Below are positions 1 to 42,385 of a stretch of 42,385 nucleotides of DNA, one piece after another; the first letter of the stretch is position 1, and the number at the start of each line of letters is the position of its first letter. The position numbers were made by a program, and so were the translations under genes. Source of the DNA: an uncultured Gammaproteobacteria bacterium (GTDB lineage Bacteria; Patescibacteriota; Patescibacteriia; UBA2196). Location of the stretch: the NCBI GenBank assembly GCA_964488715.1, contig CAZAVD010000002.1:7093-49477 (forward strand), given 5' to 3'. The notes beneath the pieces were generated by a model. It was not told the origin of the DNA. It saw only the letters and a list, made by a program, of their open reading frames with translations, and did not search any database.

Positions 1-91
1 CTGCTTTAACTTTTTTATTAAAAAACAAACCAGCGCTAAAAAGCGTGGTAAAAAGTATAAATATTAAGATAATATTGGTAGCTTTTTTCAT
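1..91 (-). CDS. N-terminal part of a signal-peptide/TM-anchored protein; 3' end outside window
   Basis: ATG at 91-89 on minus strand, then MKKATNIILIFILFTTLFSAGLFFNKKVKA, open to position 1. Confidence 0.4.
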   Translation of the reverse strand, partial: MKKATNIILIFILFTTLFSAGLFFNKKVKA

Positions 92-104
92 AATAAAAAT
101 TTCT

Positions 105-223
105 AAATTACAAATTACAATATCTAATAAAATTAAAAATATCTAATGTCTAATTTATTCAAAAAAATTATTAATTTATAATTTAGACATTTATTGGAAA
201 TTAGAAATTGTGATTTGTAATTT
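105..223. repeat. AT-rich heptad-unit inverted-repeat (MITE-like) element, copy 1
   Basis: Arm 105-128 AAATTACAAATTACAATATCTAAT vs reverse complement of 200-223 AAATTACAAATCACAATTTCTAAT (22/24); inner ATGTCTAA also mirrored; homologous element at 18171-18277; abuts stop codon at 224. Confidence 0.65.
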
Positions 224-880
224 TTATTGTCCTAAAACTTCTTTATAAATCTCCATCAAAGTATTATCATCAATCTCTATCAACTGCTCTTCTGTCATTT
301 GTCCAGAAGAACGCAGTAAATCCCGAATTTGCTCTGGACTTAAATTTATTAATTCATTCATTAAGTCACTTGGAATTTCTTGGTTGGCTCCTTGCTCCTG
401 CATGGAGCCGTCTTGTTCCAATAAACTTTCATCATAAGGCAAAATATTTTCTGGATTTACATTATTTTCATCTGGCAAATCAGATCCTCTACAATCCTGC
501 CCACTTGGACACAATGGATCATGATTAGAATCAATTTCTTCTTTATCTAAATATCCATCTGAATCTGTATCTGCTAAATATGCAGAAGTTTTGTAAATAT
601 ATATTTCATCATAATCTGTTAAGCCATCTTTATCAGTATCTAAATTTTGCAATTCAAGCAAATCTGTTACTAAATCCTGTTGTTGTGTTTCTGCGACTTC
701 ATTTCCTGTTCCAGTAAATTTATTATTATAAATATTTTTAGTTAAGTTTATAAAACCATAAATTAAAGTGCCTGTTCCTAAAAAAATTAATATACCAAAA
801 ACCAACTTTGGGGATATAAAGCTTTGCTTATTATTACTATATATATTATTAGTCATTTCTTGATTATTATTATTGTCCAC
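224..880 (-). CDS. N-terminally TM-anchored protein with thrombospondin type-3-like calcium-binding repeats
   Basis: TM helix FGILIFLGTGTLIYGFINL; DTDKDGLTDYDE and DTDSDGYLDKEE match the DxDxDGxxDxxE repeat. Confidence 0.75.
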   Translation of the reverse strand: MDNNNNQEMTNNIYSNNKQSFISPKLVFGILIFLGTGTLIYGFINLTKNIYNNKFTGTGNEVAETQQQDLVTDLLELQNLDTDKDGLTDYDEIYIYKTSAYLADTDSDGYLDKEEIDSNHDPLCPSGQDCRGSDLPDENNVNPENILPYDESLLEQDGSMQEQGANQEIPSDLMNELINLSPEQIRDLLRSSGQMTEEQLIEIDDNTLMEIYKEVLGQ

Positions 881-933
881 AGGTTTTTGCGCTTACTAAC
901 ATATAAATTATAGCATAAATATAACTAAAACCC

Positions 934-1039
934 AAAGTTCAAAATCCAAAATCCAAAAAAATATTAAAATTAAAATATTAAATATTTAAAATTTAGTATT
1001 TGATATTTTTTTGAACTTTGAGCTTTGGATTTTGAGCTT
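934..1039. repeat. Imperfect inverted repeat built of 7-nt units (CAAAATC/CAAAGTT) spanning the rsmA stop codon
   Basis: 934-963 AAAGTTCAAAATCCAAAATCCAAAAAAATAT vs reverse complement of 1003-1039; both arms end CAAAAAAATAT; right arm encodes the rsmA C-terminal tail. Confidence 0.45.
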
Positions 1040-1918
1040 ATAAATTAACTTTATCCAATCCTCTATTGATAATTCCTGTGCTCTAACTTTTCTATCTAAC
1101 CCTGCTTGAATTAAAATCTTTTCAGCTTCTAAAGCTGGAATTTTCAACCCTGCTGATAAATTATTTTTCAGCATTTTACGTTTAGCTGAAAAGCCTATCT
1201 TAACTATCTTAAAAAAAGTTTTATAATTTATATTATCATAATTATTTTTTATTTTTAATTTAATAACAGCACTATCAACATCAGGCTCTGGCCAAAAATT
1301 ACTTCTTGATACTTGCGCTACAATTTCACATTCTGCGTAAAATTGGCATAAAACAGATAAAATAGACATTTTGCCAGGCTTGTCCCGTCGCTCGCGAGCG
1401 ACGGGACTGGCAACTATTCTCTCTGCAACTTCTTTTTGAACCATTAAAACCATTAATTCTGGTTTATTTTTTTCTTCATGCAAAAACTTCCACAAAACTG
1501 GACTTGTAATCTGATATGGCAAGTTTGATATTATTTTGTAATCTTGAGTTTGGAATTTGAAATTTGGATTTTTTTTGGAAATTGTATCTTGGAAATTGAA
1601 AATTTTAAGTATATCATCATTGATTATTTCTATTTTTTTATTTTTATATTTTGTTAATTGAATTTTGAGTCTTGAATAAAGTTTCTTATCTTTTTCTACA
1701 ACAACTAAATTATCTGTATATTTTAATAATTCTTGAGTTAAAACTCCAAACCCTGGTCCAATTTCTAATATATTATCTTTCTCTGATAACTCCCCTGCTT
1801 TAACAATTTTATTTAATATATTTTTATTAATTAAAAAATTCTGACCTAGTTTTTTGCTAGGCCTAATATCTAATTTTTTACAAAGATTTTTGATTATATT
1901 GATATTAGTTAACTGCAT
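986..1918 (-). CDS. rsmA: 16S rRNA (adenine1518/1519-N6)-dimethyltransferase RsmA/KsgA
   Basis: GQNFL, SAM motif EIGPGFGVLT, NLPYQITSP. ORF-track N-terminus (1919-1960) overlaps the tRNA-like gene, so start placed at ATG 1918 (MQLTNINIIKNL). Confidence 0.9.
   Translation of the reverse strand: MQLTNINIIKNLCKKLDIRPSKKLGQNFLINKNILNKIVKAGELSEKDNILEIGPGFGVLTQELLKYTDNLVVVEKDKKLYSRLKIQLTKYKNKKIEIINDDILKIFNFQDTISKKNPNFKFQTQDYKIISNLPYQITSPVLWKFLHEEKNKPELMVLMVQKEVAERIVASPVARERRDKPGKMSILSVLCQFYAECEIVAQVSRSNFWPEPDVDSAVIKLKIKNNYDNINYKTFFKIVKIGFSAKRKMLKNNLSAGLKIPALEAEKILIQAGLDRKVRAQELSIEDWIKLIYKLKIQSSKFKKISNTKF
1382..1407. repeat. Perfect 26-bp GC-rich palindrome embedded in frame in rsmA
   Basis: GTCCCGTCGCTCGCGAGCGACGGGAC; translated as part of SPVARERRD. 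Confidence 0.9.
1549..1606. repeat. AT-rich heptad-unit element copy inside rsmA
   Basis: TTTGGAATTTGAAATTTGGATTTTTTTTGGAAATTGTATCTTGGAAATTGAAAATTTT; near-full match to reverse complement of intergenic 8772-8822. Confidence 0.8.
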
Positions 1919-1927
1919 AAAATAAAA

Positions 1928-2002
1928 TGGTGGACTTGACGGGAATCGAACCCGCGCCACTGCGTGTCAACGGCAATAATGCTACCATTACACCACAAGC
2001 CC
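1928..2002 (-). tRNA. tRNA-like gene, 75 nt with encoded CCA; isotype unresolved (anticodon arm non-canonical by hand folding)
   Basis: Acceptor GGGCTTG/CAAGTCC with G3:U70, A73, CCA; D arm TGGTGTAATGGTAGCA; T arm GCGGG-TTCGATT-CCCGT. Confidence 0.5.
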
Positions 2003-2021
2003 AAGTCCACCATATTTATTA

Positions 2022-2057
2022 TAAAACAAAAAGGACCCCTTTGAAAAGGTTCCTTTT
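2022..2057 (-). terminator. Rho-independent terminator-like hairpin plus T-run
   Basis: Minus strand AAAGGAACC-TTTTCAAA-GGGGTCCTTT followed by TTGTTTTAT. Confidence 0.55.
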
Positions 2058-2111
2058 GCTGACACGCAGTTTACTCATGAAATAAATGAGCATTACTACC
2101 GCATTAATTAA

Positions 2112-2139
2112 AGTATAACAAATTATAAGATTTTGTCAA
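2112..2139 (-). promoter_or_regulatory. Sigma70-like promoter TTGACA-16-TATACT
   Basis: Read on minus strand; TGTGGATAA (DnaA-box 9-mer, 2146-2154) lies 6 nt upstream of the -35. Confidence 0.5.
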
Positions 2140-2194
2140 ATAAAGTTATCCACATATAATTTAGTTAAAAAAACCAGTAAATTAAGTCTCGTAA

Positions 2195-2848
2195 TTACGG
2201 CGTAATTACGGCCACATCACCCTGCCTTAAAATATTAATTTTTTTGCCTTTAACTAAAATAATAGTTGAAGGTTTTTGTTTTTTTAATTCTCCAGCATCT
2301 AAAATTAAATCTGGCCTGCCCGCCATAGCCTGCGGCGTCAGGCGCTGGCAGGCGGGCTTATTTTTTTTATTTTTAAATTGTTTAACCACTGCGCTTGCGC
2401 TATAACATTCAGATTCTCCAGAAATATTAGCTGAAGTTGAAATTACAAATCCTCTCAAACTACTTGCTAAATTTCTAGCCAAATCATCTGAAGAAATTCT
2501 AACAGCAATTCTATTGTTGGCTCCTAGCTTTGCTTGGAGCCTATTTGTTGAGCCTTTTAATTTTAAAATTATTGTCAAAGCGCCTGGCCAATGTTTTTCA
2601 GCTAAATTTTTTTCTATTTTATTTAGATAAAAATATTTTTTTACAATATCAAAATTTTCAGCAATTAAAGGTAATGGTTTATTAAAATTCCTGCCTTTTA
2701 TTTTATAAATTTTATTTATTGCTTCTTTATTAAATGGATCACCTGCCAAACCATAAGCTGTTTCTGTTGGAAAAACAACAGTGCCATCTTTTAATAACAC
2801 ATCAATAGCAATATTTAAATTTTCTTGATTAACTTTTAAAACTTGCAT
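2195..2848 (-). CDS. tsaC: L-threonylcarbamoyladenylate synthase, YrdC/Sua5 family
   Basis: VFPTETAYGLAGDP, SANISG, PSTIILV motifs of the YrdC domain. Confidence 0.85.
   Translation of the reverse strand: MQVLKVNQENLNIAIDVLLKDGTVVFPTETAYGLAGDPFNKEAINKIYKIKGRNFNKPLPLIAENFDIVKKYFYLNKIEKNLAEKHWPGALTIILKLKGSTNRLQAKLGANNRIAVRISSDDLARNLASSLRGFVISTSANISGESECYSASAVVKQFKNKKNKPACQRLTPQAMAGRPDLILDAGELKKQKPSTIILVKGKKINILRQGDVAVITP
2311..2358. repeat. GC-rich hairpin-prone segment in frame in tsaC
   Basis: CTGGCCTGCCCGCCATAGCCTGCGGCGTCAGGCGCTGGCAGGCGGGCT; encodes PACQRLTPQAMAGRP in an otherwise AT-rich gene. Confidence 0.7.
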
Positions 2849-2849
2849 A

Positions 2850-4049
2850 TTATCTATTTGCCAGATAAAATTCTTCTTTAGAAATTAGATTTATAAAAAC
2901 AGAAACCACTGCGCCTAATATAAAAATCCAAACAATATTAATATTTAATGCTAATAAAATTAAAGCTAAAATTACCATAATAATTCTACCCCAGGTTAAA
3001 GCTGTTTCGCGCATAATAGTAAATTCATCAACATAATGTCCTTCATCAGCTGCAATTTCATACATTAAAGCATCAAATGGCGTACGCATTAATATGCCAG
3101 TAAAGTTATGATAAATCCCAACAAGAAAAATATGCAAACCTGATTCAATAATAGCCTTAAAAATCCAACCCAAACTATACAAAATGCTACCAGTACGCAT
3201 TAACTTTTTCTTATCAAACTTATCTGTTGCTTCACCAACAATATATCTAATCACGCATGAGACCAAAACAACTGCTGCAGAAATTAAACCTACTTGCATA
3301 TATTTTCCATCTAATAAGATAAAAATAAAAATTGGCCAGATTAAACAACCAATATAGTTTTGAAAACCATCAGCCATATATGCTAAATTAGTTTTAATAT
3401 GCTGACCATCAAAAAACTGTTTAAAAGTCTCAAAATATCCAAAACTATATTTTTCCCTTGTATGTGGAACAAAAAATAATGGGAAAATAGAAATAAATAA
3501 AACAACACTAGCTAATATATATAAAACAGAAAAACCAAATTTAGAAATAATAAAAGCAGAAAAAATTGGCAATAAAATTCCAATTAATGAAACAATAATA
3601 GCTAAAAAACTTATCTGTCGACCGCGATGATGTTTGTTGATAAATCGCGCAAAATCAACATGATATGGAATCCAGAAAAAAACTCTAAAAGTTGTTCCAA
3701 AAAAGATTAAACTTACAATTAATGGCCAGATTATTTCATTAGCTTGAGCTAGAAAATAAAAAATTAAAAAATAAACAATCAACAATAAATTGCCGATTAT
3801 CATAAAAAAATGCAAACTTTTGTATTTCATTATTTTAGCCCACAAAGGCATTGCTAAAATATAAAATAAATTTAAAGCACCATAAAAAATTAAAGCAAAT
3901 TTTAAACTCCCGCTTAAAGTATAAACAAAAATTGGACCAAACATTCCAATTATACTTACCCCTATATCACGGATAATTTTACCCATATATAGACTTCGCA
4001 AACCTAATGATAATTTTTCCATTTTTTGAATTTTAGAAAATATATTCAT
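2850..4049 (-). CDS. Polytopic membrane transporter, MFS-like (tentative)
   Basis: 399 aa, hydrophobic helices throughout; 1-nt gap to tsaC, 4-nt overlap with upstream HD gene. Confidence 0.6.
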   Translation of the reverse strand: MNIFSKIQKMEKLSLGLRSLYMGKIIRDIGVSIIGMFGPIFVYTLSGSLKFALIFYGALNLFYILAMPLWAKIMKYKSLHFFMIIGNLLLIVYFLIFYFLAQANEIIWPLIVSLIFFGTTFRVFFWIPYHVDFARFINKHHRGRQISFLAIIVSLIGILLPIFSAFIISKFGFSVLYILASVVLFISIFPLFFVPHTREKYSFGYFETFKQFFDGQHIKTNLAYMADGFQNYIGCLIWPIFIFILLDGKYMQVGLISAAVVLVSCVIRYIVGEATDKFDKKKLMRTGSILYSLGWIFKAIIESGLHIFLVGIYHNFTGILMRTPFDALMYEIAADEGHYVDEFTIMRETALTWGRIIMVILALILLALNINIVWIFILGAVVSVFINLISKEEFYLANR

Positions 4050-4636
4050 ATTTTAGAAGAAATCTCTAAATTTAAAAATTTATTTTTGTTTTTTGTTACA
4101 GCATTTAAAAATAATGGAACTAAAATTTTACTCACAAGCCTCCAATATAAAGATTTTTTTGCTAAATTCTTTGCATTATCTATTCTTCTAGAACTTATTC
4201 CATCTAAAAAATCAGCATCTTGAATTATTTTATTATACAAATTTCTCTTTCCATTTCTGTATCTAAAACTCATTAAAACATCATGATATAAAACTATATT
4301 TATAATAATTTTTAATTCACTTTTTTCTATTTCAACTTGTTTAAAATATTTTTTAATAAATTTAACACTTCTGCGTGCTTCTAAAAAATATTGAAATGGA
4401 CTTGCTTTATAAAAAGCATAGCTAATATCATGCCATGCGCAAGCTAGCCTTAAAATATTATTATTTATATTACTTGTCCCACTATAAACGGGATTATTTT
4501 CTAGTAATAATTTTTTAATTTTAAAAGCATTTTCTTCTACTCTTTGAATATGCGACCAATCATGATTCAAATCTTTAGTCTGTTGCATTAATTCTTTTGC
4601 TTTATTATATAAAAAATCAAATTGTTCTTGTGTCAT
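4046..4636 (-). CDS. HD-domain phosphohydrolase family protein
   Basis: DWSHIQRVE and CAWHDISY (H...HD signature). Confidence 0.7.
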   Translation of the reverse strand: MTQEQFDFLYNKAKELMQQTKDLNHDWSHIQRVEENAFKIKKLLLENNPVYSGTSNINNNILRLACAWHDISYAFYKASPFQYFLEARRSVKFIKKYFKQVEIEKSELKIIINIVLYHDVLMSFRYRNGKRNLYNKIIQDADFLDGISSRRIDNAKNLAKKSLYWRLVSKILVPLFLNAVTKNKNKFLNLEISSKI

Positions 4637-4695
4637 AAAATAATTATAGCATGAAAATCAAAAACTCGCCGAATCAGCGAATTAAATTAAAATCT

Positions 4696-4730
4696 GTTCC
4701 GAACTTTTAAGGCCGCTGGGAGTTCGGAAC
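4696..4730. repeat. Hairpin GTTCCGAACT-N15-AGTTCGGAAC
   Basis: 10-bp stem; related to the stem of the hairpin at 4766-4804 (GTTYCGAAC). Confidence 0.6.
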
Positions 4731-4765
4731 TTTTTAAGAAATTAAAATCTCTAGACTTGTAAAAA

Positions 4766-4804
4766 GTTTCGAACAGTCCGGCATACGCCGGCCAAGTTCG
4801 AAAC
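4766..4804 (-). terminator. leuS terminator hairpin
   Basis: GTTTCGAAC...CCGGC-ATAC-GCCGG...GTTCGAAAC; on minus strand followed by TTTTTAC, 5 nt after the leuS stop. Confidence 0.6.
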
Positions 4805-4809
4805 AGAAC

Positions 4810-7269
4810 CTAAACAACAATACTAATTAATTTATTTTTAATAAAAATAATTTTTTTAGGTGTTTTATTATCTAGCCATTTTTGAATTTTTTCAGAATCT
4901 AAAACTACTTTTTTAGCTTCATCTTCAGAAATATTTGCATTTACTAAAATTTTATCTCTAACTTTTCCATTCACTTGAACTACTAACTCTATTTCATCAG
5001 CTTGAATCAAGCTTTCATCATATTCTGGCCACTTTTCTTTGGCAAGTGCTTGATCATTGCCAAGCAAGTGCCATAATTCCTCTGAAATGTGTGGGGCAAA
5101 TGGAGATAATAATAAAATTAAATTTTTATAAATTTCTTTAGAAATATTTTCTTGTTTTTCTAGATTATTTACTAAAATCATCATTTGTGAAATTGCTGTG
5201 TTAAATTTCATTTCTTCAATATCTTCAGTAACTTTTTTAATCGTCTGGTGCATCAAGATATCAAGTTTTGATTTTTGACTTGCAATTTTAACTTTTAAAT
5301 TTTGACTTTTAACTTTTTTTTGTAAATTCCAAACTTTATCCAAAAATCTTTTTACCCCAATTATTCCCTTGTCGCTCCAGGATCCACCATCTTCAAACGG
5401 AGCTAAAAATAAAACATAAGTTCTAAAAACATCTGCTCCATATTTTTTAATATAATCATCCGGAGTGATTGAACTTCCTTTTGATTTTGACATTTTTGTT
5501 CCATCTTCAGCTAAAATCATTCCTTGATGAGTTAATTTTATAAATGGCTCATCAAAATTTATTAATTTTTGATCATGTAAAACTTTTGTGATAAATCTTG
5601 CATACAATAAATGCATAACAGCATGTTCTGCTCCCCCACAATATTGATCAACTGGTAACCACTTATCTACTAAATTTTTATCAAATGCTTTGTCATTTAA
5701 ATCTGGATTTATAAATCTTAAAAAATACCAAGATGAGCACACAAAAGTATCCATTGTTTCTGTACTGCGTTTGGCATCTATTCCACATTTAGGACATTTA
5801 GTATTAACAAAATTTTTAGATCTAGCAAGCGGCGATTCACCCTCATCAGTTGGTTTAAAATCTTCTAATTCAGGCAATTGTACTGGCAAATTTTCATCTA
5901 AAACTTCACCGCATTTTTCACAATAAATAATTGGAATTGGCGCGCCCCAATATCTTTGTCTAGAAATTAGCCAATCGCGCAGCTTATAATTAACAGCTTT
6001 TTTGCCTAATTTATTCTCTTCAAGCCAATCACTAATCTTATTAATTGCATCTTTGGGCTTTGAATTATCTAAAAAATCAGAATTAACCATTTTTCCTGAA
6101 TCTATTTCTGTAAAAGCCTCTTTATCAACATCACCACCTTTAATAACTTCAATAATTTCTAAGTTATATTTCTTAGCAAATTCCCAATCTCTTTCATCAT
6201 GAGCTGGTACAGCCATAATTGCGCCTGTTCCATAATTCATCATCACATAATCTGCAACAAAAATTGGAATTGGTTTGTTATTTACGGGATTAATTGCCTG
6301 AACACCTTTTAATTCAACTCCGGTTTTATTTTTATTTAAATCTCCTCTTTCTAAATCAGATTTTTTACTAGCTTTTTGGATATATTTTTTTACTTCTTGG
6401 AAATTGGAAATTGTATCTTGGAACTTGCTGATAAGCTGATGTTCTGGCGCAATAACCATAAAAGTTGCGCCAAACAAAGTATCAGGTCGTGTAGTAAATA
6501 CTTCAAGTTTAAGGGATCCCTCCGCTCCACTCACTCGTTCCTCACTCGTTCCTGTCGGGATGACAGAAAAAAAGACATTTGCTCCCACAGACTTGCCAAT
6601 CCAATTCTTCTGCATTGTAATTGTTTTTTTAGGCCAATTAATTTTATTATGATCTTGTAATAACTTATCAGCATAATCTGTAATTTTAAAAAACCATTGT
6701 TTTAAATTTTTCTGAACTACTTCTGAATCACATCTTTCACATTTTCCAGAAACAACCTGTTCATTTGCCAATACAGTTTTACAAGAAGGGCACCAATTAA
6801 CTGGGGCTTCTGCTTGATAAGCTAAACCAGCTTTGTATAAAACAGAAAAAATCCATTGTGTCCATTTATAATATTCTGGAGAAGATGTATCAATTTCCTT
6901 TTCCCAATCATACATTAAACCTAATTCCCTAAGTTGCTGTTTTGAATATTCAATATTTTTACTTGTACTTTCAGCTGGATGAACACCTGTCTTAATTGCA
7001 TAATTTTCTGCTGGCAAACCAAACGCATCTGCTCCCATTGGCTGAAAAACATTAAAACCTTGCATTTTTTTGTATCTGCCAAACACATCTGAACCAGTAA
7101 AATTATACCCATGCCCAATATGAATTTTATCGCCAGAAGGATAATAAAACATAACTAAATTATAAAATTTAGTTTTTAATTCATTGTCTAAATCGCAAAA
7201 ATTAGTCTTATTGTCTTCCCAATACTTTTGCCATTTTTTTTCAATTATTTTGTGATTATATTCTTGCAT
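4810..7269 (-). CDS. leuS: Leucine--tRNA ligase
   Basis: YPSGDKIHIGHGYNF (HIGH), VFTTRPDTLFG, KMSKSKGS (KMSKS), 819 aa. Confidence 0.95.
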   Translation of the reverse strand: MQEYNHKIIEKKWQKYWEDNKTNFCDLDNELKTKFYNLVMFYYPSGDKIHIGHGYNFTGSDVFGRYKKMQGFNVFQPMGADAFGLPAENYAIKTGVHPAESTSKNIEYSKQQLRELGLMYDWEKEIDTSSPEYYKWTQWIFSVLYKAGLAYQAEAPVNWCPSCKTVLANEQVVSGKCERCDSEVVQKNLKQWFFKITDYADKLLQDHNKINWPKKTITMQKNWIGKSVGANVFFSVIPTGTSEERVSGAEGSLKLEVFTTRPDTLFGATFMVIAPEHQLISKFQDTISNFQEVKKYIQKASKKSDLERGDLNKNKTGVELKGVQAINPVNNKPIPIFVADYVMMNYGTGAIMAVPAHDERDWEFAKKYNLEIIEVIKGGDVDKEAFTEIDSGKMVNSDFLDNSKPKDAINKISDWLEENKLGKKAVNYKLRDWLISRQRYWGAPIPIIYCEKCGEVLDENLPVQLPELEDFKPTDEGESPLARSKNFVNTKCPKCGIDAKRSTETMDTFVCSSWYFLRFINPDLNDKAFDKNLVDKWLPVDQYCGGAEHAVMHLLYARFITKVLHDQKLINFDEPFIKLTHQGMILAEDGTKMSKSKGSSITPDDYIKKYGADVFRTYVLFLAPFEDGGSWSDKGIIGVKRFLDKVWNLQKKVKSQNLKVKIASQKSKLDILMHQTIKKVTEDIEEMKFNTAISQMMILVNNLEKQENISKEIYKNLILLLSPFAPHISEELWHLLGNDQALAKEKWPEYDESLIQADEIELVVQVNGKVRDKILVNANISEDEAKKVVLDSEKIQKWLDNKTPKKIIFIKNKLISIVV
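6396..6427. repeat. AT-rich heptad-unit element copy inside leuS
   Basis: CTTGGAAATTGGAAATTGTATCTTGGAACTTG; 18-nt core GGAAATTGTATCTTGGAA at 6406-6423, translated FQDTIS. Confidence 0.85.
6514..6564 (-). repeat. Long-form GTCATCC...GGGATCC element in frame in leuS
   Basis: Minus strand GTCATCCCGACAGGAACGAGTGAGGAACGAGTGAGTGGAGCGGAGGGATCC (51 nt, 17 codons); tandem 11-mer GGAACGAGTGA x2; encodes VIPTGTSEERVSGAEGS. Confidence 0.85.
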
Positions 7270-7381
7270 AACTTTACTTTATCCTATTTTACCTAATTTG
7301 ACAACTATGCTAAACTATAAAGCAAGATAAGAATATTATTAAAAGCATATAAAACATAGCTTAAAACAATATTTAATTATT

Positions 7382-8713
7382 TTGCTCTCTTCTCTGCTAC
7401 GCAGTGGGGTTTTTTTATTTAAAAAAATTAGCCAATTATTTGTGTGGCTAATACACCCAATTAACAAAATATTTTACTTTGTTTTTAAAAAAATAATCCT
7501 GCCAATATATAATTTAGTTTATTTTTTTAAGAAGAAACTTCAATCTGAAAAAGAAAATAGTTTAGATAATAAAATCATTTTACTTTTAGCTAATAAATAT
7601 TTAATTTACACATTGGCTGTTATTTTGTCAGCTGGAATTTTAATTAATAATTTCACAATTTCAGGCGCAGCTGCTGAAGATTTAGGTAAAAAAAGTTTAT
7701 TATACAAAATAGCACAAGGCAGTGAGTTTGAAGAAATTATTGAAGAAAGAAGCGCGATTATTGAAGAAAATATTGATAAAAAATCAAAACCAACAACTTC
7801 TTCTGAAACATCCAAAACCATTAGTTTAAATATTGAAAAAACAACTTTAACTCGCAGTGAAAAACCACGGGAAATTGATACATCAAATTTACAAGAAACA
7901 ACTGTGGCTGAAGGTTTGGCGGCTGAAACAATTTCCAAAACTGGATCCATTACTACTCTGTCAGTACCAAAACCTAAATCTGAAATTACAGAATATATTG
8001 TAGAATCTGGTGATACAATTTCAAACATTGCTAAAAAATTCCAAATTTCAATTAATACAATTTTATGGGCAAACGATTTAAGCGGGTTAAGTATTATTCG
8101 TCCAAATGACAAACTAACTATTCCACCAACCAGCGGTGTAATTCATAAAGTTAAAAAAGGTGATACTATTTCCGCTATTGCTAAGAAATATAACATTGAA
8201 CAAAATGCTATTTTAAATTTTAATCAGTTGGTTAATAATGATCAATTATCAATTGGCCAAGTTTTAATTGTGCCAGGTGGTGAAATTAAACAAATTTACC
8301 GTAGAACAACAAGTGGTTTTGCATCAGTCTTTAAACCATCTTCATCACAAAAAAAAGCTCACGGTTTTATTTGGCCAACTGTGTCACGTCGTATTACTCA
8401 ATATTATCATTGGCGTCATCATGCCCTTGATATTGGTGGTAAAACTGGTTCACCACTTTATGCTTCAATGTCTGGAAAAATTACAAAAGCTGGCTGGGGA
8501 CGCGGTTATGGTTATCATGTTGTTATTGATCATGGTGGTGGCAAAAAAACTCTTTACGCTCATATGTCAAAAATTTATGTTCAACGCGGAGATCAAGTTA
8601 CACAAGGATCCGTTATTGGCGCTTTAGGTTCAACTGGATGGTCAACTGGCCCGCATTTACATTTTGAAATTACAATTAATGGAACCAAAGTAAATCCATT
8701 GAGTTATCTTTAA
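7382..8713 (+). CDS. Secreted LysM-LysM-M23 peptidoglycan endopeptidase
   Basis: Two LysM repeats (YIVESGDTISNIAKKF..., HKVKKGDTISAIAKKY...), M23 motifs HHALDIGG and GPHLHFEI; TTG start from track, exact start uncertain. Confidence 0.85.
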   Translation: MLSSLLRSGVFLFKKISQLFVWLIHPINKIFYFVFKKIILPIYNLVYFFKKKLQSEKENSLDNKIILLLANKYLIYTLAVILSAGILINNFTISGAAAEDLGKKSLLYKIAQGSEFEEIIEERSAIIEENIDKKSKPTTSSETSKTISLNIEKTTLTRSEKPREIDTSNLQETTVAEGLAAETISKTGSITTLSVPKPKSEITEYIVESGDTISNIAKKFQISINTILWANDLSGLSIIRPNDKLTIPPTSGVIHKVKKGDTISAIAKKYNIEQNAILNFNQLVNNDQLSIGQVLIVPGGEIKQIYRRTTSGFASVFKPSSSQKKAHGFIWPTVSRRITQYYHWRHHALDIGGKTGSPLYASMSGKITKAGWGRGYGYHVVIDHGGGKKTLYAHMSKIYVQRGDQVTQGSVIGALGSTGWSTGPHLHFEITINGTKVNPLSYL

Positions 8714-8715
8714 AT

Positions 8716-8762
8716 GGTAGTCATCCTGAGCGACCTTTAGGATCGTTAGGAGCCCAAGGATC
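8716..8762 (+). repeat. Long-form GTCATCC...AAGGATC element
   Basis: GGTAGTCATCCTGAGCGACCTTTAGGATCGTTAGGAGCCCAAGGATC; near-identical to 24527-24572; begins 2 nt after the M23 stop. Confidence 0.9.
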
Positions 8763-8771
8763 TTATTGTAA

Positions 8772-8822
8772 AATTTCCAATTTCCAAGATACGATTTCCA
8801 AATAAATTTCAAATTCCAAAAT
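8772..8822 (-). repeat. AT-rich heptad-unit element, intergenic copy
   Basis: Reverse complement ATTTTGGAATTTGAAATTTATTTGGAAATCGTATCTTGGAAATTGGAAATT aligns with rsmA 1549-1606. Confidence 0.85.
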
Positions 8823-8826
8823 AAAA

Positions 8827-8861
8827 AATCCGCAGTGAAAATCTACTGCGGATTTTGTTTT
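8827..8861 (+). terminator. Rho-independent terminator, possibly bidirectional
   Basis: AATCCGCAGT-GAAAATCT-ACTGCGGATT then TTTGTTTT; A-run upstream. Confidence 0.75.
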
Positions 8862-8879
8862 GACGCGTTAAAAATCTTT

Positions 8880-9038
8880 TCAGAAAATAGTTTCTGTGAC
8901 TAATTCTGCAGATTCATTGCAATCTTTTATAAATTTCTGAGCAACTCCTGGTCGCACATCTTCATCTAGCTCCGCAATATTTTTTGCAGTAAACTTTAGT
9001 TTAACGCGCAACAATTCGTGTTTTTTATTTTTTTGCAA
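8880..9038 (-). CDS. Unannotated 52-aa ORF (TTG start) with strong Shine-Dalgarno
   Basis: AAGGAGGA, 4-nt spacer, TTG; (M)QKNKKHELLRVKLKFTAKNIAELDEDVRPGVAQKFIKDCNESAELVTETIF; TGA at 8882-8880; below the ORF-track size cut-off. Confidence 0.5.
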   Translation of the reverse strand: MQKNKKHELLRVKLKFTAKNIAELDEDVRPGVAQKFIKDCNESAELVTETIF

Positions 9039-9112
9039 AAATCCTCCTTGTTATGTGTTGTGAATTATTTTACCTAACTTTATACTTTATTCACAATATA
9101 GTCAAATTTATC

Positions 9113-9150
9113 TGTCGCCAGATAGGAACGATCGTTCCTATCTGGCGACA
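9113..9150. repeat. Perfect 38-bp palindrome, downstream flank of Cas2-like gene
   Basis: TGTCGCCAGATAGGAACGATCGTTCCTATCTGGCGACA. Confidence 0.95.
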
Positions 9151-9174
9151 AAATTATTTTGTTTTTTAATAAAA

Positions 9175-9729
9175 TTATATAACTTTCTTAGCAATAATAA
9201 ACTTTACAAATTGACTTAAATCACATTTATGAACTAAATGTCTGATTAATTTAAAAGATTGTTCTCTATTGGTTTGAAAAACACTATTTTGAAGATAATC
9301 AAAACCTAAACCATAAAGCGATTTTCTAAAAAGGTTTCTTGCTCTTTTTAATCTTTCTGGTACATCAAAAATAACTATATAAATTTCATTACTTTTTTTC
9401 TTTTTAGAACGCTTCATTTCCAGAGGATAAGAAATTAATTTTAACCAACCTTTTTTAGTTAACATTAATCTTTTTTTCTTGTCTTCTATTATAAGATCAC
9501 TTTTTTTTAATTTAGTAATCATTTGACTAATTCTTCTTTTTTCTTTTATTTCTTCTCTTTTTTCTTCATTTTTCACTTGTCTACTTTTATAAAGGTCAAA
9601 CAAATTAGGTCTATAAATATATTCTCTAAAATCAATCAATCCGCCAACTGCTCCGCCTATTATTTGTAAAACTTCTTTGGTTAACGAAGGTTTAAAAAGC
9701 TCTTTTTTATTATTATTTTTTGTTTTCAT
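9175..9729 (-). CDS. wHTH + Cas2-like (PaaX-family-like) protein, paralogue A
   Basis: IYIVIFDVPERLKRARNLFRKSLYGLGFDYLQNSVF resembles the Cas2 / PaaX middle-domain signature; LIIEDKKKRLMLTKKGW is wHTH-like; paralogue at 24714-25232. Confidence 0.6.
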   Translation of the reverse strand: MKTKNNNKKELFKPSLTKEVLQIIGGAVGGLIDFREYIYRPNLFDLYKSRQVKNEEKREEIKEKRRISQMITKLKKSDLIIEDKKKRLMLTKKGWLKLISYPLEMKRSKKKKSNEIYIVIFDVPERLKRARNLFRKSLYGLGFDYLQNSVFQTNREQSFKLIRHLVHKCDLSQFVKFIIAKKVI

Positions 9730-9741
9730 AAACTTTTTTAG

Positions 9742-9779
9742 TGTAGCGTAATAGGAACGATCGTTCCTATTACGCTACA
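9742..9779. repeat. Perfect 38-bp palindrome, upstream flank of Cas2-like gene
   Basis: TGTAGCGTAATAGGAACGATCGTTCCTATTACGCTACA; shares the 20-bp core with 9113-9150. Confidence 0.95.
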
Positions 9780-9821
9780 ATATTTTAATTAAAATATTAA
9801 TAATGTCTAATAAAACTAATT

Positions 9822-11663
9822 TCATTCCACAACTCTAAAAACTTCTTCCAAACTAGTTATGCCTTGCATTGCTTTTAAAATTCCATCTTGTGCCATTGTA
9901 ATCATTCCATTTTTTTGTGCAAGCTCACGAATCTTATATTCTGAAACTTCATTAGATAAAATTATTTCTTCAATTTCTTTATTCATTTCAAACATTTCAA
10001 ACACCCCAATCCGTCCACTATAACCTAATTTATTGCAATCTTCACAACCAACTGCTTCAAAAAAATTAATTTTAGACAAATCTTCTTTTCCCTTAATTTC
10101 TAAATTTCTTAATTTCTCATCTTTTTGCAAATCTATATTTGATATAATTGACCACACCTTATCTTTAGTACTATCATTAAGTTCCAATCTTCTTTTACAT
10201 TTTTCACATAATTTACGAACTAGCCGTTGAGCAATAATTAAATCTAAAGCTGGAGCTAATAAATATGGTTTAGCTCCCATTGCTAAAAATCTTGGAATTG
10301 CTCCAGCTGCATCATTAGTGTGCAAAGTTGATAAAACTAAGTGACCAGTTAAAGCCGCATTTAATGCAATGTCCACAGTTTCTAAATCACGAATTTCTCC
10401 TACTAATATAACATCAGGATCTTGTCTTACAATAGATCGCAAACCTTTGGAAAAAGTATATTCTTTACTCTCATTAACTTGTGACTGATTAACTCCTTTA
10501 ACTTCATATTCAATTGGGTCTTCAATTGTAATTATTTTTGTTTCAGCATCATTTAATTTATTTAAAACTCCATATAAGGTTGTTGTTTTGCCAGAGCCAG
10601 TTGGTCCAGTTGTAATAATCATTCCATTTGGGCGCTTTATTTGTTTCTTTAACATTTCAAATGCTTTTTGATTTAATCCCAAATCTTCCATTTTTAAATC
10701 TGTCATTTTAGATAATAACAAACGCATTACAACTGACTCTCCATAAGCTGTTGGTAATGTTGAAATACGGACATCAACTTTATCATCAGCCATTGCTATT
10801 GAAAATCGCCCATCTTGTGGTTTAGACTCTATATTTAATTTTAAACCAGATAAAAGCTTTAACCTAGAAATTAAATTTTGCCAAACTGATTTTTCCAAAA
10901 CAGCAGCTGTATGTAAAACACCATCAATTCTATAACGCAATTTTATTCCATCCATTTCAGCTTCAATATGAATATCAGATGAATTGGTTTTTAATCCAGC
11001 AGCAACCACAACAGAGACTAATTCAGTGGTTGAAGCTTGAGAAATTAGGTTTGAAACTTCTTCTAAAGAATTTAGTTTATTAGAAAATTTTTCTAAATCA
11101 CTTGATCCAACTTCAATTTTATTCGTAGTTTTTTTAATTTTCGGCACAGCTTCATATTGTTTTAATACTTCAGCAAAACTATTTTCAGAAGTTAAAAACA
11201 TTTCAACTGGAATTTTTAAAATTTCTGAAAACTCTTTTTGTAAAGTTGAAATTTCTTCAACGCTATTTTTTAAAGTAGCTAATCGCGCTGTTTTGTGAGG
11301 AGCATAATAAAAACAAATTACTTGTTTTTCTTTAACTTGTTCTAGAGGAATTCGTTGCAAAACATCAGCTGGAACAGGAATACCTTTTAAATCAATAAAA
11401 TCAAATCCCATTTGCTGAGCTTTAGTTTTTAAATCTTCATCTATTTCTTTTTGTTGTAATTCTTTCATTTTAGCATCCAAAGCTTGCCCTGTATTTAATG
11501 AGTTTAAATGTTTATTTTCCAAACGACTTGCCATTCCACTTGTTTGTTGACTAACTATCTCGCTTTCACTTAATTTATTTTCTTCATTAATAAAATTATC
11601 AGCATTATCTGCACTGCTATTGCTTTGTTTGTTTTCTGAAATTAAATCATTTATGTTTTTCAT
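9822..11663 (-). CDS. pilB: Type IV pilus assembly ATPase, PilB/GspE family
   Basis: Walker A GPTGSGKTT, GspE signature regions, tetracysteine CEKC...CEDC, N-terminal GspE-N-like region. Confidence 0.85.
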   Translation of the reverse strand: MKNINDLISENKQSNSSADNADNFINEENKLSESEIVSQQTSGMASRLENKHLNSLNTGQALDAKMKELQQKEIDEDLKTKAQQMGFDFIDLKGIPVPADVLQRIPLEQVKEKQVICFYYAPHKTARLATLKNSVEEISTLQKEFSEILKIPVEMFLTSENSFAEVLKQYEAVPKIKKTTNKIEVGSSDLEKFSNKLNSLEEVSNLISQASTTELVSVVVAAGLKTNSSDIHIEAEMDGIKLRYRIDGVLHTAAVLEKSVWQNLISRLKLLSGLKLNIESKPQDGRFSIAMADDKVDVRISTLPTAYGESVVMRLLLSKMTDLKMEDLGLNQKAFEMLKKQIKRPNGMIITTGPTGSGKTTTLYGVLNKLNDAETKIITIEDPIEYEVKGVNQSQVNESKEYTFSKGLRSIVRQDPDVILVGEIRDLETVDIALNAALTGHLVLSTLHTNDAAGAIPRFLAMGAKPYLLAPALDLIIAQRLVRKLCEKCKRRLELNDSTKDKVWSIISNIDLQKDEKLRNLEIKGKEDLSKINFFEAVGCEDCNKLGYSGRIGVFEMFEMNKEIEEIILSNEVSEYKIRELAQKNGMITMAQDGILKAMQGITSLEEVFRVVE

Positions 11664-11698
11664 ACTATAATTTTACATTATTTTGTAAAATAGGTAAA

Positions 11699-11740
11699 AT
11701 AAAAAGAATTACGAATTAATTACGTAATTCTTTTTTTATT
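11699..11740 (-). terminator. Bidirectional-type terminator hairpin
   Basis: AAGAATTACG-N9-CGTAATTCTT flanked by an A-run and a T-run. Confidence 0.65.
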
Positions 11741-11752
11741 ATTTTATTTTAT

Positions 11753-12769
11753 TTATTCTTCAACTATTTCAACATTCTTTTTTCTCATTACTAACCCACT
11801 AATAAATCTAGTGATTTTAGAATAAACTTGACTAGAATTTAATTTATCAAACAATAATACCCAGCAAGTCATCTGATAAGTTGAAAGCATTGCGCCAATC
11901 CAGAAAAGAATTAAAATCAAAGTTATAAAAACAATAATTGTGGCAATCATCATAAAGCCTTGAATTTGAATAGCATAAATTAAATACAGTAAAAGAGAAA
12001 GCGGAATAGCTAAAACAATTGCAACAACTATCATTGCTAAACCAGCTAAAATACTTACAAAGAAAAGCAAAATTGCCATTTCAATTGAAACAACCCAATT
12101 TTTAATAAATAATTTCCAAGCACTTTTTAATGATTGCGCAACTTTTTCTTTTTGCAAAACTACAAAAATAATTGCATATTTTATTATAAAAGAAATAATT
12201 ACTGCTAATGGAATTAAGATAACAAAAGATAATAATACAAATAAAAATTGAGTAGTTGAACTTGTTGATTTTAAATATAGCCAAGCCAATGGTGCTCCCA
12301 AAACAAACATCAGACCAACTATAATTAATTTTCCAATTATATTTAAACCTAAAACTTGCCAAAAATTTTGCCTGCCAGCTTTAAAACAAGTGCTAAAATT
12401 AGATATTTGTTTATGATATTCTTTATCAGCTCCAAAAATTAAACCAGCTTGTGAAGTAATTGCTAACCATAAAACAAAAATAAAAAGAGCTAATAAAAGC
12501 AATAATAACACTAAAACATTTGCATTAAAATTAGCAAACATTTCTGTTAAACGACTAAAAAAAGTACCTGTTAAACCACTAGCATACAAATCTTTTAAAC
12601 CAAGCAATGAATCTGATTGTTCATTAACACTAGAAAAATTATTAATTAATAAATTAACTTCACTGCTATTAGCAGCTAAAGCAGCAAAAAAACCAAAAAA
12701 CCAAAGATATTTGGCTCGCCATAAAATTTGTAAAGCGATTTTTAAAATAGGACGATAGATGGGGATCAT
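11753..12769 (-). CDS. Polytopic integral membrane protein, unknown function
   Basis: 338 aa, multiple long hydrophobic helices; no recognised motif. Confidence 0.6.
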   Translation of the reverse strand: MIPIYRPILKIALQILWRAKYLWFFGFFAALAANSSEVNLLINNFSSVNEQSDSLLGLKDLYASGLTGTFFSRLTEMFANFNANVLVLLLLLLALFIFVLWLAITSQAGLIFGADKEYHKQISNFSTCFKAGRQNFWQVLGLNIIGKLIIVGLMFVLGAPLAWLYLKSTSSTTQFLFVLLSFVILIPLAVIISFIIKYAIIFVVLQKEKVAQSLKSAWKLFIKNWVVSIEMAILLFFVSILAGLAMIVVAIVLAIPLSLLLYLIYAIQIQGFMMIATIIVFITLILILFWIGAMLSTYQMTCWVLLFDKLNSSQVYSKITRFISGLVMRKKNVEIVEE

Positions 12770-12784
12770 ATGATTGTAATTTAA

Positions 12785-14620
12785 TTATTTCACAATATTT
12801 TCAAACTCTTCTTTTTCAAGTGTTTCTGTTTCCAATAACTTATCCACCACTCTTTTTAACTTATCTTTCTCTTTAATAATTATACCACAAGCAACATCAT
12901 ATGCGCTAGCAATTAAAGCTGAAACTTCTTCATCAATTAATTCAGCTACTTTTTCTGAATAATCTTTTTGCTCTGAAATTTCTCTTCCTAAAAACACAAG
13001 CTCTTCTTTTTCACCAAAAGTGCGTGGACCCATTTTTTCACTCATGCCATATTCAGTAACTAATTTTCGCGCCATTTTAGTAGCACGCCGTAAATCAGAA
13101 GTTGCGCCAGTTGTAACTTCACCAAAAATCTTTTTTTCAGTTGCATGGCCAGCCAACAAAACTGCCATTTCTGATAAAAAGTAAGATTTAGAATACATAT
13201 GAACATCCTTTTCTGGAACTTTTAAAGTATAACCACCAGCTTGTCCACGGGCAATAATTGAAACTTTTTGAACTGGATCTGAATGTTCTGATTCATGAGC
13301 AACTAATGCATGACCAGCCTCATGATAAGCAGTAATTTCTTTTTCCTTGTCTGACAAAACACGGGACTTGCGTTCTGGTCCTAATAAAACTTTTTCAATG
13401 CTTTCTAAAATCTCTGGCATTTTAATTTTTTTTCTACTGTTTTTAGCAGTTAAAATTGCTGCTTCATTCATCAAGTTTGCTAAATCAGCTCCTGAAAAAC
13501 CTGATGCTCGTTCAGCAACCTTTTTTAAATCAATTTCTTTAGATAATGGCTTATTATTTGCATGAATTTTTAAAATTTCAATCCGTTCATTTAAGTCTGG
13601 CAGATTTAATGTAACCCTACGATCAAATCGTCCGGGTCGCAAAAGAGCTGCGTCTAAAACATCTGGACGATTTGTGGCAGATAAAACAATAACTCCTGAA
13701 TTTGGTTCAAATCCATCCATTTCAACTAAAATTTGATTTAAAGTTTGTTCGCGTTCATCATGTGAGCCACCCAAACCTGCTCCTCTTTGACGACCAATAG
13801 CATCAAGCTCATCAATAAAAACAATACAAGGAGCATTTTTCTTTGCTTTTTGAAATAATGCACGAACTCTTGATGCTCCAACACCAACAAACATTTCTAC
13901 AAATTCTGAACCAGATACATGAAAAAATGGTACACTAGCTTCGCCTGACACAGCACGCGCCATTAAAGTTTTACCTGTTCCTGGAGGTCCGATTAATAAA
14001 ACACCTTTAGGAATTTTTGCTCCTACTTCACTATATTTTTTAGGATTTTTTAAAAAATCTACTACCTCAATTAATTCATCTTTTGCTTCTTTGGCTCCAG
14101 CTACACTAGAAAAAGTTACTTTTTCTTTTTTCTCGCCTTTTTTATTACTGTCAGTTGTATTGTTTTGACCAAAACCCATTGCGCGATTATTCATATTTTT
14201 TGCTTGTCTAGAAATTAAGAAAATAAAACCAAAAATAAATAAAATTGGAATCATAAAAGGCAATAAAGCTGCAACCCAATATTCAAAACCTGATTTCCCT
14301 TGAACTTTAATATTAATTTGACTAGATTTTTCAACTGCAACACTATAATTATCTAACAAAGTTGAAAAAGATTCAGTTGATTCTTTAAAAGATTTTAATT
14401 GTTGTCCATCTCGTAGTAAAACTTCTAATTCATCGCCTTTAACTATAATTTCAGCTACTTGTTCATTATTAATTTTTTCAATTACTTGACCAATTCCAAC
14501 TTCTTGTATTTTATCTTTTTCAGGTTCATCATATAACGAAAACATCCCAGCCATTATAATAAAGACTAGGAGGATTATAAATAAGTTTTTAAAAATGTTT
14601 TTCATAAATTTATTATACAC
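12785..14620 (-). CDS. ftsH: ATP-dependent zinc metalloprotease FtsH
   Basis: Walker [13 protein letters not shown] Walker B, SRH region, HEAGH zinc site. Track start 14620 is GTG; ATG at 14605 (MKNIFKNLF) is the more likely start. Confidence 0.93.
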
Positions 14621-15726
14621 TAAACTTTCACCCCCTTCAACGACAGCCCCATTCTATGGTCTTCTGGTTCAATTGATAAAATAATAAATTCATATTCTTT
14701 ACCAACTTTAACAATATCTTCAGTTTTATTAATTTTATCTTCTGATAATTCTGAAATATGAACCAAACCAGAAATATCTTTATCTAATTCTACAAAAGCG
14801 CCAAATTTATCATATTTTAAAACTTTTCCTTTAACAGTTTGTCCAACTTCATATTTTTCAACAGCTTTTTTCCAAGGATCTTCCAACATTTTTTTAGCTG
14901 ACAATGTAACTCTATCATTTTCAATGCCAATAATCTGCGCTTTTAATTTATCACCAACTTTAAATATATCTCTTGGATGCTCAATTCTTTGCCAAGCTAA
15001 TTCTGAAATATGCACCAAACCTTCTAACCCAGAGTTCTCGGGGCCAAATTCAACAAACACACCAAAATCAACAATACCATTTACAGTTGCATCTACAACA
15101 TCACCAATTTTATACTTATCTAATTCTTGCTTTTTGTTTTCTGCATAAACTTCTTTTTCTGAAAAAATAACTTTATCATCAGCTTCATTTAAATCAATTA
15201 ATTTAGCTTTTAATTTTTTATTAACCAATGATCTTAATTTTTCTAAAATCTTGCCTTTATTGCCACCGTCTACTCTTGGATAATTATCTTTACTTAGTTG
15301 TGAAACAGGCATAAAACCATTTACATTATTTAAACTTACCATTAATCCACCTTTATTAGCTTCAATTACTTTAATCTCAACTATTTTTCCTGTTTCTTTT
15401 AATTCTTGTAATGTATGCCAAGCTTTTTGATGTCCAGCTGAACGAAAAGATAATTCTAAAATACCTTTTTCATTTTCTAGCTCAAGAACTGTAGCAGTAA
15501 CTTCATCGCCTTTTTTAAGTTTAGATAACTCACCTGATTCATCTTTTAATTCTTTTCCACGAACCAAACCACTAATTACACCATTAATATCTAAATAAAC
15601 TTCTTTACCCATTGAGATAATTGTGCCTTTAACCAAATCATTAACTTTAGGCATTTCAAATGCGTTTTTTTCATCAAGCAAAGTTTCCATTAAATTGTTG
15701 TTGTTTTCTTCTGACATATAATACAA
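14620..15726 (-). CDS. rpsA: 30S ribosomal protein S1-like, four S1 domains
   Basis: Four repeats of the S1 OB-fold pattern (G.V..I...G.FV.L...GL.HISE). Track start 15726 is TTG; ATG at 15717 (MSEENNN) is likely. Confidence 0.75.
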   Translation of the reverse strand: MYYMSEENNNNLMETLLDEKNAFEMPKVNDLVKGTIISMGKEVYLDINGVISGLVRGKELKDESGELSKLKKGDEVTATVLELENEKGILELSFRSAGHQKAWHTLQELKETGKIVEIKVIEANKGGLMVSLNNVNGFMPVSQLSKDNYPRVDGGNKGKILEKLRSLVNKKLKAKLIDLNEADDKVIFSEKEVYAENKKQELDKYKIGDVVDATVNGIVDFGVFVEFGPENSGLEGLVHISELAWQRIEHPRDIFKVGDKLKAQIIGIENDRVTLSAKKMLEDPWKKAVEKYEVGQTVKGKVLKYDKFGAFVELDKDISGLVHISELSEDKINKTEDIVKVGKEYEFIILSIEPEDHRMGLSLKGVKV

Positions 15727-15836
15727 AAAGATAGCCCTTTTCAGGAAACTACCATTTACCTAGTTAAATATATAGCACTAGGCAAATTTAGGTTAATTAT
15801 TAGATATATAAAATTTAGCAAATTTGCTAATTTATG

Positions 15837-16823
15837 TCAACTTTTTGCTTTAGCTTTTTTTTGCAAATCTGGAACTTGATCAGTTTCATCAACAATTTCC
15901 ATTTTAATTATTTCTTCAATCACATCTTCCAAAGAAACAACACCTTCCAAACCATGAAATTTATTTTTAACAAGAGCTATATGAATTTTAGATTTAATAA
16001 ATTTATTTAACAACTGATCTAATTTTTGTTGTTTTAAAACTGTTAAAATTTTCTCTTTTTTAAAAATTTCTTTAACTTTTGTATTAACTTTAATATTTAT
16101 CAAATCTTTGGCATATAAAACACCAACAATATTATCAGTAAAATTTTTATAAACAGGTATTCTGGTAAAACCTTCTTGTTTAATTTGGTTTAATGTTTTT
16201 TTATCTAAAACTGAATTTATTTCTAATACATAAACAACAGTACGAGGCGTCATTATTTGCTCAACATTCTTATCAGAAAATGATAATGCTCCTTCAATTA
16301 TTCTTTCTTCATCAGCATCAATTGCGCTATCTTTTGAACCACCGTGCTCTTTAACAATTTTTATTAATTCTTTTTTTGAATAAATAGTTGCCATTTCTTC
16401 ACCCAAAACTTTATCCAAAATAAAAGATATTGGCCAACAAATTGGAAATAAAATAAAAATAAAAATTTTGACCACCCAAGCAGTTTTAGCTCCAACTTGT
16501 AAAGCAAATCTAGCAAAAGTTGCTTGCGGAATAATTTCTCCAAATATAACAATTAATCCTGTTGCCATAAGTCCTGCTACCACTCCACTTGCAATATTTC
16601 CAAGAAAAATTGCTAAAGTAGAATTAATAGCAACATTGCCTAGTAATAAAGTGCACAAAAGAAGATTGCCTCTTTTTCTCACAGCATAAACTTTTTTAGC
16701 TTCTTTATTTCCAAGAGAAATCTTTCTTTTTAATTCATTTTTGTCTAAACTTAATAAACCAAGAGTTAATCCTGAAAATAAACCAGATAATAATACTAAT
16801 ATAATTACGATAAAATAGTCCAT
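15837..16823 (-). CDS. CNNM/DUF21 + CBS-pair membrane protein (hemolysin/CorC-type)
   Basis: N-terminal DUF21-like TM region (LLSGLFSGLTLGLLSLD), then tandem CBS-like region. Confidence 0.75.
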   Translation of the reverse strand: MDYFIVIILVLLSGLFSGLTLGLLSLDKNELKRKISLGNKEAKKVYAVRKRGNLLLCTLLLGNVAINSTLAIFLGNIASGVVAGLMATGLIVIFGEIIPQATFARFALQVGAKTAWVVKIFIFILFPICWPISFILDKVLGEEMATIYSKKELIKIVKEHGGSKDSAIDADEERIIEGALSFSDKNVEQIMTPRTVVYVLEINSVLDKKTLNQIKQEGFTRIPVYKNFTDNIVGVLYAKDLINIKVNTKVKEIFKKEKILTVLKQQKLDQLLNKFIKSKIHIALVKNKFHGLEGVVSLEDVIEEIIKMEIVDETDQVPDLQKKAKAKS

Positions 16824-16906
16824 ATGATTTGTAATTTAATTGTTTATTTATTATATTATACTTTAATTAATTTGTAAATTTTTACTCTTGTGTTTTTAGT
16901 CAAATT

Positions 16907-17488
16907 TTGTTAATATTAATATGTATGCAACGCCCATTACTTGACAAAACACATATAAAAAACATACCTCAAACAATACCAACAAAAAAAGCTATTGAAC
17001 TACTTTTGGGCACAATGGGAGATCGTAAAACACGCATAGGCCCACAACGCAGACGTAGAATAGGACTTGTTAAATCTTTTAAAAATAATTCATCTATTCA
17101 AAATGAATCTTATTCTAAAAAAATAACTCGCAGTCTTGGTCGTAGTGGCAGTTTAACAAAAAAAGAATTTTTAAAATTAATTGACGAAGTTAAAGGAAGG
17201 CAAGGTTTTGAAGTTACATTTACTGGACGCAAGGATTTTAGAAAACAAATTTCTGAATTAGGACAAGATAAAAAAACAAAACCTGAAACTCAAACAGAAA
17301 TTGAAACAAAAATTGAAGCTAAAAAAACAGAAATAAAAAAACCTGCAATAAAAAAATCAACGCCTAATCAAAATTCTGAATTTATTCAAAATCAATTACA
17401 AAACAGAAATGCAACAACTTCTATTTCTCATGTTTCAAATTCAACACCTAATATAAAATTACAACCTAATATTAAATTACCTAAATAA
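16907..17488 (+). CDS. Basic Lys/Arg-rich hypothetical protein
   Basis: Long ORF, no recognised domain; first ATG at 16925 (MQRPLLDK) is the more likely start. Confidence 0.5.
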   Translation: MLILICMQRPLLDKTHIKNIPQTIPTKKAIELLLGTMGDRKTRIGPQRRRRIGLVKSFKNNSSIQNESYSKKITRSLGRSGSLTKKEFLKLIDEVKGRQGFEVTFTGRKDFRKQISELGQDKKTKPETQTEIETKIEAKKTEIKKPAIKKSTPNQNSEFIQNQLQNRNATTSISHVSNSTPNIKLQPNIKLPK

Positions 17489-17493
17489 AATTT

Positions 17494-18165
17494 ATGAATA
17501 TAAACTGGTTTGGACAATCATTTTTCAAAATCACAACAAAAAACTCATCTGGAGAAGATGTTGTTATTGCTATTGACCCATTTGATAAATCTTATGGTTT
17601 AAAAGTGCCAACAAAATTTGGCGCAGATATTGTTTTAATTTCTCATGATCATAAAGATCATAGTAATATAAATGCAGTTAAAGGCACTAATTTATCACCA
17701 GAACCTTTTGTTATTTCCGGTCCAGGAGAATATGAAATTAAAGGAGTAATGATTTATGGAATTCCAGCTTTTCATGATGACAAACAAGGCGAAGATCGTG
17801 GAGAAATAACAATGTTTTTAATTGAAACAGAAGGAGTTTGGTTAGCGCATTTAAGCGATTTAGGACAAAAATCTTTAGAAAATGGTCAGTTAGAACAATT
17901 ACAATCAGTTGATGTTTTAATGATTCCAGTTGGCGGAACATTTACTATTGATGCCAAAGAAGCTTCAAAAATAATTTCGCAAGTTGAACCAAGAGTTATT
18001 ATCCCAATGCACTATAATCTGCCTGGACTTAAATTAGATCTTGATAGTGTAGATAAATTTATTAAAGAAGAAGGAATAAATCCAGAAGAAGTTGAAGGTA
18101 AATTAAAAATTACTAAAAAAGACTTGCCAAATGAAGATACTAAACTTTTTATTTTAAAAAGTTAA
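17494..18165 (+). CDS. MBL-fold metal-dependent hydrolase, UPF0173-like
   Basis: WFGQSFFKI, IAIDPFD, LISHDHKDH (HxHxDH). Confidence 0.8.
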   Translation: MNINWFGQSFFKITTKNSSGEDVVIAIDPFDKSYGLKVPTKFGADIVLISHDHKDHSNINAVKGTNLSPEPFVISGPGEYEIKGVMIYGIPAFHDDKQGEDRGEITMFLIETEGVWLAHLSDLGQKSLENGQLEQLQSVDVLMIPVGGTFTIDAKEASKIISQVEPRVIIPMHYNLPGLKLDLDSVDKFIKEEGINPEEVEGKLKITKKDLPNEDTKLFILKS

Positions 18166-18170
18166 TTCCT

Positions 18171-18277
18171 AAATTACAAATTACAATTTCTAATAAATTT
18201 CTAAATTAATAATTTTTTAAATTGGGCATTAGACATTCTTAATTTCATTGGAAATTAGAAATTATAATTTAGAAATT
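18171..18277. repeat. AT-rich heptad-unit inverted-repeat (MITE-like) element, copy 2
   Basis: Left arm AAATTACAAATTACAATTTCTAAT (23/24 to 105-128); right arm ATTAGAAATTATAATTTAGAAATT; inner TTAGACATT and ATTGGAAATTAGAAATT shared with copy 1. Confidence 0.65.
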
Positions 18278-18578
18278 GAATAATATTATGTTCAATAAAT
18301 CTAAACAAAACATACAAATATACATTATATTCGCCTTAATTATCCTAGTGATCCTGGGCTTTTGGTATTATAGTTTAAAAATAAATTTAAAAAATGGTTT
18401 AAACACAGAAAATAATCGCTCTGGTTTTACTTTATCAGAATTAAAACAAGAAATTTCTGACATTCTTTCAAAATCTCCGTTAACAAATAAACAAGAAATA
18501 AAAAAAGATAATATAAATAAAGACGAGCAATTAGATAAACTGGCTGATGAGTTAGTTGATAAATTAAAAAATAAATAA
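18276..18578 (+). CDS. Small single-TM protein
   Basis: IYIIFALIILVILGFWYY helix; TTG at 18276 lies inside the repeat element, so ATG at 18288 is the more likely start. Confidence 0.5.
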   Translation: MNNIMFNKSKQNIQIYIIFALIILVILGFWYYSLKINLKNGLNTENNRSGFTLSELKQEISDILSKSPLTNKQEIKKDNINKDEQLDKLADELVDKLKNK

Positions 18579-18580
18579 AT

Positions 18581-18608
18581 TTGACAACTGTAATACAATT
18601 GTATTACA
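18581..18608 (+). promoter_or_regulatory. TTGACA -35 box plus perfect 20-bp palindromic operator of the toxin-antitoxin operon
   Basis: TTGACA 18581-18586; TGTAATACAATTGTATTACA 18589-18608; 30 nt upstream of the antitoxin ATG. Confidence 0.6.
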
Positions 18609-18637
18609 ATATAAATATATAAATTAATCTAAAAAAT

Positions 18638-18874
18638 ATGCGTCAAGTTTTAAGCGTTTCTCTTCCAGAAAAAACAATTCAAACAGTTAAAGAAAAAACC
18701 AAAACTAGAGGATTTGGAAATGTTAGTAATTATATTAAGCATCTTATCAAACTGGATGAAGAAGATGATTGGATTTCAGAAGAAGAACTATTAAAAATAG
18801 TAGAAGAAAGCCGTAAAGAATATAAAAAAGGCAAAACAATCAAAGCCAATTCAATGGCTGACCTTTTAGTATGA
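18638..18874 (+). CDS. Type II antitoxin, ribbon-helix-helix type
   Basis: 78 aa, N-terminal RHH-like VLSVSLPEKTIQTVKEK...SNYIKHLI; 4-nt ATGA overlap with the toxin gene. Confidence 0.7.
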   Translation: MRQVLSVSLPEKTIQTVKEKTKTRGFGNVSNYIKHLIKLDEEDDWISEEELLKIVEESRKEYKKGKTIKANSMADLLV

Positions 18875-19143
18875 TAATAAAAAACATTGAATACTCAAAA
18901 CGTTTTTTCAAAGATTTAAATAAATTACCTGAACAAATTGTAAAAATAGCACTTAGAAAAGAACAACTATTTAAATATAATCCATTACATCCATCCCTAA
19001 GATTACACTCATTAAAAGGCAATTTAAAAGGAACATGGTCACTATCTGTAACTGATAATTATCGAATAATTTTTGACAGATCGCCAAATGGTGATATTAT
19101 TTTTTTAACAATTGGAAAACATGATATTTATAAATATTTATAA
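18871..19143 (+). CDS. Type II toxin, RelE/ParE superfamily
   Basis: 90 aa, [40 protein letters not shown] matches the RelE/ParE C-terminal pattern. Confidence 0.75.
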
Positions 19144-19148
19144 TCCTT

Positions 19149-21674
19149 ATGCCAAAAAAAATAACTAAAAAAAAGACTAGCCAAGCAAGCTCCGAGCAGG
19201 GGCTTGGAGCCAACATTGATAAACCAACAGGTGGCATTGTTAAAGATCGTGCAATTTCTGAAGAAATGCGCGAGTCATATTTAGATTATGCAATGAGTGT
19301 AATTGTCTCGCGCGCTTTACCTGATGTTCGTGATGGTTTAAAACCAGTTCATCGCAGAATTCTGTATGCAATGTGGAATATGGGCTTAAAATCATCTGCT
19401 AAATTTAGAAAATCAGCTGCAGTAGTTGGTGAGGTTTTAGGTAAATATCATCCTCATGGCGATCAAGCTGTTTATGAATCAATGGTTAGAATGGCTCAAG
19501 ACTTTTCAATGCGTTATCAACTAGTTTGGGGGCAAGGCAATTTTGGTTCAATGGATGGCGATTCTGCGGCTGCTCAAAGATATACTGAAGCTAAATTAAA
19601 AAAAATATCAGACGAGTTGTTGTTTGATATAGATAAAAATACAGTTGATTTTTCTCCTAATTATGATGGCAGTCATCAAGAGCCAAAAGTTTTGCCAGCT
19701 AAATTGCCTACTCTACTTCTAAACGGTACAATGGGAATTGCTGTTGGCATGTCAACAAACATACCGCCACATAATTTAACAGAATTAATTAATGGAATTA
19801 TTCATTTAATTGACAATCCTAATGCAACAATAGATGATTTATTTCAATTTATTTTAGGTCCTGATTTTCCAACTGGAGGGATAATTTATAATAAAGCAGA
19901 TATTAAACAAGCATACGCAACTGGAAAAGGCGGTGTTATTTTGCGCGCTAAAACTAATATTGAAGAAGTTAAAAAAGGATTTCAAATTATTATTTCTGAA
20001 ATTCCATATCAAATGAATAAGGCGTCTTTATTAGAAAAAATCGCTAGCTTAGTTAAAGATAAAAAAATTGAAGGAATCCGAGATTTACGAGATGAATCAA
20101 ACAAAGACGGTGTGCGAGTTGTTGTTGAATTAAAAAAAGATTCATATCCTAAAAAGATTTTAAATCAACTTTTTTCACAAACTGGATTACAAACTACATT
20201 TCATTTTAATATTTTAGCTTTAATTGATGGCATTCAACCACGCGTTTTAACTTTAAAAATGGTTTTGGAAGAATATATTAAACACAGACAAAATGTAGTT
20301 ACTCGTAGAACTCAATTTGAATTAGACAAAGCTAAAGACAGAGCGCATATATTGGAAGGCTTAATGCTTGCTTTAAATAAAATTGATGCCGTAATTAAAA
20401 CAATTAAAGCATCTAAAGACAGGAGTGAAGCTAAGATAAAATTAATTAAAAAATTTAAACTAAGCGAAAAACAAACTGAGGCTATTTTAGAAATGAAACT
20501 TTCACAATTAGCTAATCTTGAAAGATTAAAAATAGAAACAGAATTAAAAGAAAAGAAAAAATTAATTCAAAAACTAACTGAGTTGCTAAAAAGTCCTAAA
20601 AAAATTCTAAAAATAATTAAAGATGAATTAGAAGAAATTAAAGAAAAATTTGGAGATGAGCGTAAAACAAAAATTATTTCACATGCTGTCAATTCATTTA
20701 ATCAAGAAGACTTAATTCCTGATGAATCTGCTATTGTTGTAGTTACCCGTGATGGATATATTAAACGATTGCCGCCTGAAACATTTAAAACTCAAAGCCG
20801 TGGCGGAAAAGGTGTAATTGGATTAACTACTAAGGAAGAAGATGTGGTTGAACATTTATTCACCACAACAACTCATGAAGATTTATTATTCTTTACAACA
20901 AAAGGCCGTGTATTTCAACTTAAAGCATATGAAATTCCTGTAGCCTCCCGCACAGCCAAAGGCCAATCAATTGTAAATTTTTTACAACTTGCTCCTCAAG
21001 AAAAAGTTTCAGCTGTTTTACAATTACCTAAAAAACATGAATTTAAATATTTAACAATGGTCACGCGAAATGGAACTATTAAAAAATGTAAATTAGAAAA
21101 TTTTAAAAATATTCGCCGTTCAGGTTTAATTGCACTTAAACTTAAAGGAGAAGATTTATTAGAATGGGTTAAGCCAGTTAGTGAAAAAGAAGAAATTATA
21201 ATCATTAGCGCATCTGGCAAATCAATTCGTTTTAAAGAAAAAGATATTCGTTGCATGGGAAGAAGCGCTGCTGGTGTAAGAGGAATTAGATTAAAATCTG
21301 ATGATGTAGTTGTTGGAATGAGTATTATTACCGAAGAAAAGAAAAAAGCTGGTACTAAAGTTTTAATTGTAACAGCTAATGGTTTTGGAAAGATGACTGA
21401 TATTAAACAATATCGCTTACAATCCCGTGGTGGTTCAGGAACTAAAACTGCAAAAGTTACAACCAAAAACGGTAAGTTAGTCTGGGCTTATGTTTGTATT
21501 CCAGATAAACTGCCCGAAATAGTTTCTGGTGATTTGCTAATTATTTCTGACAAAGGACAAGTCATACGATTGCCTTTAAAATCAGTTCCATCAACTGGCC
21601 GTGATACTCAAGGCGTGCGCCTAATGCGCTTTAAAGAAAACGCAGACAGCGTAGCCTCCGTGACTTTGGTTTAG
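19149..21674 (+). CDS. gyrA: DNA gyrase subunit A
   Basis: [40 protein letters not shown] (catalytic Tyr), C-terminal beta-pinwheel repeats. Confidence 0.95.
19189..19215 (+). repeat. GGCTCCAGG-family hairpin copy in frame in the gyrA N-terminal extension
   Basis: GCTCCGAG-CAGGGG-CTTGGAGCCAACA; shares TGGAGCCAACA with 38757-38769 and 35468-35479. Confidence 0.6.
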
Positions 21675-21728
21675 ATTCTGTGGATAGATCTTAGTTTATC
21701 TGTCTCTGGCGAAACTTATCCAAATAAA

Positions 21729-21755
21729 AAATCCTGCTATATGAATAGCAAGATT
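21729..21755. terminator. Bidirectional terminator between convergent gyrA and the island operon
   Basis: AATCCTGCTA-TATGAA-TAGCAAGATT flanked by an A-run and a T-run. Confidence 0.6.
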
Positions 21756-21762
21756 TAAAATT

Positions 21763-21987
21763 TTAGTAAATTTTCCTATTTAATTCTTTGATTTTTTTTC
21801 TCAAACTTTCTCTTGTTGCAAGAGCTACTCCTATTAAAAGCAAGGGGATGCCTACAGCAACTAAAGTTAATACTAGTTCAATATGAACTATTGCAAAAAC
21901 TTCATTACCTAGTTTTGCTACAACATTAGCAAGAACCATCAAAAGTATGCCGAGAAAAAAAGGAAACCGATAATCAATCTGTCGCAT
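21763..21987 (-). CDS. 74-aa two-TM membrane protein
   Basis: Strong SD AAGGAGGA 4 nt before the ATG; two hydrophobic helices. Confidence 0.65.
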   Translation of the reverse strand: MRQIDYRFPFFLGILLMVLANVVAKLGNEVFAIVHIELVLTLVAVGIPLLLIGVALATRESLRKKIKELNRKIY

Positions 21988-22003
21988 TTTTGTCCTCCTT
22001 AAT

Positions 22004-22234
22004 TTATTGAAACGCCTTCCCTAATTTTACTTTGGGAGTTTCTTCTTCTCTGCTTACTTCTTTTTCTTTTTTCTTTTCTTCCTCTTCAGCACTTTGCTGA
22101 AACGCCTTCCCTAATTTTACTTCTGATGGCGTGACCTGCATCCCTGTTTGTTCATAAGAATTTTGCTCAAGCGCCTTGTCACCTAGCTTTTTTAAATGTT
22201 CAAGGTCTTTTCGGGTTTTTTCAATGTTTTTCAT
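22004..22234 (-). CDS. 76-aa charged protein with duplicated VKLGKAFQ motif
   Basis: SD AAGGAGA; 25-nt perfect direct repeat 22008-22032 / 22098-22122. Confidence 0.6.
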   Translation of the reverse strand: MKNIEKTRKDLEHLKKLGDKALEQNSYEQTGMQVTPSEVKLGKAFQQSAEEEEKKKEKEVSREEETPKVKLGKAFQ

Positions 22235-22314
22235 AATTTTTTCTCCTTTTGTTAGTTAAAAAATAGATAAATTTAGTCTAACAAAAATTATCTTTTTTGT
22301 CAACAATAAGTGAA

Positions 22315-23331
22315 TCATTTAATATTTTTTGCAATTTTTATATCTTTAATTTTATACATCCTATTTGCATAAATTGCCTTCATTATCTTATTTGTCACAT
22401 AACCAACAAATGCTAAAGCAAAGAAATAACCCGCGCCAAACCAAGTAAACTCTGGTTTTTGCTCAGTAAATAACCCTATTAAAGTTGCGCCTACCCCCAT
22501 TGAAGTAATTATAGCAAGATTAGTAACTGAACGCTCTGTACTTTTGGCTTGAATATCCGAAAACAAAGTTACAGCTGAATTAACATAATTTTTAGTCATT
22601 CTCCAAAGTTCTTTTATATAACTCAATGTATCAGATAAAGTTTCATATTTAAATTGTAAAACATCTGTAAAATTAGATAATTCTTTATTGTTTTTTATAA
22701 TTGATCCCCGTGTATTAATATAAATGCCCATCTGATTTATTCTAGCTTCTATTAAATTTATTGTTTTGCTGTAACTTTCTATTTTGTCTTTGAGTGTTTC
22801 TACATTTTTGCCTTTAATCTTGCCCTTTTCTTTTACTTCGGCAATTTTTTCCCAAATGGTTCTATGCAAATTAACATACCTATGCATTTGTCCTTTAAAT
22901 TCCCTAAAGAAAATTTGCTCTTGAACAAATTTTTCAATATTGGCTAGTTCTTCGTCAGTATCATTTATAATATACAATTTATTACCTCTATAAATTTCAA
23001 ATGTATTAGTTTTTATTTCAAAATATTTTTCTTGCTTAAAATCCTTTAATATCTTTTCAATACTTTTTTTATCAGCTTTATCAAGAATTACAAAATAAGG
23101 ATAAACGGTTTTAATGTTTGCTAATTCTTTTGGTATTGGCGCTCCTAAACTAAAAATATAACTTAACCCCGGAGAAAGCAATTTTTCGTAATAAAATGTT
23201 AATTCCTCAATATTTTGTTTTATTGTTGAGTCAGGTTTTTTACCTAAAATAATTAAGCCATCTTCATATATTTTAACTTCAATCCCAGTTTGACTAATCA
23301 TTTGGATGTATTCAAAACTTTCTATTTTCAT
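22315..23331 (-). CDS. CorA-like-topology membrane protein (soluble coiled-coil N-domain + 2 C-terminal TM helices); the frame continues upstream through one TAA
   Basis: C-terminus LAIITSMGVGATLIGLFTEQKPEFTWFGAGYFFALAFVGYV parallels the CorA TM1-loop-TM2 layout but lacks GMN; in-frame TAA at 23409-23407 and ATG at 23490. Confidence 0.55.
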   Translation of the reverse strand: MKIESFEYIQMISQTGIEVKIYEDGLIILGKKPDSTIKQNIEELTFYYEKLLSPGLSYIFSLGAPIPKELANIKTVYPYFVILDKADKKSIEKILKDFKQEKYFEIKTNTFEIYRGNKLYIINDTDEELANIEKFVQEQIFFREFKGQMHRYVNLHRTIWEKIAEVKEKGKIKGKNVETLKDKIESYSKTINLIEARINQMGIYINTRGSIIKNNKELSNFTDVLQFKYETLSDTLSYIKELWRMTKNYVNSAVTLFSDIQAKSTERSVTNLAIITSMGVGATLIGLFTEQKPEFTWFGAGYFFALAFVGYVTNKIMKAIYANRMYKIKDIKIAKNIK

Positions 23332-23518
23332 CTCAAGAGATTGAGTTTTTAACTTATTTTGAAGTTCTTTAAGTTTCTTTTTACTTAAATCCAGCGGAGA
23401 ATCTGCTTATTTTAAAAAATCATAAATTTCAGACAAATGAAGTGTTGTCCTTTGAAACCAACTGCCAATGTATATTTTTTGTATGTGCATAAGTTTATTA
23501 TAACATAATTCACATTAA

Positions 23519-23851
23519 TTATGTAATTAAATCATTAATCTCATTTAAAATATCTTCTGGAATAGGAATTTTATCTTGAATTTGGCTTACTCCTGGATAC
23601 CGCCATGCTGTAATTATTTTTTTCTTATTATTATTAGACACCAAATACATCATCCAAATTTCTGTTTTGCTTTTATTTCCAATAGTTTGCATACAAGCCA
23701 CGCATCCTGGAGCAACAGCTTCTTGACATCTATCTGGATTACGCAATACCCGTATTACTCTTTGCGAACTTAAACCATAAAATTTCATTTTTTCAATTGA
23801 ATGTTTTGTCCAAGAAATTTTATTTGTATTTTTAGGTTCTTTAAATTGCAT
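23519..23851 (-). CDS. DUF4258-like small protein (possible RelE-fold toxin)
   Basis: WTKHSIEKMKFYGLSSQRVIRVLRNPD resembles the DUF4258 N-terminal motif (HA.ERM.ERGIS..EV); 1-nt gap to the upstream exonuclease gene. Confidence 0.45.
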   Translation of the reverse strand: MQFKEPKNTNKISWTKHSIEKMKFYGLSSQRVIRVLRNPDRCQEAVAPGCVACMQTIGNKSKTEIWMMYLVSNNNKKKIITAWRYPGVSQIQDKIPIPEDILNEINDLIT

Positions 23852-23852
23852 A

Positions 23853-24518
23853 TTAAAATAAAAAATCTTTCATCCTCTCATACAAATCTTTAGTTGCAAC
23901 AACATCTCTCATACAATATTCAGCTATTTTTTTATATTCTTTATTTTTAAATAAATTATTTACTTCAAGTCCTGAAACACCTTCATCTTTTGGATTTTTT
24001 ATTCCAAATGTTTGGCACAAACTTTCCAAAGAAAGTTTTCTAAATGCTCCATAAAAACTTAATTGATCCATTATATCTAAATGTTCTTTTGTTGAATAGC
24101 GATAAGGCATTAAATTTTTTGTTGGTTTTAAATTATGATAAATTGAGCGGATAATAATAAAAGGGCAATCAAAGCCTCTTCCATTAAAAGAAATTATTTG
24201 TTCAAAAAATCTAATATCTTGCCAAAAACTTTCTAAAATTCCTTTTTCATCTTTAACAATATATTCTATATTATTTTTTGTATAATTTTCTATATTATTT
24301 TTTGGTGCTTGAAAATATACTTTGCCTTGCCCTGAATCTGAATTTAACATTGCAATAGCAACTACTTCTCCGCTAATTGGCAATAAACCAGTGCGTGATA
24401 AAATATCCTCACGCTCTTTTTCATCTTTAGCGTTTTTAATTAAATATTCTTTTATTATTGGATCAAGTTCATCTTTTTCTTGACCACAAGTTTCAATATC
24501 AAATATTAATTTAGGCAT
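23853..24518 (-). CDS. RNase H-fold 3'-5' exonuclease related to the PolB exonuclease domain
   Basis: LIFDIETCG (ExoI DxE), SFNGRGFDCPFI (ExoII), YCMRDVVATKDLY (ExoIII). Confidence 0.75.
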   Translation of the reverse strand: MPKLIFDIETCGQEKDELDPIIKEYLIKNAKDEKEREDILSRTGLLPISGEVVAIAMLNSDSGQGKVYFQAPKNNIENYTKNNIEYIVKDEKGILESFWQDIRFFEQIISFNGRGFDCPFIIIRSIYHNLKPTKNLMPYRYSTKEHLDIMDQLSFYGAFRKLSLESLCQTFGIKNPKDEGVSGLEVNNLFKNKEYKKIAEYCMRDVVATKDLYERMKDFLF

Positions 24519-24526
24519 ATTTTTAA

Positions 24527-24572
24527 GGTAGTCATCCTGAGCGACCTTTAGGATTTTAGGAGCCGAAGGATC
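24527..24572 (+). repeat. Long-form GTCATCC...AAGGATC element
   Basis: GGTAGTCATCCTGAGCGACCTTTAGGATTTTAGGAGCCGAAGGATC; lies 8 nt upstream of the exonuclease ATG on the opposite strand. Confidence 0.9.
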
Positions 24573-24604
24573 TGGTTGAATATTGCTTAGCTTAATTTAA
24601 TTTA

Positions 24605-24633
24605 ATCTTATCTAATTTATCTAATCTTGACAA
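24605..24633 (-). promoter_or_regulatory. Candidate promoter TTGTCA-17-TAAGAT for the exonuclease operon
   Basis: Read on minus strand, about 30 nt downstream of repeat 24662-24696. Confidence 0.4.
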
Positions 24634-24661
24634 GTTCAAATAAATTATTTCTATTTCAAAC

Positions 24662-24696
24662 ATAGACTCTTAACTCACGGCCGTGAGTTAATGACA
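24662..24696. repeat. 35-nt repeat with perfect 20-bp palindromic core, downstream flank of Cas2-like paralogue B
   Basis: ATAGACTCTTAACTCACGGCCGTGAGTTAATGACA; core TAACTCACGGCCGTGAGTTA. Confidence 0.9.
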
Positions 24697-24713
24697 AGTA
24701 ATTTATTAGTAAT

Positions 24714-25232
24714 TTATATTAGGCCAAACCTTTCCTTTAGTTTATCCTCACTACTGATTTTATCAGCCTCAATATACTGAAACCAATCACCTTCTCTAAA
24801 TCCTGGTATAATATCATACAAATAATTTAATACATCATAAGGGAATACCCAAACACTTTTTTGTAATTGATAGAATCCTATATCTATTAAGCTTTTTCTT
24901 AAATTATCTCTAAATTTTCTTTTTGTTTCTGGTATATCAAATATTAGGATGCGCCATTTTTTGTCCCATTTAGCTTTATCAATTTTATTTTTAATAATTA
25001 TTTTTGAAACTTCTTGCTTGCCTTTTTTAGTTAAATCACATCTTTTTTTACTTTTATTGTATTTAATATATTTACCTCTTTCCAAGTTACGATAAGCATA
25101 ATAAGGTATACCGCCAATTGATTGTTTAATATAACCATAAGGATTAATTAAATAAAAAATCAACCCTTCATTTTCATCAATAAAATTTTTTAAAAATTCT
25201 ATTGTTTTTTGACCTAATTTTCTTGTTTTCAT
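24714..25232 (-). CDS. wHTH + Cas2-like (PaaX-family-like) protein, paralogue B
   Basis: WDKKWRILIFDIPETKRKFRDNLRKSLIDIGFYQLQKSVWVFP matches the PaaX-type signature; LERGKYIKYNKSKKRCDLTKKGK is wHTH-like. Confidence 0.65.
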   Translation of the reverse strand: MKTRKLGQKTIEFLKNFIDENEGLIFYLINPYGYIKQSIGGIPYYAYRNLERGKYIKYNKSKKRCDLTKKGKQEVSKIIIKNKIDKAKWDKKWRILIFDIPETKRKFRDNLRKSLIDIGFYQLQKSVWVFPYDVLNYLYDIIPGFREGDWFQYIEADKISSEDKLKERFGLI

Positions 25233-25234
25233 AT

Positions 25235-25269
25235 ATAGACTTTTATCTCACGATCGTGAGTTAATGATA
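25235..25269. repeat. 35-nt repeat with palindromic core, upstream flank of paralogue B
   Basis: ATAGACTTTTATCTCACGATCGTGAGTTAATGATA; 30/35 identical to 24662-24696 in direct orientation; overlapped by a TTGCTT-17-TATCAT promoter on the minus strand. Confidence 0.9.
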
Positions 25270-25314
25270 GCAAATTAAATTTAAAAAAGCAAAAAAATAT
25301 GATAATAAAAAAAT

Positions 25315-25345
25315 TTGACAAAACTTTACTGGGGGGGGGTAGAAT
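25315..25345 (+). promoter_or_regulatory. Promoter TTGACA-N19-TAGAAT with a G9 homopolymer in the spacer
   Basis: TTGACA 25315-25320, G9 25331-25339, TAGAAT 25340-25345; about 88 nt upstream of ATG 25433. Confidence 0.55.
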
Positions 25346-25432
25346 TAAGATATTGATTAAGGGAGTTGTGGATAAAATAAAATATTAAAATAATTAAAAT
25401 TTTAAACTTTTTTAAAATTAAGGAGAAAAATT

Positions 25433-26407
25433 ATGGAAAAAACACCAGATACAAATCCAGCTCACGAAGAGTTTGATTTAGAAATTGAAAATGAAGAAGA
25501 ACTTGAGGAAGCTAAACAAGAAGCTGGAGTTAAAGAAAAAACAGAAAACAATCCGTTAAAAAAAAGAATGAAAAAGAGTCAGCGAGGAGAAGGTTTTGTT
25601 ATTTGTGAAAAACAAGGGAAGTTTGATTATTGGGATGGGGTAAAAGAAAAAATCCAGAAGTTTGCAGATGAGCACAAATGGAATGTTGATAGGTATAAGG
25701 AAGAATATGGAGATATAAAAACTTTTGATAATGAAGCGATCTTATCATCTGTAGAAGAAATTAATAAGAATGAGCAACAAAATTCACGAAAAGCTGGCAT
25801 AATTAGCTTTAATCTTTCAAGGTTTTCATTTGGTGAACAAGAAAAAGGGATGGAACAATTAAAAAAAATGCAACAAAATGATATACAAGAGATTGGAGTT
25901 GTGTTTCTTGAATGCGGTCATTTAGATTGTTATGGGCGTTGCGAAGGACCGTTTTTTGAAGCTTATAAAATGATTGATGATATTGCACAAAAGAATCCAG
26001 ACATTAATTTCAGCTATATTGAGGACATCTATGCAAATAAAGAAGAAATTAAAAAATTGTTTTTAGAAGATTTGAAGGAAAAGATCCCACAAAAAGATTT
26101 GGTTGAAAATATTGCAGAGAAAACAGGAAAGGAAAAAGAAGAAATTGTAGAATTATTGAAGAAATTTTTTTACAAATGTATTTTGTATAAAGATCAGTTG
26201 TCAGACAGAGAGAGGGATGCTTATAAAAAAATTCTAACTGCTAATAATTTTAATGGGGTAGAGCAGGACGATAAAGAACTTTTGTTTTTGTTTTTAATAA
26301 AATTTTTAAATAAAGAGATTGATTATAAAATTTTTATTAATAAATTAATAGAAATTGATTATGAAATGTCGCAGGATTTTCTTAAAAAATTAATTAAGAA
26401 AAATTAA
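25433..26407 (+). CDS. Acidic cytoplasmic hypothetical protein, 324 aa
   Basis: Strong SD AAGGAGA; no signal peptide; Cys cluster ECGHLDCYGRCEG; no recognised family. Confidence 0.7.
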   Translation: MEKTPDTNPAHEEFDLEIENEEELEEAKQEAGVKEKTENNPLKKRMKKSQRGEGFVICEKQGKFDYWDGVKEKIQKFADEHKWNVDRYKEEYGDIKTFDNEAILSSVEEINKNEQQNSRKAGIISFNLSRFSFGEQEKGMEQLKKMQQNDIQEIGVVFLECGHLDCYGRCEGPFFEAYKMIDDIAQKNPDINFSYIEDIYANKEEIKKLFLEDLKEKIPQKDLVENIAEKTGKEKEEIVELLKKFFYKCILYKDQLSDRERDAYKKILTANNFNGVEQDDKELLFLFLIKFLNKEIDYKIFINKLIEIDYEMSQDFLKKLIKKN

Positions 26408-26430
26408 GAGTTAATTTTTAAATAAATTAC

Positions 26431-26460
26431 AAAACCTCGATTGCTCGAGGTTTTTATTTT
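26431..26460 (+). terminator. Rho-independent terminator
   Basis: AAACCTCGA-TTGC-TCGAGGTTT followed by TTATTTT. Confidence 0.8.
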
Positions 26461-26560
26461 GGTTCTTTCTTGGCAAATGCCAGGCACTTGCCAAAAAAAT
26501 GTTGTGGTTGGAAATAAGTATTTAAACACCCATTTAAATAGGTATATTATTTTTTTGATT

Positions 26561-26612
26561 AAAAAGGACAGGTCTAAGACCTGTCCCTACAGAACGAGGC
26601 AATGCCTCGTTC
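26561..26612 (-). terminator. Tandem hairpins downstream of rpoC; the distal one has a T-run
   Basis: Minus strand GAACGAGGCA-T-TGCCTCGTTC, then GGACAGGTC-TTA-GACCTGTCC followed by TTTTTAATC. Confidence 0.65.
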
Positions 26613-26647
26613 CTACAATTAAAAATTTCGAATAGTGGTAATACAAC

Positions 26648-26702
26648 GGGATCCCATCGCCTTGACCCAATCCTAAAAAATCCTATCAAGACTCGGGATG
26701 AC
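26648..26702 (-). repeat. Long-form GTCATCC...GGGATCC element 5 nt after the rpoC stop
   Basis: Minus strand GTCATCCCGAGTCTTGATAGGATTTTTTAGGATTGGGTCAAGGCGATGGGATCC. Confidence 0.8.
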
Positions 26703-26707
26703 AATCT

Positions 26708-29700
26708 TCACCCTTTATACCCTGTGCCTGCTGGGATTAATTTGCCGATTATTACATTTTCCTTTAACCCACGAAGTTGATCAACTTTACCAGTTACAGC
26801 AGCGTCAATTAAAATTCTTGCAGTTTCTTGAAATGAAGCAGCTGATAAAAACGAAGAAGTTGAAAGCGAAGCTTTTGTTATTCCAAGTAAAACTTTGTTT
26901 CCTTTAGCTGTCATTTGTTTAGCTTCAGATAATTTTGTATTTATTTCATTAAATTCAGATAATTCCACAATTTCACCTGGCGAAAAATTAGAATCACCTG
27001 GCTCATCAATCATTACTCTAGAAAACATTTGTCTAGCAATAATTTCTACATGTTTGTCATTTAATTTCTGACCTTGGGAAGAATAAATATACTGAATTTC
27101 TTTTAAAACATATTTCTGCGCTGCTAATTGTCCACGCAAATTATATAAATCATGTAAATCTAAGGCTCCATCAGTTAATTGCTGTCCTTGCTCAACATTA
27201 TCTTTATCATTTACCCAAATATTCATATCACTAACTGCTGGTAATTCTTTTTCAGTTAATTTTTTACTTTCAATTAAGACAACCCATTCATCGTCATTGC
27301 TTTTATCTAATTTAACTTTACCATTAAAATTAGCTTTTTCTTCTTTATTTTTAGTTTGCAAAATTAAATCATTTTTCTTAACTTTATCTTTATCTTTAAT
27401 TTCTAATCCAGAAACATCTTTTTTGCTTACAAAAATCTCCTGTTGCTTTGTTTCATATCCTTTAATTTTAATTATTTTTTGTTTTTTTTCTTCATCTTTA
27501 ACAATAATTACTTGCCCATTAATTGGAGCCATTAAAGCTGGTTTTTTAACTTGTCTTGCTTCAAAAATTTCCTGAACTCTTGGCAAACCTTGAGTAATGT
27601 CACCACCAGCAGCTACTCCACCAGTATGAAAAGTTCTCATTGTTAACTGTGTTCCAGGCTCACCAATACTTTGAGCTGCCACAATTCCAACTGAAGTGCC
27701 TTTATTTACAATTCTATTATAACCTAAATCCCATCCATAACATTTAGTACATAAACCTCTATTAGTCTTACAAGTTAAAACTGAACGCACTTTTAATTTT
27801 TCCAAATCTAGTTCTTCTAAACTGCGAAAAATTTTATAATCTATTAATTTATTTTTCTTAACAATTATTTCTCCCTTTGCATCTTTAACTGTTTCTAAAC
27901 TCACTCGCCCTAAAGAACGTTTTGCCAAACTTGTTCCCATTTCATCTGATTCAGTTTTTAATAAATCAACACCTTCTTTATCTTTACAATCATCTTCAGT
28001 AATAATTAAACTTTGCGAAACATCAACTAATTTGCGAGTTAAATATCCAGCTTCAGCTGTTCTTAAAGCTGTATCAGTTAAACCTTTTCGCGCACCATGA
28101 GTGGAAATAAAATATTCTAACACATCTAGCCCTTCTTTATATGATGCTCTAATTGGCAACTCAATTGTTTCACCTGCTGGATTATTAACCAATCCTTTCA
28201 TTCCCATCATCTGATTAGTTTGATTCCATGAACCACGCGATCCTGATTCAATCATTGCATAAACAGGACTATCTTTAACTTTAGATAAAGTTTCACGGCA
28301 TGATTCAGTAATATTATCAATTACATCAAACCATGCTCTATTTGATTTAGTTCTTCGTTCATCATTAGTTAATAATCCCATATCATATTCTTCTCTAGCT
28401 TCATTTACTTTAGCTTCGGCTTGAGTAATCAATTCTGTTTTACTAGGCAACTCAGGCAAATCACCCATACTCCAAGTTATTCCTGATTGTGTCATATATT
28501 TAATAGCTAAATCTTTTAAATCATCTAATAATTTAGCAGTATCATCAATACCGCAATGCTCAAGAGAATCACTAACTAATTTTTTTAAAGCGCCTTTATC
28601 CATTGAATTATTAACAAATCTTAATTTAGGTTGTAGAATTTGATTAAAAAGTATTCTTCCAACACTAGTTATAACTGGATTTTCTTTAACTAAAAAAGTA
28701 ACTTCTGATAAAAATTCATCATCTAACCTAACCTTTATTAATTCTTGCAAACCAATATGTTTTAATTCATAAGCTAATATCGCTTCTTCTGGACTAGAAA
28801 ATATTTTCATTTTTTTGTCCTTTATATCATGTGAATTATTATCAATATAAGTTAGATAATAAATACCTAATACAAAATCTAAAGCAGGAGTGCTAACTGG
28901 TGTTCCATCACCAACTTTTAATAAATTTTTAGAAGATAGCATTATTTCTGCTGCTTCTTTTTTAGCTTCATTAGTTAATGGAACATGAACAGCCATTTGA
29001 TCACCATCAAAATCAGCATTAAAAGCACCACACACAAATGGATGCAACTGAATGGCTTTACCTTCAATTAAAACTGGTTGAAAAGCTTGAATACCTAAAC
29101 GATGCAAGGTTGGCGCACGATTTAACATTACATGCGCATTTTTAATAATCTTTTCTAAAATATCATAAACTTCTGTGTGTCCTGAATCAATAAAACGATT
29201 AGCAGACCGAACATTGTGCGCGTGTTCTTGCTTAATTAATTGAGAAATTACAAATGGTTTAAATAATTCTAAAGCCATTTTCTTAGGTAATCCACATTGA
29301 TAAAGTTTTAAATGTGGACCAACAACAATTACTGATCGTCCAGAATAATCAACTCGTTTACCCAACAAATTTGATCTAAAACGACCCTGTTTACCTTTTA
29401 ATGAATCAGCCAAACTCTTTAACATTCTTTGTTGTCCAGTTGATGCAGTAACTGTTTTTCCGTGTCGCGCTGAATTATCAATCAAAGCATCAGCTGCTTC
29501 TTGCAACATTCTTTTTTCATTTCTTACAATAACTTCTGGGGCATTTAATTCTAATAATCTTTTTAAACGATTATTACGATTAATTACACGACGATATAAA
29601 TCATTTAAATCAGAAGCAGCATATCTACCACCTTCTAAAGCTACCATTGGCCTAACATCTGGAGGTATAACTGGAACAGTAGTCAATATCATCCATTCTG

Positions 29701-30595
29701 GACGAATTTTTCTTTCATTTAAACTATTTAAAATTTTATATCGTTTAATAATTTTTCTGCGTTTAACTGGTGTAGCGCTTTTTAATTCTTTATTCATTTC
29801 AGCTAATTCTTTTTCTAAATCCATTTGAGTTAAAAGATTGCGCACTGCTTCAGCCCCAATTTCAGCTTCAAAAATATGACCATATTTTAAAGCCAAATCT
29901 TGATAAGCATTTTCTGAAATAATTTGTCTAACTTGTAATTCTTTTAATTCTTTTTTAGACATATCAGCAATCATACTTAACTCTTTTAATGCATTATTTT
30001 TAGCTACTTCAATTTCATTTAATTTAGTTTCTTTATCTTGCATTGAAAATTTAACATCACTTTGAATCTGTTTTTTTTGATTATTAAAATTACCTTCAAT
30101 TTGTTTCTTTTTTTGTTTTAATTCATTATCTAATTGATCCAAAGTTTCTTTACGCAAATCTTCATCTACTTTTGTTACAATAAAACTAGCAAAATAAATT
30201 ACTTTTTCTAATTCTTGAGCTGAAATATCTAAACACAAACCAATTTTGGATGGCACGCCGCGTAAAAACCAAATATGTGAAATCGGAGTTGCTAATTCAA
30301 TATGACCCATTCTTTCTCTACGAACCAAGGATCGTGTCACTTCTACTCCACACTTATCACAAACAATTCCTTTATAGCGAATTCTTTTATACTTTCCACA
30401 ATAACATTCCCAGTCTTTTGACGGACCAAATATTTTTTCGCAAAACAAACCATCTTTCTCAGGTTTCTGAGTTCTGTAATTAATTGTTTCCGGTTTTAAA
30501 ACTTGACCATAAGACCAACTTTTAATTGCTTCTGGCGAAGCAACCCGCAAACGAATTGCATTAAAATCTAAAGTTTTTTGTTCATCATTATGCAT
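26708..30595 (-). CDS. rpoC: DNA-directed RNA polymerase subunit beta'
   Basis: NADFDGDQMAVH catalytic motif, zinc-binding CYCGKY...CDKCGV, 1295 aa. Confidence 0.97.
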   Translation of the reverse strand: MHNDEQKTLDFNAIRLRVASPEAIKSWSYGQVLKPETINYRTQKPEKDGLFCEKIFGPSKDWECYCGKYKRIRYKGIVCDKCGVEVTRSLVRRERMGHIELATPISHIWFLRGVPSKIGLCLDISAQELEKVIYFASFIVTKVDEDLRKETLDQLDNELKQKKKQIEGNFNNQKKQIQSDVKFSMQDKETKLNEIEVAKNNALKELSMIADMSKKELKELQVRQIISENAYQDLALKYGHIFEAEIGAEAVRNLLTQMDLEKELAEMNKELKSATPVKRRKIIKRYKILNSLNERKIRPEWMILTTVPVIPPDVRPMVALEGGRYAASDLNDLYRRVINRNNRLKRLLELNAPEVIVRNEKRMLQEAADALIDNSARHGKTVTASTGQQRMLKSLADSLKGKQGRFRSNLLGKRVDYSGRSVIVVGPHLKLYQCGLPKKMALELFKPFVISQLIKQEHAHNVRSANRFIDSGHTEVYDILEKIIKNAHVMLNRAPTLHRLGIQAFQPVLIEGKAIQLHPFVCGAFNADFDGDQMAVHVPLTNEAKKEAAEIMLSSKNLLKVGDGTPVSTPALDFVLGIYYLTYIDNNSHDIKDKKMKIFSSPEEAILAYELKHIGLQELIKVRLDDEFLSEVTFLVKENPVITSVGRILFNQILQPKLRFVNNSMDKGALKKLVSDSLEHCGIDDTAKLLDDLKDLAIKYMTQSGITWSMGDLPELPSKTELITQAEAKVNEAREEYDMGLLTNDERRTKSNRAWFDVIDNITESCRETLSKVKDSPVYAMIESGSRGSWNQTNQMMGMKGLVNNPAGETIELPIRASYKEGLDVLEYFISTHGARKGLTDTALRTAEAGYLTRKLVDVSQSLIITEDDCKDKEGVDLLKTESDEMGTSLAKRSLGRVSLETVKDAKGEIIVKKNKLIDYKIFRSLEELDLEKLKVRSVLTCKTNRGLCTKCYGWDLGYNRIVNKGTSVGIVAAQSIGEPGTQLTMRTFHTGGVAAGGDITQGLPRVQEIFEARQVKKPALMAPINGQVIIVKDEEKKQKIIKIKGYETKQQEIFVSKKDVSGLEIKDKDKVKKNDLILQTKNKEEKANFNGKVKLDKSNDDEWVVLIESKKLTEKELPAVSDMNIWVNDKDNVEQGQQLTDGALDLHDLYNLRGQLAAQKYVLKEIQYIYSSQGQKLNDKHVEIIARQMFSRVMIDEPGDSNFSPGEIVELSEFNEINTKLSEAKQMTAKGNKVLLGITKASLSTSSFLSAASFQETARILIDAAVTGKVDQLRGLKENVIIGKLIPAGTGYKG

Positions 30596-30600
30596 AAAAT

Positions 30601-33600
30601 TTATTTATTATTTTTTTCTTCCCCAGCCAACGAATCTTCCTCTACGACTACAACTTTCTTTTTCTTATCTATTCCTTGATCTCTTTCTTCTTGAGTTAAT
30701 TCATTATTAGTCACATCAACAACTTCTTTATTTTTTAATAATTCAACATCTAAACACAAACCTTTTAATTCTCTAACTAAAACATTAAATGATTCTGGAA
30801 TATTTAATTTAGTAATTGGCTCACCATTAATTATATGTTCATAAGCTTTTGACCGTCCTGGCACATCATCAGATTTAATTGTAATCATTTCTTGCAAAGA
30901 ATAAGCTGCCCCATAAGCTTCTAAAGCCCAGACTTCCATTTCCCCAAATCTTTGCCCGCCAAATTGAGCTTTACCACCTAAAGGCTGTTGTGTTACTAAA
31001 GAATACGGTCCAATTGATCGTTGATGTAATTTATCTTCAACCATATGAATCAATTTCATAAAATACATTGAACCAATAATAACTGGGTGATCAAAAGCTT
31101 CTCCAGTTCTTCCATCATATAAAATTTCTTTACCTGTTTCTGAAAAGCCAGCTTTTTTTAATTCTTCTCGGATTTGTTTTTCAGAAATTCCATTAAAAGA
31201 TGGTGTAGCTATTTTATAACCTAAACTTCTACAAGCCATTCCCATATGAGTTTCTAAAATCTGTCCTAAATTCATTCGTGAAGCAACACCTAATGGGTTT
31301 AAAATAATATCAACTGGTGTTCCGTCTTTTAAATGAGGCATGTCTTCTTGAGGAACTACTCTAGAAACAACACCCTTATTCCCGTGTCTGCCAGCCATTT
31401 TATCACCTACTTGAATTTTGCGTAAACTAGCTATTGTAACTTGAATTTGTTTAATTACTCCAGCTTGTAATTTATCGCCATTTTCGCGGGAAAAAATTTG
31501 AATATCAGTTACTTTTCCATGTTCTCCATGTTCCAGACGCAAAGAAGAATCTCGGACTTCTTTTGCTTTTTCACCAAAAATTGCTCGCAATAATCTTTCT
31601 TCAGCTGTTAATTCTGTTTCACCTTTTGGTGTAATTTTCCCTACTAAGATATTACCTGAACTTACTTCAGCTCCTAATCGGATAATACCCTCATCATCTA
31701 AATCATTTAATTTATCTTCTCCAACATTAGGAATATCCCGTGTTATCATTTCTGGACCAAGTTTTGTTTCTCTAATATCAACTGAATAATTTTCAATATG
31801 AATTGATGTATATTTATCTTCACTAACTAATTTATCTGAAACCAAAATCGCATCTTCATAATTACCACCTTGCCAAGGCATAAACGAAATCAATGGATTT
31901 TGACCTAAAGCAATTTCACCTTTATCGCAAGCTGCACCATCTGCTAAAAAATCACCAGCTTTAATTTTATCATTAATACTAACTAATGGTTTTTGATTTA
32001 AACAAGTAGTTTGATTAGAGCGGTCAAATTTAATTAAATCATATTCATCTATTTCATTATCTTTATTTTTAATTTTAATTTTTTTAGCATCAACATAAAT
32101 TACTTGCCCATCTTTACGCGCTAATAAAATTTGCCCTGAATCAGCTGCTGCTTTAAATTCAATTCCTGTTCCAACATAAGGAGCTTCTGGTTTAATCAAT
32201 GGAACTGATTGACGTTGCATATTTGAACCCATTAAAGCTCTACAAGCATCATCATGTTCTAAAAAAGGAATTAAACCAGTTGAAATAGAAATAATTTGAT
32301 TAGATGAAACATCTACTAAATCAATATTTTTAGTATTTTCTAAAACTGGTTCCCCATTTTTTCGCACACTTGCTGTTTCATCTACAAAATTACCATCTTT
32401 ATCAACTAAAGTAGTAGCAGAAGTAATTACATATTTTTCTTCATCAAAAGCATCAAAATAAGCTATGTCTGAACTAACCTTTCCATCTTTTACTTTATAA
32501 TAAGGAGTTTCAATAAAACCAAAATCATTAATACTTGCATAACCTGACAAATGACCAACTAAACCAATATTAGGTCCTTCAGAAGTTTGAATCGGACAAA
32601 TTCGTCCATAATGAGTACGATGAACATCCCGCACTTCAAAACCTGCTCGTTCTCGTGATAAACCACCTGGTCCCATGGCTGACATTCTTCGTTTATGTTC
32701 TAATTCAGCTAATGGATTGGTTTGATCCATAAACTGTGACAATTGCGAAGACATAAAAAAATCTTTAACTGCACCCATAACTGGTCGCGCATTAACTAAT
32801 TGACCTGGCGCGATTTCATTAATATCTAAAGTTGACATTTTATCTTTAATCATTCTTTCCATTCGCGCTAAACCAATACGAAAACGATTTTGAACTAATT
32901 CACCAATAGCCCGCACTCTACGATTTCCCAAGTGATCAATATCATCTGGTTCTTTTTGATTATTATTCAGATGAATAATTTCTTTTATAACATTTACTAA
33001 ATCTTCTGGTTTTAAAATTCTATTTTCTTTAGTTAAAGCATAATCTTGTTCAAATCTTTGATTTAATTTATACCGCCCTACTCTTGCTAAATCATATCTT
33101 TCAAAATTAAAAAACATACTTTCTACTAATTGTTTTGCATCTTCAGATGTAGCTAAATCACCTGGCCGTATTCTTTTATAAACTTCTTTAAATCCATCAG
33201 CTTGAGTTTTGCTTGTATCTTTTTCTAAAGTTGCTGCAATATATTTAATTTCAGGATCTACATCTATGTCTTTAAATAATTCTAAAATTTCTTCATCAGT
33301 TGTCCAGCCAAAAGCGCGCAATAAAGCTGTTACTGCTACTTTTCTTTTTCTGTCAATTTTAACTGTAATAGCATTATTGGTATTTGTTTCAATTTCTAAC
33401 CAAGCTCCACGGTTTGGAATAATTTTTGCTCCATAATATCTTTTTCCTTTATAAAATTCTGAACTAAAAAAAACCCCAGCTGAACGAATCAACTGAGATA
33501 CAATTACCCTTTCAATGCCATTGATAATAAAAGTTCCACGGTCAGTCATTAAAGGAAAATCACCTAAATAAATTTCCTGTTCTTTAGTTACACCAGTTCT

Positions 33601-33885
33601 TTTATTAATAAGTTTGGTTTGAACTCTTAAAGGAGCTTCAAAAGAAGCGTTTCGTGTCTTTGCGCGTACTTCGCTAAACTTTGGTTCATCTAAAAAATAA
33701 TCGCCAAAATAAAGTTCTAAGTCTCGTCCAATAAAATCTTGAATGGGAGAAATTTCTTCAAATAACTCTTTTAATCCTTCTTTAAAAAACCAATCATAAG
33801 ACTTTTTTTGAGTCTCAATTAAATCAGGTAATGGCATAACCCGATTAGTGTCTGTAAAAAATTTGCGTGAAGTTGAATTAGACAT
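30601..33885 (-). CDS. rpoB: DNA-directed RNA polymerase subunit beta
   Basis: Conserved blocks [28 protein letters not shown]; 5-nt gap to rpoC. Confidence 0.97.
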
Positions 33886-34103
33886 AGTTTATGCGCGTAA
33901 AAAAAACCATCCCTCCGTTCAACTTATCCACAGGAAGGTTCTTGACTTTTACGTTTTTAGCTATCTAGTTGTAGCTGCCTTCATAAATTGCTAATTTTAG
34001 CGGAAAATTCCGCTTGCCTGAGGCAGAAAAATATATAATAATTTAAACTTTTTACACAATTATATTTAAAATAACATGGTTTGAATTTTGTGTCAAATTT
34101 TTC

Positions 34104-34136
34104 TGTTGGCTCCTGGCTGTGCCTGGAGCCATTTTG
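34104..34136 (+). repeat. GGCTCCAGG-family hairpin, inverted relative to the other copies, with T-run on the plus strand
   Basis: TGTTGGCTCCTGG-CTGTG-CCTGGAGCC then ATTTTGTT; reverse complement aligns with 38743-38769. Confidence 0.7.
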
Positions 34137-34171
34137 TTATTCCATTAAAAATTTATTTTAGAAGAATTATT

Positions 34172-34720
34172 TTATTTTTTTAATTCCTCCAAGGCTTCTT
34201 CATATCGCTTTTTAGCAATTTGTTTTGCTCGTGGGGAATGAATTCTATCAAAAACATATTCTAATTTATTTTTAAACTCATCTTCTTTGCCTTTTTGTTT
34301 ATATTTTCTGGCGTTTCTTAATGCTTTCTCTTCAAAATATGCCAAACAATCTGCATCACATAAAATATTTTGGTCTTCGGTTCCGCCTTCTTCATGATGA
34401 CGAACTAAATCTGAAACTCGCTCAATTATTTTTTCATCAGCTTTTTCTTTTTTTAAAAATTTCTTAATTTCTTTAGCACTCAATTCTTGATGTTTTTTTA
34501 ATTTTTTTGGATCGTCAGAACCAGCTTTCCAATCGCCATAAAAAGCTCTTTCAATATCATGGGATAAACCAGCTATCAACAACTCAACACCAGCATCTGG
34601 TTTTAACTCTTTAACCCAATAAGCAGTTCTCTTTGCGTGAAAAATATCATTTTCATTATTGGCTTTAGTTAAAGCATCAACAATGAATTCTTCTGTTTTA
34701 TTATATAGACCTAAATTCAT
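34172..34720 (-). CDS. HD-domain protein
   Basis: IFHAKRTAYWV and LIAGLSHDIERAF (H...HD). Confidence 0.7.
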   Translation of the reverse strand: MNLGLYNKTEEFIVDALTKANNENDIFHAKRTAYWVKELKPDAGVELLIAGLSHDIERAFYGDWKAGSDDPKKLKKHQELSAKEIKKFLKKEKADEKIIERVSDLVRHHEEGGTEDQNILCDADCLAYFEEKALRNARKYKQKGKEDEFKNKLEYVFDRIHSPRAKQIAKKRYEEALEELKK

Positions 34721-34759
34721 AAAGTTATATTTTACTTATTATTTATTTTAAAACTCCAT

Positions 34760-34791
34760 CCAACGTTAGAGTAACGTTACCCTAACGTTGG
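34760..34791. promoter_or_regulatory. 32-bp near-perfect palindrome with three AACGTT hexamers at 11-bp spacing
   Basis: CCAACGTTAGAGTAACGTTACCCTAACGTTGG; 40-70 nt upstream of the HD gene ATG (34720). Confidence 0.6.
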
Positions 34792-34857
34792 GTAACTATA
34801 TATTAAAATTTTCTTTATCATCTCTATAATCTCTACTTATTATACAATTTGCTTCCA

Positions 34858-34887
34858 CCTGTCATCCCTGCGAAGGCAGGGATCCAG
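34858..34887 (+). repeat. Short-form hairpin repeat CCTGTCATCC-stem-loop-GGATCCAG
   Basis: CCTGTCATCCCTGCGAAGGCAGGGATCCAG. Confidence 0.9.
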
Positions 34888-34976
34888 TTAATGGATTTAA
34901 ATACCCCAATAATACATCAACTTTCCAAAGATTATCACAGAAACCAGGTTTAATTAATTTTAATAAAGTATAAATA

Positions 34977-35006
34977 CTGGATTCCCGCTTTCGCGGGAAT
35001 GACAGG
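34977..35006 (-). repeat. Short-form hairpin repeat
   Basis: Minus strand CCTGTCATTCCCGCGAAAGCGGGAATCCAG. Confidence 0.9.
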
Positions 35007-35011
35007 AAGAG

Positions 35012-35041
35012 CTGGACTCCTGCCTACGCAGGAGTGACAGG
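35012..35041 (-). repeat. Short-form hairpin repeat, 4 nt after the GIY-YIG stop
   Basis: Minus strand CCTGTCACTCCTGCGTAGGCAGGAGTCCAG. Confidence 0.9.
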
Positions 35042-35045
35042 AAAA

Positions 35046-35345
35046 TCAAAACAATTCATCATACAAATCATCCCAATCAGGATTTTCTTCTTCAATTAAT
35101 TTAATCTTCCATTGTCTTTTCCATTTTTTCATTTGTTTTTCTCTTGTTATTGCATCATTTACATAATAATATGTTTCATAATAAACTAATTTATCTACAT
35201 TATATTCTTTAGTAAATCCTTCAATTTCTTTACTTTTATGTTCTTCCACTCTACATGTCAAATCTGAAGTCATTCCAATGTATAAAGTGCCATTTCTTTT
35301 ACTAGCTAGGATATAGACAAAATAGTATTTATCAAATTTTGCCAT
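35046..35345 (-). CDS. Small stand-alone GIY-YIG nuclease, YhbQ/UPF0213-like
   Basis: YFVYILASKRNGTLYIGMTSDLTCRVEEHK, FTKEYNVDKLVYYE, REKQMKKWKRQWKIKLIEEENPDWDDL. Confidence 0.85.
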   Translation of the reverse strand: MAKFDKYYFVYILASKRNGTLYIGMTSDLTCRVEEHKSKEIEGFTKEYNVDKLVYYETYYYVNDAITREKQMKKWKRQWKIKLIEEENPDWDDLYDELF

Positions 35346-35380
35346 ATATGTGGTGGTTTTAATTATTATTTATTTTAAAT

Positions 35381-35408
35381 GGATCCCTGCCTACGCAGGG
35401 ATGACAGG
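35381..35408 (-). repeat. Short-form hairpin repeat, 35 nt upstream of the GIY-YIG ATG
   Basis: Minus strand CCTGTCATCCCTGCGTAGGCAGGGATCC. Confidence 0.9.
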
Positions 35409-35485
35409 TGGTATAAATTTATTATTTTATAAAGTATTAAATGAATATTATCGCTGAAGTCAGAGACTGGAGCCAACATACACGT

Positions 35486-38649
<3,164 letters not shown>

Positions 38650-38730
38650 TTAAATATTTAAATCTTATTTACATATTCATTATAACATAGTGTGGACAAA
38701 TTGTCAATCGCATTTACAATTTGTCCATAC

Positions 38731-38765
38731 ATAAAACAAAAAGGCTCCAGGTGCAACCTGGAGCC
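38731..38765 (-). terminator. Rho-independent terminator (GGCTCCAGG-family hairpin)
   Basis: GGCTCCAGG-TGCAA-CCTGGAGCC perfect 9-bp stem; on minus strand followed by TTTTTGTTTT. Confidence 0.8.
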
Positions 38766-38792
38766 AACACAAAATAAGGGGTGACAAGAACT

Positions 38793-41700
38793 TTACTGCT
38801 CTTGCCAGTTTGGAGCGCGGTAGCAGTAAGAATAATCGCAGACTATGTCTGACATACTTGACTCTAATCCTTCACCATCAATTCCAACAATCCCATAACA
38901 ATAATAATTTTCATCTGCTGGAGTGGCAATATTAATTGGAATAATTTCTTCATCCATATATTCACAAACTCCTCCTGCGCAATCTTCTACTAAAAATTCA
39001 TATAACAAATCTTCAGGCGTGCATTCTACACCACTTTGCTTACCAACACATCTTTTAATATCATAACTAACATTTTCATCTTCTAACCATTGCAATGAAA
39101 TAGACCCACAAACATGTGATGTTGAAACACTTTCTGGCTCACAAACAAGAGTTGTCACACTTAAAGGACAAATTGTTCCACTAGGTTGTTGTGCTCCATT
39201 ACAGCTTGGTGATATAGTAGAATTATTTAAACTATCTGGATTAGAGATAATATATGAATAAGTTGTATTGCTATCTGTTGTTGCATCATCAAAAGAGCAT
39301 CCTAATTCACTGCAAGATTTAGCTGGACTAATAGACGAATAATTATTAAAAGAACTACATCCACTTGTACATCTATCAACAACATAATCTCCAGACTCAT
39401 CATAAATTAAAGACAAATCCCATTCAGCGCTTACTAAATTACAACCACTTGAACTTAAATTAGTTAAATCAAAACTAAAATCACAATCATCTATATCACT
39501 TCCATCTAAAGTCATGGCTGTTAAATTTAATTCTTTGGTTTCAGAATCAGTACTACTATCATTATCTGTTGCAACTAAAGTTACATTAAAAACTGTAGGT
39601 TCAGTAGATTCCTCATCTTCAAATGAATTAAAACTATTAGTCATTATTCTATACTGTGCCTCAATCCATTCTCCACTTCTAACCGTTTCAGATATTCTAA
39701 ATTCATCAACATATGTTCCTGATTGAGCAAGATCTTCTTCTGTTCCAAGATAAATCATTCCAGGATAAGAGTCTTGTTCTTGATCAAATGTATCAACTAA
39801 AGATCCATTTTTATAAAGCCAAAATCTGGCATCATCTCCGCTACCTCCGTTCCAGTCTATGCTTAGAGTATATAAGTCAAAACCACTATTTCCAAAATAT
39901 GTAGTATTTAAATCACGCCCAGCACCATTATTATAATCTGTAAATTTAATATATGGATCTGGCGGATTACCTTGATTTCCAATTGTTAAACCAGACCAAC
40001 GACCAGAAGTAACTACAAATTGATCTGCCCAATTTGATGTTGGAGCTGAAGAAATTCCTTTAACCCAAAAAGATAAAGTCAAATCACTACCATCATAAAT
40101 ACCAGTTGATCTTGGCCAAATACCAGTATTAATAGGTCGTGACATCATATATAGTGTATCAGAAATTTTTCCTCCAGAATTCCATGTCCAAGTGTTTAAT
40201 AATGTTGTATCAGATCTATTACCACTTGAATCAGAAATAATTGTGCCATCACCTTCCATGTGCCAAACTAATCCATAATCATTATTCCAAACTGATGTTT
40301 TGTTCTGATTATCTGAAGCTGAATTATTACCATAATAAATATATATAAAATCTGAATTAGAATTTTTATTAACCCTTGGCACCTTAACCCATACATATGA
40401 ATTTCCTGATTCATTCCAATCTTCAATTTCATAATTTAATTCTGTTGAATCATTACTGTCTACAAATCTAATATCTTCACCATTATCTTGTGTTTGACCA
40501 TAATCAATATTTCCTGAATTTAATACAACCAAAACCGGCACATTATTTAAATTTTCACTAGAAGAACTATTGTTAAAAACAATTTTTCTGCGTTTAGTCC
40601 AATTTTCATCCCACCAACTATCAGCTGAACTTTTTTTTGTTTTAAATAAATTTTTAATAAATTCCCAAGCTTTTTTAAAAACTGATTTTTTTTGTTTTTT
40701 CTGAATTTGAATATTTTTATTTTCCTCAATTTCTTCATTTCTTAATTTCTTATTTTCTTCTTCTCCTCTTACTTCCTTTGCCCCTGCTATACGTGTTGCT
40801 CCATCTAACATCGAAGTATCTCCTGTATCATAATCATGCTGTGGATTTTGCAAACTTGAATGACTGGTTTCATCACCAAAATCCCAATCCCATTCATCTA
40901 TTGTCCCGCCAACATCAGTTGATTCGTCAAAAAATAAGATTGCATTACCAGCAACACGACAAGCTGAAAATTCTGCAGTTGGCGCGCCAACTACAACAGT
41001 GTTTACAATAAAATCAATAACTTCTTCAGTTCCAAATTCAACCCAATATGAATATTCTCCACCATTATCTTTTGCGCGAACTTGCCAATAATAGTTTTCA
41101 TCTGTAAGTGGCGTTGTGCATGCAATATAACCACTACCTGGGCAAGTACTTGGCACTTGATAAACAAAAGATTGTGGAGTTATGTCATCATCAATATATT
41201 CAAAATCAATTATTGGTGAAGAAAAATTAGAATCATTATCAATCTGAATTTGGTATCCAATAATATCATTTGTATCAGGATCTGAAACATCAAATGTAAA
41301 ATATGGAGTTGTATCATCTGTTGATTGGCTTTCAGTTAATGCTCCTGCATCTTCAAATTGAGCTAAATTTATTGGATCATTTGGAATAGTATTTTCTCCT
41401 CCCCCGCCCCCTCCTTCACCTTCTCCTTCTTCTTCATTAACTGTTAATGTAACTGAAGTATCATGAGTTTTCCCACCACCAGTTGCGCTAATTGTTATTG
41501 TATATGGCCCACCAACAGGAGCATCATAAATAGATAATACTGAATCATTAGTTGGTACAACAGAACTTGGATTAAATGTGCAGTTTGCTCCACTCGGACA
41601 ATTGCTAGCTGACAAAGACACACTACTAGAAAATCCATTAATTTCAGTTAATGAAATTGTGTAATTAGTGCTATCGCCTTGATCAATTATTCTAGAAGAT

Positions 41701-42385
41701 GGAAATCTTGAAATTGAAAAATCTGGATCAGTTGGACAATCAACTATAACAGTAATACTTTCTGATTCTGTGCCTTGATTTTCAGCTGTGTCTAAAACAT
41801 GAATTCCATATTCATACGAATGTCCGCAAGTTACTTCATTTGTCCATGATCCAGAATCAGAAGATCCAGTTGTGGAATCATCAGTCCAAACCAAAACCCA
41901 TGCACTACTATTTTTCTTTCTCCAAACTTCGGTTTTATCAAGCCCTGACCCACCAGTATCAGAAACTGTCCAAGCAATATTTAAATTTGTATCTTCAGTT
42001 GTAAAATCTGTTGTATTTCCATCAACTGTAAAAGCATCAACTGTTGGATCATTTTTATCAATTGAATATCTACCAGAACAAATTGCAGATTGATTCCAAT
42101 TCCCATCGCTATCTCTGGCACGAATACATAAATTCCAATCTCCATTTGATGTTCTAGTTATACTTGATCCATTAGTAAAAGTTGATGAGCTTGAAGATCC
42201 AGGATCGCATGAAGAACTAGTTGTCCAGCAATGGCGAGTATAGGTTATACCAGAAGGATCACTTGCTGTAACCACAACACCCACATCCTGATCATCCCAC
42301 TCCCTTGAAGTTGGATTAAAATCAATACCAGGCGCATCAGAATCAAGTGAAATATTTATTGTATCTGACAATGTACTTGAATAAT
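38793..42385 (-). CDS. Giant Cys-rich surface protein: Ig-like/FN3-like repeats, split PKD domain, DUF2341 + LamG module; 5' end outside window
   Basis: WDWDFGDE...HDY (PKD), WWDENWTKRRKIVF...IYIYYGN (DUF2341-like), then a concanavalin/LamG-like region. Frame stays open upstream of the track TTG (42371) to the window edge. Confidence 0.8.
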   Translation of the reverse strand, partial: YSSTLSDTINISLDSDAPGIDFNPTSREWDDQDVGVVVTASDPSGITYTRHCWTTSSSCDPGSSSSSTFTNGSSITRTSNGDWNLCIRARDSDGNWNQSAICSGRYSIDKNDPTVDAFTVDGNTTDFTTEDTNLNIAWTVSDTGGSGLDKTEVWRKKNSSAWVLVWTDDSTTGSSDSGSWTNEVTCGHSYEYGIHVLDTAENQGTESESITVIVDCPTDPDFSISRFPSSRIIDQGDSTNYTISLTEINGFSSSVSLSASNCPSGANCTFNPSSVVPTNDSVLSIYDAPVGGPYTITISATGGGKTHDTSVTLTVNEEEGEGEGGGGGGENTIPNDPINLAQFEDAGALTESQSTDDTTPYFTFDVSDPDTNDIIGYQIQIDNDSNFSSPIIDFEYIDDDITPQSFVYQVPSTCPGSGYIACTTPLTDENYYWQVRAKDNGGEYSYWVEFGTEEVIDFIVNTVVVGAPTAEFSACRVAGNAILFFDESTDVGGTIDEWDWDFGDETSHSSLQNPQHDYDTGDTSMLDGATRIAGAKEVRGEEENKKLRNEEIEENKNIQIQKKQKKSVFKKAWEFIKNLFKTKKSSADSWWDENWTKRRKIVFNNSSSSENLNNVPVLVVLNSGNIDYGQTQDNGEDIRFVDSNDSTELNYEIEDWNESGNSYVWVKVPRVNKNSNSDFIYIYYGNNSASDNQNKTSVWNNDYGLVWHMEGDGTIISDSSGNRSDTTLLNTWTWNSGGKISDTLYMMSRPINTGIWPRSTGIYDGSDLTLSFWVKGISSAPTSNWADQFVVTSGRWSGLTIGNQGNPPDPYIKFTDYNNGAGRDLNTTYFGNSGFDLYTLSIDWNGGSGDDARFWLYKNGSLVDTFDQEQDSYPGMIYLGTEEDLAQSGTYVDEFRISETVRSGEWIEAQYRIMTNSFNSFEDEESTEPTVFNVTLVATDNDSSTDSETKELNLTAMTLDGSDIDDCDFSFDLTNLSSSGCNLVSAEWDLSLIYDESGDYVVDRCTSGCSSFNNYSSISPAKSCSELGCSFDDATTDSNTTYSYIISNPDSLNNSTISPSCNGAQQPSGTICPLSVTTLVCEPESVSTSHVCGSISLQWLEDENVSYDIKRCVGKQSGVECTPEDLLYEFLVEDCAGGVCEYMDEEIIPINIATPADENYYCYGIVGIDGEGLESSMSDIVCDYSYCYRAPNWQEQ

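Follow-up and report, generated by a model that had tools for sequence, protein, structure and literature searches.

The 18-nt sequence GGAAATTGTATCTTGGAA, found three times in a 42,385-nt stretch of bacterial DNA (the window), is probably the most conserved part of a non-coding selfish repeat that resembles the Rickettsia palindromic elements (RPE) and is selected for a tolerable hydrophilic peptide. The repeat arose neither by chance nor as a conserved peptide, and its copies within genes are predicted from their translation to form a harmless stretch of protein (...NFQDTISK...). The repeat belongs to the Patescibacteria (Parcubacteria group), in whose tiny genomes it is dispersed, and is apparently undescribed; in the literature, neither the sequence nor the peptide was found to be reported, and no such repeat was found described for CPR bacteria.

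The initial annotation had placed copies of this core in rsmA, leuS and ligA and another one in an intergenic region, and all the positions were found to be exact: the sequence is present on the plus strand at 1577-1594, 6406-6423 and 35903-35920, and on the minus strand, with a single T>C mismatch, at 8782-8799. The three genes lie on the minus strand and, as confirmed by their translations, share the proposed reading of the core as FQDTIS, at residues 109-114 of RsmA, 283-288 of LeuS and 523-528 of LigA; the core is, as had also been stated, stop-free in all six frames. Dinucleotide shuffles gave a mean of 0.17 core matches at up to three mismatches, and none of the 100 shuffles gave four. 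The window was also searched with an nhmmer model of 63 positions, built without the window from 86 intergenic copies that all came from other genomes, and its matches were exactly the four copies. An Rfam scan of the window revealed tRNA alone above the threshold.

The core belongs to TTATTTGGAAATTGTATCTTGGAAATTG, the signature at the end of an interspersed repeat that is composed of 7-nt TTGNNNN units. One arm of the repeat is about 35-95 nt long and consists of a variable run of TTGNNNN units (TTGGAAA, TTGAAAT, TTGTAAT, TTGAGAT and others), followed by ATTTATTT and then by TTGGAAA-TTGTATC-TTGGAAA-TT, the core being outermost. The terminal signature of 28 nt is invariant across many genomes; among the variants seen, the TTGTATC unit may be duplicated and is present as (TTGTATC)x4 in the LigA of L148, loci L021 and L044 have duplicated units, and the centre unit reads TTGTATC, TTGTTTC or TTGTCTC. 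The complete element is formed by two inverted arms with their cores facing outward, as all 14 close inverted pairs listed, a few of which are duplicate contigs, have a minus-strand core followed by a plus-strand one. The two arms are spaced by 113-127 nt or by about 270-480 nt, and the pairs are either gene-less hairpins (folding z = -5.6 for the pair in L024, 4915-5085) or, at spacings of about 440-480 nt, enclose a gene of the PF05635 family (23S rRNA intervening-sequence protein, S23p). In one such cassette (L061, 866-1345, with the PF05635 gene at 932-1285) the terminal stem is perfect over 24 bp (folding z = -3.9), and as RNA the ends of the element are predicted to pair in a perfect stem of at least 24 bp. 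The ORFs of L061 and L094 match PF05635 with E values of 6e-20 and 6e-15, respectively, and in 1 Mb of loci an exact core was found at 65 nt or less from 10 of the 13 PF05635 genes, several of the remaining ones being accompanied by variant cores or arrays. Most copies of the element carry no ORF. In L121, a gene-less copy interrupts a 23S rRNA gene, where it is bordered by the conserved blocks GGTGGGAGGC and ATACCACCC; all four copies in the window and nearly all of the others lie outside rRNA.

The solo intergenic copy of the window (8773..8827, minus strand; model E 3e-11) lies between convergent genes and starts where the base of a terminator hairpin on the minus strand ends; the terminator-like stem (8856-8825) has a T-tract tail, TTATTTTGGA, that continues into the heptad arrays of the copy. 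It matches the rsmA copy over about 55 nt, as had been noted, apart from one extra 7-nt unit, and the described flanks of 7-nt units were also recovered, as TTGGAAA and variants of it. Heptad arrays that lack the core are present as well. One of them, with the units TTGAACT, TTGAGCT, TTGGATT and TTGAGCT (1011..1038, plus strand), codes for the tail KLKIQSSKFKK at the C-terminus of RsmA and pairs in a long hairpin (folding of 915-1050, z = -5.45) with an inverted partner array of units TTGGATT, TTGGATT, TTGAACT and TTGGGTT (929..956, minus strand) in the spacer downstream of rsmA. A further core-less array (1651..1678, plus strand) lies antisense within rsmA and encodes SRLKIQLTK.

About 110 unique element-type copies with conserved flanks were found, in the genomes of 14 Patescibacteria species and at 92 metagenome loci; the loci other than the window were chosen for carrying the core, and the counts do not represent genome-wide densities. 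Exact copies numbered 1-7 per species genome. The window holds four copies in 42 kb, whereas the model gave no match in 59 kb made up of sequence from three relatives and of 5.2 kb that adjoin the window in the same genome. Most copies are intergenic and adjoin a gene start or stop. No exact match was found in viral contigs, which does not suggest carriage by phages, and the metatranscriptomes of the same studies contained none of the words of this genome. In the closest relative (L147, 99.5% identical), which was the only close one, every copy is in place, and no pair of filled and empty sites was found at nucleotide resolution. The Logan contigs of four runs were fragmented, with a break at the rsmA copy.

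The first genic copy in the window lies in rsmA (986..1918, minus strand), which encodes a 16S rRNA dimethyltransferase of 310 aa (P0241; Pfam RrnaAD (RsmA/KsgA), E 6e-61). It is a full-length heptad element (1546..1603, plus strand) placed antisense to the gene, which fits model positions 5-62 of 63 with an E of about 1e-12 and in which the canonical TAA (AAATAAAT) is replaced by AAAAAAAAT. In the AF2 model of RsmA, the segment sits between beta3 and the NLPY strand, with FQDTISKK forming a helix (109-116) and the remainder a loop (117-126), at a pLDDT of 86-91. The RsmA orthologues P0247-9 are without the peptide, and little or no net length change is found at this site.

The leuS copy (6397..6430, plus strand; model E 4e-8) is antisense to its host gene (4810..7269, minus strand, Pfam match), encodes ISKFQDTISNFQ and is positioned in the CP1 editing domain directly after the APEH motif. 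An orthologue alignment showed that this segment is constant in length and heptad-derived in most orthologues, so the suggestion that leuS had undergone replacement and not net insertion agrees with the data. Between this gene and the leuS of L011, nucleotide identity is about 96% over the copy and 62% gene-wide, for proteins that are 56% identical, and 16 of the 17 synonymous third positions in the copy are identical, compared to 0.50-0.56 elsewhere. The tryptic peptide of LeuS for the encoded segment is FQDTISNFQEVK.

The third copy lies in the HhH domain of ligA (gene 35486..37486, minus strand, Pfam match; copy 35892..35942, plus strand, antisense; model E 7e-9) and adds a net 10 aa. The claim that LigA is about 10 aa longer than its E. 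coli counterpart was upheld by comparison with 2OWO, in which the extra 10 aa fall exactly at the copy, and the Pfam HHH_2 match extends over 74 residues for a profile of 64 positions. Among 120 orthologues the site is an indel hot spot, with the insert absent from about half of them. Across the three genes, the peptide is not ancestral, as the closest orthologues (70-79% identity) do not have the FQDTIS segment; the same protein sites bear different arrays in different lineages, patchily distributed among orthologues. What recurs at these hot spots is the heptad array, and not the 18-mer alone. Given the little or no length change in rsmA and leuS, insertion is not literally demonstrated at those two sites.

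In a census of 134 unique copies, the genic element-type copies amounted to 14 at 10 independent sites, which include rsmA, leuS, ligA, a miaB-like gene, pheT (two sites), fmt, gatA and a GT4 glycosyltransferase gene. All the host proteins keep their reading frame and have full Pfam domain matches. A full canonical arm is present in L129, L099 and L029, and compared with the domain profiles the net insertions reach about 35 aa in the radical-SAM domain of the MiaB-like protein and about 15 aa in PheT B3_4. The element is antisense to the gene at 10 of 10 sites (binomial p about 0.0014), and its frames are distributed 7:2:1, with the FQDTIS frame at seven sites (p about 0.004); different frames were found in L035 and L144 at the same pheT site. 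The genic copies are thus not random in frame and orientation, in agreement with the earlier view that sharing both was not forced, and chance occurrences of the 18-mer in unrelated phyla were spread over all the frames and both orientations. Six apparent sense-oriented genic copies (L008, L060, L084, L114, L116 and L025) were rejected as artefacts, the open frames in question reaching beyond the real start codon on its upstream side. For arrays, the rule of antisense orientation has an exception, since a core-less array is present in sense orientation at the leuS site of one lineage.

Stop codons were rejected as the cause of this bias: among 87 canonical copies of 70 nt, only 25-38 are open in any given one of the six frames, with similar numbers for all, and the FQDTIS frame is the least often open. 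The antisense frames encode hydrophilic peptides (N, F, Q, D, T, I, S, K) with a mean Kyte-Doolittle hydropathy of -0.4 to -1.0, and the sense frames encode peptides rich in W/C/L/I/V, with means of 0 to +1.0. A filter for antisense, in-frame and hydrophilic copies would lead to the common FQDTIS reading in rsmA, leuS and ligA.

According to the favoured explanation, solo arms and pairs would have spread into intergenic spacers and protein-coding genes. The best-supported route of spread would be exchange between heptad arrays, through ectopic recombination or gene conversion, and slippage of units would alter the length of the arrays. Within genes, the copies that persist would be limited to those lying in tolerant peripheral segments, in frame and antisense, that have lost the TAA of the element. 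No mobilising enzyme was found, nor any consistent target-site duplication at the boundaries inspected.

The signature could instead be a site that works for the host in binding or regulation and is kept by selection, such as an operator, a promoter or UP-like sequence, a translation leader, or an array for a nucleoid or S23p protein, the genic copies then being functional internal sites, for example antisense promoters. We regard this as unlikely, although it would explain why the 28-nt signature is exactly conserved in many genomes and across candidate phyla, the nucleotide-level conservation within leuS, and the position of the sense-oriented intergenic copies, the core of which ends 11-25 nt ahead of an ATG in 28 of 39 cases; copies ahead of starts include those of dnaJ (in two genomes) and of a tRNA. 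However, about 40% of the intergenic copies point away from gene starts and adjoin a stop codon instead, the genes downstream are heterogeneous, no copies are found in the 59 kb of the relatives, and neither the outward pairs around the PF05635 gene nor the copy in the 23S rRNA gene look like an operator. A sigma-70 promoter in particular was rejected as the main explanation because canonical promoters of this organism (TTGACA-17-TATAAT) are found elsewhere in the window, the scan of the intergenic copy gave no sigma-70-like match, the A of the would-be -10 (-11 A) varies in the centre unit, and the orientation relative to genes is mixed, with that 40% at stops. In the rsmA region, sigma-70-like matches were no more numerous than in shuffles.

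Slippage of AT-rich 7-nt microsatellites could also have produced the arrays in place, with the 18-mer being convergent and no dispersed element existing at all. The variation in unit number in the L148 LigA and in L021 and L044, the different arrays at the same protein sites, and the preservation of the frame by three units, which add up to 21 nt (7 aa), are all in line with such an origin. It is nevertheless improbable, as slippage cannot yield one and the same non-repetitive 28-nt order of ATTTATTT, TTGGAAA, TTGTATC and TTGGAAA at over 100 sites spread across many genomes; furthermore, the rsmA copy fits the model made of foreign intergenic copies, and the canonical arm is complete in L129, L099 and L029.

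Still less probable is that the core is a motif like the DNA uptake signals of Haemophilus (USS) and Neisseria (DUS), accumulated by biased uptake and recombination. CPR bacteria do encode competence machinery, and a DprA gene is present in the relative L151; same-length replacement in leuS and rsmA, nucleotide identity across diverged orthologues and inverted intergenic pairs would suit this explanation, and the repeat shares with USS/DUS its occurrence in coding regions, in preferred frames and at weakly constrained positions, and its inverted pairs after genes. However, USS and DUS are found about once per kb, and the repeat is unevenly distributed and 10-100 times less dense (four in the 42 kb of the window, none in the 59 kb of relatives, 1-7 exact copies per species genome); furthermore, it makes net insertions of 10-35 aa, is a long composite as opposed to a 9-12-mer, and shows an association with PF05635 cassettes that is unexpected for an uptake signal. 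Chance likeness of low-complexity, AT-rich coding sequence, to which the 29% G+C of the window and the common AT-rich codons of the peptide might point, can be dismissed, being refuted by the shuffles, the conserved flanks and the E values of 1e-8 to 1e-12 obtained with the foreign-built model.

One of the known systems closest to the selfish repeat proposed here is that of the RPE, which Ogata and colleagues are said to have described in 2000 as lying in frame in protein genes and also in RNA genes and intergenic DNA. These are palindromes of 100-150 bp that are inserted whole. As with RPE, we found dispersed copies of a short, non-autonomous repeat in intergenic DNA, in an RNA gene and, in frame, in housekeeping or essential genes of a host with a reduced genome; the genes are intact, the insertions relative to orthologues are at variable segments (with same-length replacement in leuS), and a tolerated surface peptide is added while the protein is kept. 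In contrast to RPE, each genic copy is a single arm of 34-95 nt that is not palindromic and is made of 7-nt units with a 28-nt invariant end; there is a strict antisense bias, an association with PF05635 cassettes and a host of an unrelated lineage. Judged by structure and host, the repeat does not belong to the Rickettsia family proper, its genic arms being devoid of self-complementarity and its host a Patescibacterium. The STRR of cyanobacteria are tandem 7-nt units, and HIP1 is tolerated in frame within genes. The repeat resembles both in its dispersed 7-nt units in intergenic DNA and, for HIP1, in its in-frame genic copies, but it differs from STRR in its conserved terminal signature, inverted pairs, PF05635 cargo, sequence and lineage.

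The paired form is also similar to the S23p-type intervening sequences (IVS) of Coxiella and Leptospira (PMC4990558), which have a perfect terminal stem of about 24-28 bp, heptamer repeats in variable number between stem and ORF, and an ORF for a four-helix-bundle protein of the S23p family; in the 23S rRNA of Coxiella, the 28-bp terminal stem of the IVS, with its tandem heptamers and S23p ORF, is cut by RNase III (PMC4990558). One gene-less copy lies inside the 23S rRNA gene of L121, and PF05635 ORFs are present in rRNA insertions of CPR bacteria (PMC11270868). Judged from its stem, the element may be excised from transcripts by RNase III. Unlike the IVS, nearly all copies lie outside rRNA, many are solo arms or gene-less pairs, and the heptamer belongs to the TTGGAAA family and not to that of GACAGAT. 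As far as the accounts of PMC2229807 and PMC10969869 go, MITE/REP-type repeats (Correia/NEMIS, ERIC, BOX, REP/BIME) are likewise small, with terminal inverted repeats, hairpin transcripts near gene ends, and gene-less derivatives of a gene-bearing form; set against those same accounts, the long form found here carries PF05635 and not a known transposase, and has a heptad minisatellite inside. The small size and the terminal inverted repeats thus agree with a MITE, but neither a consistent target-site duplication at the boundaries inspected nor a transposase-bearing parent element was identified.

More tentatively, a mobile element of a new kind may exist, with the signature-flanked PF05635 cassette as its autonomous form, a possibility to which we give little weight. 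The encoded protein, a pentameric four-helix bundle related to Avd, the accessory protein of DGR, would recognise the arrays or the 28-nt end, and with its help solo arms and gene-less pairs would be copied or converted into new places, among them rRNA and protein genes. A bAvd and RT locus at the syntenic spot in the relative L150 was considered as a link to DGR and rejected, as it is a separate element that is absent from the window. If the mobile reading of PF05635 were true, it would provide a function for a large orphan family and an origin for rRNA intervening sequences.

Selfish repeats within essential protein genes are best known from Rickettsia, and the same phenomenon is now found, with a structurally different element, in the Patescibacteria, a huge group of ultra-small and mostly uncultivated bacteria. 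The repeat accounts for the hot spots at which indels recur in the housekeeping proteins of CPR bacteria, for the odd peptides of low complexity in them, and for assembly breaks at these places, and its invariant 28-nt signature can be used as a marker for the element in metagenomes. The common architecture ties in-frame selfish DNA to the origin and mobility of intervening sequences and to the orphan PF05635 family.

The 18-mer GGAAATTGTATCTTGGAA was found exactly at 1577-1594, 6406-6423 and 35903-35920 of the forward strand and with one mismatch at 8782-8799 of the reverse strand, where the initial annotation had placed it, against a mean of 0.17 matches in dinucleotide shuffles with three mismatches permitted. 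The hosts of the exact cores were identified with Pfam as RsmA/KsgA, LeuS and LigA, all encoded on the minus strand, and the core was translated alike in each as F-Q-D-T-I-S, so that the common reading and the flanks of 7-nt units described in that annotation were both recovered. The window has a G+C content of 27-33%, the nearest relatives of its proteins are Parcubacteria-group/Kuenenbacteria-like Patescibacteria, and the source genome was detected in marine and seawater metagenomes. A tRNA-Ser(TGA) lies directly upstream of rsmA (1928-2002, minus strand); a mechanical ORF (986-1960) overruns into it, the true rsmA start being the ATG at 1918.

A genome scan for the core, with one genome per species, yielded 54 loci. 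About half were single occurrences from unrelated phyla whose flanks had nothing in common; such chance matches are usable as a control. The others came from 14 Patescibacteria genomes (Kuenenbacteria, Moraniibacteriota, Paceibacter and unclassified), with up to 7 copies per genome and the common flanks ...tttgRRatttgRRatttATTT-GGAAATTGTATCTTGGAA-ATTGGAAATT. With 92 further loci from metagenomes, 134 unique copies remained after de-duplication, about 110 of them of element type. By mismatch-tolerant search, the arm of this heptad element consists of a TTGNNNN array, ATTTATTT and TTGGAAA-TTGT[A/T/C]TC-TTGGAAA, the centre unit being duplicated in some copies; no match to the design was found in shuffled controls with up to five mismatches allowed. 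A 63-position profile made from 86 intergenic copies, all from other genomes, recovered exactly four copies in the window: those of rsmA (1546-1603, 58/63 model positions, E ~1e-12), the intergenic spacer (8827-8773, E 3e-11), ligA (35892-35929, E 7e-9) and leuS (6397-6430, E 4e-8). No profile match was found in 59 kb of sequence from three relatives plus the 5.2 kb that adjoin the window in the source genome; therefore, the abundance of the element is lineage-specific. As every non-window locus was chosen for carrying the core, densities elsewhere are lower bounds or biased, and gene calls rest on ORFs. The 18-mer is the mark of a repeat family, directly established together with its anatomy, rather than of a peptide.

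Within long, Pfam-complete genes, 14 element-type copies were present at 10 independent sites, in rsmA, leuS, ligA, a MiaB-like radical-SAM gene, pheT (two sites), fmt, gatA and a GT4 glycosyltransferase gene. The leuS site was occupied in the window and in loci L011 and L149, the core of the latter being split by an inserted GC hairpin. All 14 copies were antisense, and the frames at the 10 sites were FQDTIS (7), SKIQF (2) and PRYNF (1), the frame of an identical core differing between L035 and L144 at one pheT site. Chance copies in other phyla were found in both orientations and every frame. Core-less genic arrays were likewise skewed (19 antisense vs 1-3 sense), the clearest exception being found in L151, where the leuS site carries an array in sense orientation that reads IENWKLKIENW. 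Genic copies that seemed to lie in sense orientation were rejected as artefacts, being located in open frame that precedes the true start codon.

Stop codons were also rejected as the source of the bias. Among 87 intergenic copies read across 70 nt, 25-38 were open in any given frame, and the number was lowest for FQDTIS owing to a TAA within AAATAAAT that genic copies have lost. Against this frame-openness null, antisense orientation at 10/10 sites had p ~0.0014 and at least 7 of 10 sites in the FQDTIS frame p ~0.004. The initial view that the common frame and orientation were not forced is thus borne out, and the census of core-bearing loci did not reveal a random pattern. Translation of the element is hydrophilic in every antisense frame but hydrophobic, with much W and C, in every sense frame, which fits a protein-tolerance filter.

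LigA exceeds E. coli LigA by 10 aa exactly at the element site, as first estimated. About half of 120 LigA orthologues carried no insert; the others had differing heptad-derived or GC-hairpin-derived peptides (e.g. ISNFQFPISNKNF and IRNKKLEIRNK), and the L148 site consists of (TTGTATC)x4. The RsmA site is a similar hot spot, with FQDTIS also present in a 74%-identical orthologue, FQFPIS at 67% identity, no insert at 63%, and a net gain of ~5 aa over B. subtilis KsgA. The proposed mapping onto structure was achieved for RsmA as an AlphaFold prediction (pLDDT 86-91), in which FQDTISKK adopts a short helical form and the remaining residues lie in a loop separating beta3 from the NLPY strand. The LeuS segment was constant in length among orthologues and heptad-derived in most, in line with the replacement rather than net insertion suggested earlier. 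FQDTIS itself was patchy in LeuS, being present in the window lineage, L011 and L149; the orthologue alignments that had been called for showed it to be absent from 76-79%-identical LeuS and from the closest LigA proteins (70-72% identity).

Window and L011 LeuS are 56% identical, with 0.50-0.56 identity at third positions of conserved codons; across the element, 16/17 third positions were identical. Full canonical arms were also found within genes of L129, L099 and L029. The genic census with its biases, the hot spots and the nucleotide-level homogenisation are direct observations; this homogeneity in leuS, the repeated occupation of sites and the full arms point to an origin of genic copies by copying or conversion, with other copies as donors, rather than by vertical descent or convergence.

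Small GC-rich hairpins (e.g. gcctgcccgcc...ggcaggcgg) were inserted specifically inside the element, between or beside TTGGAAA units, in L025 (~4762-4800), L033, L042, L132 and L149 (leuS), and in LigA P0090 and P0120, LeuS P0227 and RsmA P0253, P0259 and P0305, in intergenic as well as embedded copies. Conceptual translation of the genic ones gives VIASEAKQSR, RGGSASGGQ, PPAGRAG and CHPELVSG, and the hairpin looks like a second mobile sequence targeting the element. Other GC-rich hairpin repeats, CTGGAYTCCCGCYTWCGCRGGARTGACAGG, lie at 34862-34890, 34978-35043 and 35386-35412, two tandem and one reversed, in spacers around a 99-aa ORF (35046-35345). Differences from the 99.5%-identical L147 fall nearly all in two short tracts, 4846-5200 (leuS 3' end) and 3375-3525, a clustering suggestive of recent homologous recombination in which the partner was a more divergent strain.

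Intergenic cores ended 11-25 nt upstream of a same-strand ATG in 28/39 cases and 4-24 nt past an opposite-strand stop in 14/25, and between tandem genes 23 were sense and 13 antisense. This closeness to gene ends is simply that the element fills most of the spacer in compact genomes. The start of the window copy lies at the base of a terminator hairpin on the minus strand, and the T-tract of this terminator extends into the arrays. Ordinary TTGACA-17-TATAAT promoters are used elsewhere in the source organism, and a promoter scan found no promoter-like match inside this copy; therefore, the element was rejected as a promoter.

A second repeat, GGTAGTCATCCTGAGCGACCTTTAGGAT(CG/T)TTAGGAGCC(C/G)AAGGATCT, occurs on the plus strand at 8716-8762, directly 3' of the M23 peptidase stop codon and adjoining the heptad element, and at 24526-24572, directly upstream of a minus-strand gene starting at 24518. 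A diverged copy occupies the syntenic place in the relative L150 (~5350-5400; LeuS 79% identical), where a diversity-generating retroelement at 3700-5405 (bAvd gene, PF22296; truncated RVT_1 ORF; template-repeat-like stretch) is syntenic with window spacer 8714-9174; the window has no bAvd/RVT_1 genes of this type. Long perfect palindromes at 9118-9160 and 9745-9785, ctgtcgccagataggaacgatcgttcctatctggcgacaa and gtagcgtaataggaacgatcgttcctattacgctac with the common centre TAGGAACGATCGTTCCTA, flank a 184-aa PaaX_M/Cas2-like ORF (9175-9729) and could be operator-like or terminator-like sites. AT-rich spacers 95-223 and 18166-18275 carry core-less inverted arrays of related units (TTAGAAA, TTGTAAT) and share, ahead of a start codon, the motif G(G/A)CATTAGA(C/T)ATT(C/T)TTAATTT(C/T)ATT; region 18160-18290 folds weakly (z = -1.8).

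Opposite-orientation cores less than 700 nt apart followed the order minus then plus in 14/14 listed inverted pairs (a few from duplicate contigs), with cores facing outward and arrays inward; two other close pairs were tandem. At a core spacing of 113-127 nt the pairs were empty, and one of them is predicted to fold as a long hairpin (z = -5.6). Pairs ~440-480 nt apart enclosed a gene of ~117-121 aa of PF05635, the S23p/23S rRNA intervening-sequence (IVS) family, one whole cassette being predicted to fold with a 24-bp perfect terminal stem from its two cores (z = -3.9). In 1 Mb of loci, 10/13 PF05635 genes had an exact core within 65 nt, and several of the others had a variant form of the core or different inverted heptad arrays. 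In the window, a core-less counterpart pairs array 1011-1038, which encodes the RsmA C-terminal tail, with inverted 929-956 (z = -5.45).

A gene-less copy was also present in the CPR 23S rRNA gene of L121 (4379-8415; 4037 nt vs a 2925-position model), at ~7540-7680, where it replaces the segment between conserved blocks GGTGGGAGGC and ATACCACCC, in what we take to be the counterpart of the L1-stalk region of E. coli 23S rRNA. It adjoins a LAGLIDADG-type intron ORF of 165 aa (6824-7321). Pairing, folding and the associations with PF05635 and 23S rRNA are thus observed directly.

Identity with a USS was rejected. Among the loci examined, no transposase, target duplication or filled/empty allele pair was found, and the only close relative (99.5% identity) had no empty sites, every copy being in place; with neither transposase parent nor target duplication, a MITE was not demonstrated. 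The functional phenomenon is like that of the Rickettsia palindromic element (RPE), here in a new lineage, but genic heptad copies are single non-palindromic arms, and identity with the RPE, compared by description, was rejected. In structure, the element resembles an S23p-type IVS escaped from rRNA. In the Coxiella IVS, a terminal stem of 28 bp, at which RNase III cuts, is combined with tandem heptamers of strain-variable number and an S23p ORF (PMC4990558); stem, heptamers and ORF are likewise the components of the heptad cassette, and CPR rRNA insertions with PF05635 ORFs are on record (PMC11270868). Full-text literature searches uncovered no mention of the sequence and no account of a CPR repeat of this kind.

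We propose that the heptad element is selfish and IVS-like, its paired copies being putative RNase III substrates. Its dispersal may depend on array-to-array recombination or conversion, or on some trans-acting factor, and unit slippage may alter array length. Selection would then purge all genic copies except antisense ones that keep the frame, contain no stop, encode hydrophilic residues and fall in peripheral segments of the protein.

What the first reader, a model, noticed from the sequence alone, without database searches (positions are those of the whole stretch)
6514..6564. GTCATCC...GGGATCC repeat element translated in frame inside leuS; sister copies hug gene borders
Seen: a 51-nt (17-codon) GC-rich element with the family termini and an internal tandem 11-mer (GGAACGAGTGA x2) lies inside leuS. 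It encodes VIPTGTSEERVSGAEGS. The segment between the conserved GA.V.F and VFTTRPDT blocks is 22 aa here. From memory it is about 10 aa in E. coli and B. subtilis LeuRS, which is consistent with a net insertion. Other long-form copies lie 2 nt after the M23 stop (8716), 8 nt before the exonuclease ATG (24527, near-identical to 8716) and 5 nt after the rpoC stop (26648). Established: Rickettsia palindromic elements insert in frame into protein-coding genes. To my knowledge this has not been described for this kind of genome.
Basis: partly seen in the sequence, partly recalled or inferred. Interest (0 to 1): 0.65.

Follow-up and report, generated by a model that had tools for sequence, protein, structure and literature searches.

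The report
Known hairpin repeat translated inside LeuRS
A 51-base, worn-down copy of a known bacterial hairpin repeat (the CGTC-REP / Ssn-related motif family, which includes some Rickettsia palindromic elements) sits in frame in a surface loop of the essential leucyl-tRNA synthetase of a marine Patescibacteria genome, and related repeats occupy the same loop in dozens of other lineages.

Summary
Window 6514-6564 (minus strand) is a GC-rich 51-nt block in frame in leuS (4810-7269). It encodes VIPTGTSEERVSGAEGS and contains a tandem 11-mer.

The repeat family is real. Eight copies of the grammar occur in 42 kb, against 0.026 expected per shuffle.

The family is already described. It is the CGTC-tagged REP family (Di Nocera 2013), which includes Neisseria dRS3/NTS and Rickettsia RPE-4/-6. 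Chenal et al. 2025 generalised it as the Ssn-related motif (SRM).

The partner gene is in the same window. The 99-aa GIY-YIG ORF at 35046-35345 is 60% identical to the Neisseria SsnA orthologue. Canonical hairpins with 8-bp stems and 4-nt loops flank it.

The leuS copy is a degenerate, loop-expanded member that no longer folds. It lies at the tip of the beta-hairpin that opens the CP1 editing domain; pLDDT falls to 62 there. This loop is 8-10 aa in most relatives.

The new finding is recurrence. In 15 of the 120 closest LeuRS sequences, and in about 30 further metagenome loci, SRM singles or dimers sit within a few nucleotides of the same position. They occur in two reading frames. Some are fully canonical hairpins.

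Verdict: a new member of a known kind, in a host group apparently not described for it, at a notable landing site. Translation is inferred, not shown.

The parts
6514..6565 (-). Degenerate long-loop SRM / CGTC-REP copy, in frame in leuS. It has the tag T-GTC, the head ATCCC, a 36-nt interior and the tail GGGAT-CC. It encodes residues 236-252, VIPTGTSEERVSGAEGS.
   Evidence: It does not fold better than shuffles as ssDNA (z +0.49). T at -1 is shared by 30 of 32 elements at this LeuRS site.
6531..6552 (-). Tandem duplication GGAACGAGTGA x2 inside the element's expanded loop.
   Evidence: Read directly from the sequence. The related long-loop element in L144 shares GAGGAACGAG.GAG.
4810..7269 (-). 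leuS, leucyl-tRNA synthetase, 819 aa, the host gene.
   Evidence: The AlphaFold2 model has mean pLDDT 89.1 and pTM 0.83.
8720..8762 (+). Long-loop SRM copy 6 nt after the stop of the LysM/M23 peptidase gene: GTCATCCTGAGCGA...AAGGATC.
   Evidence: (D20). Its head and tail match the canonical unit GTCATCCTGAGCGCCAGCGAAGGATCT seen in L006.
24531..24572 (+). Long-loop SRM copy, near-identical to the 8720 copy.
26648..26702 (-). Long-loop SRM copy 5 nt after the rpoC stop. It has the same head (TGTCATCCCGA) and tail (GGGATCC) as the leuS copy, with an unrelated interior.
34861..34885 (+). Canonical SRM hairpin GTCATCCCTGCGAAGGCAGGGATCC with an 8-bp stem and a 4-nt loop. It lies inside the left arm (34846-34891) of a 46-nt inverted repeat.
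   Evidence: I4; z -4.5.
34977..35004 (-). Canonical SRM TGTCATTCCCGCGAAAGCGGGAATCCAG. It matches the published SRM search pattern and equals the Neisseria NTS consensus except for its first base.
   Evidence: 0.01 expected per shuffle; z -5.9. Consensus from PMC11893778.
35014..35038 (-). Canonical SRM hairpin GTCACTCCTGCGTAGGCAGGAGTCC. GTCAC starts 7 nt after the ssnA stop (ORF end 35046).
   Evidence: (z -5.6).
35046..35345 (-). ssnA homologue: a single-domain 99-aa GIY-YIG nuclease.
   Evidence: Pfam PF01541, E 1e-14. It is 60% identical (E 1e-38) to the 94-aa N. gonorrhoeae ORF, which is itself embedded in NTS copies. It sits at the same place in 18 contigs from many samples.
35381..35405 (-). 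Canonical SRM hairpin GTCATCCCTGCGTAGGCAGGGATCC, 35 nt upstream of the ssnA ATG. It lies inside the right arm (35375-35420) of the 46-nt inverted repeat.
   Evidence: I4; z -4.8.

Best explanation
The 51-nt block is a decayed, loop-expanded copy of the CGTC-tagged REP / Ssn-related motif (SRM) hairpin family.

Shown:
- The genome carries the family. The window holds 4 canonical 8-bp/4-nt hairpins and 4 long-loop forms.
- It carries the family's cognate single-domain GIY-YIG gene (ssnA). Its Neisseria and Wolbachia homologues are site-specific ssDNA endonucleases that cut just upstream of the hairpin.
- The leuS copy keeps the tag, head and tail (T-GTC-ATCCC ... GGGAT-CC). It has a 36-nt interior with an 11-nt tandem duplication and has lost hairpin potential.
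- It lies in frame at the tip of the beta-hairpin that opens the CP1 editing domain, directly before the Thr-rich TTRPDT editing motif.
- The same few nucleotides of leuS hold SRM singles or head-out dimers in many other lineages.

Inferred:
- An SRM, probably a dimer as in the relatives P0003, P0007 and P0008, entered this loop in an ancestor by the still unknown SRM dissemination process.
- Only insertions in structurally permissive loops of this essential gene survive.
- Indels and substitutions then accumulated under selection for an open frame and for a hydrophobic V-I that continues the first strand.
- The segment is translated as a 17-aa flexible surface loop that is neutral or nearly so.
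- The copy is no longer an SsnA substrate.
For: Family statistics: 8 copies against 0.026 per shuffle. One copy matches the published SRM pattern, against 0.01 expected.

Folding: the canonical hairpins have z -4.5 to -5.9, while the long forms have z about 0.

ssnA: Pfam GIY-YIG; 60% identity to the Neisseria orthologue, which is surrounded by NTS copies.

Literature: PMC11893778 and PMC3733652.

Insertion state in relatives: the loop is 8-10 aa in most, and SRM-type in 15 of 120. DNA at the site in 7 loci includes fully canonical dimers in L088 and L090. About 34 more SRM-bearing LeuRS loops came from the metagenome scan, with the frame-1 chance hits as an internal control.

Structure: residues 236-252 lie between strands E226-238 and E253-259, where pLDDT is 62 against 91-92 on either side. 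PDB alignments show a net insertion of about 12 aa.

Permissiveness:
- Unrelated in-frame palindromes occupy the same loop in L080 and L025.
- SRMs occupy two other LeuRS sites in other lineages, one of which falls in or next to the window model's lowest-confidence loop, 657-665.

Stability: the insert is identical in a 99.55%-identical genome, and every own-species contig carries it.
Against: No transcript or peptide evidence shows that the 17 residues are in the mature protein.

The leuS copy fails the published SRM pattern and the stem/loop criteria of the family. Its membership rests on tag, head and tail identity, on sister copies, and on orthologous-site comparison.

No target-site duplication, empty-site allele in the same species, or other direct sign of an insertion event was found.

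How SRMs move is unknown, so the insertion step is an assumption.

The metagenome scan was designed to find elements in this loop. It cannot give a rate relative to other sites.
Confidence: 0.8

Rival explanations
1. Site-directed integration. The SRM machinery, or the DNA structure at this point of leuS, targets the element to this exact position. On this reading the recurrence reflects target specificity rather than tolerance of the protein loop.
For: The insertion point is confined to 1-2 codons after the conserved Phe in more than 40 lineages whose loci span 31-58% GC. SRM-type peptides occur nowhere else in the 120 closest LeuRS sequences, although other loops vary in length. Both frame-0 (about 29) and frame-2 (5) insertions hit the same few nucleotides. 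The uninserted P0006 loop AAT GTC AAT GAT reads like joined dimer termini GTCA+ATGAY. That would be either a precise-excision footprint or a palindromic target.
Against: Unrelated palindromic repeats also occupy this loop (and P0028, P0035 and P0068). SRMs occur at two other LeuRS sites in other lineages. The T-rich context upstream is forced by the conserved Phe codon. The V-I start mimics the ancestral K-I-K strand, so selection can explain the frame bias. SsnA is only known to cut ssDNA next to an existing hairpin, not to integrate DNA.
Confidence: 0.25
2. One ancient insertion with turnover. A single SRM entered the loop in a deep ancestor and was inherited vertically. Gene conversion from other genomic SRM copies then replaced its sequence repeatedly, and it was lost in many lineages.
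For: The first units in the window, L005, L002, L143 and L144 share interior motifs (GGAG[CT]GGAG, GAGGAACGAG) and the same boundaries. Head and tail co-vary: ATCCC/GGGAT, ATTCC/GGAAT and ATTCT/AGAAT. P0006 looks like a deletion footprint.
Against: At least 8 state changes are needed on the NJ tree. P0004, next to the window clade, keeps an ancestral-type 10-aa hairpin, KIKSSNEVLN. Frame-2 insertions cannot derive from frame-0 ones without frameshifts. Canonical NTS-type, VIASEAKQS-type and VILSE-type stems at the site are different subfamilies.
Confidence: 0.3
3. Exapted function. The insert is kept because it does something. It could be a DNA or RNA structure that modulates leuS expression or recombination, or a peptide loop that tunes the movement of the editing domain.
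For: It sits at the hinge hairpin just before the TTRPDT editing motif. Several relatives keep perfect 8-bp stems inside the coding sequence. The insert is fixed in all sampled populations.
Against: The window copy has lost the hairpin. Inserted peptides are unrelated in sequence and range from 4 to 37 aa in total loop length. Most relatives do without any insert. pLDDT is low.
Confidence: 0.08
4. Chance resemblance. The loop is an ordinary lineage-specific expansion, and the GTCATCC/GGGATCC ends are coincidental.
For: The copy fails the published SRM pattern. It does not fold.
Against: GTCATCCC...GGGATCC within 60 nt occurs 4 times against 0.000 per shuffle. The block is 60% or more GC in a gene of about 31% GC. 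Canonical SRMs sit at the orthologous position in relatives.
Confidence: 0.03

Closest known systems
CGTC-tagged REPs (CGTC-1 to CGTC-4; Di Nocera, De Gregorio & Rocco 2013, PMC3733652)
   Same: They share the (C/T)GTC tag, a stem that begins with AT, a C-rich tail, a position within about 20 nt of gene ends, dimers in inverted orientation, and in-frame intragenic copies encoding peptides such as VIPAKAGI and SFPRKRES. The four short window copies fit the CGTC-1 description exactly (8-bp stem, 4-nt loop).
   Different: The leuS copy and three sister copies have 17-40-nt interiors in place of a 4-5-nt loop, and they do not fold. The host is a marine Patescibacteria genome; that paper reports the family in 5 phyla. 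That paper states that CGTC REPs lack a dedicated enzyme.
NTS / Ssn-related motifs with the SsnA GIY-YIG ssDNA endonuclease (Chenal et al. 2025, PMC11893778)
   Same: The window copy at 34977-35004 equals the NTS consensus apart from its first base. The architecture is hairpin-ssnA-hairpin. SsnA here is 99 aa, single-domain and 60% identical to the Neisseria protein.
   Different: NTS copies are reported as rarely intragenic (2% in N. meningitidis). No in-frame hot spot is described, and CPR is not mentioned in the main text. The activity of this SsnA is untested.
Rickettsia palindromic elements (RPE; Ogata et al. 2000, cited from memory and via PMC3733652)
   Same: They are GC-richer palindromic repeats inserted in frame into essential genes of a small, AT-rich, host-dependent genome, and they are tolerated in surface-exposed positions. 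RPE-4 and RPE-6 are CGTC REPs according to PMC3733652.
   Different: The classic RPE-1 is about 100-150 bp and unrelated in sequence. The element here is 51 nt and degenerate. Rickettsial cases are scattered over many genes rather than recurring at one orthologous site across lineages.
REP/REPIN elements with RAYT transposases (GTAG REPs)
   Same: Both are short hairpin repeats, often as inverted doublets, that cluster around a small nuclease gene. Both are thought to be disseminated by an ssDNA-hairpin-specific enzyme.
   Different: The tag is GTAG rather than CGTC/TGTC. The enzyme is a Y1 HUH transposase rather than a GIY-YIG nuclease. No RAYT gene is in the window.
Mobile GC clusters of yeast and fungal mitochondrial genomes (from memory)
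   Same: They are GC-rich palindromic elements in an AT-rich genome. Some are in frame in a protein gene (var1).
   Different: They are organellar, unrelated in sequence and have no Ssn partner. This is an analogy only.

Membership tests
CGTC-tagged REP / SRM | 5' tag CGTC (variants TGTC, CCTC) followed by A-T | tested here: met
   The leuS copy reads T-GTC-AT. T is at -1 in 30 of 32 LeuRS-site elements. Six of the 8 window copies have TGTC and two have AGTC.
CGTC-tagged REP / SRM | 8-9-bp stem and 4-5-nt loop forming a stable hairpin | tested here: not met
   The leuS copy has only ATCCC/GGGAT (5 bp) around a 36-nt interior, and its ssDNA fold gives z +0.49. The feature is met by the four copies at 34861-35405 (z -4.5 to -5.9). 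It is also met by orthologous-site elements in L088, L090, L118, L124 and L151.
CGTC-tagged REP / SRM | Match to the published search pattern HGTCWYN(0-2)YYVSBRHN(0-5)WNVSBRGN(0-2)RNCYNB | tested here: not met
   Only 34977-35004 matches. The leuS copy and the other copies do not. The pattern is narrow: even the perfect hairpin GTCATCCCTGCGAAGGCAGGGATCC fails it.
CGTC-tagged REP / SRM | Multi-copy in the genome, mostly close to gene ends | tested here: met
   There are 8 copies in 42 kb against 0.026 expected. The three intergenic long-form copies lie within about 10 nt of a gene border. Two more copies lie in the 5 kb beyond the window in L001.
CGTC-tagged REP / SRM | Genome encodes an ssnA (cd10448-type single-domain GIY-YIG) flanked by the motif | tested here: met
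   The 99-aa GIY-YIG ORF at 35046-35345 has hairpins 35 nt upstream and 7 nt downstream. It is 60% identical to the Neisseria orthologue. CDD cd10448 itself could not be searched.
CGTC-tagged REP / SRM | SsnA binds the hairpin as ssDNA and cuts upstream of it | not testable with these tools
   This is biochemistry. It is known only for Neisseria and Wolbachia homologues (PMC11893778).
Rickettsia palindromic elements (in-frame selfish repeats) | Repeat inserted in frame in a conserved protein at a position absent from orthologues | tested here: met
Rickettsia palindromic elements (in-frame selfish repeats) | Insert lies on the protein surface, away from the core | tested here: met
   The insert is a hairpin tip between strands 226-238 and 253-259, where pLDDT is 62. 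Solvent exposure was not computed.
Rickettsia palindromic elements (in-frame selfish repeats) | Insert is present in the expressed protein | not testable with these tools
   No RNA run held the locus at useful depth. No proteomics is available.
REP / RAYT (REPIN) | GTAG tag and an associated Y1 (HUH) transposase gene | tested here: not met
   The tag is TGTC. The associated gene is GIY-YIG.
MITE | Terminal inverted repeats with a target-site duplication | tested here: not met
   No direct repeat flanks the leuS copy or the dimers in relatives.
Intein or self-splicing intron | Splicing motifs or an RNA family match | tested here: not met
   The insert is 17 aa with no intein blocks. Rfam at gathering threshold finds only tRNA-Ser in the window.

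The most novel reading that the evidence does not exclude
The hairpin at the entrance of the LeuRS editing domain may be a cross-lineage, near-nucleotide-precise landing site for Ssn-associated hairpin repeats. It would carry occupied sites, empty sites and possibly excision footprints (P0006: GTCA+ATGAT). If the recurrence reflects targeting rather than mere tolerance, this one orthologous site would be a natural series of independent insertion and excision events. From it one could read off the unknown mobility mechanism of SRM/CGTC-REPs and the in vivo role of SsnA.
Probability: 0.25. Interest if true: 0.6.

Novelty: new member of a known kind. Interest (0 to 1): 0.42.

Why it matters
The finding links three literatures to one concrete locus in a candidate-phyla-radiation genome: Rickettsia in-frame palindromic elements, CGTC-tagged REPs, and the recently characterised Ssn ssDNA nucleases.

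It shows that Ssn/SRM systems exist in marine Patescibacteria, with a hairpin essentially identical to the Neisseria NTS.

It also shows that their repeats repeatedly end up translated in one loop of an essential aminoacyl-tRNA synthetase.

For annotation, loop peptides such as VIPxE..GS, VILSE..., ...AQDD and ...SGMT in CPR proteins are repeat-derived, not lineage-specific functional motifs.

For mechanism, the many independent occupied and empty versions of one site could help show how these repeats spread. That process is currently unknown.

Tried and rejected
- Rfam at gathering threshold over the whole window found only tRNA-Ser.
- The published SRM pattern catches one copy only and misses the leuS copy. 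I used a head/tail-complement grammar with shuffles instead.
- ssDNA folding of the leuS and other long copies is no better than shuffles. So 'palindromic element' is not literally true of this copy.
- I looked for presence/absence polymorphism. L001 is the same species (99.55% over 17.2 kb) with identical repeats. Contigs from four marine runs show no insert-less allele. Contigs cannot prove absence.
I used it only as a background set.
- NCBIfam has no specific model for the GIY-YIG protein. PDB gives only a weak hit to UPF0213 protein BH0048, 1ZG2.
- I considered that 10-aa loops such as SIFNFQFSI or KIQNSKFKIN were also repeat-derived. I rejected this: they have normal length and fit a conserved x-I-x-N-S-x-F-x-I hairpin pattern.
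- I considered that all inserts share the V-I frame. Five frame-2 cases reject this.
- I considered that the loop is the only SRM site in LeuRS. rejects this.
- ssnA mobility: the gene is at the same place in 18 contigs, with no sign of movement.
Full report
**1. What is in the sequence**

The window is about 29% GC. leuS is the 819-codon ORF 4810-7269 on the minus strand.

On that strand, 6564->6514 reads GTCATCCCGACA-GGAACGAGTGA-GGAACGAGTGA-GTGGAGCGGAGGGATCC. This is one of the few islands in the window with 60% or more GC. It is in frame and encodes VIPTGTSEERVSGAEGS, residues 236-252.

**2. The repeat family is real and richer than reported**

Besides the four long copies (6514, 8720, 24531, 26648), the window holds four 25-nt copies at 34861(+), 35003(-), 35038(-) and 35405(-). 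These have the form (T)GTC-AT/CYCC.GC-GNAR-GC.GGRRT-CC.

As ssDNA the short copies fold into hairpins with 8-bp stems and 4-nt loops, with z-scores of -4.5 to -5.9. The four long copies, including the leuS one, fold no better than shuffles.

A simple grammar describes the family: GTC, a 5-mer A[CT][CT]C[CT], then its complement plus C within 65 nt. It occurs 8 times against 0.026 per dinucleotide shuffle, and 0 of 500 shuffles reach that count.

**3. The partner gene**

The short hairpins surround a 99-codon ORF at 35046-35345(-) with a GIY-YIG domain (Pfam E 1e-14). One hairpin starts 35 nt upstream of its ATG. Two lie in tandem just after the stop, and one more lies in the opposite orientation.

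The outermost pair belongs to a 46-nt, 87% inverted repeat at 34846-34891 / 35375-35420 (I4).

A tblastn search found 60% identity (E 1e-38 in direct comparison) to a 94-aa ORF of Neisseria gonorrhoeae. That ORF is itself embedded in CGTCATTCCCGCGCAGGCGGGAATC repeats.

**4. The family is known**

- **Chenal et al. 2025** (PMC11893778) define the Neisseria NTS as CGTCATTCCCGCGMAVGCGGGAATCYRG. They generalise it to 'Ssn-related motifs' (SRM).
  - These motifs flank ssnA, a single-domain GIY-YIG gene of about 94 aa.
  - SsnA is a site-specific ssDNA endonuclease that cuts upstream of the hairpin.
  - The authors note the IS-like NTS-ssnA-NTS layout and the parallel with REP/RAYT.
- **Window match.** The copy at 34977-35004 is TGTCATTCCCGCGAAAGCGGGAATCCAG. 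It is the only match to their search pattern.
- **Di Nocera et al. 2013** (PMC3733652) had described the same repeats as 'CGTC-tagged REPs'.
  - The tag is often TGTC, the stems are 8-9 bp starting with AT, the loops are 4-5 nt, and the tail is CCA.
  - They equate these repeats with Neisseria dRS3 and with RPE-4/RPE-6 of Rickettsia conorii.
  - They list in-frame intragenic copies, such as VIPAKAGI and SFPRKRES, including copies in some tRNA synthetase genes.

**5. The leuS copy within the family**

It keeps the tag, head and tail, and shares TGTCATCCCGA...GGGATCC with the copy after rpoC. Its interior is 36 nt, carries an 11-nt tandem duplication, and has no stem beyond 5 bp.

It therefore fails the stem/loop criteria and the published pattern. 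I treat it as a degenerate long-loop derivative.

Three related long-loop units occur at the same LeuRS position elsewhere:
- L005: GTCATTCCGACCGAAATGAGCGAAGCGAATGGAGTGGAGGAATCT.
- L143: ...GTGGAGGAATCC-CTT.
- L144...GCGAGGAACGAGAGAGCGAAGTCGAAGGATCC.

**6. Position in the protein**

PDB alignments place the insert between AEILF and IPVFTTRPDT of T. thermophilus LeuRS (1H3N), and between VEITF and LTVYTTRPDT of E. coli LeuRS. Both of those proteins have 10 residues there.

An AlphaFold2 model built with 62 homologues has mean pLDDT 89.1 and pTM 0.83. It puts residues 236-252 at the tip of the hairpin formed by strands 226-238 and 253-259. The 241-250 block has pLDDT 62, against 91-92 on both sides.

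The element's first residues, V-I, continue the first strand, where uninserted relatives have K-I-K.

**7. Relatives**

The closest LeuRS proteins are from Patescibacteria, with names such as Kuenenbacteria, Parcubacteria and Paceibacterota. The runs holding the locus are marine or seawater metagenomes.

Among the 120 best homologues the loop is 4-37 aa, modally 8-10. Fifteen of them carry SRM-type peptides there and nowhere else in the protein. Examples:
- NVILNGAERSEESNRSFAKAQDDKQLK
- FVIPTEMSEANGVEESLKQATDERSRDFARDDNKLS
- SVIASEAKQSNEQDNKLE
- SVVIPAEAGIQSSGSRIKSGMTLK

DNA from seven loci confirms this:
- L002, L005 and L006 hold head-out dimers (GTCAT...ATGAC).
- L088 and L090 hold dimers of perfect 8-bp hairpins.
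- L089 holds a single unit.

On an NJ tree built without the loop, the SRM state needs at least 8 changes.

A pattern scan of metagenome contigs used GTCATYC, then 44-74 nt, then the VFTTRPDT codons. It gave 58 loci:
- 16 are chance frame-1 hits from K-S-F/H-S-G codons. These serve as a useful control.
- About 29 are frame-0 SRM inserts.
- 5 are frame-2 SRM inserts.
- The loci range from 33% to 58% GC.

The base before GTCAT is T in 30 of 32 cases. The insertion point is always 1-2 codons after the conserved Phe.

In 79 LeuRS from other phyla the loop is 9-11 aa in 67, and none carries an SRM. Two carry other in-frame palindromes at this very place: L080, a 36-nt perfect palindrome, and L025.

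**8. Why the same place**

Three observations favour tolerance of the loop as the main filter:
- Unrelated palindromic repeats also land here.
- In other lineages SRMs occupy two further LeuRS sites. One of them falls in or next to the window model's least confident loop, 657-665.
- The V-I start mimics the ancestral strand.

Targeting is not excluded. The precision of the site across frames and lineages is striking.

The uninserted P0006 loop (AAT GTC AAT GAT = GTCA+ATGAT) is exactly what removal of the interior of an L002-like dimer would leave. L002 reads AAT GTCA[T...]ATGAC AAA, which would give N-V-N-D. That is one case and an inference only.

**9. Stability**

A second assembly of the same species is 99.55% identical over 17.2 kb and has identical repeats. 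Contigs from four runs show no insert-less allele. ssnA sits between ligA and the HD-domain gene in 18 contigs.

Nothing indicates current mobility in this population.

**10. Verdict**

The element belongs to a known family that has a known partner enzyme, and in-frame copies of that family are known from other phyla.

Three things are new:
- the host group;
- the long-loop decayed form;
- the recurrent use of the LeuRS CP1 entry hairpin.

Translation and the mode of insertion remain inferred.

Noticed in passing
window 9113-9150 and 9742-9779; window 24643-24703 and 25216-25276: Each of the two PaaX_M (Cas2-like domain) genes, 9175-9729(-) and 24714-25232(-), is bracketed by its own pair of GC-rich palindromes. 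The first pair are 38-nt perfect palindromes, TGTCGCCAGATAGGAACGATCGTTCCTATCTGGCGACA and TGTAGCGTAATAGGAACGATCGTTCCTATTACGCTACA. The second pair are CTCTTAACTCACGGCCGTGAGTTAATGAC-type. They could be operators or cassette borders.
   Followed up: no
window 1576-1595, 6404-6423, 35902-35921 (also 8769-8830, 97-223, 18163-18277): A 20-nt exact AT-rich repeat, TTGGAAATTGTATCTTGGAA, lies inside three different minus-strand genes: the rRNA dimethylase-like ORF, leuS and ligA. In leuS it encodes FQDTISN, and translating the ligA copy by hand gives the same peptide and frame. Related copies are intergenic. In leuS it is not a length insertion, because relatives have ISNF...ISNF there. The identity across three genes is unexplained.
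   Followed up: partly
window 379-419, 2507-2571, 34096-34160, 38735-38774: A second GC-rich palindromic family, TTGGCTCC(T)GGC...GCC(A)GGAGCCAA, lies in intergenic spacers (D12 and I8).
   Followed up: no
window 1365-1423, 2305-2365, 4764-4807, 26580-26609: Further unrelated GC-rich palindromes sit at gene ends. One example is GGCCTGCCCGCC...GGCGGGC followed by a T run at 2305-2365. They are probably intrinsic terminators.
   Followed up: no
L080 (Planctomycetia MAG) and L025 (Paceibacterota MAG), LeuRS loop: Unrelated in-frame palindromes occupy the same LeuRS hairpin. L080 has GGCGAAACCTCGGCCAGGCCTGGCCGAGGTTTCGCC. L025 has GTAACAAAGTTAGCCGATCGGCACAGTTTGTTAC.
   Followed up: partly
L101, L103, L123, L129 (+723 to +768 nt after the TTRPDT codons); L109, L145 (+1198 to +1303 nt): Canonical 8-bp SRM hairpins, singles and dimers, occupy two further in-frame sites of LeuRS in other metagenome lineages.
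   Followed up: partly
L002/L003 3941-5405 and 1503-2968; L006 365-1351: In relatives, a reverse transcriptase (RVT_1) with a bAvd accessory gene lies next to the LysM/M23 peptidase gene upstream of leuS. This looks like a diversity-generating retroelement. It is absent from the window.
   Followed up: no
L007 1-2308: The gyrA/topoisomerase IV gene of the relative carrying P0004 contains an intein with a LAGLIDADG domain.
   Followed up: no
window 1928-2002: tRNA-Ser(TGA) lies on the minus strand. The mechanical ORF 986-1960 overlaps its 3' part, so the true start of that gene is probably further downstream.
   Followed up: no
L001 20775-20797 and 20895-20917: Two more canonical SRM hairpins lie in the same species, just beyond the window's left end, between a 660-aa ORF and a cohesin-domain gene.
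   Followed up: no

Follow-up and report, generated by a model that had tools for sequence, protein, structure and literature searches.

The locus studied here raises the question of what two perfect 38-bp palindromes do on either side of a 184-aa gene whose product resembles both Cas2 and PaaX. It lies in a 42,385-nt stretch of patescibacterial DNA (hereafter the window, meaning the whole stretch that was analyzed). Our favored reading is that the palindromes are probably the cognate duplex operators of an autoregulated, homodimeric "mini-PaaX" protein encoded between them.

Two perfect palindromes bracket a 184-aa gene

The 184-aa gene is on the minus strand (9175 to 9729), so that the palindrome at 9742 to 9779 (TGTAGCGTAATAGGAACGATCGTTCCTATTACGCTACA; palindrome A) is the upstream site, 12 nt 5' of the ATG, and the palindrome at 9113 to 9150 (TGTCGCCAGATAGGAACGATCGTTCCTATCTGGCGACA; palindrome B) is the downstream site, 24 nt 3' of the stop codon. 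The letters of both are confirmed, and each is a perfect 38-bp palindrome with 19-nt arms and no spacer; the center of palindrome A is CGATCG, with the dyad between the A and the T. They share a 20-bp core (ATAGGAACGATCGTTCCTAT) that is present in the window only as these two bracketing copies, with three mismatches tolerated and none expected from shuffled sequences. The two palindromes differ at four positions per arm (at 11, 12, 13, and 16 nt from the dyad), and all four changes are mirrored in the partner arm, with none unmirrored. These features, together with the spacings to the start and stop codons, had been described in the initial annotation and are confirmed on the sequence. The other perfect, zero-spacer palindromes in the window that are not AT-only and have arms of at least 11 nt are the 22-bp site of a paralog (see below) and one inside a coding region. 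Across ten independent metagenome assemblies the cassette varies by 0 to 1 SNP over 1139 bp, and the bracketing sites are assembled identically with unique flanks in all ten, which excludes an assembly artifact. We note that a palindromic site is a direct repeat and an inverted repeat at once.

The genes within 5 kb on either side code for S1, FtsH, PilB, a LysM/M23 peptidase, LeuRS, and an HD protein. No paa genes are among the neighboring genes, no Cas1 family member is found among the genes within 5 kb on either side, and the tandem repeats in the window include no CRISPR array, as first reported; a CRISPR mini-array is rejected on these grounds. Rfam identifies only a tRNA in the window, and folding of a 48-nt repeat near both window family genes gives no stable structure.

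Two promoter-like elements, both on the minus strand and both consensus matches only, have the offsets previously described. TTAGAC-17-TAAAAT (9782 to 9810) ends 2 nt before palindrome A, and TTGACT-17-TAAAGT (9077 to 9105) starts 7 nt past palindrome B. A 52-aa ORF (8880 to 9038, minus strand), led by AAGGAGGA and called in most assemblies, has a canonical terminator on its 3' side, consisting of a hairpin and a T-run (8825 to 8856, minus strand). The proposal that the module also gates this small ORF is weakened, as the ORF has no family match and no homologue beside other family members at the loci compared, and at 8 or more of 17 loci the gene that follows is convergent.

The protein is predicted to join a winged helix to a Cas2 fold

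The protein retains the Cas2 motif IVIFDVPE...R..R...LQNSVF, and its early description as Cas2-like or PaaX-like is borne out by both profile and structure searches. It matches Pfam PaaX_M (PF20803) at 1e-9 (38.8 bits, cutoff 24) and scores 26 bits with TIGR01573 cas2 (cutoff 24.5). Pfam gives nothing beyond PaaX_M and a weak Mrr_N, and no PaaX_N match at an E value of ≤1. The best Foldseek matches to an AF2 model are Cas2, VapD (3ui3 and 6zi1), and PaaX, with Cas2 chains on top and an alignment of 125 columns with E. coli PaaX (8a39). Residues 40 to 100 of the model form a helix-wing-helix region with pLDDT of >90, and the family profile matches the winged-helix proteins AspA, F-93, and RosR at E values of 0.04 to 0.9 (AspA weakly, at 0.04 to 0.12). 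The protein stops right after the Cas2-like domain and PaaX_C is missing, PF08223 being confined to longer distant matches of 255 to 282 aa. As modeled, it is a winged-helix N-terminal half followed by a Cas2-fold C-terminal half, effectively PaaX minus its C-terminal domain, and we refer to it as mini-PaaX.

The invariant Asp of FD(I/V)PE aligns with the β1 Asp of Cas2 and with the catalytic Asp of Cas2 and VapD, and the motif FD(I/V)PE...QxSVF is kept family-wide. This conservation hints at an activity beyond dimerization. PADLOC matches the protein with Cas2 models only, and with no other defense or toxin family.

The family, collected by exhaustive HMMER search (a word-indexed search with the single protein matched only the protein itself), comprises 734 clusters at 50% identity, variously labeled "hypothetical," "Cas2," and "PaaX." In the literature searched, no paper mentions PaaX and Cas2 together, and nothing relevant was found on Patescibacteria and palindromes.

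A second family member is present in the window, coding for a 172-aa paralog (24714 to 25232, minus strand; PaaX_M 1.2e-21, 77 bits). The two window paralogs are 42% identical over just 67 aa, and the arms of their sites differ. The paralog has an upstream dyad site (TTAACTCACGATCGTGAGATAA; 25243 to 25264) 10 nt 5' of its ATG and a downstream dyad site (TTAACTCACGGCCGTGAGTTAA; 24670 to 24691) 22 nt 3' of its stop codon, and these differ by a mirrored AT-to-GC change exactly at the center.

Palindromic sites are linked to the gene family

The preferential linkage of the palindromes to this gene family is clear when the family loci are compared. In 178 kb of family loci together with the window, 28 of 29 palindromes centered on CGRYCG (dyad between R and Y, with at least 10 of the 13 flanking positions symmetric) are within 300 bp of the ends of a family gene, a zone that makes up 8.6% of the sequence scanned; the exception is one solo site (L011, position 4579). 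No such palindromes are found in about 50 kb of related loci without a family gene. A site precedes the ATG in 19 of 25 family genes, with the dyad mostly 18 to 72 nt before it, and 17 to 18 of the 25 have a site 3' of the stop codon, usually 10 to 115 nt away. The site-gene-site layout is thus family-wide. It is independent of the neighboring genes, and the downstream site is present also where the next gene is convergent. Several homologues have perfect palindromes of 40 to 56 bp, and the closest homologues, P0003 and P0004, have imperfect sites or none.

The center of the sites is CGRYCG throughout the family, and information content is highest at positions 1 to 3 from the dyad (R, G, and C). 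The arms at positions 8 to 18 vary between loci in a lineage-specific manner, yet are at least 90% symmetric. Between them, positions 5 to 7 are merely 69 to 77% symmetric and carry 29 of the 63 mismatches. Positions 1 to 4 and 8 to 18 are also those conserved when a gene's two sites are compared. From these alignments the sites look like two contact zones rather than a uniform stem. Arm similarity correlates with winged-helix similarity (Mantel r = 0.37, p = 0.0002), a correlation confounded by shared ancestry. We note also that the arms of one member resemble a LexA box (GAAC-N4-GTTC); the resemblance is specific to that member, and a LexA box was rejected.

A probable autoregulatory role

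A plausible account of the module follows from reading its palindromes as operators. The Cas2-fold half would mediate dimerization, by analogy with PaaX and Cas2. Since CGRYCG is common to the whole family, its reader is presumably a conserved region of the protein, possibly a Cas2-like dimer placed on the dyad, and the two winged helices would recognize the arms 8 to 18 bp away. The upstream site is proposed as the autoregulatory operator. It likely covers the transcription start, given its location 2 nt past the −10-like box and 12 nt 5' of an ATG lacking a Shine-Dalgarno sequence, and protein bound there would therefore be expected to repress its own gene by occluding or blocking RNA polymerase, as PaaX does at the Px promoter. 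A −10-like box abuts the left arm of the site in both window family genes, and in several homologues the right arm of the site itself forms a TATAAT-like box. The downstream site, part of the same self-contained unit, is proposed to bind a second dimer, which may strengthen repression through looping of the about 600-bp gene, or may act as a roadblock of bound protein, insulating the unit against neighboring transcription. No other full site is present in the 42-kb window, and thus no regulon is visible.

Several observations count against palindromes that serve as operators. Perfect symmetry over 38 to 56 bp, including the presumed spacer, exceeds what a dimeric regulator needs, and independent selection on half-sites does not predict the four mirrored changes of the window pair. 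An added symmetrizing force is thus needed, such as quasipalindrome template switching, which is a known mutational process, or selection acting on a hairpin or cruciform structure. An operator 3' of a stop codon is unusual, and the conserved Cas2 motif with its catalytic-type aspartate hints at more than dimerization. The promoter calls are no better than chance, promoter-like hexamers in this region of about 27% GC being no more numerous than in shuffled sequences.

Alternative explanations for the palindromes

Among the alternatives, the palindromes could act as hairpins, either as stem-loops at the 5' and 3' ends of the mRNA (stabilizing, terminating, or serving as substrates or binding sites of a Cas2/VapD-like RNase domain) or as DNA cruciforms or single-stranded DNA hairpins bound by the protein. 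We regard this as unlikely, in spite of several features that favor it. Both window sites fold into 17- to 19-bp stems (−27 to −34 kcal/mol; z of about −10), and if TTAGAC-17-TAAAAT is a real promoter, the transcript would begin with the opening bases of palindrome A, and both hairpins would be part of it. The perfect 40- to 56-bp palindromes of several homologues, and the nuclease activity of the Cas2 and VapD relatives on RNA or DNA combined with the conserved aspartate motif, point in the same direction, as do the exclusively mirrored changes of the window pair. Mirrored covariation had been put forward at the outset as a sign of selection for self-complementarity; it holds for the window pair (four mirrored, none unmirrored) but not as a general signature, since upstream and downstream sites of the family differ by 13 mirrored changes and 49 that are not, and the window pair is the extreme case. 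The mismatches on the sense strand (11 G·U, 21 A·C, and 31 transversion-type) have no G·U bias and cluster at positions 5 to 7, which is mid-stem. The central 2 to 4 nt, which could not pair and would form the loop of a hairpin, are symmetric in 82 to 87% of sites and are the most conserved of all. No U-tract follows either window hairpin on the gene's own strand, in contrast to the canonical terminator of the nearby 52-aa ORF. Of the two readings of the symmetry that had been offered, hairpin or symmetric operator co-evolving with its protein, the latter fits the family-wide data best.

It is also possible, though quite unlikely, that the site-gene-site unit is a small mobile or self-propagating cassette with palindromes as dimer-bound ends, comparable to terminal repeats with their transposase or to REP/RAYT, in which the protein cuts or recombines at the CGRYCG dyad. 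The module is contained in a 1.1-kb segment (8714 to 9821) that runs from the pilB stop to the M23-peptidase stop and is absent from the closest relatives found; a gap of 2 nt (TAA-aa-TTA) separates pilB from the gene for the M23 peptidase in the three relatives found whose PilB is closest (82% and 79% identity). Related loci were searched with a 10-sequence alignment, and family members occur in unrelated neighborhoods without conserved neighbors. By these sequence comparisons the module is accessory, patchily distributed, and apparently gained, which favors mobility. The dual nature of the sites as direct and inverted repeats, the invariance of the Cas2-type aspartate motif, the independence of the bracketing from neighboring genes, and the one solo site in L011 are all consistent with it. 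However, the extra segment overshoots the palindromes by 42 bp and 400 bp and holds other elements too, so that clean insertion borders at the palindromes, as had been envisaged for syntenic pilB-M23 loci, are not seen. There are no terminal repeats or target duplications at its borders beyond a possible TTA, and the empty junctions of the three closest relatives found hold neither a solo palindrome nor any trace of the module. There are no multiple near-identical copies, as the divergence of the two window paralogs illustrates, and the palindromes are not dispersed in either the window or the 178 kb of family loci. Searches of IMG/VR viral contigs, GenBank phages, and PLSDB plasmids give no relatives. 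The sites are each internally symmetric but unlike each other, as hybrid attL/attR sites left by crossover at the dyad would not be, and att sites of this kind were rejected. The suggested kinship with RAYT/REP or IS200-type hairpin-bounded selfish cassettes is not supported, given the lack of dispersal in the window and the family loci, the mismatched borders, and the protein itself, which is unlike an HUH/Y1 transposase, having only PaaX_M and weak Mrr_N matches in Pfam and a Cas2 fold.

A third alternative, which we consider very unlikely, is a selfish gene of a fused toxin-antitoxin-like or addiction type, in which a VapD/Cas2-like RNase toxin is joined to a winged-helix autorepressor and the palindromes are only its tight autoregulatory operators. 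VapD toxins rank with the best fold matches and the protein retains the aspartate motif, and the gene is stand-alone, autoregulated in appearance, patchy, and without conserved neighbors. However, no partner gene is conserved, the 52-aa ORF being unique to this locus, and PADLOC matches are limited to Cas2 models. We note that such a role is compatible with palindromes that serve as operators, and that it assigns the module a different biological role.

A further reading, which we hold to be very improbable, is that the Cas2-fold half does more than dimerize and reads, and perhaps nicks or cleaves, the family-wide CGRYCG dyad, with the site-gene-site unit forming a self-contained cassette that propagates or excises itself. 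What probability it has comes from the invariant aspartate motif, the patchy and apparently gained module, and the unexplained perfect symmetry of the window pair.

The 18-mer TAGGAACGATCGTTCCTA is present in at least 120 unrelated metagenome contigs; among the matches listed, these are mostly high-GC, most share another context (tcgttcTAGGAACGATCGTTCCTAttcgtc), and none includes a family gene or the window's organism. That the palindromes are generic genome-wide repeats, chance occurrences, or assembly artifacts is extremely improbable, since although this 18-mer is widespread and the contigs of one homologue stop at its palindrome in three assemblies, the matching contigs listed are of that other kind, the window core occurs only at its two bracketing positions, ten assemblies agree with unique flanks, and 28 of 29 sites adjoin a family gene.

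Implications for a family without a described function

Patescibacteria have small genomes and few recognizable regulators, and this family had no described function; the analysis makes an anonymous family a testable system. Its members carry their own predicted binding site twice, with a shared CGRYCG center and lineage-specific arms, and provide dozens of natural protein-site pairs from which to learn how a winged-helix/Cas2-fold dimer reads DNA. The family could also supply orthogonal repressor-operator pairs. We caution that family genes should not be annotated as CRISPR Cas2. The findings raise the question of a DNA-directed role for the conserved Cas2 motif outside CRISPR, and if cleavage at the dyad were true, the protein would be a free-living, sequence-specific Cas2 relative that shows the DNA role of the Cas2 fold outside CRISPR.

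Comparison with known systems

As with REP/RAYT and IS200/IS605 elements, the gene is flanked on both sides by lineage-specific palindromes. Unlike in these systems, there is no match to the Y1 HUH/TnpA transposase families and a Cas2 fold is present instead, and in place of imperfect hairpins with asymmetric guide sequences the sites form perfect or bipartite dyads. Within the 42-kb window and the 178 kb of family loci there is no dispersal of the REP/RAYT kind, and whereas IS200/IS605 elements have asymmetric, subterminal imperfect hairpins at their ends, the sites here are symmetric dyads with the indel borders 42 and 400 bp outside them. AspA, a partition protein of archaea, is an example of autoregulated winged-helix proteins with long palindromic sites; it binds a palindrome 5' of its own gene, and the N-terminal half of mini-PaaX resembles it in a weak profile match. 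Mini-PaaX differs in being a chromosomal, stand-alone gene product without ParA/ParB partners, and its Cas2-like domain is absent from AspA.

The C-terminal half of mini-PaaX has a predicted ferredoxin-like fold like that of Cas2 and VapD, and it resembles Cas2 in passing the TIGR01573 cutoff and in aligning its invariant Asp with the β1 Asp. Cas2 forms dimers and, within Cas1-Cas2 complexes, makes contact with duplex DNA. Mini-PaaX differs from Cas2 and VapD in being fused to a predicted winged helix and in having no Cas1, CRISPR array, or VapX-like partner. Mini-PaaX is linked to specific palindromic sites, and Cas2 is not known to be.

PaaX (COG3327) is the phenylacetyl-CoA-responsive repressor of the paa operon in E. 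coli and Pseudomonas (PDB 8a39 and 3l09). Mini-PaaX differs from it in having no PaaX_C domain, the part to which the inducer phenylacetyl-CoA binds, no PaaX_N sequence match, and no nearby paa genes, in keeping the Cas2 FD(I/V)PE...QxSVF motif, and in having a second site 3' of the stop codon. The operator of E. coli PaaX is TGATTC-N27-GAATCA (39 bp), and repression of the protein's own promoter is through steric hindrance (PMC9493321). Each site here is a continuous palindrome with a CGRYCG center and not two hexamers with a free spacer. Like PaaX, mini-PaaX has a winged helix, predicted in its N-terminal half, followed by a Cas2-like middle domain (PF20803, above threshold), and its 38-bp sites, to which it is predicted to bind, match the span of the PaaX operator and overlap the likely promoter and start region.

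The palindrome pair and its locus

The 184-aa open reading frame (ORF) at 9175-9729 is encoded on the minus strand, so the palindrome at 9742-9779 (palindrome A, 12 nt 5' of its ATG) is its upstream site and that at 9113-9150 (palindrome B, 24 nt 3' of its stop) its downstream site. The initial annotation's account of two perfect 38-bp palindromes with only mirrored differences is borne out by the sequence: both have zero spacer, they have the 20-bp core ATAGGAACGATCGTTCCTAT in common, and all four differences per arm (11, 12, 13, and 16 nt from the dyad, the symmetry center) are mirrored. No further copy of the core is present in the 42-kb window with up to three mismatches allowed (shuffle expectation, 0). 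The minus-strand order is pilB (11663-9822), a promoter-like box, palindrome A, the 184-aa gene, palindrome B, a second promoter-like box, a 52-aa ORF (9038-8880), a canonical terminator (8856-8825), and a LysM/M23 peptidase gene convergent with this unit. The hexamers and the 52-aa ORF are positioned as first described; the hexamers are consensus matches only, no more numerous than chance predicts for a region this rich in AT. The cassette is identical in ten independent metagenome assemblies (0 to 1 SNP over 1,139 bp).

A PaaX-like protein family

The Cas2-like/PaaX-like assignment of the 184-aa protein was correct. It matches Pfam PaaX_M ("PaaX central Cas2-like domain"; 1e-9, 38.8 bits) and, slightly over cutoff, NCBIfam cas2 (TIGR01573); PADLOC reports Cas2 models and nothing else. 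An AF2 model built from 30 homologs (mean pLDDT, 81) has a poorly predicted N terminus (residues 1 to 39), a confident helix/beta-wing/helix (40 to 100), and a beta-alpha-beta-beta-alpha-beta domain (115 to 181). Its top Foldseek matches in the PDB are Cas2 chains and VapD, and the alignment with E. coli PaaX (8a39) spans 125 columns. The N-terminal half of the family profile matches winged-helix proteins (AspA, F-93, and RosR) and the C-terminal half matches Cas2; the invariant residues D122, P124, E125, R131, R135, Q147, and S149 form the motif FD(I/V)PE...R..R...Q.SVF, which aligns with the Cas2 beta1 aspartate and QxSVF motif. The PaaX_C domain is absent, and the protein is thus a winged helix plus a Cas2 fold, i.e., PaaX minus the ligand-binding part. 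An exhaustive HMMER search returned 734 clusters of relatives (50% identity), mostly of 170 to 200 aa; those with named hosts are from Patescibacteria (e.g., Azam-, Kaiser-, Nomura-, Sung-, and Zambryskibacteria) and are labeled "hypothetical," "Cas2," or "PaaX."

The window codes for a 172-aa paralog (24714-25232, minus strand; PaaX_M, 1.2e-21), 42% identical to the 184-aa protein over 67 aa only. Its gene is flanked by the dyad sites TTAACTCACGATCGTGAGATAA (25243-25264) and TTAACTCACGGCCGTGAGTTAA (24670-24691), which differ by a mirrored change exactly at the center. Within 24670-25264 the site repeat extends ~20 nt past the palindrome in direct orientation (TCATTAACTCACGRYCGTGAGWTAARAGTCTATRTWTGAAA), so that the downstream copy looks like a duplicate of operator and leader. 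The gene 3' of the paralog (23853-24518) codes for a PolB-type 3'-5' exonuclease-like protein (PF10108, 4.8e-24) and is followed by a DUF4258-like 110-aa ORF.

Site-gene-site layout is a family property

The key result is that a gene with flanking sites is characteristic of the family. In the closest homolog (42% identity), a perfect 38-bp palindrome, ATGACCCTATTATTCACGATCGTGAATAATAGGGTCAT, ends 34 nt 5' of the ATG. In many of 20 loci of species-representative genomes, the gene is flanked on one or both sides by 28- to 56-bp palindromes with varied arms and a CGATCG or CGGCCG center, and a relaxed search finds imperfect palindromes in most of the remainder. Upstream sites are present in 19 of 25 family genes (dyad mostly 18 to 72 nt 5' of the ATG) and sites 3' of the stop in 17 to 18 (usually at 10 to 115 nt). 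In 178 kb examined, 28 of 29 CGRYCG-centered palindromes are within 300 bp of family gene ends, zones that make up 8.6% of that sequence; none occurs in ~50 kb of related loci lacking a family gene. The single exception, with no recognized family gene next to it (L011, 4559-4598; GCTATACCTAAGATGAGCGA|TCGCTCAAAATAGGTATAGT), lies ~1.1 kb 3' of such a gene; its arms differ, and no clear ORF surrounds it.

In at least 8 of 17 loci the gene that follows the downstream site is convergent, so the site is not just an operator for the following gene; it may act in looping, as a roadblock, or in insulation. We note that in three independent assemblies (L031 to L033, positions 1-53) the contig of the closest homolog stops a few nucleotides from the outside of the upstream palindrome. 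Long perfect palindromes thus seem to disrupt de Bruijn assembly, which may leave these sites under-represented at contig ends.

Duplex operators or hairpins

Alignment of 78 half-sites on the dyad places nearly all family-wide information at positions 1 to 3 outward (R, G, C), giving the center CGR|YCG, with A or G chosen independently per half (e.g., CGA|CCG in L156 and L023). Positions 8 to 18 are lineage specific yet 87 to 97% symmetric, positions 5 to 7 are only 69 to 77% symmetric, and symmetry falls off past positions 18 to 20. Comparing the two sites of a given gene again shows conservation at positions 1 to 4 and 8 to 18. Of 63 within-site mismatches, 29 are at positions 5 to 7; on the sense strand 11 are G·U compatible, 21 are A·C, and 31 are transversion type. 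Arm similarity correlates with winged-helix similarity (Mantel r = 0.37, P = 0.0002), which shared ancestry alone could cause.

Putative double-stranded, two-fold symmetric protein-binding sites are favored by this anatomy: two conserved zones stand apart, with a looser zone between them at what would be mid-stem, mismatches have no G·U bias, and the central 2 to 4 nt, unpairable in a hairpin, are nonetheless symmetric and the most conserved, the paralog's sites differing by a mirrored change at this very center. The scale also matches the site of E. coli PaaX, TGATTC-N27-GAATCA (39 bp), a protein that acts by steric hindrance to repress its own promoter (PMC9493321). Both window genes have a -10-like box abutting the left arm, an ATG within 10 to 12 nt, and no Shine-Dalgarno sequence; several homologs have a TATAAT-like box as the end of the right arm itself. 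Regardless of which promoter is real, the start region would lie under a bound dimer. Of the alternatives first offered, a symmetric operator co-evolving with its protein is the best supported and probably the right one, given the family-wide linkage and the bipartite symmetric anatomy.

That the palindromes act instead as nucleic acid hairpins is unlikely on the same stem, mismatch, and center evidence, and the weight left to it comes mainly from the perfect symmetry of the window pair and from conservation of the Cas2 aspartate motif. Family-wide, differences between one gene's two sites are 49 unmirrored versus 13 mirrored; palindromes A and B have 4 mirrored and 0 unmirrored, with symmetry over all 38 bp. 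This exceeds a regulator's needs and requires either hairpin/cruciform selection in this lineage or a symmetrizing mutational process. Quasipalindrome template switching is one such process and a candidate here.

The module as an accessory segment

The three closest PilB relatives found (L161, 82% identity; L159 and L160, 79%) retain the order S1, FtsH, 338-aa protein, PilB, M23 peptidase, and LeuRS with a pilB-to-peptidase gap of 2 nt (TAA-aa-TTA). The whole 1.1 kb at 8714-9821 is thus extra in the window's lineage, most simply a gain, and by this comparison the module is accessory. The segment also holds the 52-aa ORF, the terminator, and other short repeats.

A hairpin-bounded selfish cassette (REP/RAYT- or IS200-like), with the palindromes as its mobile ends, had been proposed, and its patchy distribution, the aspartate motif, and the pair's perfect symmetry leave it some weight; it is nevertheless quite improbable, as the segment borders lie 42 and 400 bp outside the palindromes rather than at them, there are no terminal repeats at its ends (a TTA duplication at most), no solo palindrome at the three empty sites, no near-identical copies of the module (even the window paralogs are diverged), and no dispersed palindromes in the 42-kb window or, one site aside, in the 178 kb. 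No relatives were found in viral contigs, phages, or plasmids, and nothing shows the palindromes to be mobile ends.

Other repeats are present in the window. A 46- to 48-nt minus-strand repeat, ...CCTAAAGGTCGCTCAGGATGACTACC, at 8698-8743 and 24509-24554 (core, 8716-8741 and 24527-24552), is 3' of both family genes, with one copy directly adjoining the stop of the M23 peptidase gene and one just 5' of the ATG of the PolB-exonuclease-like gene. It shows no stable fold (z about 0) and is missing from the other loci examined. At least 120 unrelated, mostly high-GC, soil-type metagenome contigs (L034 to L153) contain the 18-mer TAGGAACGATCGTTCCTA; among the matches listed, none has a family gene and most share a conserved context other than the window's, namely tcgttcTAGGAACGATCGTTCCTAttcgtc, with a GAAC-N4-GTTC motif that resembles LexA boxes of the Gram-positive type. 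Three copies of a ~29- to 35-nt hairpin-containing element (TGGACTCCTGCCTACGCAGGAGTGACAGG) are at 34977-35043 and 35380-35408, and the short AT-rich motif TTGGAAATTGTATCTTGGAAATTG is scattered (1572-1604, 6401-6433, and 35898-35930, with further copies of its type at 190-223, 18244-18277, and 8771-8812, one being within the extra segment). A perfect 26-bp GC-rich palindrome, GTCCCGTCGCTCGCGAGCGACGGGAC (1382-1407), is within a 324-aa minus-strand ORF (986-1960), and a near-perfect 32-bp palindrome, CCAACGTTAGAGTAAC|GTTACCCTAACGTTGG (34760-34791), is of another type, lacking the CGRYCG center.

Comparison with known systems

We found no description of such a mini-PaaX/dyad system in the searchable literature. 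The 184-aa protein is a putative PaaX-type regulator with a winged helix and a Cas2 fold. What is new, and sets it apart from known systems, is the missing ligand domain together with the position of its gene between two copies of a bipartite dyad whose CGR|YCG center is common to the family.

Follow-up and report, generated by a model that had tools for sequence, protein, structure and literature searches.

Two bracketed genes in the window

The window, i.e. the whole stretch of 42,385 nucleotides that was analysed, comes from an ultra-small bacterium of the CPR/Patescibacteria and harbours two paralogous genes, each lying between two copies of a palindromic site. The gene of cassette 2 (24714..25232, minus strand) encodes a protein of 172 residues with a winged helix-turn-helix (wHTH) followed by a Cas2-like domain of the PaaX_M type. 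Residues 87–163 match the Pfam family PaaX_M (PF20803) with 77 bits (E 1.2e-21; cut-off 24). The Cas2 model TIGR01573 scores 27.2 bits (cut-off 24.5) in an alignment that covers only model positions 2–39 of 96 and places D99 on position 8 of its N-terminal motif. The PADLOC Cas2 models match this motif at 9e-7 and 7e-7; apart from it no PADLOC model, and no PHROG model at all, matches the cassette 2 protein. Its AF2 model (pLDDT 85) contains in the N-terminal part the helices 8–17, 33–36 and 44–52 and a β wing at 56–67, a region whose profile matches are the wHTH proteins F-93, TubR and AspA and the wing of PaaX, while the Pfam model of the PaaX N-terminus does not match. Foldseek ranks E. coli PaaX (8a39, 178 aligned columns) first, followed by Cas2 structures. 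The chain stops about 10 residues past the Cas2-like domain; no additional domain is visible in the AF2 model, and PaaX_C was not found with Pfam at E <= 0.1. The gene product is thus probably a truncated PaaX-type DNA-binding protein consisting of a winged helix and a Cas2-like domain.

The gene is bracketed by two 35-nt direct repeats, identical in 30 of 35 positions and also reported by a repeat search as family D15. The upstream copy, a putative operator, is ATAGACTTTTATCTCACGATCGTGAGTTAATGATA (25235..25269), whose core CTCACGATCGTGAG at 25247–25260 is a perfect 14-mer palindrome with its dyad at 25253/25254. The downstream copy, a putative auxiliary operator, is ATAGACTCTTAACTCACGGCCGTGAGTTAATGACA (24662..24696) with the dyad at 24680/24681; it contains the perfect palindromic 20-mer TAACTCACGGCCGTGAGTTA at 24671–24690 with the inner core CTCACGGCCGTGAG at 24674–24687. 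Both the repeats and the two perfect cores had been described in the first-pass annotation and are confirmed here. With up to two mismatches, CTCACGRYCGTGAG occurs at two places in 42 kb, i.e. on the two flanks of cassette 2 (expected 0.05; two matches in 0 of 100 shuffles). In spite of the repeat length of 35 nt, the site is palindromic across only 14–22 bp, and the upstream copy folds as RNA into a weak hairpin (-6 kcal/mol, z -0.5). Since the repeat keeps its non-palindromic flanks, it fits a read-out of double-stranded DNA rather than of a hairpin. In the orthologous locus L085 (94% identity) the downstream copy is identical and the upstream copy carries one central T>C change.

Cassette 1 contains a gene for 184 amino acids (9175..9729, minus strand), which matches PaaX_M with 38.8 bits (E 1e-9) and TIGR01573 with 26.0 bits. 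The homology of the two open reading frames assumed earlier is corroborated by BLASTP (42% identity over 67 residues, E 9e-10) and by the common match to PaaX_M. Its upstream site TGTAGCGTAATAGGAACGATCGTTCCTATTACGCTACA (9742..9779; inverted-repeat family I17) and its downstream site TGTCGCCAGATAGGAACGATCGTTCCTATCTGGCGACA (9113..9150) are perfect 38-nt palindromes, which differ from each other at four mirrored position pairs of the outer arms and nevertheless both remain perfect; their folding energies are -27 and -34 kcal/mol (z -9 and -11). A further repeat beside both cassettes, D20, folds no better than its shuffled versions.

The first-pass annotation had also noticed that the two cassettes share their offsets. 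Arithmetically this is correct, as the core lies 11–14 nt (cassette 2) versus 12 nt (cassette 1) from the ATG and the palindrome 23 versus 24 nt from the stop codon; these offsets, however, are counted from the edges of palindromes of unequal size (20 versus 38 nt). When the dyad is taken as reference, the distances to ATG and stop are about 21 and 33 nt in cassette 2 versus about 31 and 43 nt in cassette 1, a difference of 10 bp on each side. A fixed geometry does not hold as a family rule: the median distance is 35 nt from dyad to ATG (interquartile range 18–48) and 46 nt from stop to dyad (interquartile range 23–57).

Bracketing is a property of the protein family

For a family-wide view we collected 80 loci from Patescibacteria, of which 76 homologues were scored, with 299 other genes of the same loci as controls and a pair threshold of >=14. 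Flanking site pairs, on whose generality the first-pass annotation had staked its interpretation, were found around 58 of the 76 homologues and around 4 of the 299 neighbouring genes (Mann-Whitney p 1e-31). Strict palindromes are present on both flanks in 40 of 77 loci and on one flank in 26. The family comprises 1,230 clusters (50% identity, E <= 1e-30); species-representative genomes contribute at least 579 loci, every one from a Patescibacteria-type MAG, and viral contigs contain no members. The aspartate equivalent to D99 is invariant throughout the family and absent from E. coli PaaX. Identical or near-identical cassettes within one genome were not detected; paralogues are deeply diverged and their sites differ, in particular in the arms. 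In view of these many divergent paralogues, the earlier notion of gene plus two sites as a duplicating unit is plausible. That about three quarters of the sampled genes are bracketed suggests an extensive repertoire of proteins with matching sites that has so far escaped description, and a full-text literature search found no description of the family or of the bracketed arrangement.

Additional sites amount to at most one or two per 8-kb locus. In L032 a third copy precedes an ORF of 148 residues by 52 nt, L079 is arranged in the order site-regulator-site-thyA-folA-site, and in L041 sites lie between three tandem membrane-protein genes and the regulator. Judged by their placement, these extra copies appear operator-like.

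Architecture of the sites and covariation with the protein

The family site is dyad-symmetric and ca. 38–40 bp long, similarity ending about 20 nt on either side of the dyad. The C/G at ±3 relative to the dyad hardly varies, as 99% of the half-sites have C at position 3. Positions 5–9 are poorly paired and in about half of the sites unpaired, and positions 10–18 form paired arms which are common to both copies of a locus and locus-specific. The palindromes of the two window cassettes, previously regarded as unrelated, both contain the core ACGATCGT; this shared core together with the family-wide C/G at ±3 contradicts that view. The supposed mirrored change between GGCC and GATC in the centre of the cassette 2 copies is not compensatory either. 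The upstream copy of L085 has GACC, and across the family GATC, GGTC, GACC and GGCC all occur; asymmetric centres (GGTC/GACC) have the same polarity in 8 loci and opposite polarity in 9. The two copies of asymmetric sites occur in direct or inverted orientation. The difference is drift of a central pair which is unconstrained and without fixed polarity.

Genuine mirrored changes are found in the arms. Between copies of one locus, 24 compensated pairs were counted at positions 10–18 versus about 2.6 expected, and besides cassette 1 they occur in L006, L039 and L040, each copy staying palindromic. Such compensation is not predicted by a simple half-site read-out. In L003, perfect palindromes of 48 and 40 nt have only a 12-nt core in common and unrelated arms, which is hard to explain by one protein reading the arms.

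The arms track the winged helix, as had been anticipated: arm similarity depends on the identity of the N-terminal protein part (coefficient 0.59; 0 of 2000 permutations, p < 0.0005), with no dependence on the C-terminal part. For the core the opposite holds: its similarity follows the identity of the C-terminal part (coefficient 0.34, p 0.018), with no dependence on the N-terminal part. The covariation originates mostly from closely related pairs and is gone below 50% C-terminal identity, and could therefore reflect matched evolutionary rates instead of recognition. From co-occurrence and covariation we infer that the protein and its sites are presumably linked.

Promoters, transcription and neighbouring genes

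The putative promoter TTGCTT-17-TATCAT of cassette 2 (25264..25292, minus strand; -35 at 25287–25292, -10 at 25264–25269) has its -10 element at the outer end of the upstream repeat. At the equivalent position the downstream copy reads TGTCAT and lacks the A at position 2 of the -10. A second motif, TTGTCA-17-TAAGAT, lies at 24633..24605 on the minus strand. Both motifs named in the first-pass annotation are thus present, but scanning does not distinguish them from chance, as the AT-rich surroundings of cassette 2 contain 9 promoter-like matches versus 7.8 expected from shuffles; TTGCTT-17-TATCAT itself is missed by the scan because its -35 agrees with TTGACA in only 3 of 6 positions. The scan near cassette 1 is likewise not above shuffles; there, a promoter-like TAGACA-16-TAAAAT (9809..9782, minus strand) ends 3 nt before the upstream site.

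In 18 loci the dyad lies 17–19 nt before the ATG and the upstream copy ends in the ATG. These loci have no Shine-Dalgarno sequence, their proteins begin with MGxLE, and they display the consensus TAtaAT at -12..-7. In 11 of 18 cases the upstream copy has a TATAAT-like hexamer (>=5/6) in its gene-proximal arm, compared to 4/18, 3/13 and 5/13 for the other three arms. This suggests a leaderless promoter inside the upstream site of these loci. A corresponding role of the downstream copy as promoter of the next gene was considered and dismissed, since ORF starts are not enriched at the distance expected for a leaderless transcript and -10-like hexamers occur mostly in that arm of the upstream copy which faces the gene. 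The next gene after the cassette is convergent in 38 of 74 loci. An intrinsic terminator was also rejected: none exists on either strand in 24400–25500, and only 3 of 51 loci have a T-run after the downstream copy.

Cassette 2 is surrounded by genes for an exonuclease, a DUF4258 protein, a 324-residue protein without assignment, rpoC and gyrA; paa genes are absent from the window. The suggestion that the downstream repeat serves the exonuclease operon finds no support in a relative with a 79% identical exonuclease, which shares the rpoC...exonuclease-DUF4258-gyrA backbone, has neither cassette nor solo site, and encodes an HD protein together with a toxin-antitoxin pair where the cassette would be. 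A 76% identical orthologue of the regulator has different downstream neighbours, and in several groups of related genomes the cassette is retained at the same syntenic position. A conserved partner gene was sought and rejected: no neighbour cluster contains more than 5 of the roughly 440 proteins. Small ORFs that follow cassette 1 and the L081 cassette are unrelated to each other; the one in L081 appears AbrB-like by eye.

A putative self-bracketing autorepressor

On the basis of the established repeats, homology, family-wide bracketing, site anatomy and fold, we propose that the family consists of truncated PaaX-type dimeric autorepressors whose operators bracket their own gene, a reading to which we assign a probability of roughly 0.6. 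The protein would dimerise via its Cas2-like domain and recognize the site of ca. 38–40 bp on each flank of the gene. As the upstream copy is positioned on or directly after the promoter, its occupation would repress the gene and thereby establish negative autoregulation. The downstream copy, devoid of promoter elements, would most probably act as an auxiliary operator, either by pairing with the upstream copy to form a loop of about 570 bp or as a roadblock to transcription that passes the border of the cassette. Recognition apparently involves three blocks of the site: a near-invariant centre purine-C-N-N|N-N-G-pyrimidine which would track the conserved Cas2-like domain, a loose spacer (positions 5–9) which in many upstream copies would house the -10, and locus-specific arms (positions 10–18) which would track the fast-evolving winged helix. 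Gene and sites together would constitute a self-contained accessory module that has diversified in CPR bacteria into many pairs with differing arms. This scenario has a counterpoint, as a regulator with itself as the only known target offers no evident benefit. Moreover, the invariant D99 hints at an activity outside the autorepressor model. In a bolder version, which we consider unlikely, the Cas2-derived core does more than dimerise, reading the invariant site centre and, by means of its catalytic-position Asp, perhaps acting on it, the variable winged helices set the arm specificity, and the two sites pair into an insulated loop of ca. 600 bp or are cut or exchanged at their dyads. Cas2 has a DNA-measuring role in spacer capture, and the bolder version, if true, would define a new kind of self-bracketing genetic unit that could be a living relative of this function.

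Several findings would also be compatible with palindromes that act as folded nucleic acid, i.e. as RNA stem-loops in the untranslated regions or as DNA cruciforms or hairpins whose structure is recognized instead of the duplex sequence, for example as mRNA stabilisers, non-canonical terminators or targets of a Cas2-like RNase. The stable folds of the perfect cassette 1 palindromes, the excess of mirrored changes that keep both copies palindromic and the unrelated yet perfect arms of L003 all speak for such a structure, and some Cas2 and VapD relatives, which are among the Foldseek matches, are reported as RNases. A selected RNA stem should, however, show a wobble bias on the sense strand, whereas the mismatches amount to 64 G.T, 49 A.C and 162 others; its stem would be broken beside the loop in the half of the sites with unpaired positions 5–9, and the upstream copies of the 18 leaderless-type loci would lie outside the transcript. 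Taken together with the weak upstream hairpin of cassette 2 and its conserved flanks which are not self-complementary, the scarcity of T-runs, the lack of any Rfam family (the RNA family search returned only a tRNA) and the random polarity of asymmetric centres relative to the gene, this renders a folded structure quite improbable. A selfish or mobile cassette, in which a Cas2-like nuclease or recombinase-like enzyme cuts or joins at site centres that represent the element ends, or in which a toxin tightly represses itself, appears very unlikely to us. The cassettes are indeed self-contained and sharply bounded, some so tightly packed that one site ends in the ATG and the next begins within a few nucleotides of the stop; they have no conserved neighbour family, the downstream genes of the 76% orthologue are different, and the close relative has the toxin-antitoxin pair and HD protein at the position of the missing cassette. 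The invariant Cas2 catalytic-position Asp, lost in E. coli PaaX, and the occurrence of asymmetric copies in either orientation also fit. Against mobility argue the deep divergence of paralogues without near-identical copies in a genome, flanks which in 52 loci are similar only at random level beyond ±20 nt and reveal no target-site duplication, the missing solo site in the cassette-less relative, the retained syntenic positions and the absence from viral contigs. PADLOC yields nothing but the Cas2 motif, the random centre polarity makes directional recombination unlikely, and we know of no recombinase chemistry for Cas2.

The repeats might finally be functionless by-products, i.e. remnants of local tandem duplications or chance palindromes in AT-rich DNA. 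For cassette 2 and its relative L004, similarity does extend past the site on the gene-start side (12–14 of 20 nt), and L046 contains a duplicated flank of 158 bp. Yet the recurrence of the pattern in 58 of 76 independent loci from very divergent genomes, compared to 4 of 299 controls, effectively refutes this explanation; the chance expectation per pattern in the window is 0.00–0.05, the flanks beyond ±20 nt are generally at random level, and the site is kept in the 94% identical L085. The autorepressor remains the reading that we prefer.

Implications and relationship to known systems

Gene regulation in CPR bacteria/Patescibacteria is almost unexplored and very few of their transcription factors are recognizable; the family described here is among the commoner DNA-binding ones. 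It provides a concrete site model of about 38 bp with invariant C/G at ±3 and locus-specific arms and indicates leaderless promoters which are probably embedded in operators. Its hundreds to thousands of divergent protein-site pairs represent a natural library whose members might be mutually orthogonal. The database names 'Cas2' and 'PaaX' are misleading for these proteins, and the role of a Cas2-like domain with the catalytic-position Asp in a presumably site-specific DNA-binding protein bears on the relationship between Cas2 and PaaX.

In RAYT/REP systems the gene of a tyrosine transposase is flanked by lineage-specific REP palindromes of ca. 35 nt. The arrangement resembles that of the window cassettes, where copies of a lineage-specific palindrome of similar length flank a gene. 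However, the window protein is not an HUH/Y1 transposase and contains no transposase domain according to Pfam, and its palindromes are not dispersed, each pattern occurring in 42 kb only as the two flanking copies.

With Cas2 the window protein shares the β1-α1-β2 motif, at or just above the model threshold, including the Asp at model position 8, and structures of Cas2 can be superposed on its C-terminal domain. Within Cas1-Cas2 complexes, the Cas2 dimer is aligned along duplex DNA. In contrast to Cas2, the window protein is fused to a winged helix and only about 38 of its residues match Cas2 models; a tandem repeat scan of the window revealed no CRISPR array, and the 28 ORFs scanned contain no cas1 or other cas domains. 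NCBI names of family members such as 'CRISPR-associated endonuclease Cas2' are threshold artefacts.

Looping repressors such as LacI (O1/O2), GalR (OE/OI) and DeoR combine a promoter operator with a second copy located within or past the regulated gene, at a distance of a few hundred bp. The site pairs of the family differ in bracketing the regulator's own gene with a spacing dictated by gene length (about 570–630 bp), and looping between them is putative.

PaaX (PDB 8A39, 3L09) is the phenylacetyl-CoA-responsive repressor of the paa catabolic genes in E. coli and Pseudomonas. The window protein deviates from it in size (172 versus 316 residues) and in the loss of the PaaX C-terminal domain and thus of any known inducer pocket. 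It reaches 29.4 bits on the equivalog TIGR02277 with a cut-off of 264.55, is 24% identical to PaaX over 92 residues and keeps the Asp of the Cas2 'FDI' motif where PaaX has L-S-E. No paa genes lie near the window cassette, and the family is confined to CPR bacteria, with many paralogues. In E. coli, the operator of PaaX (TGATTC-N27-GAATCA) is 39 bp long and has its half-sites about 14–19 nt from the dyad, and PaaX also represses its own promoter (PMC9493321). E. coli has one such box at paaZ/paaA and none beside paaX, whereas the family sites are palindromic throughout, have a conserved centre and bracket the regulator gene. Despite these differences, PaaX is the best structural match of the window protein, both combine a winged helix with a subsequent Cas2-like central domain, and the long dyad operator of PaaX with its outer half-sites is similar in length to the putative 38–40 bp operators of the family.

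Two bracketed cassettes in the window

The 172-aa ORF at 24714..25232 (minus strand; cassette 2) is situated between two directly oriented repeats of 30/35 identity (family D15 of the repeat search), ATAGACTCTTAACTCACGGCCGTGAGTTAATGACA at 24662-24696 and ATAGACTTTTATCTCACGATCGTGAGTTAATGATA at 25235-25269; due to the orientation of the ORF, the former represents the downstream and the latter the upstream copy. The core CTCACGRYCGTGAG is confined to these two copies within the 42 kb, even if up to two mismatches are permitted (0.05 expected). The encoded protein matches the Pfam family PaaX_M (“PaaX central Cas2-like domain”, 1.2e-21) and has a homologue in the 184-aa protein encoded at 9175..9729 (minus strand; cassette 1; BLASTP E 9e-10; PaaX_M 1e-9), whose gene is flanked by perfect palindromes of 38 nt each at 9113-9150 and 9742-9779. 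The flanking repeats around the 172-aa paralogue, described in the first-pass annotation, are confirmed by the window sequence and the repeat search, and the offsets quoted there for both cassettes are arithmetically correct. However, the palindromes of the two cassettes are not unrelated as claimed, since ACGATCGT is common to both. Nor does the “mirrored” difference, GGCC-to-GATC, reflect compensation, as the upstream copy of a 94%-identical orthologue (L085) carries GACC and is otherwise identical. The intergenic DNA that separates cassette 2 from a divergent 324-aa ORF contains a run of nine G residues (about 25331-25339), and a similar G-run is present upstream of the site in another sampled locus (L075).

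Bracketing sites in the family

A word-indexed search retrieved 116 relatives, nearly all of 170-215 aa, all containing PaaX_M and all of Patescibacteria/CPR origin, with database names ranging from “PaaX” to “CRISPR-associated endonuclease Cas2”. When 1.84 billion cluster representatives were searched with a profile, the number of matching clusters was 1,230 with E <= 1e-30 and rose to 4,863 with E <= 1e-10, and a genome scan revealed at least 579 family loci in species-representative genomes, 80 of which were retained for flank analysis with ORFs defined in each. Flanks were compared over 160 nt per side for the per-locus listing and over 120 nt per side for scoring against control genes. 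A flank-to-flank match score of at least 14 was reached by 58/76 family genes vs 4/299 other genes of the same loci (Mann-Whitney p 1e-31); flanking palindrome pairs, first noticed in the window, are thus general among the homologues. When a strict palindrome is defined by at least 14/20 complementary pairs and C/G at ±3, 77 loci comprise 40 with palindromes on both flanks, 26 on one and 11 on neither. The paired copies within a locus cease to resemble each other ca. 20 nt from the dyad, which marks them as discrete sites as opposed to remnants of a duplication. Paralogues within one genome have different arms, as in the sampled loci L003 and L004 or in the two window cassettes. The modular unit of one gene plus two sites with predicted protein-specific recognition, as proposed for the window, is supported family-wide. 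No description of the family or its self-bracketing arrangement was found in the literature searched.

Architecture of the sites

Alignment of 110 sites on their dyads revealed C at position 3 from the centre in 99% of the half-sites and a purine at position 4. At the very centre, an R|Y pair varies among GATC, GGTC, GACC and GGCC, with CTATAG or CATATG in other sub-groups. Positions 5-9 frequently lack pairing, and the two copies differ there; at positions 10-18, pairing is strong and the sequence is common to both copies of a locus, but unlike between loci. Among 56 proteins (1,540 pairs), N-terminal identity (coefficient 0.59; reached by 0/2,000 permutations), but not C-terminal identity, predicts how similar the arms 10-18 are. 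The similarity of the core, in turn, follows C-terminal identity (coefficient of 0.34, p 0.018) without an effect of N-terminal identity; the signal arises from close relatives and vanishes among pairs with <50% C-terminal identity, so that matched evolutionary rates could produce it. The covariation fits an arrangement in which the winged helices would read the arms and the Cas2-like dimer would sit over the centre.

In 18 loci, the dyad is positioned 17-19 nt upstream of the ATG, the palindrome ends with ...GTGTATG or ...GTACATG, and the proteins start with MGxLE; these loci contain no Shine-Dalgarno sequence and share the column consensus TAtaAT at -12..-7 relative to the first base of the start codon. 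As judged from sequence, such a geometry corresponds to a leaderless mRNA with a predicted core promoter inside the site. In 11/18 loci, the upstream copy carries a TATAAT-like hexamer (>=5/6) in its gene-proximal arm, compared to 4/18, 3/13 and 5/13 for the other three arms, which accounts for the lower symmetry of positions 5-9. Both window cassettes carry a -10-like hexamer at or directly before the upstream site, TATCAT at 25264-25269 in cassette 2 and, in cassette 1, that of the promoter-like TAGACA-16-TAAAAT (9809..9782) of the promoter scan; as such matches occur at chance frequency in the AT-rich DNA of the window, both assignments are putative.

The downstream copy does not correspond to an intrinsic terminator, as no terminator-like site was detected around cassette 2 and a T-run follows the downstream copy in only 3/51 loci. 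Nor does it generally serve as promoter of the next gene; 36 downstream neighbours are co-directional and 38 convergent, and the copy is therefore independent of their orientation. No conserved neighbour gene family was found among the sampled loci. Occasionally, extra cognate copies are located near family genes: 52 nt upstream of a 148-aa ORF (third copy, L032), in the order site-regulator-site-thyA-folA-site (L079), and between the regulator and three tandem membrane-protein genes (L041). The sites are so predicted to mark the boundaries of transcription units under control of the module. In L041 (243-2590), a cognate site comes after each of the paralogous membrane-protein genes (131-133 aa; two are identical), forming a periodic array of ca. 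596 bp that ends in the regulator gene.

Mechanistic considerations

We consider a truncated PaaX-type dimeric autorepressor with predicted operators bracketing its own gene the best mechanism, at a probability of roughly 60%. At odds with this scenario, the two copies of a locus frequently differ by mirrored changes, each copy staying palindromic, e.g. at four position pairs in cassette 1 and likewise in L006, L039 and L040. Within positions 10-18, 24 compensated pairs were observed vs ca. 2.6 expected. In L003, perfect palindromes of 48 nt (3909-3956) and 40 nt (4517-4556) surround one family gene, located between ligA and a tRNA gene, and have only the 12-nt core TCACGATCGTGA in common; their unrelated arms are unexplained by the operator model. 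Together with the mirrored changes, they suggest selection for self-complementarity or frequent “correction” of palindromes by template switching. Recognition of the sites as RNA hairpins is disfavoured, because mismatches lack a wobble bias, positions 5-9 are loose, the upstream copy would stay untranscribed in the leaderless loci and that of cassette 2 folds weakly.

The 94% orthologue of the cassette 2 protein has kept the same neighbours, and a 76% orthologue differs in both downstream neighbours and arms. A further relative (L087) that shares rpoC (84%), the exonuclease (79%), DUF4258 and gyrA possesses neither the cassette nor the adjacent 324-aa gene and no solo site; by eye, the ORFs in their place look like an antitoxin of the AbrB type, a toxin of the RelE type and an HD-domain protein. 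The cassette is hence accessory content of a variable islet and, at variance with the proposed tie, the exonuclease operon is predicted to be independent of it. Active transposition is unlikely in view of the lack of identical copies, target duplications and viral carriage, and of the syntenic position kept in several related genomes. In the window, a RelE/YafQ/ParE-type toxin ORF (90 aa, 18871-19143) lies directly upstream of gyrA, and the unannotated 100-aa ORF 18276..18578 could be its partner.

Other repeats and features of the window

A further gene-between-repeats arrangement (34846-35420) consists of a 99-aa GIY-YIG nuclease ORF (35046..35345, minus strand; Pfam 1e-14) enclosed by inverted repeats of 46 nt each (34846-34891 and 35375-35420, 87% complementary) with a GTCATCCCTGCGAAGGCAGGGATCC-type hairpin motif, and includes a 35-nt tandem repeat at 34977-35043. 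Between this region and an HD-domain gene, the palindrome ATCCAACGTTAGAGTAAC|GTTACCCTAACGTTGGGT (about 34757-34793) is a possible target of another regulator; the unrelated contig L081 carries a similar AACGTTA..GTAACGTTAC..TAACGTT motif downstream of its cassette (about 1130-1165). The D20 repeat (ca. 65 nt, GGTAGTCATCCTGAGCGACCTTTAGGAT...AGGAGCC.AAGGATCT; 8698-8765 and 24509-24575, 85% identical across 46 aligned nt) is positioned close to both PaaX-like cassettes, directly after an M23 peptidase gene in one case and abutting the exonuclease start codon in the other, and folds no better than shuffled sequence. Dispersed, mostly intergenic TTGGAAATTGTATCTTGGAAATTG-like units in both orientations (families D1, D8, D10, I1, I2, I7) occur at 97-157, 928-1039, 1546-1607, 6393-6433, 8769-8830, 18163-18277 and 35889-35930. 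A GC-rich hairpin, GGCTCCAGG...CCTGGAGCC, that occurs three times in similar surroundings (2507-2571, 34096-34160, 38735-38774; D12, I8) may represent a shared terminator-type element. ORF 986..1960 (rRNA adenine dimethylase), as called mechanically, overlaps at its 5' end with a tRNA gene (1931-2002, minus strand), so that the dimethylase gene probably starts further downstream.

Relationship to PaaX and Cas2

The AF2 model of the 172-aa protein (pLDDT 85, pTM 0.76) is composed of a winged helix, a long connecting helix and a ferredoxin-like domain. The top Foldseek match is E. coli PaaX (8A39), aligned over 178 columns, followed by Cas2 structures, Rv0674, TubR and VapD. Sequence models of Cas2 match the beta1-alpha1-beta2 motif at threshold, which explains database names such as Cas2; neither cas genes nor a CRISPR array were detected in the window by domain and repeat scans. 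Asp99 occupies the position of the catalytic Asp of Cas2 and is, like the LQxSVW motif, invariant or nearly so across the family, whereas E. coli PaaX carries a different residue there. Moreover, the window protein lacks the PaaX C-terminal domain and scores far under the cut-off of the PaaX equivalog. The E. coli PaaX operator, TGATTC-N27-GAATCA, spans 39 bp (PMC9493321), a length similar to that of the predicted family sites; however, E. coli has one PaaX box at paaZ/paaA and none flanking paaX, whereas the family sites bracket the regulator gene itself.

Follow-up and report, generated by a model that had tools for sequence, protein, structure and literature searches.

Nine consecutive G residues (25331-25339, plus strand; C9 on the minus strand) form the last nine bases of the 19-nt spacer of a candidate promoter upstream of a rare, uncharacterised gene of 324 codons, and this tract is a plausible but unproven candidate for a transcriptional "volume control" by simple sequence repeat. 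All positions refer to the window, i.e., the whole stretch of 42,385 nucleotides that was analysed. Slipped-strand changes of the G9 tract could alter the length of the spacer and thereby switch the expression of the 324-aa gene in a graded manner, a reading to which we give somewhat less than an even chance. Two parts of it go beyond the letters of the DNA: we infer that slippage of the tract is frequent enough to be useful and that the level of expression depends on the length of the spacer.

The G tract and its candidate promoter

The stretch 25315-25345 (plus strand) reads TTGACAAAACTTTACTGGGGGGGGGTAGAAT and can be split into TTGACA, AAACTTTACTGGGGGGGGG and TAGAAT. When the letters were re-read from the window, the hexamers, the 19-nt spacer, the coordinates and the G count of the original prediction proved correct to the base. 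TTGACA (25315-25320) is a perfect hexamer and the candidate -35 of the 324-aa gene. The candidate -10, TAGAAT (25340-25345), matches the consensus at five of six positions and resembles TAGACT, which emerged from a survey of intergenic TTGACA copies as the candidate -10 of an island promoter at 22303 (minus strand; gene at 22234). The spacer between them (25321-25339, plus strand) consists of AAACTTTACT followed by G9, so that the repeat lies between a -35 and a -10 as defined by consensus hexamers alone. With G9 the spacer measures 19 nt, with G8 18 nt and with G7 17 nt, the last giving TTGACA-17-TAGAAT with 11 of 12 consensus positions. The excess over 17 nt is exactly two of the nine G residues, and the earlier statement that the loss of two would yield a 17-nt spacer is arithmetically right.

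The candidate promoter is located 87 nt upstream of the ATG of the presumed regulated gene, an acidic ORF of 324 aa (25433-26407, plus strand). This ORF is preceded by the strong Shine-Dalgarno sequence AAGGAG (25420-25425, plus strand), 7 nt before the ATG, and followed by an intrinsic-terminator-like hairpin with a T-run (26431-26454, plus strand). On the other side of the tract, an ORF of 172 aa (24714-25232, minus strand) is transcribed divergently, leaving an intergenic gap of 200 nt. The tract had been described as lying in the divergent region between a Cas2-like paralogue and the 324-aa ORF. The divergent gap stands, but the neighbour is better called a PaaX-like winged helix-turn-helix/Cas2-fold regulator than Cas2, as its product matches PaaX_M (Pfam PF20803, E = 1.2e-21) and bears a weak, marginal similarity to true Cas2.

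TTGACA is enriched in the intergenic DNA of the window, which holds 10 of its 23 copies while representing 4090 nt, or 9.6% of the window (~4.5-fold enrichment). Most of the other intergenic copies can be read as promoters, with a -10-like hexamer 16-18 nt away (mode 17), for example upstream of rpoB, of a tRNA, of a 388-aa gene and of the island gene at 22234. This enrichment, together with the spacing of the -10-like hexamers, suggests that the organism uses canonical sigma-70-type promoters, and it strengthens the promoter reading that had been given to the two hexamers around the tract. Upstream of the 324-aa gene no pair matches better than TTGACA-19-TAGAAT (11 of 12 positions), whose spacer is an outlier in length, and we infer that this pair is the active promoter of the gene. 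A generic promoter scan was uninformative in such AT-rich DNA (33 sites in the window vs 31.8 in shuffled sequences), and spacers of 19 nt were outside its range.

Searches of the 87-nt leader and the intergenic region returned no Rfam match at E <= 1, and the predicted fold of the 5′ untranslated region had no unusual structure (z = -0.14). Two other roles for the tract were considered and rejected. Reiterative transcription initiated within the run, whether read as G or as C, would need hexamers in the right position, and those present are poor on either strand. An intramolecular G-quadruplex was discarded because there is only one G run.

Rarity and placement of the tract

The window contains 29.6% GC and 12.3% G, and G9 is its only G/C run longer than 5 (expectation for independently drawn bases, 2e-4 per window), in agreement with the earlier remark that it is conspicuous in AT-rich sequence. 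An additional ~8 kb of the same genome, bringing the total surveyed to ~50 kb, contain no G/C run of at least 6. Among 278 kb of related loci no run reaches 9, the longest being one G8 and two G7; the G8, in locus L035, was rejected as a parallel case since it is located in a coding region. No second tract comparable to G9 occurs in the ~50 kb, hence nothing points to a set of phase-variable genes spread over the genome.

The position of the tract is clearly non-random. With the tract's own site excluded, a random 9-nt block falls inside a 15-21-nt spacer between a perfect TTGACA and a -10 with at least five of six matches with a probability of 0.11% anywhere in the window, and of 0.70% when the blocks are restricted to intergenic DNA.

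Tract length across assemblies

Exact-protein look-ups retrieved eight contigs from ENA, JGI and Logan assemblies, obtained from different samples and with different pipelines, which carry the identical G9 with identical flanks. The length variation expected under switching was not observed, as all eight tract-bearing contigs have G9. Each of these contigs is a consensus sequence, and all of them come from a single near-clonal population (0-2 mismatches per 4-7 kb); minority lengths would be invisible in them, so that the comparison has low power. The JGI metagenome collection was also scanned at the DNA level for the exact flanks with a variable gap between them; there was no match, as the collection evidently does not include these contigs.

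Contig ends cluster at window positions ~25199-25484 (loci L003-L014, L040 and L046). One contig (L004) starts 2 nt after the tract and another (L012) ends 4 nt after it, and in 12 of the 13 short contigs the intergenic flank is the shorter one. Two contigs of a second strain, L040 (98.95% identity) and L046 (99.75%), end one on each side of the region and leave it uncovered; L040 ends 58 nt upstream of the PaaX-like ATG, short of the tract position. In addition, contig L007 (JGI 3300009373) has only two mismatches in 3.8 kb, located 2 and 9 nt after the tract (25341 and 25348). They change TAGAAT to TTGAAT, which destroys the -10, and TTAAG to TTATG; they may reflect sequencing errors after a homopolymer or, if real, a variant in which the -10 is lost. 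Taken as hints of instability, the contig ends and the L007 mismatches are each explained equally well by poor coverage of an extreme sequence or by strain divergence.

Proposed switch and the divergent PaaX-like gene

The G9 tract is a genuine and intrinsically slippage-prone repeat, and the spacer that contains it belongs to the strongest candidate for a sigma-70-type promoter of the 324-aa gene. In the observed state (G9, 19 nt) this promoter is predicted to be weak, because its spacer is two nt longer than the 17 nt typical of the genome. Slipped-strand mispairing at replication would generate sub-populations with G8 (18 nt, intermediate strength) and G7 (17 nt, near-consensus and strong), and the outcome would be a stochastic, heritable, reversible and graded expression of the 324-aa gene. 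The original prediction, that this gene may be switched on and off in the population, is sustained in part: the promoter, the spacer and the length of the tract fit, but the eight contigs display no length variation.

A candidate promoter of the PaaX-like gene is found on the minus strand (25294-25321), with TTGTCA (25321-25316) and TATTTT (25299-25294) separated by 16 nt and matching the consensus at 9 of 12 positions. This -35 and that of the plus strand share 5 nt, with an offset of one base, and C9 lies just upstream of the minus-strand one; within TTTGACAAA a -35-like hexamer can be read in either direction, as TTGACA (plus strand) or as TTGTCA (minus strand). The strength of the PaaX-like promoter may therefore move reciprocally through competition for RNA polymerase, the strengthening of one promoter perhaps weakening the other because their -35 hexamers overlap on opposite strands. 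An extended proposal, in which a hypermutable G tract in a shared divergent promoter stochastically toggles the population between the orphan Cys-motif protein and the PaaX/Cas2-fold regulator and represents the first contingency locus of the Candidate Phyla Radiation (CPR), giving an ultra-small bacterium of the episymbiont type a means of bet-hedging, is unlikely in our estimate.

Between the minus-strand promoter and the ATG, the leader of the PaaX-like gene contains the palindrome CTCACGATCGTGAG (25247-25260), present in two copies vs 0.04 expected. The second copy lies at 24674-24687, and both are inside a 61-nt direct repeat that flanks the PaaX-like gene. The copy at 25247-25260 is probably an operator for the PaaX-like regulator.

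Each of the two PaaX_M/Cas2-fold genes of the window is flanked by two similar palindromes with CG(AT/GC)CG at their centre. For paralogue A (9175-9729, minus strand) these are AGGAACGATCGTTCCT inside 38-nt palindromes at 9113-9150 and 9742-9779; for paralogue B, the divergent gene discussed here (24714-25232, minus strand), CTCACGNNCGTGAG inside the 61-nt direct repeat at 24643-24703 and 25216-25276. Because the palindromes are specific to each pair, they suggest cognate operators or cassette boundaries. A paralogue with 76% identity, found elsewhere in another context and with no tract there, carries AGCGCGATCGCT directly before its ATG. In L040, which encodes a 94%-identical variant of the PaaX-like protein, the segment from the palindrome to the start codon of the PaaX-like gene carries an insertion of 25 nt.

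Alternative explanations

The promoter may instead be static and detuned, with a fixed G run, a 19-nt spacer that makes it weak by design or by accident and no adaptive switching, a reading that we regard as possible yet doubtful. The tract would then be a relic of past slippage or would have been acquired horizontally with the island that carries it, and variants would be rare, deleterious or irrelevant. The invariance of G9 in eight contigs from several samples and studies is consistent with this reading, as are the singularity of the tract in ~50 kb and its location in a recently acquired accessory island that is absent from relatives. However, G9 is improbable by composition (2e-4 per window) and should decay under AT-biased mutation unless it is maintained. 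A tract of such length is also expected to slip measurably, and its exact placement in a spacer is unlikely by chance. G/C tracts of at least 7 reach the cut-off for candidate phase-variable repeats, and all tracts of at least 8 vary in C. jejuni NCTC 11168 (PMC6321876). G9 exceeds that cut-off, though the authors of PhasomeIt noted that mutation may be too slow for efficient switching even in tracts that pass their cut-offs (PMC6321876), which favours the static reading.

It is quite unlikely, although worth weighing, that TTGACA-19-TAGAAT is not an operative promoter at all. The 324-aa gene would then use an AT-rich promoter further downstream, e.g., TTGTGG-17-AATAAT, and TTGACA would serve the minus-strand promoter, with C9 lying ~10-18 nt upstream of the minus-strand -35 and having little effect or only modulating upstream contacts. 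Consistent with this, the minus-strand promoter has a normal spacer of 16 nt and 9 of 12 matches, TTTGACAAA is -35-like on both strands, the 19-nt spacer is outside the range of the other promoters of the window, and promoter-like matches are no commoner than in shuffled sequences (33 vs 31.8). The downstream pair (25366-25394, 8 of 12 positions) is closer to the 324-aa gene and could drive tract-independent expression of it. However, its -35 has only three of six matches, and the plus-strand pair, with 11 of 12, beats any alternative upstream of the gene. Moreover, a G/C run is poor upstream-element sequence, so that a non-operative TTGACA-19-TAGAAT would leave the tract with no reason for its presence.

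A promoter of the MerR type, in which a DNA-distorting regulator would realign the -35 and -10 across a fixed 19-nt spacer, is very unlikely. Good hexamers separated by 19-20 nt are the hallmark of promoters of the MerR family and are found here, next to a divergent regulator gene. In contrast to such promoters, the spacer and its surroundings show neither dyad symmetry nor an inverted repeat, and the neighbourhood encodes no member of the MerR family: the adjacent regulator has the PaaX_M/Cas2 fold (PF20803) and none of the island proteins matches MerR. The likely operator of the PaaX-like regulator (25247-25260) is outside the promoter.

A gene caller predicted a 29-aa ORF (MIIKKFDKTLLGGGRIKILIKGVVDKIKY; 25299-25388, plus strand) in assembly L001, a call that is probably spurious. 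Translational phase variation of this ORF, which spans the tract, is highly improbable. Its frames were verified, and the gain or loss of one G truncates it to 14 or 18 aa; however, no Shine-Dalgarno sequence precedes its ATG, unlike that of the 324-aa gene, it overlaps both promoter hexamers, and ORFs of such size are common by chance. Unlike intragenic poly-G in Campylobacter, the tract is not within a bona fide coding frame, the only frame across it being this 29-aa ORF without a ribosome-binding site.

A sequencing or assembly artefact, which the original prediction had named as a possible refutation, has a negligible probability. Two-colour Illumina chemistry is known to generate spurious poly-G, two contigs break off at the tract and the only two mismatches of L007 lie within 10 nt after it. 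However, artefactual poly-G sits at the ends of reads or contigs and not internally, whereas G9 is found internally and between identical flanks in eight contigs that come from three assembly sources; the tract is genuine.

Genomic context and relatives

The window represents a Patescibacteria-type chromosome with gyrA, rpoB, rpoC, leuS, ftsH, ligA, a type IV pilus ATPase gene and one tRNA, and the nearest relatives of its rpoC are labelled Patescibacteria, Falkowbacteria and Moranbacteria. The interval between gyrA and rpoC (21675-26707) is a strain-specific accessory island of seven ORFs, which include genes for a DEDD/PolB-exo-like nuclease, a DUF4258-like protein and a 338-aa coiled-coil protein in addition to the PaaX-like gene and the orphan 324-aa gene.

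An rpoC-anchored genome scan identified two congeners, L015 and L016, as the closest genomes, with 87% and 83% identity, respectively, over the C-terminal third of RpoC. In both, rpoC and gyrA are convergent and only 0.8-3 kb apart, with a different cargo between them. A DUF4258-like gene of 110 aa is all that the interval has in common with the island of the window in L015, whereas L016 shares with it this gene and the DEDD-type exonuclease gene; L016 also contains other small genes there, possibly including a toxin-antitoxin pair. Neither congener carries the 172-aa, 324-aa or 338-aa genes or the tract. Since these closest genomes are devoid of the 172-aa and 324-aa genes, the promoter and both genes that it would serve belong to a strain-specific accessory island. 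Such an accessory location is typical of contingency genes. The comparison of tract length with related genomes, proposed earlier as a check, found the tract absent from L015 and L016 and from upstream of the relatives of the 324-aa gene. As no relative carries the tract, there is no comparative sign of either length variation or conservation.

The 324-aa protein is characterised by a CxxxxCxGxC motif and a helical C-terminal domain. It had no match in Pfam, NCBIfam or PADLOC, and a word-indexed search of 5.8 billion proteins returned only the protein itself. A full HMMER pass over 1.84 billion representatives recovered four distant relatives (P0002, P0003, P0004 and P0005), giving a family of five sequences that share the C-x4-C-x-G-x-C motif and the conserved helical C-terminal domain; the longer members (~475 aa) have an additional coiled-coil N-terminal region. 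The AlphaFold model of the 324-aa protein is weak (pLDDT 60.7), and a Foldseek search of the PDB with this model produced nothing below E = 0.04. A scan of viral contigs for the protein was negative. Two of the relatives have readable loci, both of them in other contexts and with no repeat upstream. The 324-aa product looks cytoplasmic and falls outside the usually phase-variable classes.

A 457-aa member of the 324-aa cluster (P0108, from L046) was set aside. In L046, 468 nt of unrelated sequence with a higher GC content (positions 1-468 of the contig) are fused in frame to the 324-aa gene at window position 25484, and the contig is probably a chimera joined at this point.

Comparison with known systems and significance

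Repeat-driven phase variation is documented mainly in host-adapted pathogens, e.g., Neisseria, Haemophilus, Campylobacter, Helicobacter and Mycoplasma. In Neisseria meningitidis, the promoter spacers of porA and opc contain tracts of poly-G and poly-C, respectively; Sarkari et al. (1994) is among the references of PMC5084427. The length of these tracts sets the length of the spacer and hence a graded promoter strength, and both the variation and its effect on expression of the two surface proteins were demonstrated. The present locus similarly has a G/C homopolymer between a -35 and a -10, here candidate hexamers. It differs from porA and opc in that no length variation was seen in the eight contigs, in that the product is uncharacterised and apparently cytoplasmic, and in that the host belongs to the Patescibacteria, a lineage not known for phase variation.

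The hifA/hifB fimbrial switch of Haemophilus influenzae involves TA repeats located where two divergent promoters overlap; van Ham et al. (1993) is likewise listed in PMC5084427. The resemblance is partial: here also a repeat is placed in a promoter region common to two divergent genes, with candidate -35 hexamers that overlap by 5 nt. In the hif system, however, the repeat is in both spacers and both genes are turned on or off together, whereas the G9 tract belongs to only one of the two spacers and lies upstream of the second promoter, which would make any coupling reciprocal and indirect.

Like the genome of Campylobacter jejuni, in which poly-G loci are hypermutable, the genome studied here is AT-rich (~30% GC), and G runs of at least 8 stand out in it. 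Campylobacter has dozens of tracts per genome, 77% of which are inside ORFs (PMC6321876), in contrast to the single intergenic tract in ~50 kb observed here. The premise of the original prediction, that repeats in promoter spacers drive phase variation, agrees with the literature, in which it is established that repeats can act by altering the spacing of a promoter (PMC5084427).

A full-text literature search retrieved no report of phase variation in Patescibacteria/CPR. If the proposed switch is correct, hypermutable repeats would serve bet-hedging also in ultra-small environmental bacteria, free-living or episymbiotic, and this locus would be a single case that follows a textbook mechanism. 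It would also flag the orphan 324-aa gene as costly to express under some conditions, e.g., during interaction with a host or a phage.

Other repeats were observed in the window. REP-like GC-rich palindromes (TGGAYYCCTGCCTACGCAGGRRTGACAGG) at 34846-34891, 34978-35041 and 35375-35420 bracket a small GIY-YIG ORF (35046-35345, minus strand), and a related repeat pair is found at 8698-8743 and 24509-24554. In addition, the LysM/M23 peptidase gene (7382-8713) differs in length between samples by 42 nt in frame, encoding 409 aa or 423 aa (L047 vs L048 and L049, locus coordinates ~2860-2902), a population-level repeat variation in a cell-wall enzyme.

Follow-up and report, generated by a model that had tools for sequence, protein, structure and literature searches.

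An Ssn-family GIY-YIG nuclease gene and its candidate cognate hairpins in a Patescibacteria-like genome

Pattern matching across the whole stretch of DNA analysed here (42,385 nucleotides, hereafter the 42-kb window) revealed four hairpins of 28-30 nt surrounding the gene for a 99-aa GIY-YIG protein (Table 1); protein and hairpin motif are those of the Ssn family, and a second copy of this module is present in the same samples. We consider it very probable (roughly 0.85) that the open reading frame encodes a single-domain endonuclease of the cd10448 type that is specific for single-stranded DNA (ssDNA), and that the four hairpins are its cognate SRMs, of the NTS type. The Ssn family was defined as a group of site-specific ssDNA endonucleases with a motif termed NTS or SRM (Chenal et al., Nat Commun 2025; PMC11893778), and the association of gene and hairpins, which appeared in 2025 with the description of this enzyme family, is not new as a discovery. 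In that work, four Ssn homologues cut ssDNA site-specifically beside the motif in vitro, and SsnA bound the NTS/SRM hairpin and cleaved a few nucleotides upstream of it, acting on ssDNA only and not on double-stranded DNA (dsDNA) or RNA (PMC11893778). The GTC 5' of the palindrome and the C 3' of it were critical for both cutting and binding, and in N. meningitidis the role of Ssn is the restriction of transforming ssDNA (PMC11893778).

Table 1. Features of the ssn locus and long SRM-like elements, in window positions
Feature	Position	Strand	Description
ssn gene	35046..35345	-	99 aa; Ssn-family endonuclease with one GIY-YIG domain (from ORF and Pfam; activity predicted)
SRM hairpin 1	35379..35408	-	sense orientation of the gene; 33 nt 5' of the ssn ATG; sequence CCTGTCATCCCTGCGTAGGCAGGGATCCAT
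SRM hairpin 2	35012..35041	-	4 nt past the ssn stop; orientation as hairpin 1; stem ACTCCTGC/GCAGGAGT
SRM hairpin 3	34977..35006	-	tandem with hairpin 2; stem ATTCCCGC/GCGGGAAT
AT-rich spacer, 89 nt	34888..34976	.	separates the tandem hairpins from the inverted hairpin
SRM hairpin 4	34858..34887	+	opposite orientation to the gene; forms the right arm of the 46-nt inverted repeat
Tail, 39 nt	34819..34857	-	beyond the inverted hairpin; holds TTGTATAAT reading toward the downstream gene
Long SRM-like element	6515..6564	-	GTCATCCC...GGGATC; in frame inside leuS
Long SRM-like element	8720..8762	+	intergenic; 7 nt past the stop of ORF 7382-8713
Long SRM-like element	24531..24572	+	intergenic; 12 nt 5' of the start of ORF 23853-24518(-)
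Long SRM-like element	26650..26702	-	intergenic; just past the stop of the 1295-aa ORF 26708-30595(-)

Several lines of evidence place the protein in this family. Pfam PF01541 (GIY-YIG) matches residues 7-81 at E=1e-14, with no other domain found, and the protein shares 60% identity with the 94-aa N. gonorrhoeae SsnA orthologue (pairwise E=1e-38); a tblastn search against the N. gonorrhoeae chromosome gave E=2e-27, where the homology criterion of Chenal et al. was E < 1e-10 to Neisseria SsnA. We infer that the gonococcal 94-aa ORF is the SsnA orthologue from its homology, its possession of Y6, Y17 and E64 as published, and its surroundings, which hold 16 NTS within 3.2 kb. Residues Y11, Y22 and E69 of the window protein align with these SsnA residues, all three of which have been mutated, and Y11, Y22, R32, H36 and E69 are invariant among 15 aligned sequences. 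Across phyla, the protein keeps 60-70% identity. Assignment to the cd10448 clade is by proxy, resting on close homology to SsnA and distant similarity to UPF0213, and a sequence search of the PDB returned a weak UPF0213 match (BH0048, 1ZG2, E=0.003) and no Ssn structure. PADLOC found no match to a defence system, and with two weak matches among 50,697 phage records the protein is essentially absent from that collection.

The preliminary description of this locus, made from the DNA letters, had reported four hairpin copies with compensatory changes in their stems, and both observations were borne out. Each copy differs from its consensus at 0-1 positions, a level of agreement found 0.00 times in 100 shuffles, and the distances given there also held: 33-35 nt separate the upstream hairpin from the ATG, the first tandem copy follows the stop by 4 nt, and the inverted copy is 89 nt further on. 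As ssDNA, all four would fold into an 8-bp stem without mismatches, closed by a loop of 4 nt (-8.5 to -10.1 kcal/mol, z -4.0 to -5.3; hairpin 1, -8.5 kcal/mol, z -3.96). Three stem versions occur, ATCCCTGC, ATTCCCGC and ACTCCTGC; they vary at positions 2, 3 and 6 of the stem, and at each the partner arm changes to match. The gene is bracketed by a 46-nt inverted repeat with 87% complementarity between its arms (34846-34891 and 35375-35420), whose cores are the outer two hairpins, with hairpin 1 as its left arm.

Hairpin 3 is identical to the Neisseria NTS consensus CGTCATTCCCGCGMAVGCGGGAATCYRG at 27 of 28 positions, and the GTC before the palindrome and the C after it are kept in all four copies. 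Its stem is also the core palindrome ATTCCC-N8-GGGAAT of the Neisseria dRS3/NIMEs; whereas dRS3 is defined as an unoriented 20-bp repeat and phage integration target, it is the oriented 28-nt form that matters here, NTS being the oriented, longer form of dRS3 (PMC11893778). The published degenerate pattern, HGTCWYN(0-2)YYVSBRHN(0-5)WNVSBRGN(0-2)RNCYNB, matches only hairpin 3 of the four. This hand-made pattern excludes the ATCCCTGC and ACTCCTGC stems, although the copies that carry them have all other features of the motif, which suggests that it under-detects genuine motifs. The same stems are evidence against our preferred explanation, as in three copies they differ from the NTS palindrome, and altering the palindrome while keeping the hairpin abolished the activity of Nm SsnA (PMC11893778); recognition of these copies by the window protein would therefore call for a specificity that is broader or has co-evolved. 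No canonical copy lies away from the ssn gene in the 42-kb window, so that a genome-wide role as in Neisseria, where hundreds of copies are dispersed, is not evident here. The locus thus shares with the SsnA/NTS system a single-domain GIY-YIG protein of ~95 aa, the catalytic residues, the hairpin motif and hairpins on both sides of the gene, and differs from it in the host (Patescibacteria-like with 30% G+C, where the paper stresses Pseudomonadati; PMC11893778), in having its four canonical motifs all at the gene, in the three variant-stem copies missed by the published pattern, in an additional long-loop subfamily of 42-53 nt, and in that activity is predicted from homologues.

By homology with the four Ssn enzymes assayed in vitro, the system would operate when DNA turns single-stranded, for instance as incoming transforming DNA or as an intermediate of replication or repair, and the motif folds. 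The Ssn protein would then bind the folded hairpin, recognizing its sequence together with the asymmetric flanks, TGTC 5' and C(CA) 3', and its Tyr/Tyr/Arg/His/Glu-Mg2+ centre would make a nick a few nucleotides from the motif on its 5' side. The cut would be limited to the strand that carries the motif in sense orientation. Binding and cleavage of ssDNA by the window protein itself are predictions made by analogy with these homologues.

The association extends well beyond this locus. We surveyed 80 homologous loci, drawn from many phyla, for hairpins within 200 nt of the gene and beyond: 71 loci have a hairpin within that distance and 51 have hairpins on both sides, a result that supports the proposal in the preliminary description of this nuclease as trans-acting partner of the hairpins; in the published survey, one or more SRMs lie near 71% of the homologues (PMC11893778). 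Close to the gene there are 5.8 hairpins per kb, against 0.20 further away and 0.036 in shuffled sequence, an enrichment of ~30 times over the more distant sequence across the 80 loci. When candidates were chosen on GTCA-N18-TCC alone (n=127), 111 paired at all 7 inner stem positions, with strong covariation at stem position 6 (TA 54, CG 44, AT 17). The family-wide motif profile has T at position 0 in 80% and A after CC in 94%, its GTCA and TCC being fixed by the search pattern itself. Convergent hairpin doublets without the gene are present in several loci.

The four longer elements with the same termini noted earlier in the window all exist; the shared-termini pattern gives 8 window matches in total, against 0.14 expected. 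These longer elements fold no better than shuffled sequence (z -0.4 to +0.5, with no stable hairpin at 6515-6564) and have a terminal stem of 5 bp only, and we therefore treat them as a related but distinct subfamily with a long loop (42-53 nt). These four variants are the only dispersed members of the family in the window. The elements at 8720 and 24531 are ~85% identical over 46 nt (family D20, 8698-8743 versus 24509-24554). The element within leuS contributes VIPTGTSEERVSGAEGS to a variable loop in the editing domain, and 12 homologues are without 8-12 of these residues. In being translated in frame inside a gene it resembles the Rickettsia palindromic elements, which sit in frame within genes; it differs in that it belongs to another sequence family and is a single case here.

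The second module (L081) is ~95% identical to the first in DNA sequence and lies in another context, fmt - ssn - 73-aa ORF; both loci are carried by samples such as ERZ23499085, ERZ23498905, JGI 3300008625 and 3300008627. Its composition is close to that of the window (tetranucleotide r=0.98; GC 28.5% against 29.6%), which suggests that both modules reside in the same genome. Homology between the two begins sharply at the junction CC/TGTCA (window 35408), which precedes the NTS-equivalent by 2 nt; from the published work, cleavage can be deduced to occur about 3 nt upstream (PMC11893778), which would put the left homology boundary within about 1 nt of the expected cut. On the right, homology extends 39 nt past the inverted hairpin (blastn, window 34819-34887 versus L081 3324-3392, 94.2%). 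The 39-nt tail has no further copy in the window and is thus not a pre-existing repeat that would explain the shared right flank; its TTGTATAAT could possibly serve as an outward promoter. Hairpin 4 is conserved in L081, hairpins 2 and 3 and most of the 89-nt spacer are absent from it, and the fmt reading frame runs through a hairpin. The two lineage copies of ssn differ at 15 nt and 4 aa, with dN/dS 0.09. Judged by these sequence comparisons, the SRM-ssn-SRM arrangement is a self-contained unit that has been copied at least once in the lineage, and the second module is a hint of past movement.

Whether such units move was raised by Chenal et al. only as a hypothesis, as was the spread of the hairpins (PMC11893778). 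A current or recent autonomous mobile element, of the insertion-sequence or REP/RAYT kind, would be compatible with the Ssn reading and would add mobility to it: Ssn would cut the terminal hairpins to excise or copy the module, and solitary hairpins would be its non-autonomous derivatives. The 46-nt inverted repeat around the gene, the second module in another context, the left boundary close to the deducible cleavage position and the fmt frame running through a hairpin, as expected after insertion, all speak for this possibility, as do the identity of the protein across phyla and the eight Flavobacteriaceae loci in which the module occupies nearly the exact extent of the trpB-trpA spacer. Yet this trpB-trpA position is conserved in at least three genera and looks like vertical inheritance, the right boundary falls past the inverted hairpin rather than at it, and no direct repeat that could be a target-site duplication occurs at either candidate boundary between the window and L081. 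The ~5% divergence of the two copies under purifying selection argues against a recent burst. Among samples, six window-type and ten fmt-type independent contigs are identical bar one SNP, with no polymorphism in hairpin number. Two other exact proteins, from other lineages and on 24 and 11 contigs, occur in one context each. Proteins at 98-99% identity yielded no firm case of a third context: of two contigs, one is a fragment ending at the gene, and the other, an N-containing scaffold mixing both paralogues, was not counted. Paralogues within one MAG (L017 and L057) are merely ~75% identical in DNA, a divergence by which that pair is proved old. An empty site was sought via the neighbouring HD/DUF4202 gene: the metagenome scan found no relative, and relatives at 65-73% identity have wholly different neighbours and no usable synteny. 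We know of no strand-transfer activity for a lone GIY-YIG domain, which also counts against a mobile element.

Like an insertion sequence, the module has inverted terminal repeats; unlike one, it has neither a target-site duplication nor, on the right, an end that coincides with the homology boundary, and its two copies, ~5% diverged, show no polymorphism among the 16 contigs. With REP/RAYT systems it shares a small gene set between inverted copies of its presumed target hairpin, a conserved unpaired 5' tetranucleotide, a predicted action on ssDNA and doublets resembling REPINs, but it encodes a GIY-YIG nuclease, the only domain that Pfam finds, instead of an HUH/Y1 (IS200/IS605-type) transposase, and 42 kb here contain no dispersed canonical hairpin where REP/RAYT genomes have many. 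Taking both sides together, we regard present or recent autonomous mobility as unlikely. A more specific form of the idea, in which the SRM-ssn-SRM unit would be a mobile element of a new mechanistic class that combines a lone GIY-YIG ssDNA nickase with host replication and repair and has left its trace in the left boundary, in the module at the fmt 3' end and in the long-loop hairpin in leuS, is in our view quite doubtful. The proposal in the preliminary description that the small nuclease is the trans-acting factor of the hairpins therefore stands in part: homologues bind and cut the hairpin (PMC11893778) and the two occur together in 71/80 loci, but RAYT-style spreading or maintenance is unproven; no canonical copy is dispersed in the window, and the modules are fixed in place across samples.

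A free-standing homing endonuclease that cuts double-stranded hairpin doublets and is copied in by repair would account for the GIY-YIG domain, for a weak PHROG match to 'homing endonuclease with GIY-YIG motif' (E=1.4e-4) and for the convergent doublets without a gene in several loci. We nevertheless consider it very unlikely, since homologues that have been assayed leave dsDNA uncut (PMC11893778), the protein scores 19.3 against a cut-off of 56.05 for TIGR01453 (group I intron endonuclease), and phage records hold only the two weak matches given above. I-TevI-type enzymes share the catalytic domain, but their linker and DNA-binding domain, cutting of dsDNA and residence in introns and phage genomes do not apply to this protein of 99 aa, which is single-domain and has no DNA-binding domain.

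It is highly improbable that the hairpins act as RNA, as terminators, attenuators or mRNA stabilizers of the flanking genes, with the nuclease nearby by coincidence. Their position at gene boundaries and their G+C-rich stems in a genome of 30% G+C would suit such roles, but no copy is followed by a T-tract, a terminator scan finds none there, and copies stand in both orientations around the gene. An Rfam gathering search of the window returned one tRNA only and no family at the hairpins, conservation of the unpaired flanks (TGTC, CCA) is not expected of a terminator, and the RNA version of the motif is not bound by SsnA (PMC11893778). The 30-fold enrichment beside ssn across phyla demands a specific link. 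Scarcely credible is a DNA-damage-response nuclease of the YhbQ/UPF0213 type merely sitting among unrelated repeats: E. coli YhbQ (b3155) and B. halodurans BH0048, the best PDB sequence match, have the same fold, a similar size (~100 aa) and a single domain, but identity to YhbQ is 24% against the 60% to SsnA, YhbQ lacks the Ssn signature (GFT.KY, LVYYE, REKQMKKW.R.WK, NP.W.DL) and no hairpins flank E. coli yhbQ, so that the name 'YhbQ-type' first given to the gene gives way to the Ssn (cd10448) clade. A literature search for GIY-YIG proteins with palindromic repeats returned fungal mitochondrial and other unrelated papers only.

On the reading that we prefer, an Ssn-family endonuclease with its cognate SRMs, a reduced Patescibacteria-like genome carries one well-formed Ssn module and probably a second. 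Reduced organisms of this kind are thought to depend on scavenged DNA. The boundaries of the paralogous pair of modules can be used to address the question, posed by the authors who described the family, of whether Ssn modules move. As cutters of ssDNA at specific sites, Ssn enzymes also have practical interest, and the three stem variants found at its own locus make this homologue a candidate for studies of specificity.

The best-supported reading of the locus is that the ssn product is an Ssn enzyme with cognate hairpin motifs. The four hairpins lie exactly where the preliminary description placed them, and all fit a 30-nt consensus with 0-1 mismatches, a pattern with no matches in 100 dinucleotide-preserving shuffles; a looser stem-loop pattern, run over the whole 42 kb, recovered these four and no others. 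Folded as single-stranded DNA, each forms a perfect 8-bp stem with a 4-nt loop (-8.5 to -10.1 kcal/mol; z-scores -4.0 to -5.3). The compensatory stem changes described earlier are real: three stem versions occur, varying at positions 2, 3 and 6, with the opposite arm changed to match. A 46-nt inverted repeat, the cores of which are the two outermost hairpins, brackets the gene.

Coordinates and properties of the ssn module and of other repeats (window positions unless a locus is named)
Feature	Coordinates (strand)	Remarks
Hairpin 1	35379-35408(-)	sense; followed by 33-nt leader before ssn
ssn	35046-35345(-)	99 aa, GIY-YIG domain alone (ORF and domain search)
Hairpins 2 and 3	35012-35041(-), 34977-35006(-)	sense; start 4 nt past ssn stop
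Hairpin 4	34858-34887(+)	inverted; beyond 89-nt spacer
Long SRM-like elements	6515-6564(-), 8720-8762(+), 24531-24572(+), 26650-26702(-)	first inside leuS, 4810-7269(-)
Long-loop pair, L081	1726-1767(+), 1797-1839(-)	convergent, 42 nt
fmt ORF, L081	1970-2971	
Second ssn module, L081	2938-3392	
Tandem module, L080 (homologous locus)	2960-4030	hairpins and ssn duplicated, 566-nt period; third unit begins
PaaX_M ORF	9175-9729(-)	E=1e-9; bracketed by palindromes 9113-9150 and 9742-9779
PaaX_M ORF	24714-25232(-)	E=1e-21; bracketed by palindromes 24643-24703 and 25216-25276
Third hairpin family	2507-2571, 34096-34160, 38735-38774	between genes
AT-rich repeat	1546-1607, 6393-6433, 8769-8830, 35889-35930	

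The stem ATTCCC-N8-GGGAAT is that of the Neisseria dRS3 repeat, and hairpin 3 (34977-35004) matches the consensus of the NTS, defined as 28 nt, CGTCATTCCCGCGMAVGCGGGAATCYRG (Chenal et al., Nat Commun 2025, PMC11893778), at 27/28 positions. N. meningitidis ssnA (NMV_0044 / NMB0047) encodes a 94-aa protein of CDD family cd10448, and its homologues across bacteria are flanked by NTS-like motifs termed SRM, at least one lying nearby in 71% and on both sides in 42% (PMC11893778). Purified SsnA binds the motif as ssDNA only, with cleavage a few nucleotides upstream and no activity on dsDNA, RNA or the reverse strand, and cutting is abolished by Y6A, Y17A and E64A (PMC11893778). Cutting depends most on the three nucleotides ahead of the palindrome, and binding on the C that follows it; three further Ssn homologues behave in the same way, and in N. 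meningitidis SsnA lowers transformation by NTS-containing DNA (PMC11893778). Our search for work on the family after Chenal et al. 2025, within one article library, found none.

A PLSDB search with the window protein matched two N. gonorrhoeae records (E=2e-27), in which the matched ORF encodes 94 aa, contains Y6, Y17 and E64, has 16 NTS copies within 3.2 kb and is, as we take it from these features, the SsnA orthologue. NZ_CP119140.1 and NZ_CP119142.1, labelled N. gonorrhoeae plasmids in PLSDB, are 2.17 Mb long, as would be expected of a complete gonococcal chromosome, and look like chromosomes misfiled as plasmids; one carries the ssnA orthologue amid NTS arrays. Residues Y11, Y22 and E69 of the window protein align with the Y6, Y17 and E64 mutated in SsnA and, together with G24, R32 and H36, are invariant in a 15-sequence alignment, in which E. 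coli YhbQ lacks motifs common to the Ssn-like sequences. The name "YhbQ-type" originally given to the nuclease was wrong: it is only 24% identical to E. coli YhbQ, versus 60% (E=1e-38) to the gonococcal protein. Hairpins were looked for beside E. coli yhbQ and none was found, and the sole match in a PDB sequence search was a UPF0213 protein (E=0.003). The published degenerate SRM pattern caught only one of the four window hairpins, a yield that may reflect the narrowness of the pattern rather than any defect of the copies.

A one-genome-per-species scan returned 431 relatives of the window protein, of which the best 80 (59-71% identical) were fetched as loci, from Bacteroidota, Planctomycetota, Chloroflexota, Omnitrophota, Pseudomonadota, several Patescibacteria lineages and others. 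With a simple detector, a hairpin lay within 200 nt of the gene in 71 of these 80 loci, hairpins lay on both sides in 51, and 45 had the layout of sense upstream and antisense downstream; density was 5.8 per kb within 200 nt of the gene, 0.20 per kb in the remainder of the 3-kb flanks and 0.036 per kb in shuffled sequence. Nearly everywhere in the flanks of the 80 loci, tGTCATTCCnGCGnAnGCnGGAATCCA stands directly ahead of the ATG and its reverse complement directly past the stop. Against circularity, a second candidate set was chosen near the gene solely by GTCA-N18-TCC: 111 of 127 candidates paired at all seven inner stem positions, and stem position 6 was TA in 54, CG in 44 and AT in 17. The hairpin is therefore conserved via covariation and its unpaired flanks in sequence. 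That nuclease and hairpin are partners, as proposed from the sequence alone, is borne out by the 71 loci together with the published cleavage by homologues. In eight loci (L010, L013, L028, L031, L040, L049, L059 and L072), hairpin-ssn-hairpin stands between trpB and trpA, oriented like the operon and matching the spacer almost exactly in extent; the hosts are Aquimarina, Ulvibacterium, Flagellimonas and one unclassified member (Flavobacteriaceae).

A second ssn module, at locus L081, encodes P0004, which is 96% identical to the window protein and whose context, fmt - ssn - 73-aa ORF, is unlike that in the window. The two modules probably belong to one genome, as suggested by occurrence in the same samples, GC contents of 28.5% and 29.6%, a tetranucleotide correlation of 0.98 (equal to within-window controls and above any other locus tested) and further short repeats common to both contigs. 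DNA homology between the modules starts abruptly between CC and TGTCA of hairpin 1 (window 35408), spans ssn, picks up again at the inverted hairpin and ends 39 nt past it at 34819; hairpins 2 and 3 and the greater part of the spacer are extra material in the window copy. The L081 fmt ORF continues through the upstream hairpin, and the last Fmt residues (LSSLRRQGSI) are therefore encoded by the repeat. The two ssn genes differ by 15 nt and 4 aa, and their dN/dS of 0.09 argues that both have been kept functional. A further locus, L104 (ERZ23498639 scaffold_148101), has an ssn with an fmt-type 5' half and a window-type 3' half, after which come Ns; either the assembly has fused the two paralogues into a chimera or the scaffold is a recombinant, and it was left out of the evidence.

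The four longer elements that had been described exist as well. Their two ends are GTCATCC(C/T) and (A/G)GGATC, and the interior of 30-40 nt is conserved between copies; the terminal stem is only 5 bp and the fold no better than that of shuffled sequence. The L081 long-loop pair (GTCATYCYGA...GGAGCSGAGGRATC), between a PBP gene and fmt and 1.1 kb from the second module, indicates that the long elements are a real family in this lineage; cleavage persists with NTS halves on separate oligonucleotides (PMC11893778), which suggests that a long loop need not block recognition. Three of the four are intergenic, close against gene ends. The copy inside leuS translates in frame as VIPTGTSEERVSGAEGS, placed in the LeuRS editing domain, in a variable loop just ahead of the VFTTRPDT motif; twelve homologues lack 8-12 of these residues, and it looks as if a repeat had inserted in frame into an essential gene.

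Other repeats occur in the window. Two paralogous ORFs with a PaaX_M (Cas2-like) domain present another palindrome-gene-palindrome layout; the palindromes around ORF 9175-9729(-) are perfect and 38 nt long, have ATAGGAACGATCGTTCCTAT as their common core and differ by compensatory changes in their outer arms. At both ORFs the palindromes could serve as operators, or they could represent a second pairing of protein and hairpin. The third hairpin family, TTGGCTCC-TGG-N5-7-CCTGGAGCCA, with one copy between an HD gene and rpoB, may be terminator-like repeats. Two copies of the AT-rich repeat (TTGGAAATTGTATCTTGGAAATTG and complement) adjoin long SRM-like elements, and one lies within the ligA coding region, 97% identical to the copy at 1572-1604.

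Mobility of the SRM-ssn-SRM module would add to the Ssn-enzyme reading rather than replace it, and we consider it doubtful; NTS-ssnA-NTS has been likened to an insertion sequence and to REP/RAYT as a hypothesis only (Discussion, PMC11893778). The left homology boundary lies 2 nt ahead of the NTS-equivalent, beside the cut about 3 nt ahead implied by oligonucleotide lengths in PMC11893778, but the right boundary is away from the hairpin and no target duplication was found. The inverted-repeat architecture, the copy at another place and the fmt frame passing through its hairpin favor movement, whereas the window and L081 copies are about 5% apart, and two other paralogues (L017 and L057), which lie within one MAG, are old, at about 75% DNA identity. 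Across 6 independent window-type contigs and 10 fmt-type ones the loci do not vary apart from one SNP, and two other exact proteins have one context each across 24 and 11 contigs. One Aquimarina genome has the whole module in tandem duplicate, and modules fill the spacer between trpB and trpA in eight loci of Flavobacteriaceae, yet that site is common to at least three genera. A search for an empty site found none, because the neighbors are not syntenic in relatives. We conclude that the module has undergone one or more copying events, and we see no sign that it is still transposing.

By analogy with SsnA, the window Ssn protein would bind the folded hairpin in ssDNA and then nick 5' of it. 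Action of the hairpins at the RNA level is unlikely, given copies in both orientations, the lack of T-tracts past them, a scan without terminators there, no Rfam match and the failure of SsnA to bind RNA (PMC11893778). That the protein is a dsDNA homing endonuclease is likewise unlikely, as it is single-domain and essentially absent from phages (2 weak matches in 50,697 phage records), its score on the intron-endonuclease model falls under the cut-off, and its tested homologues do not act on dsDNA (PMC11893778). A PADLOC search with the protein gave no match. As an Ssn enzyme with its hairpins, the window locus adds a case to an already published system, and there is a small chance that its paired modules will help to establish the mobility of Ssn modules.
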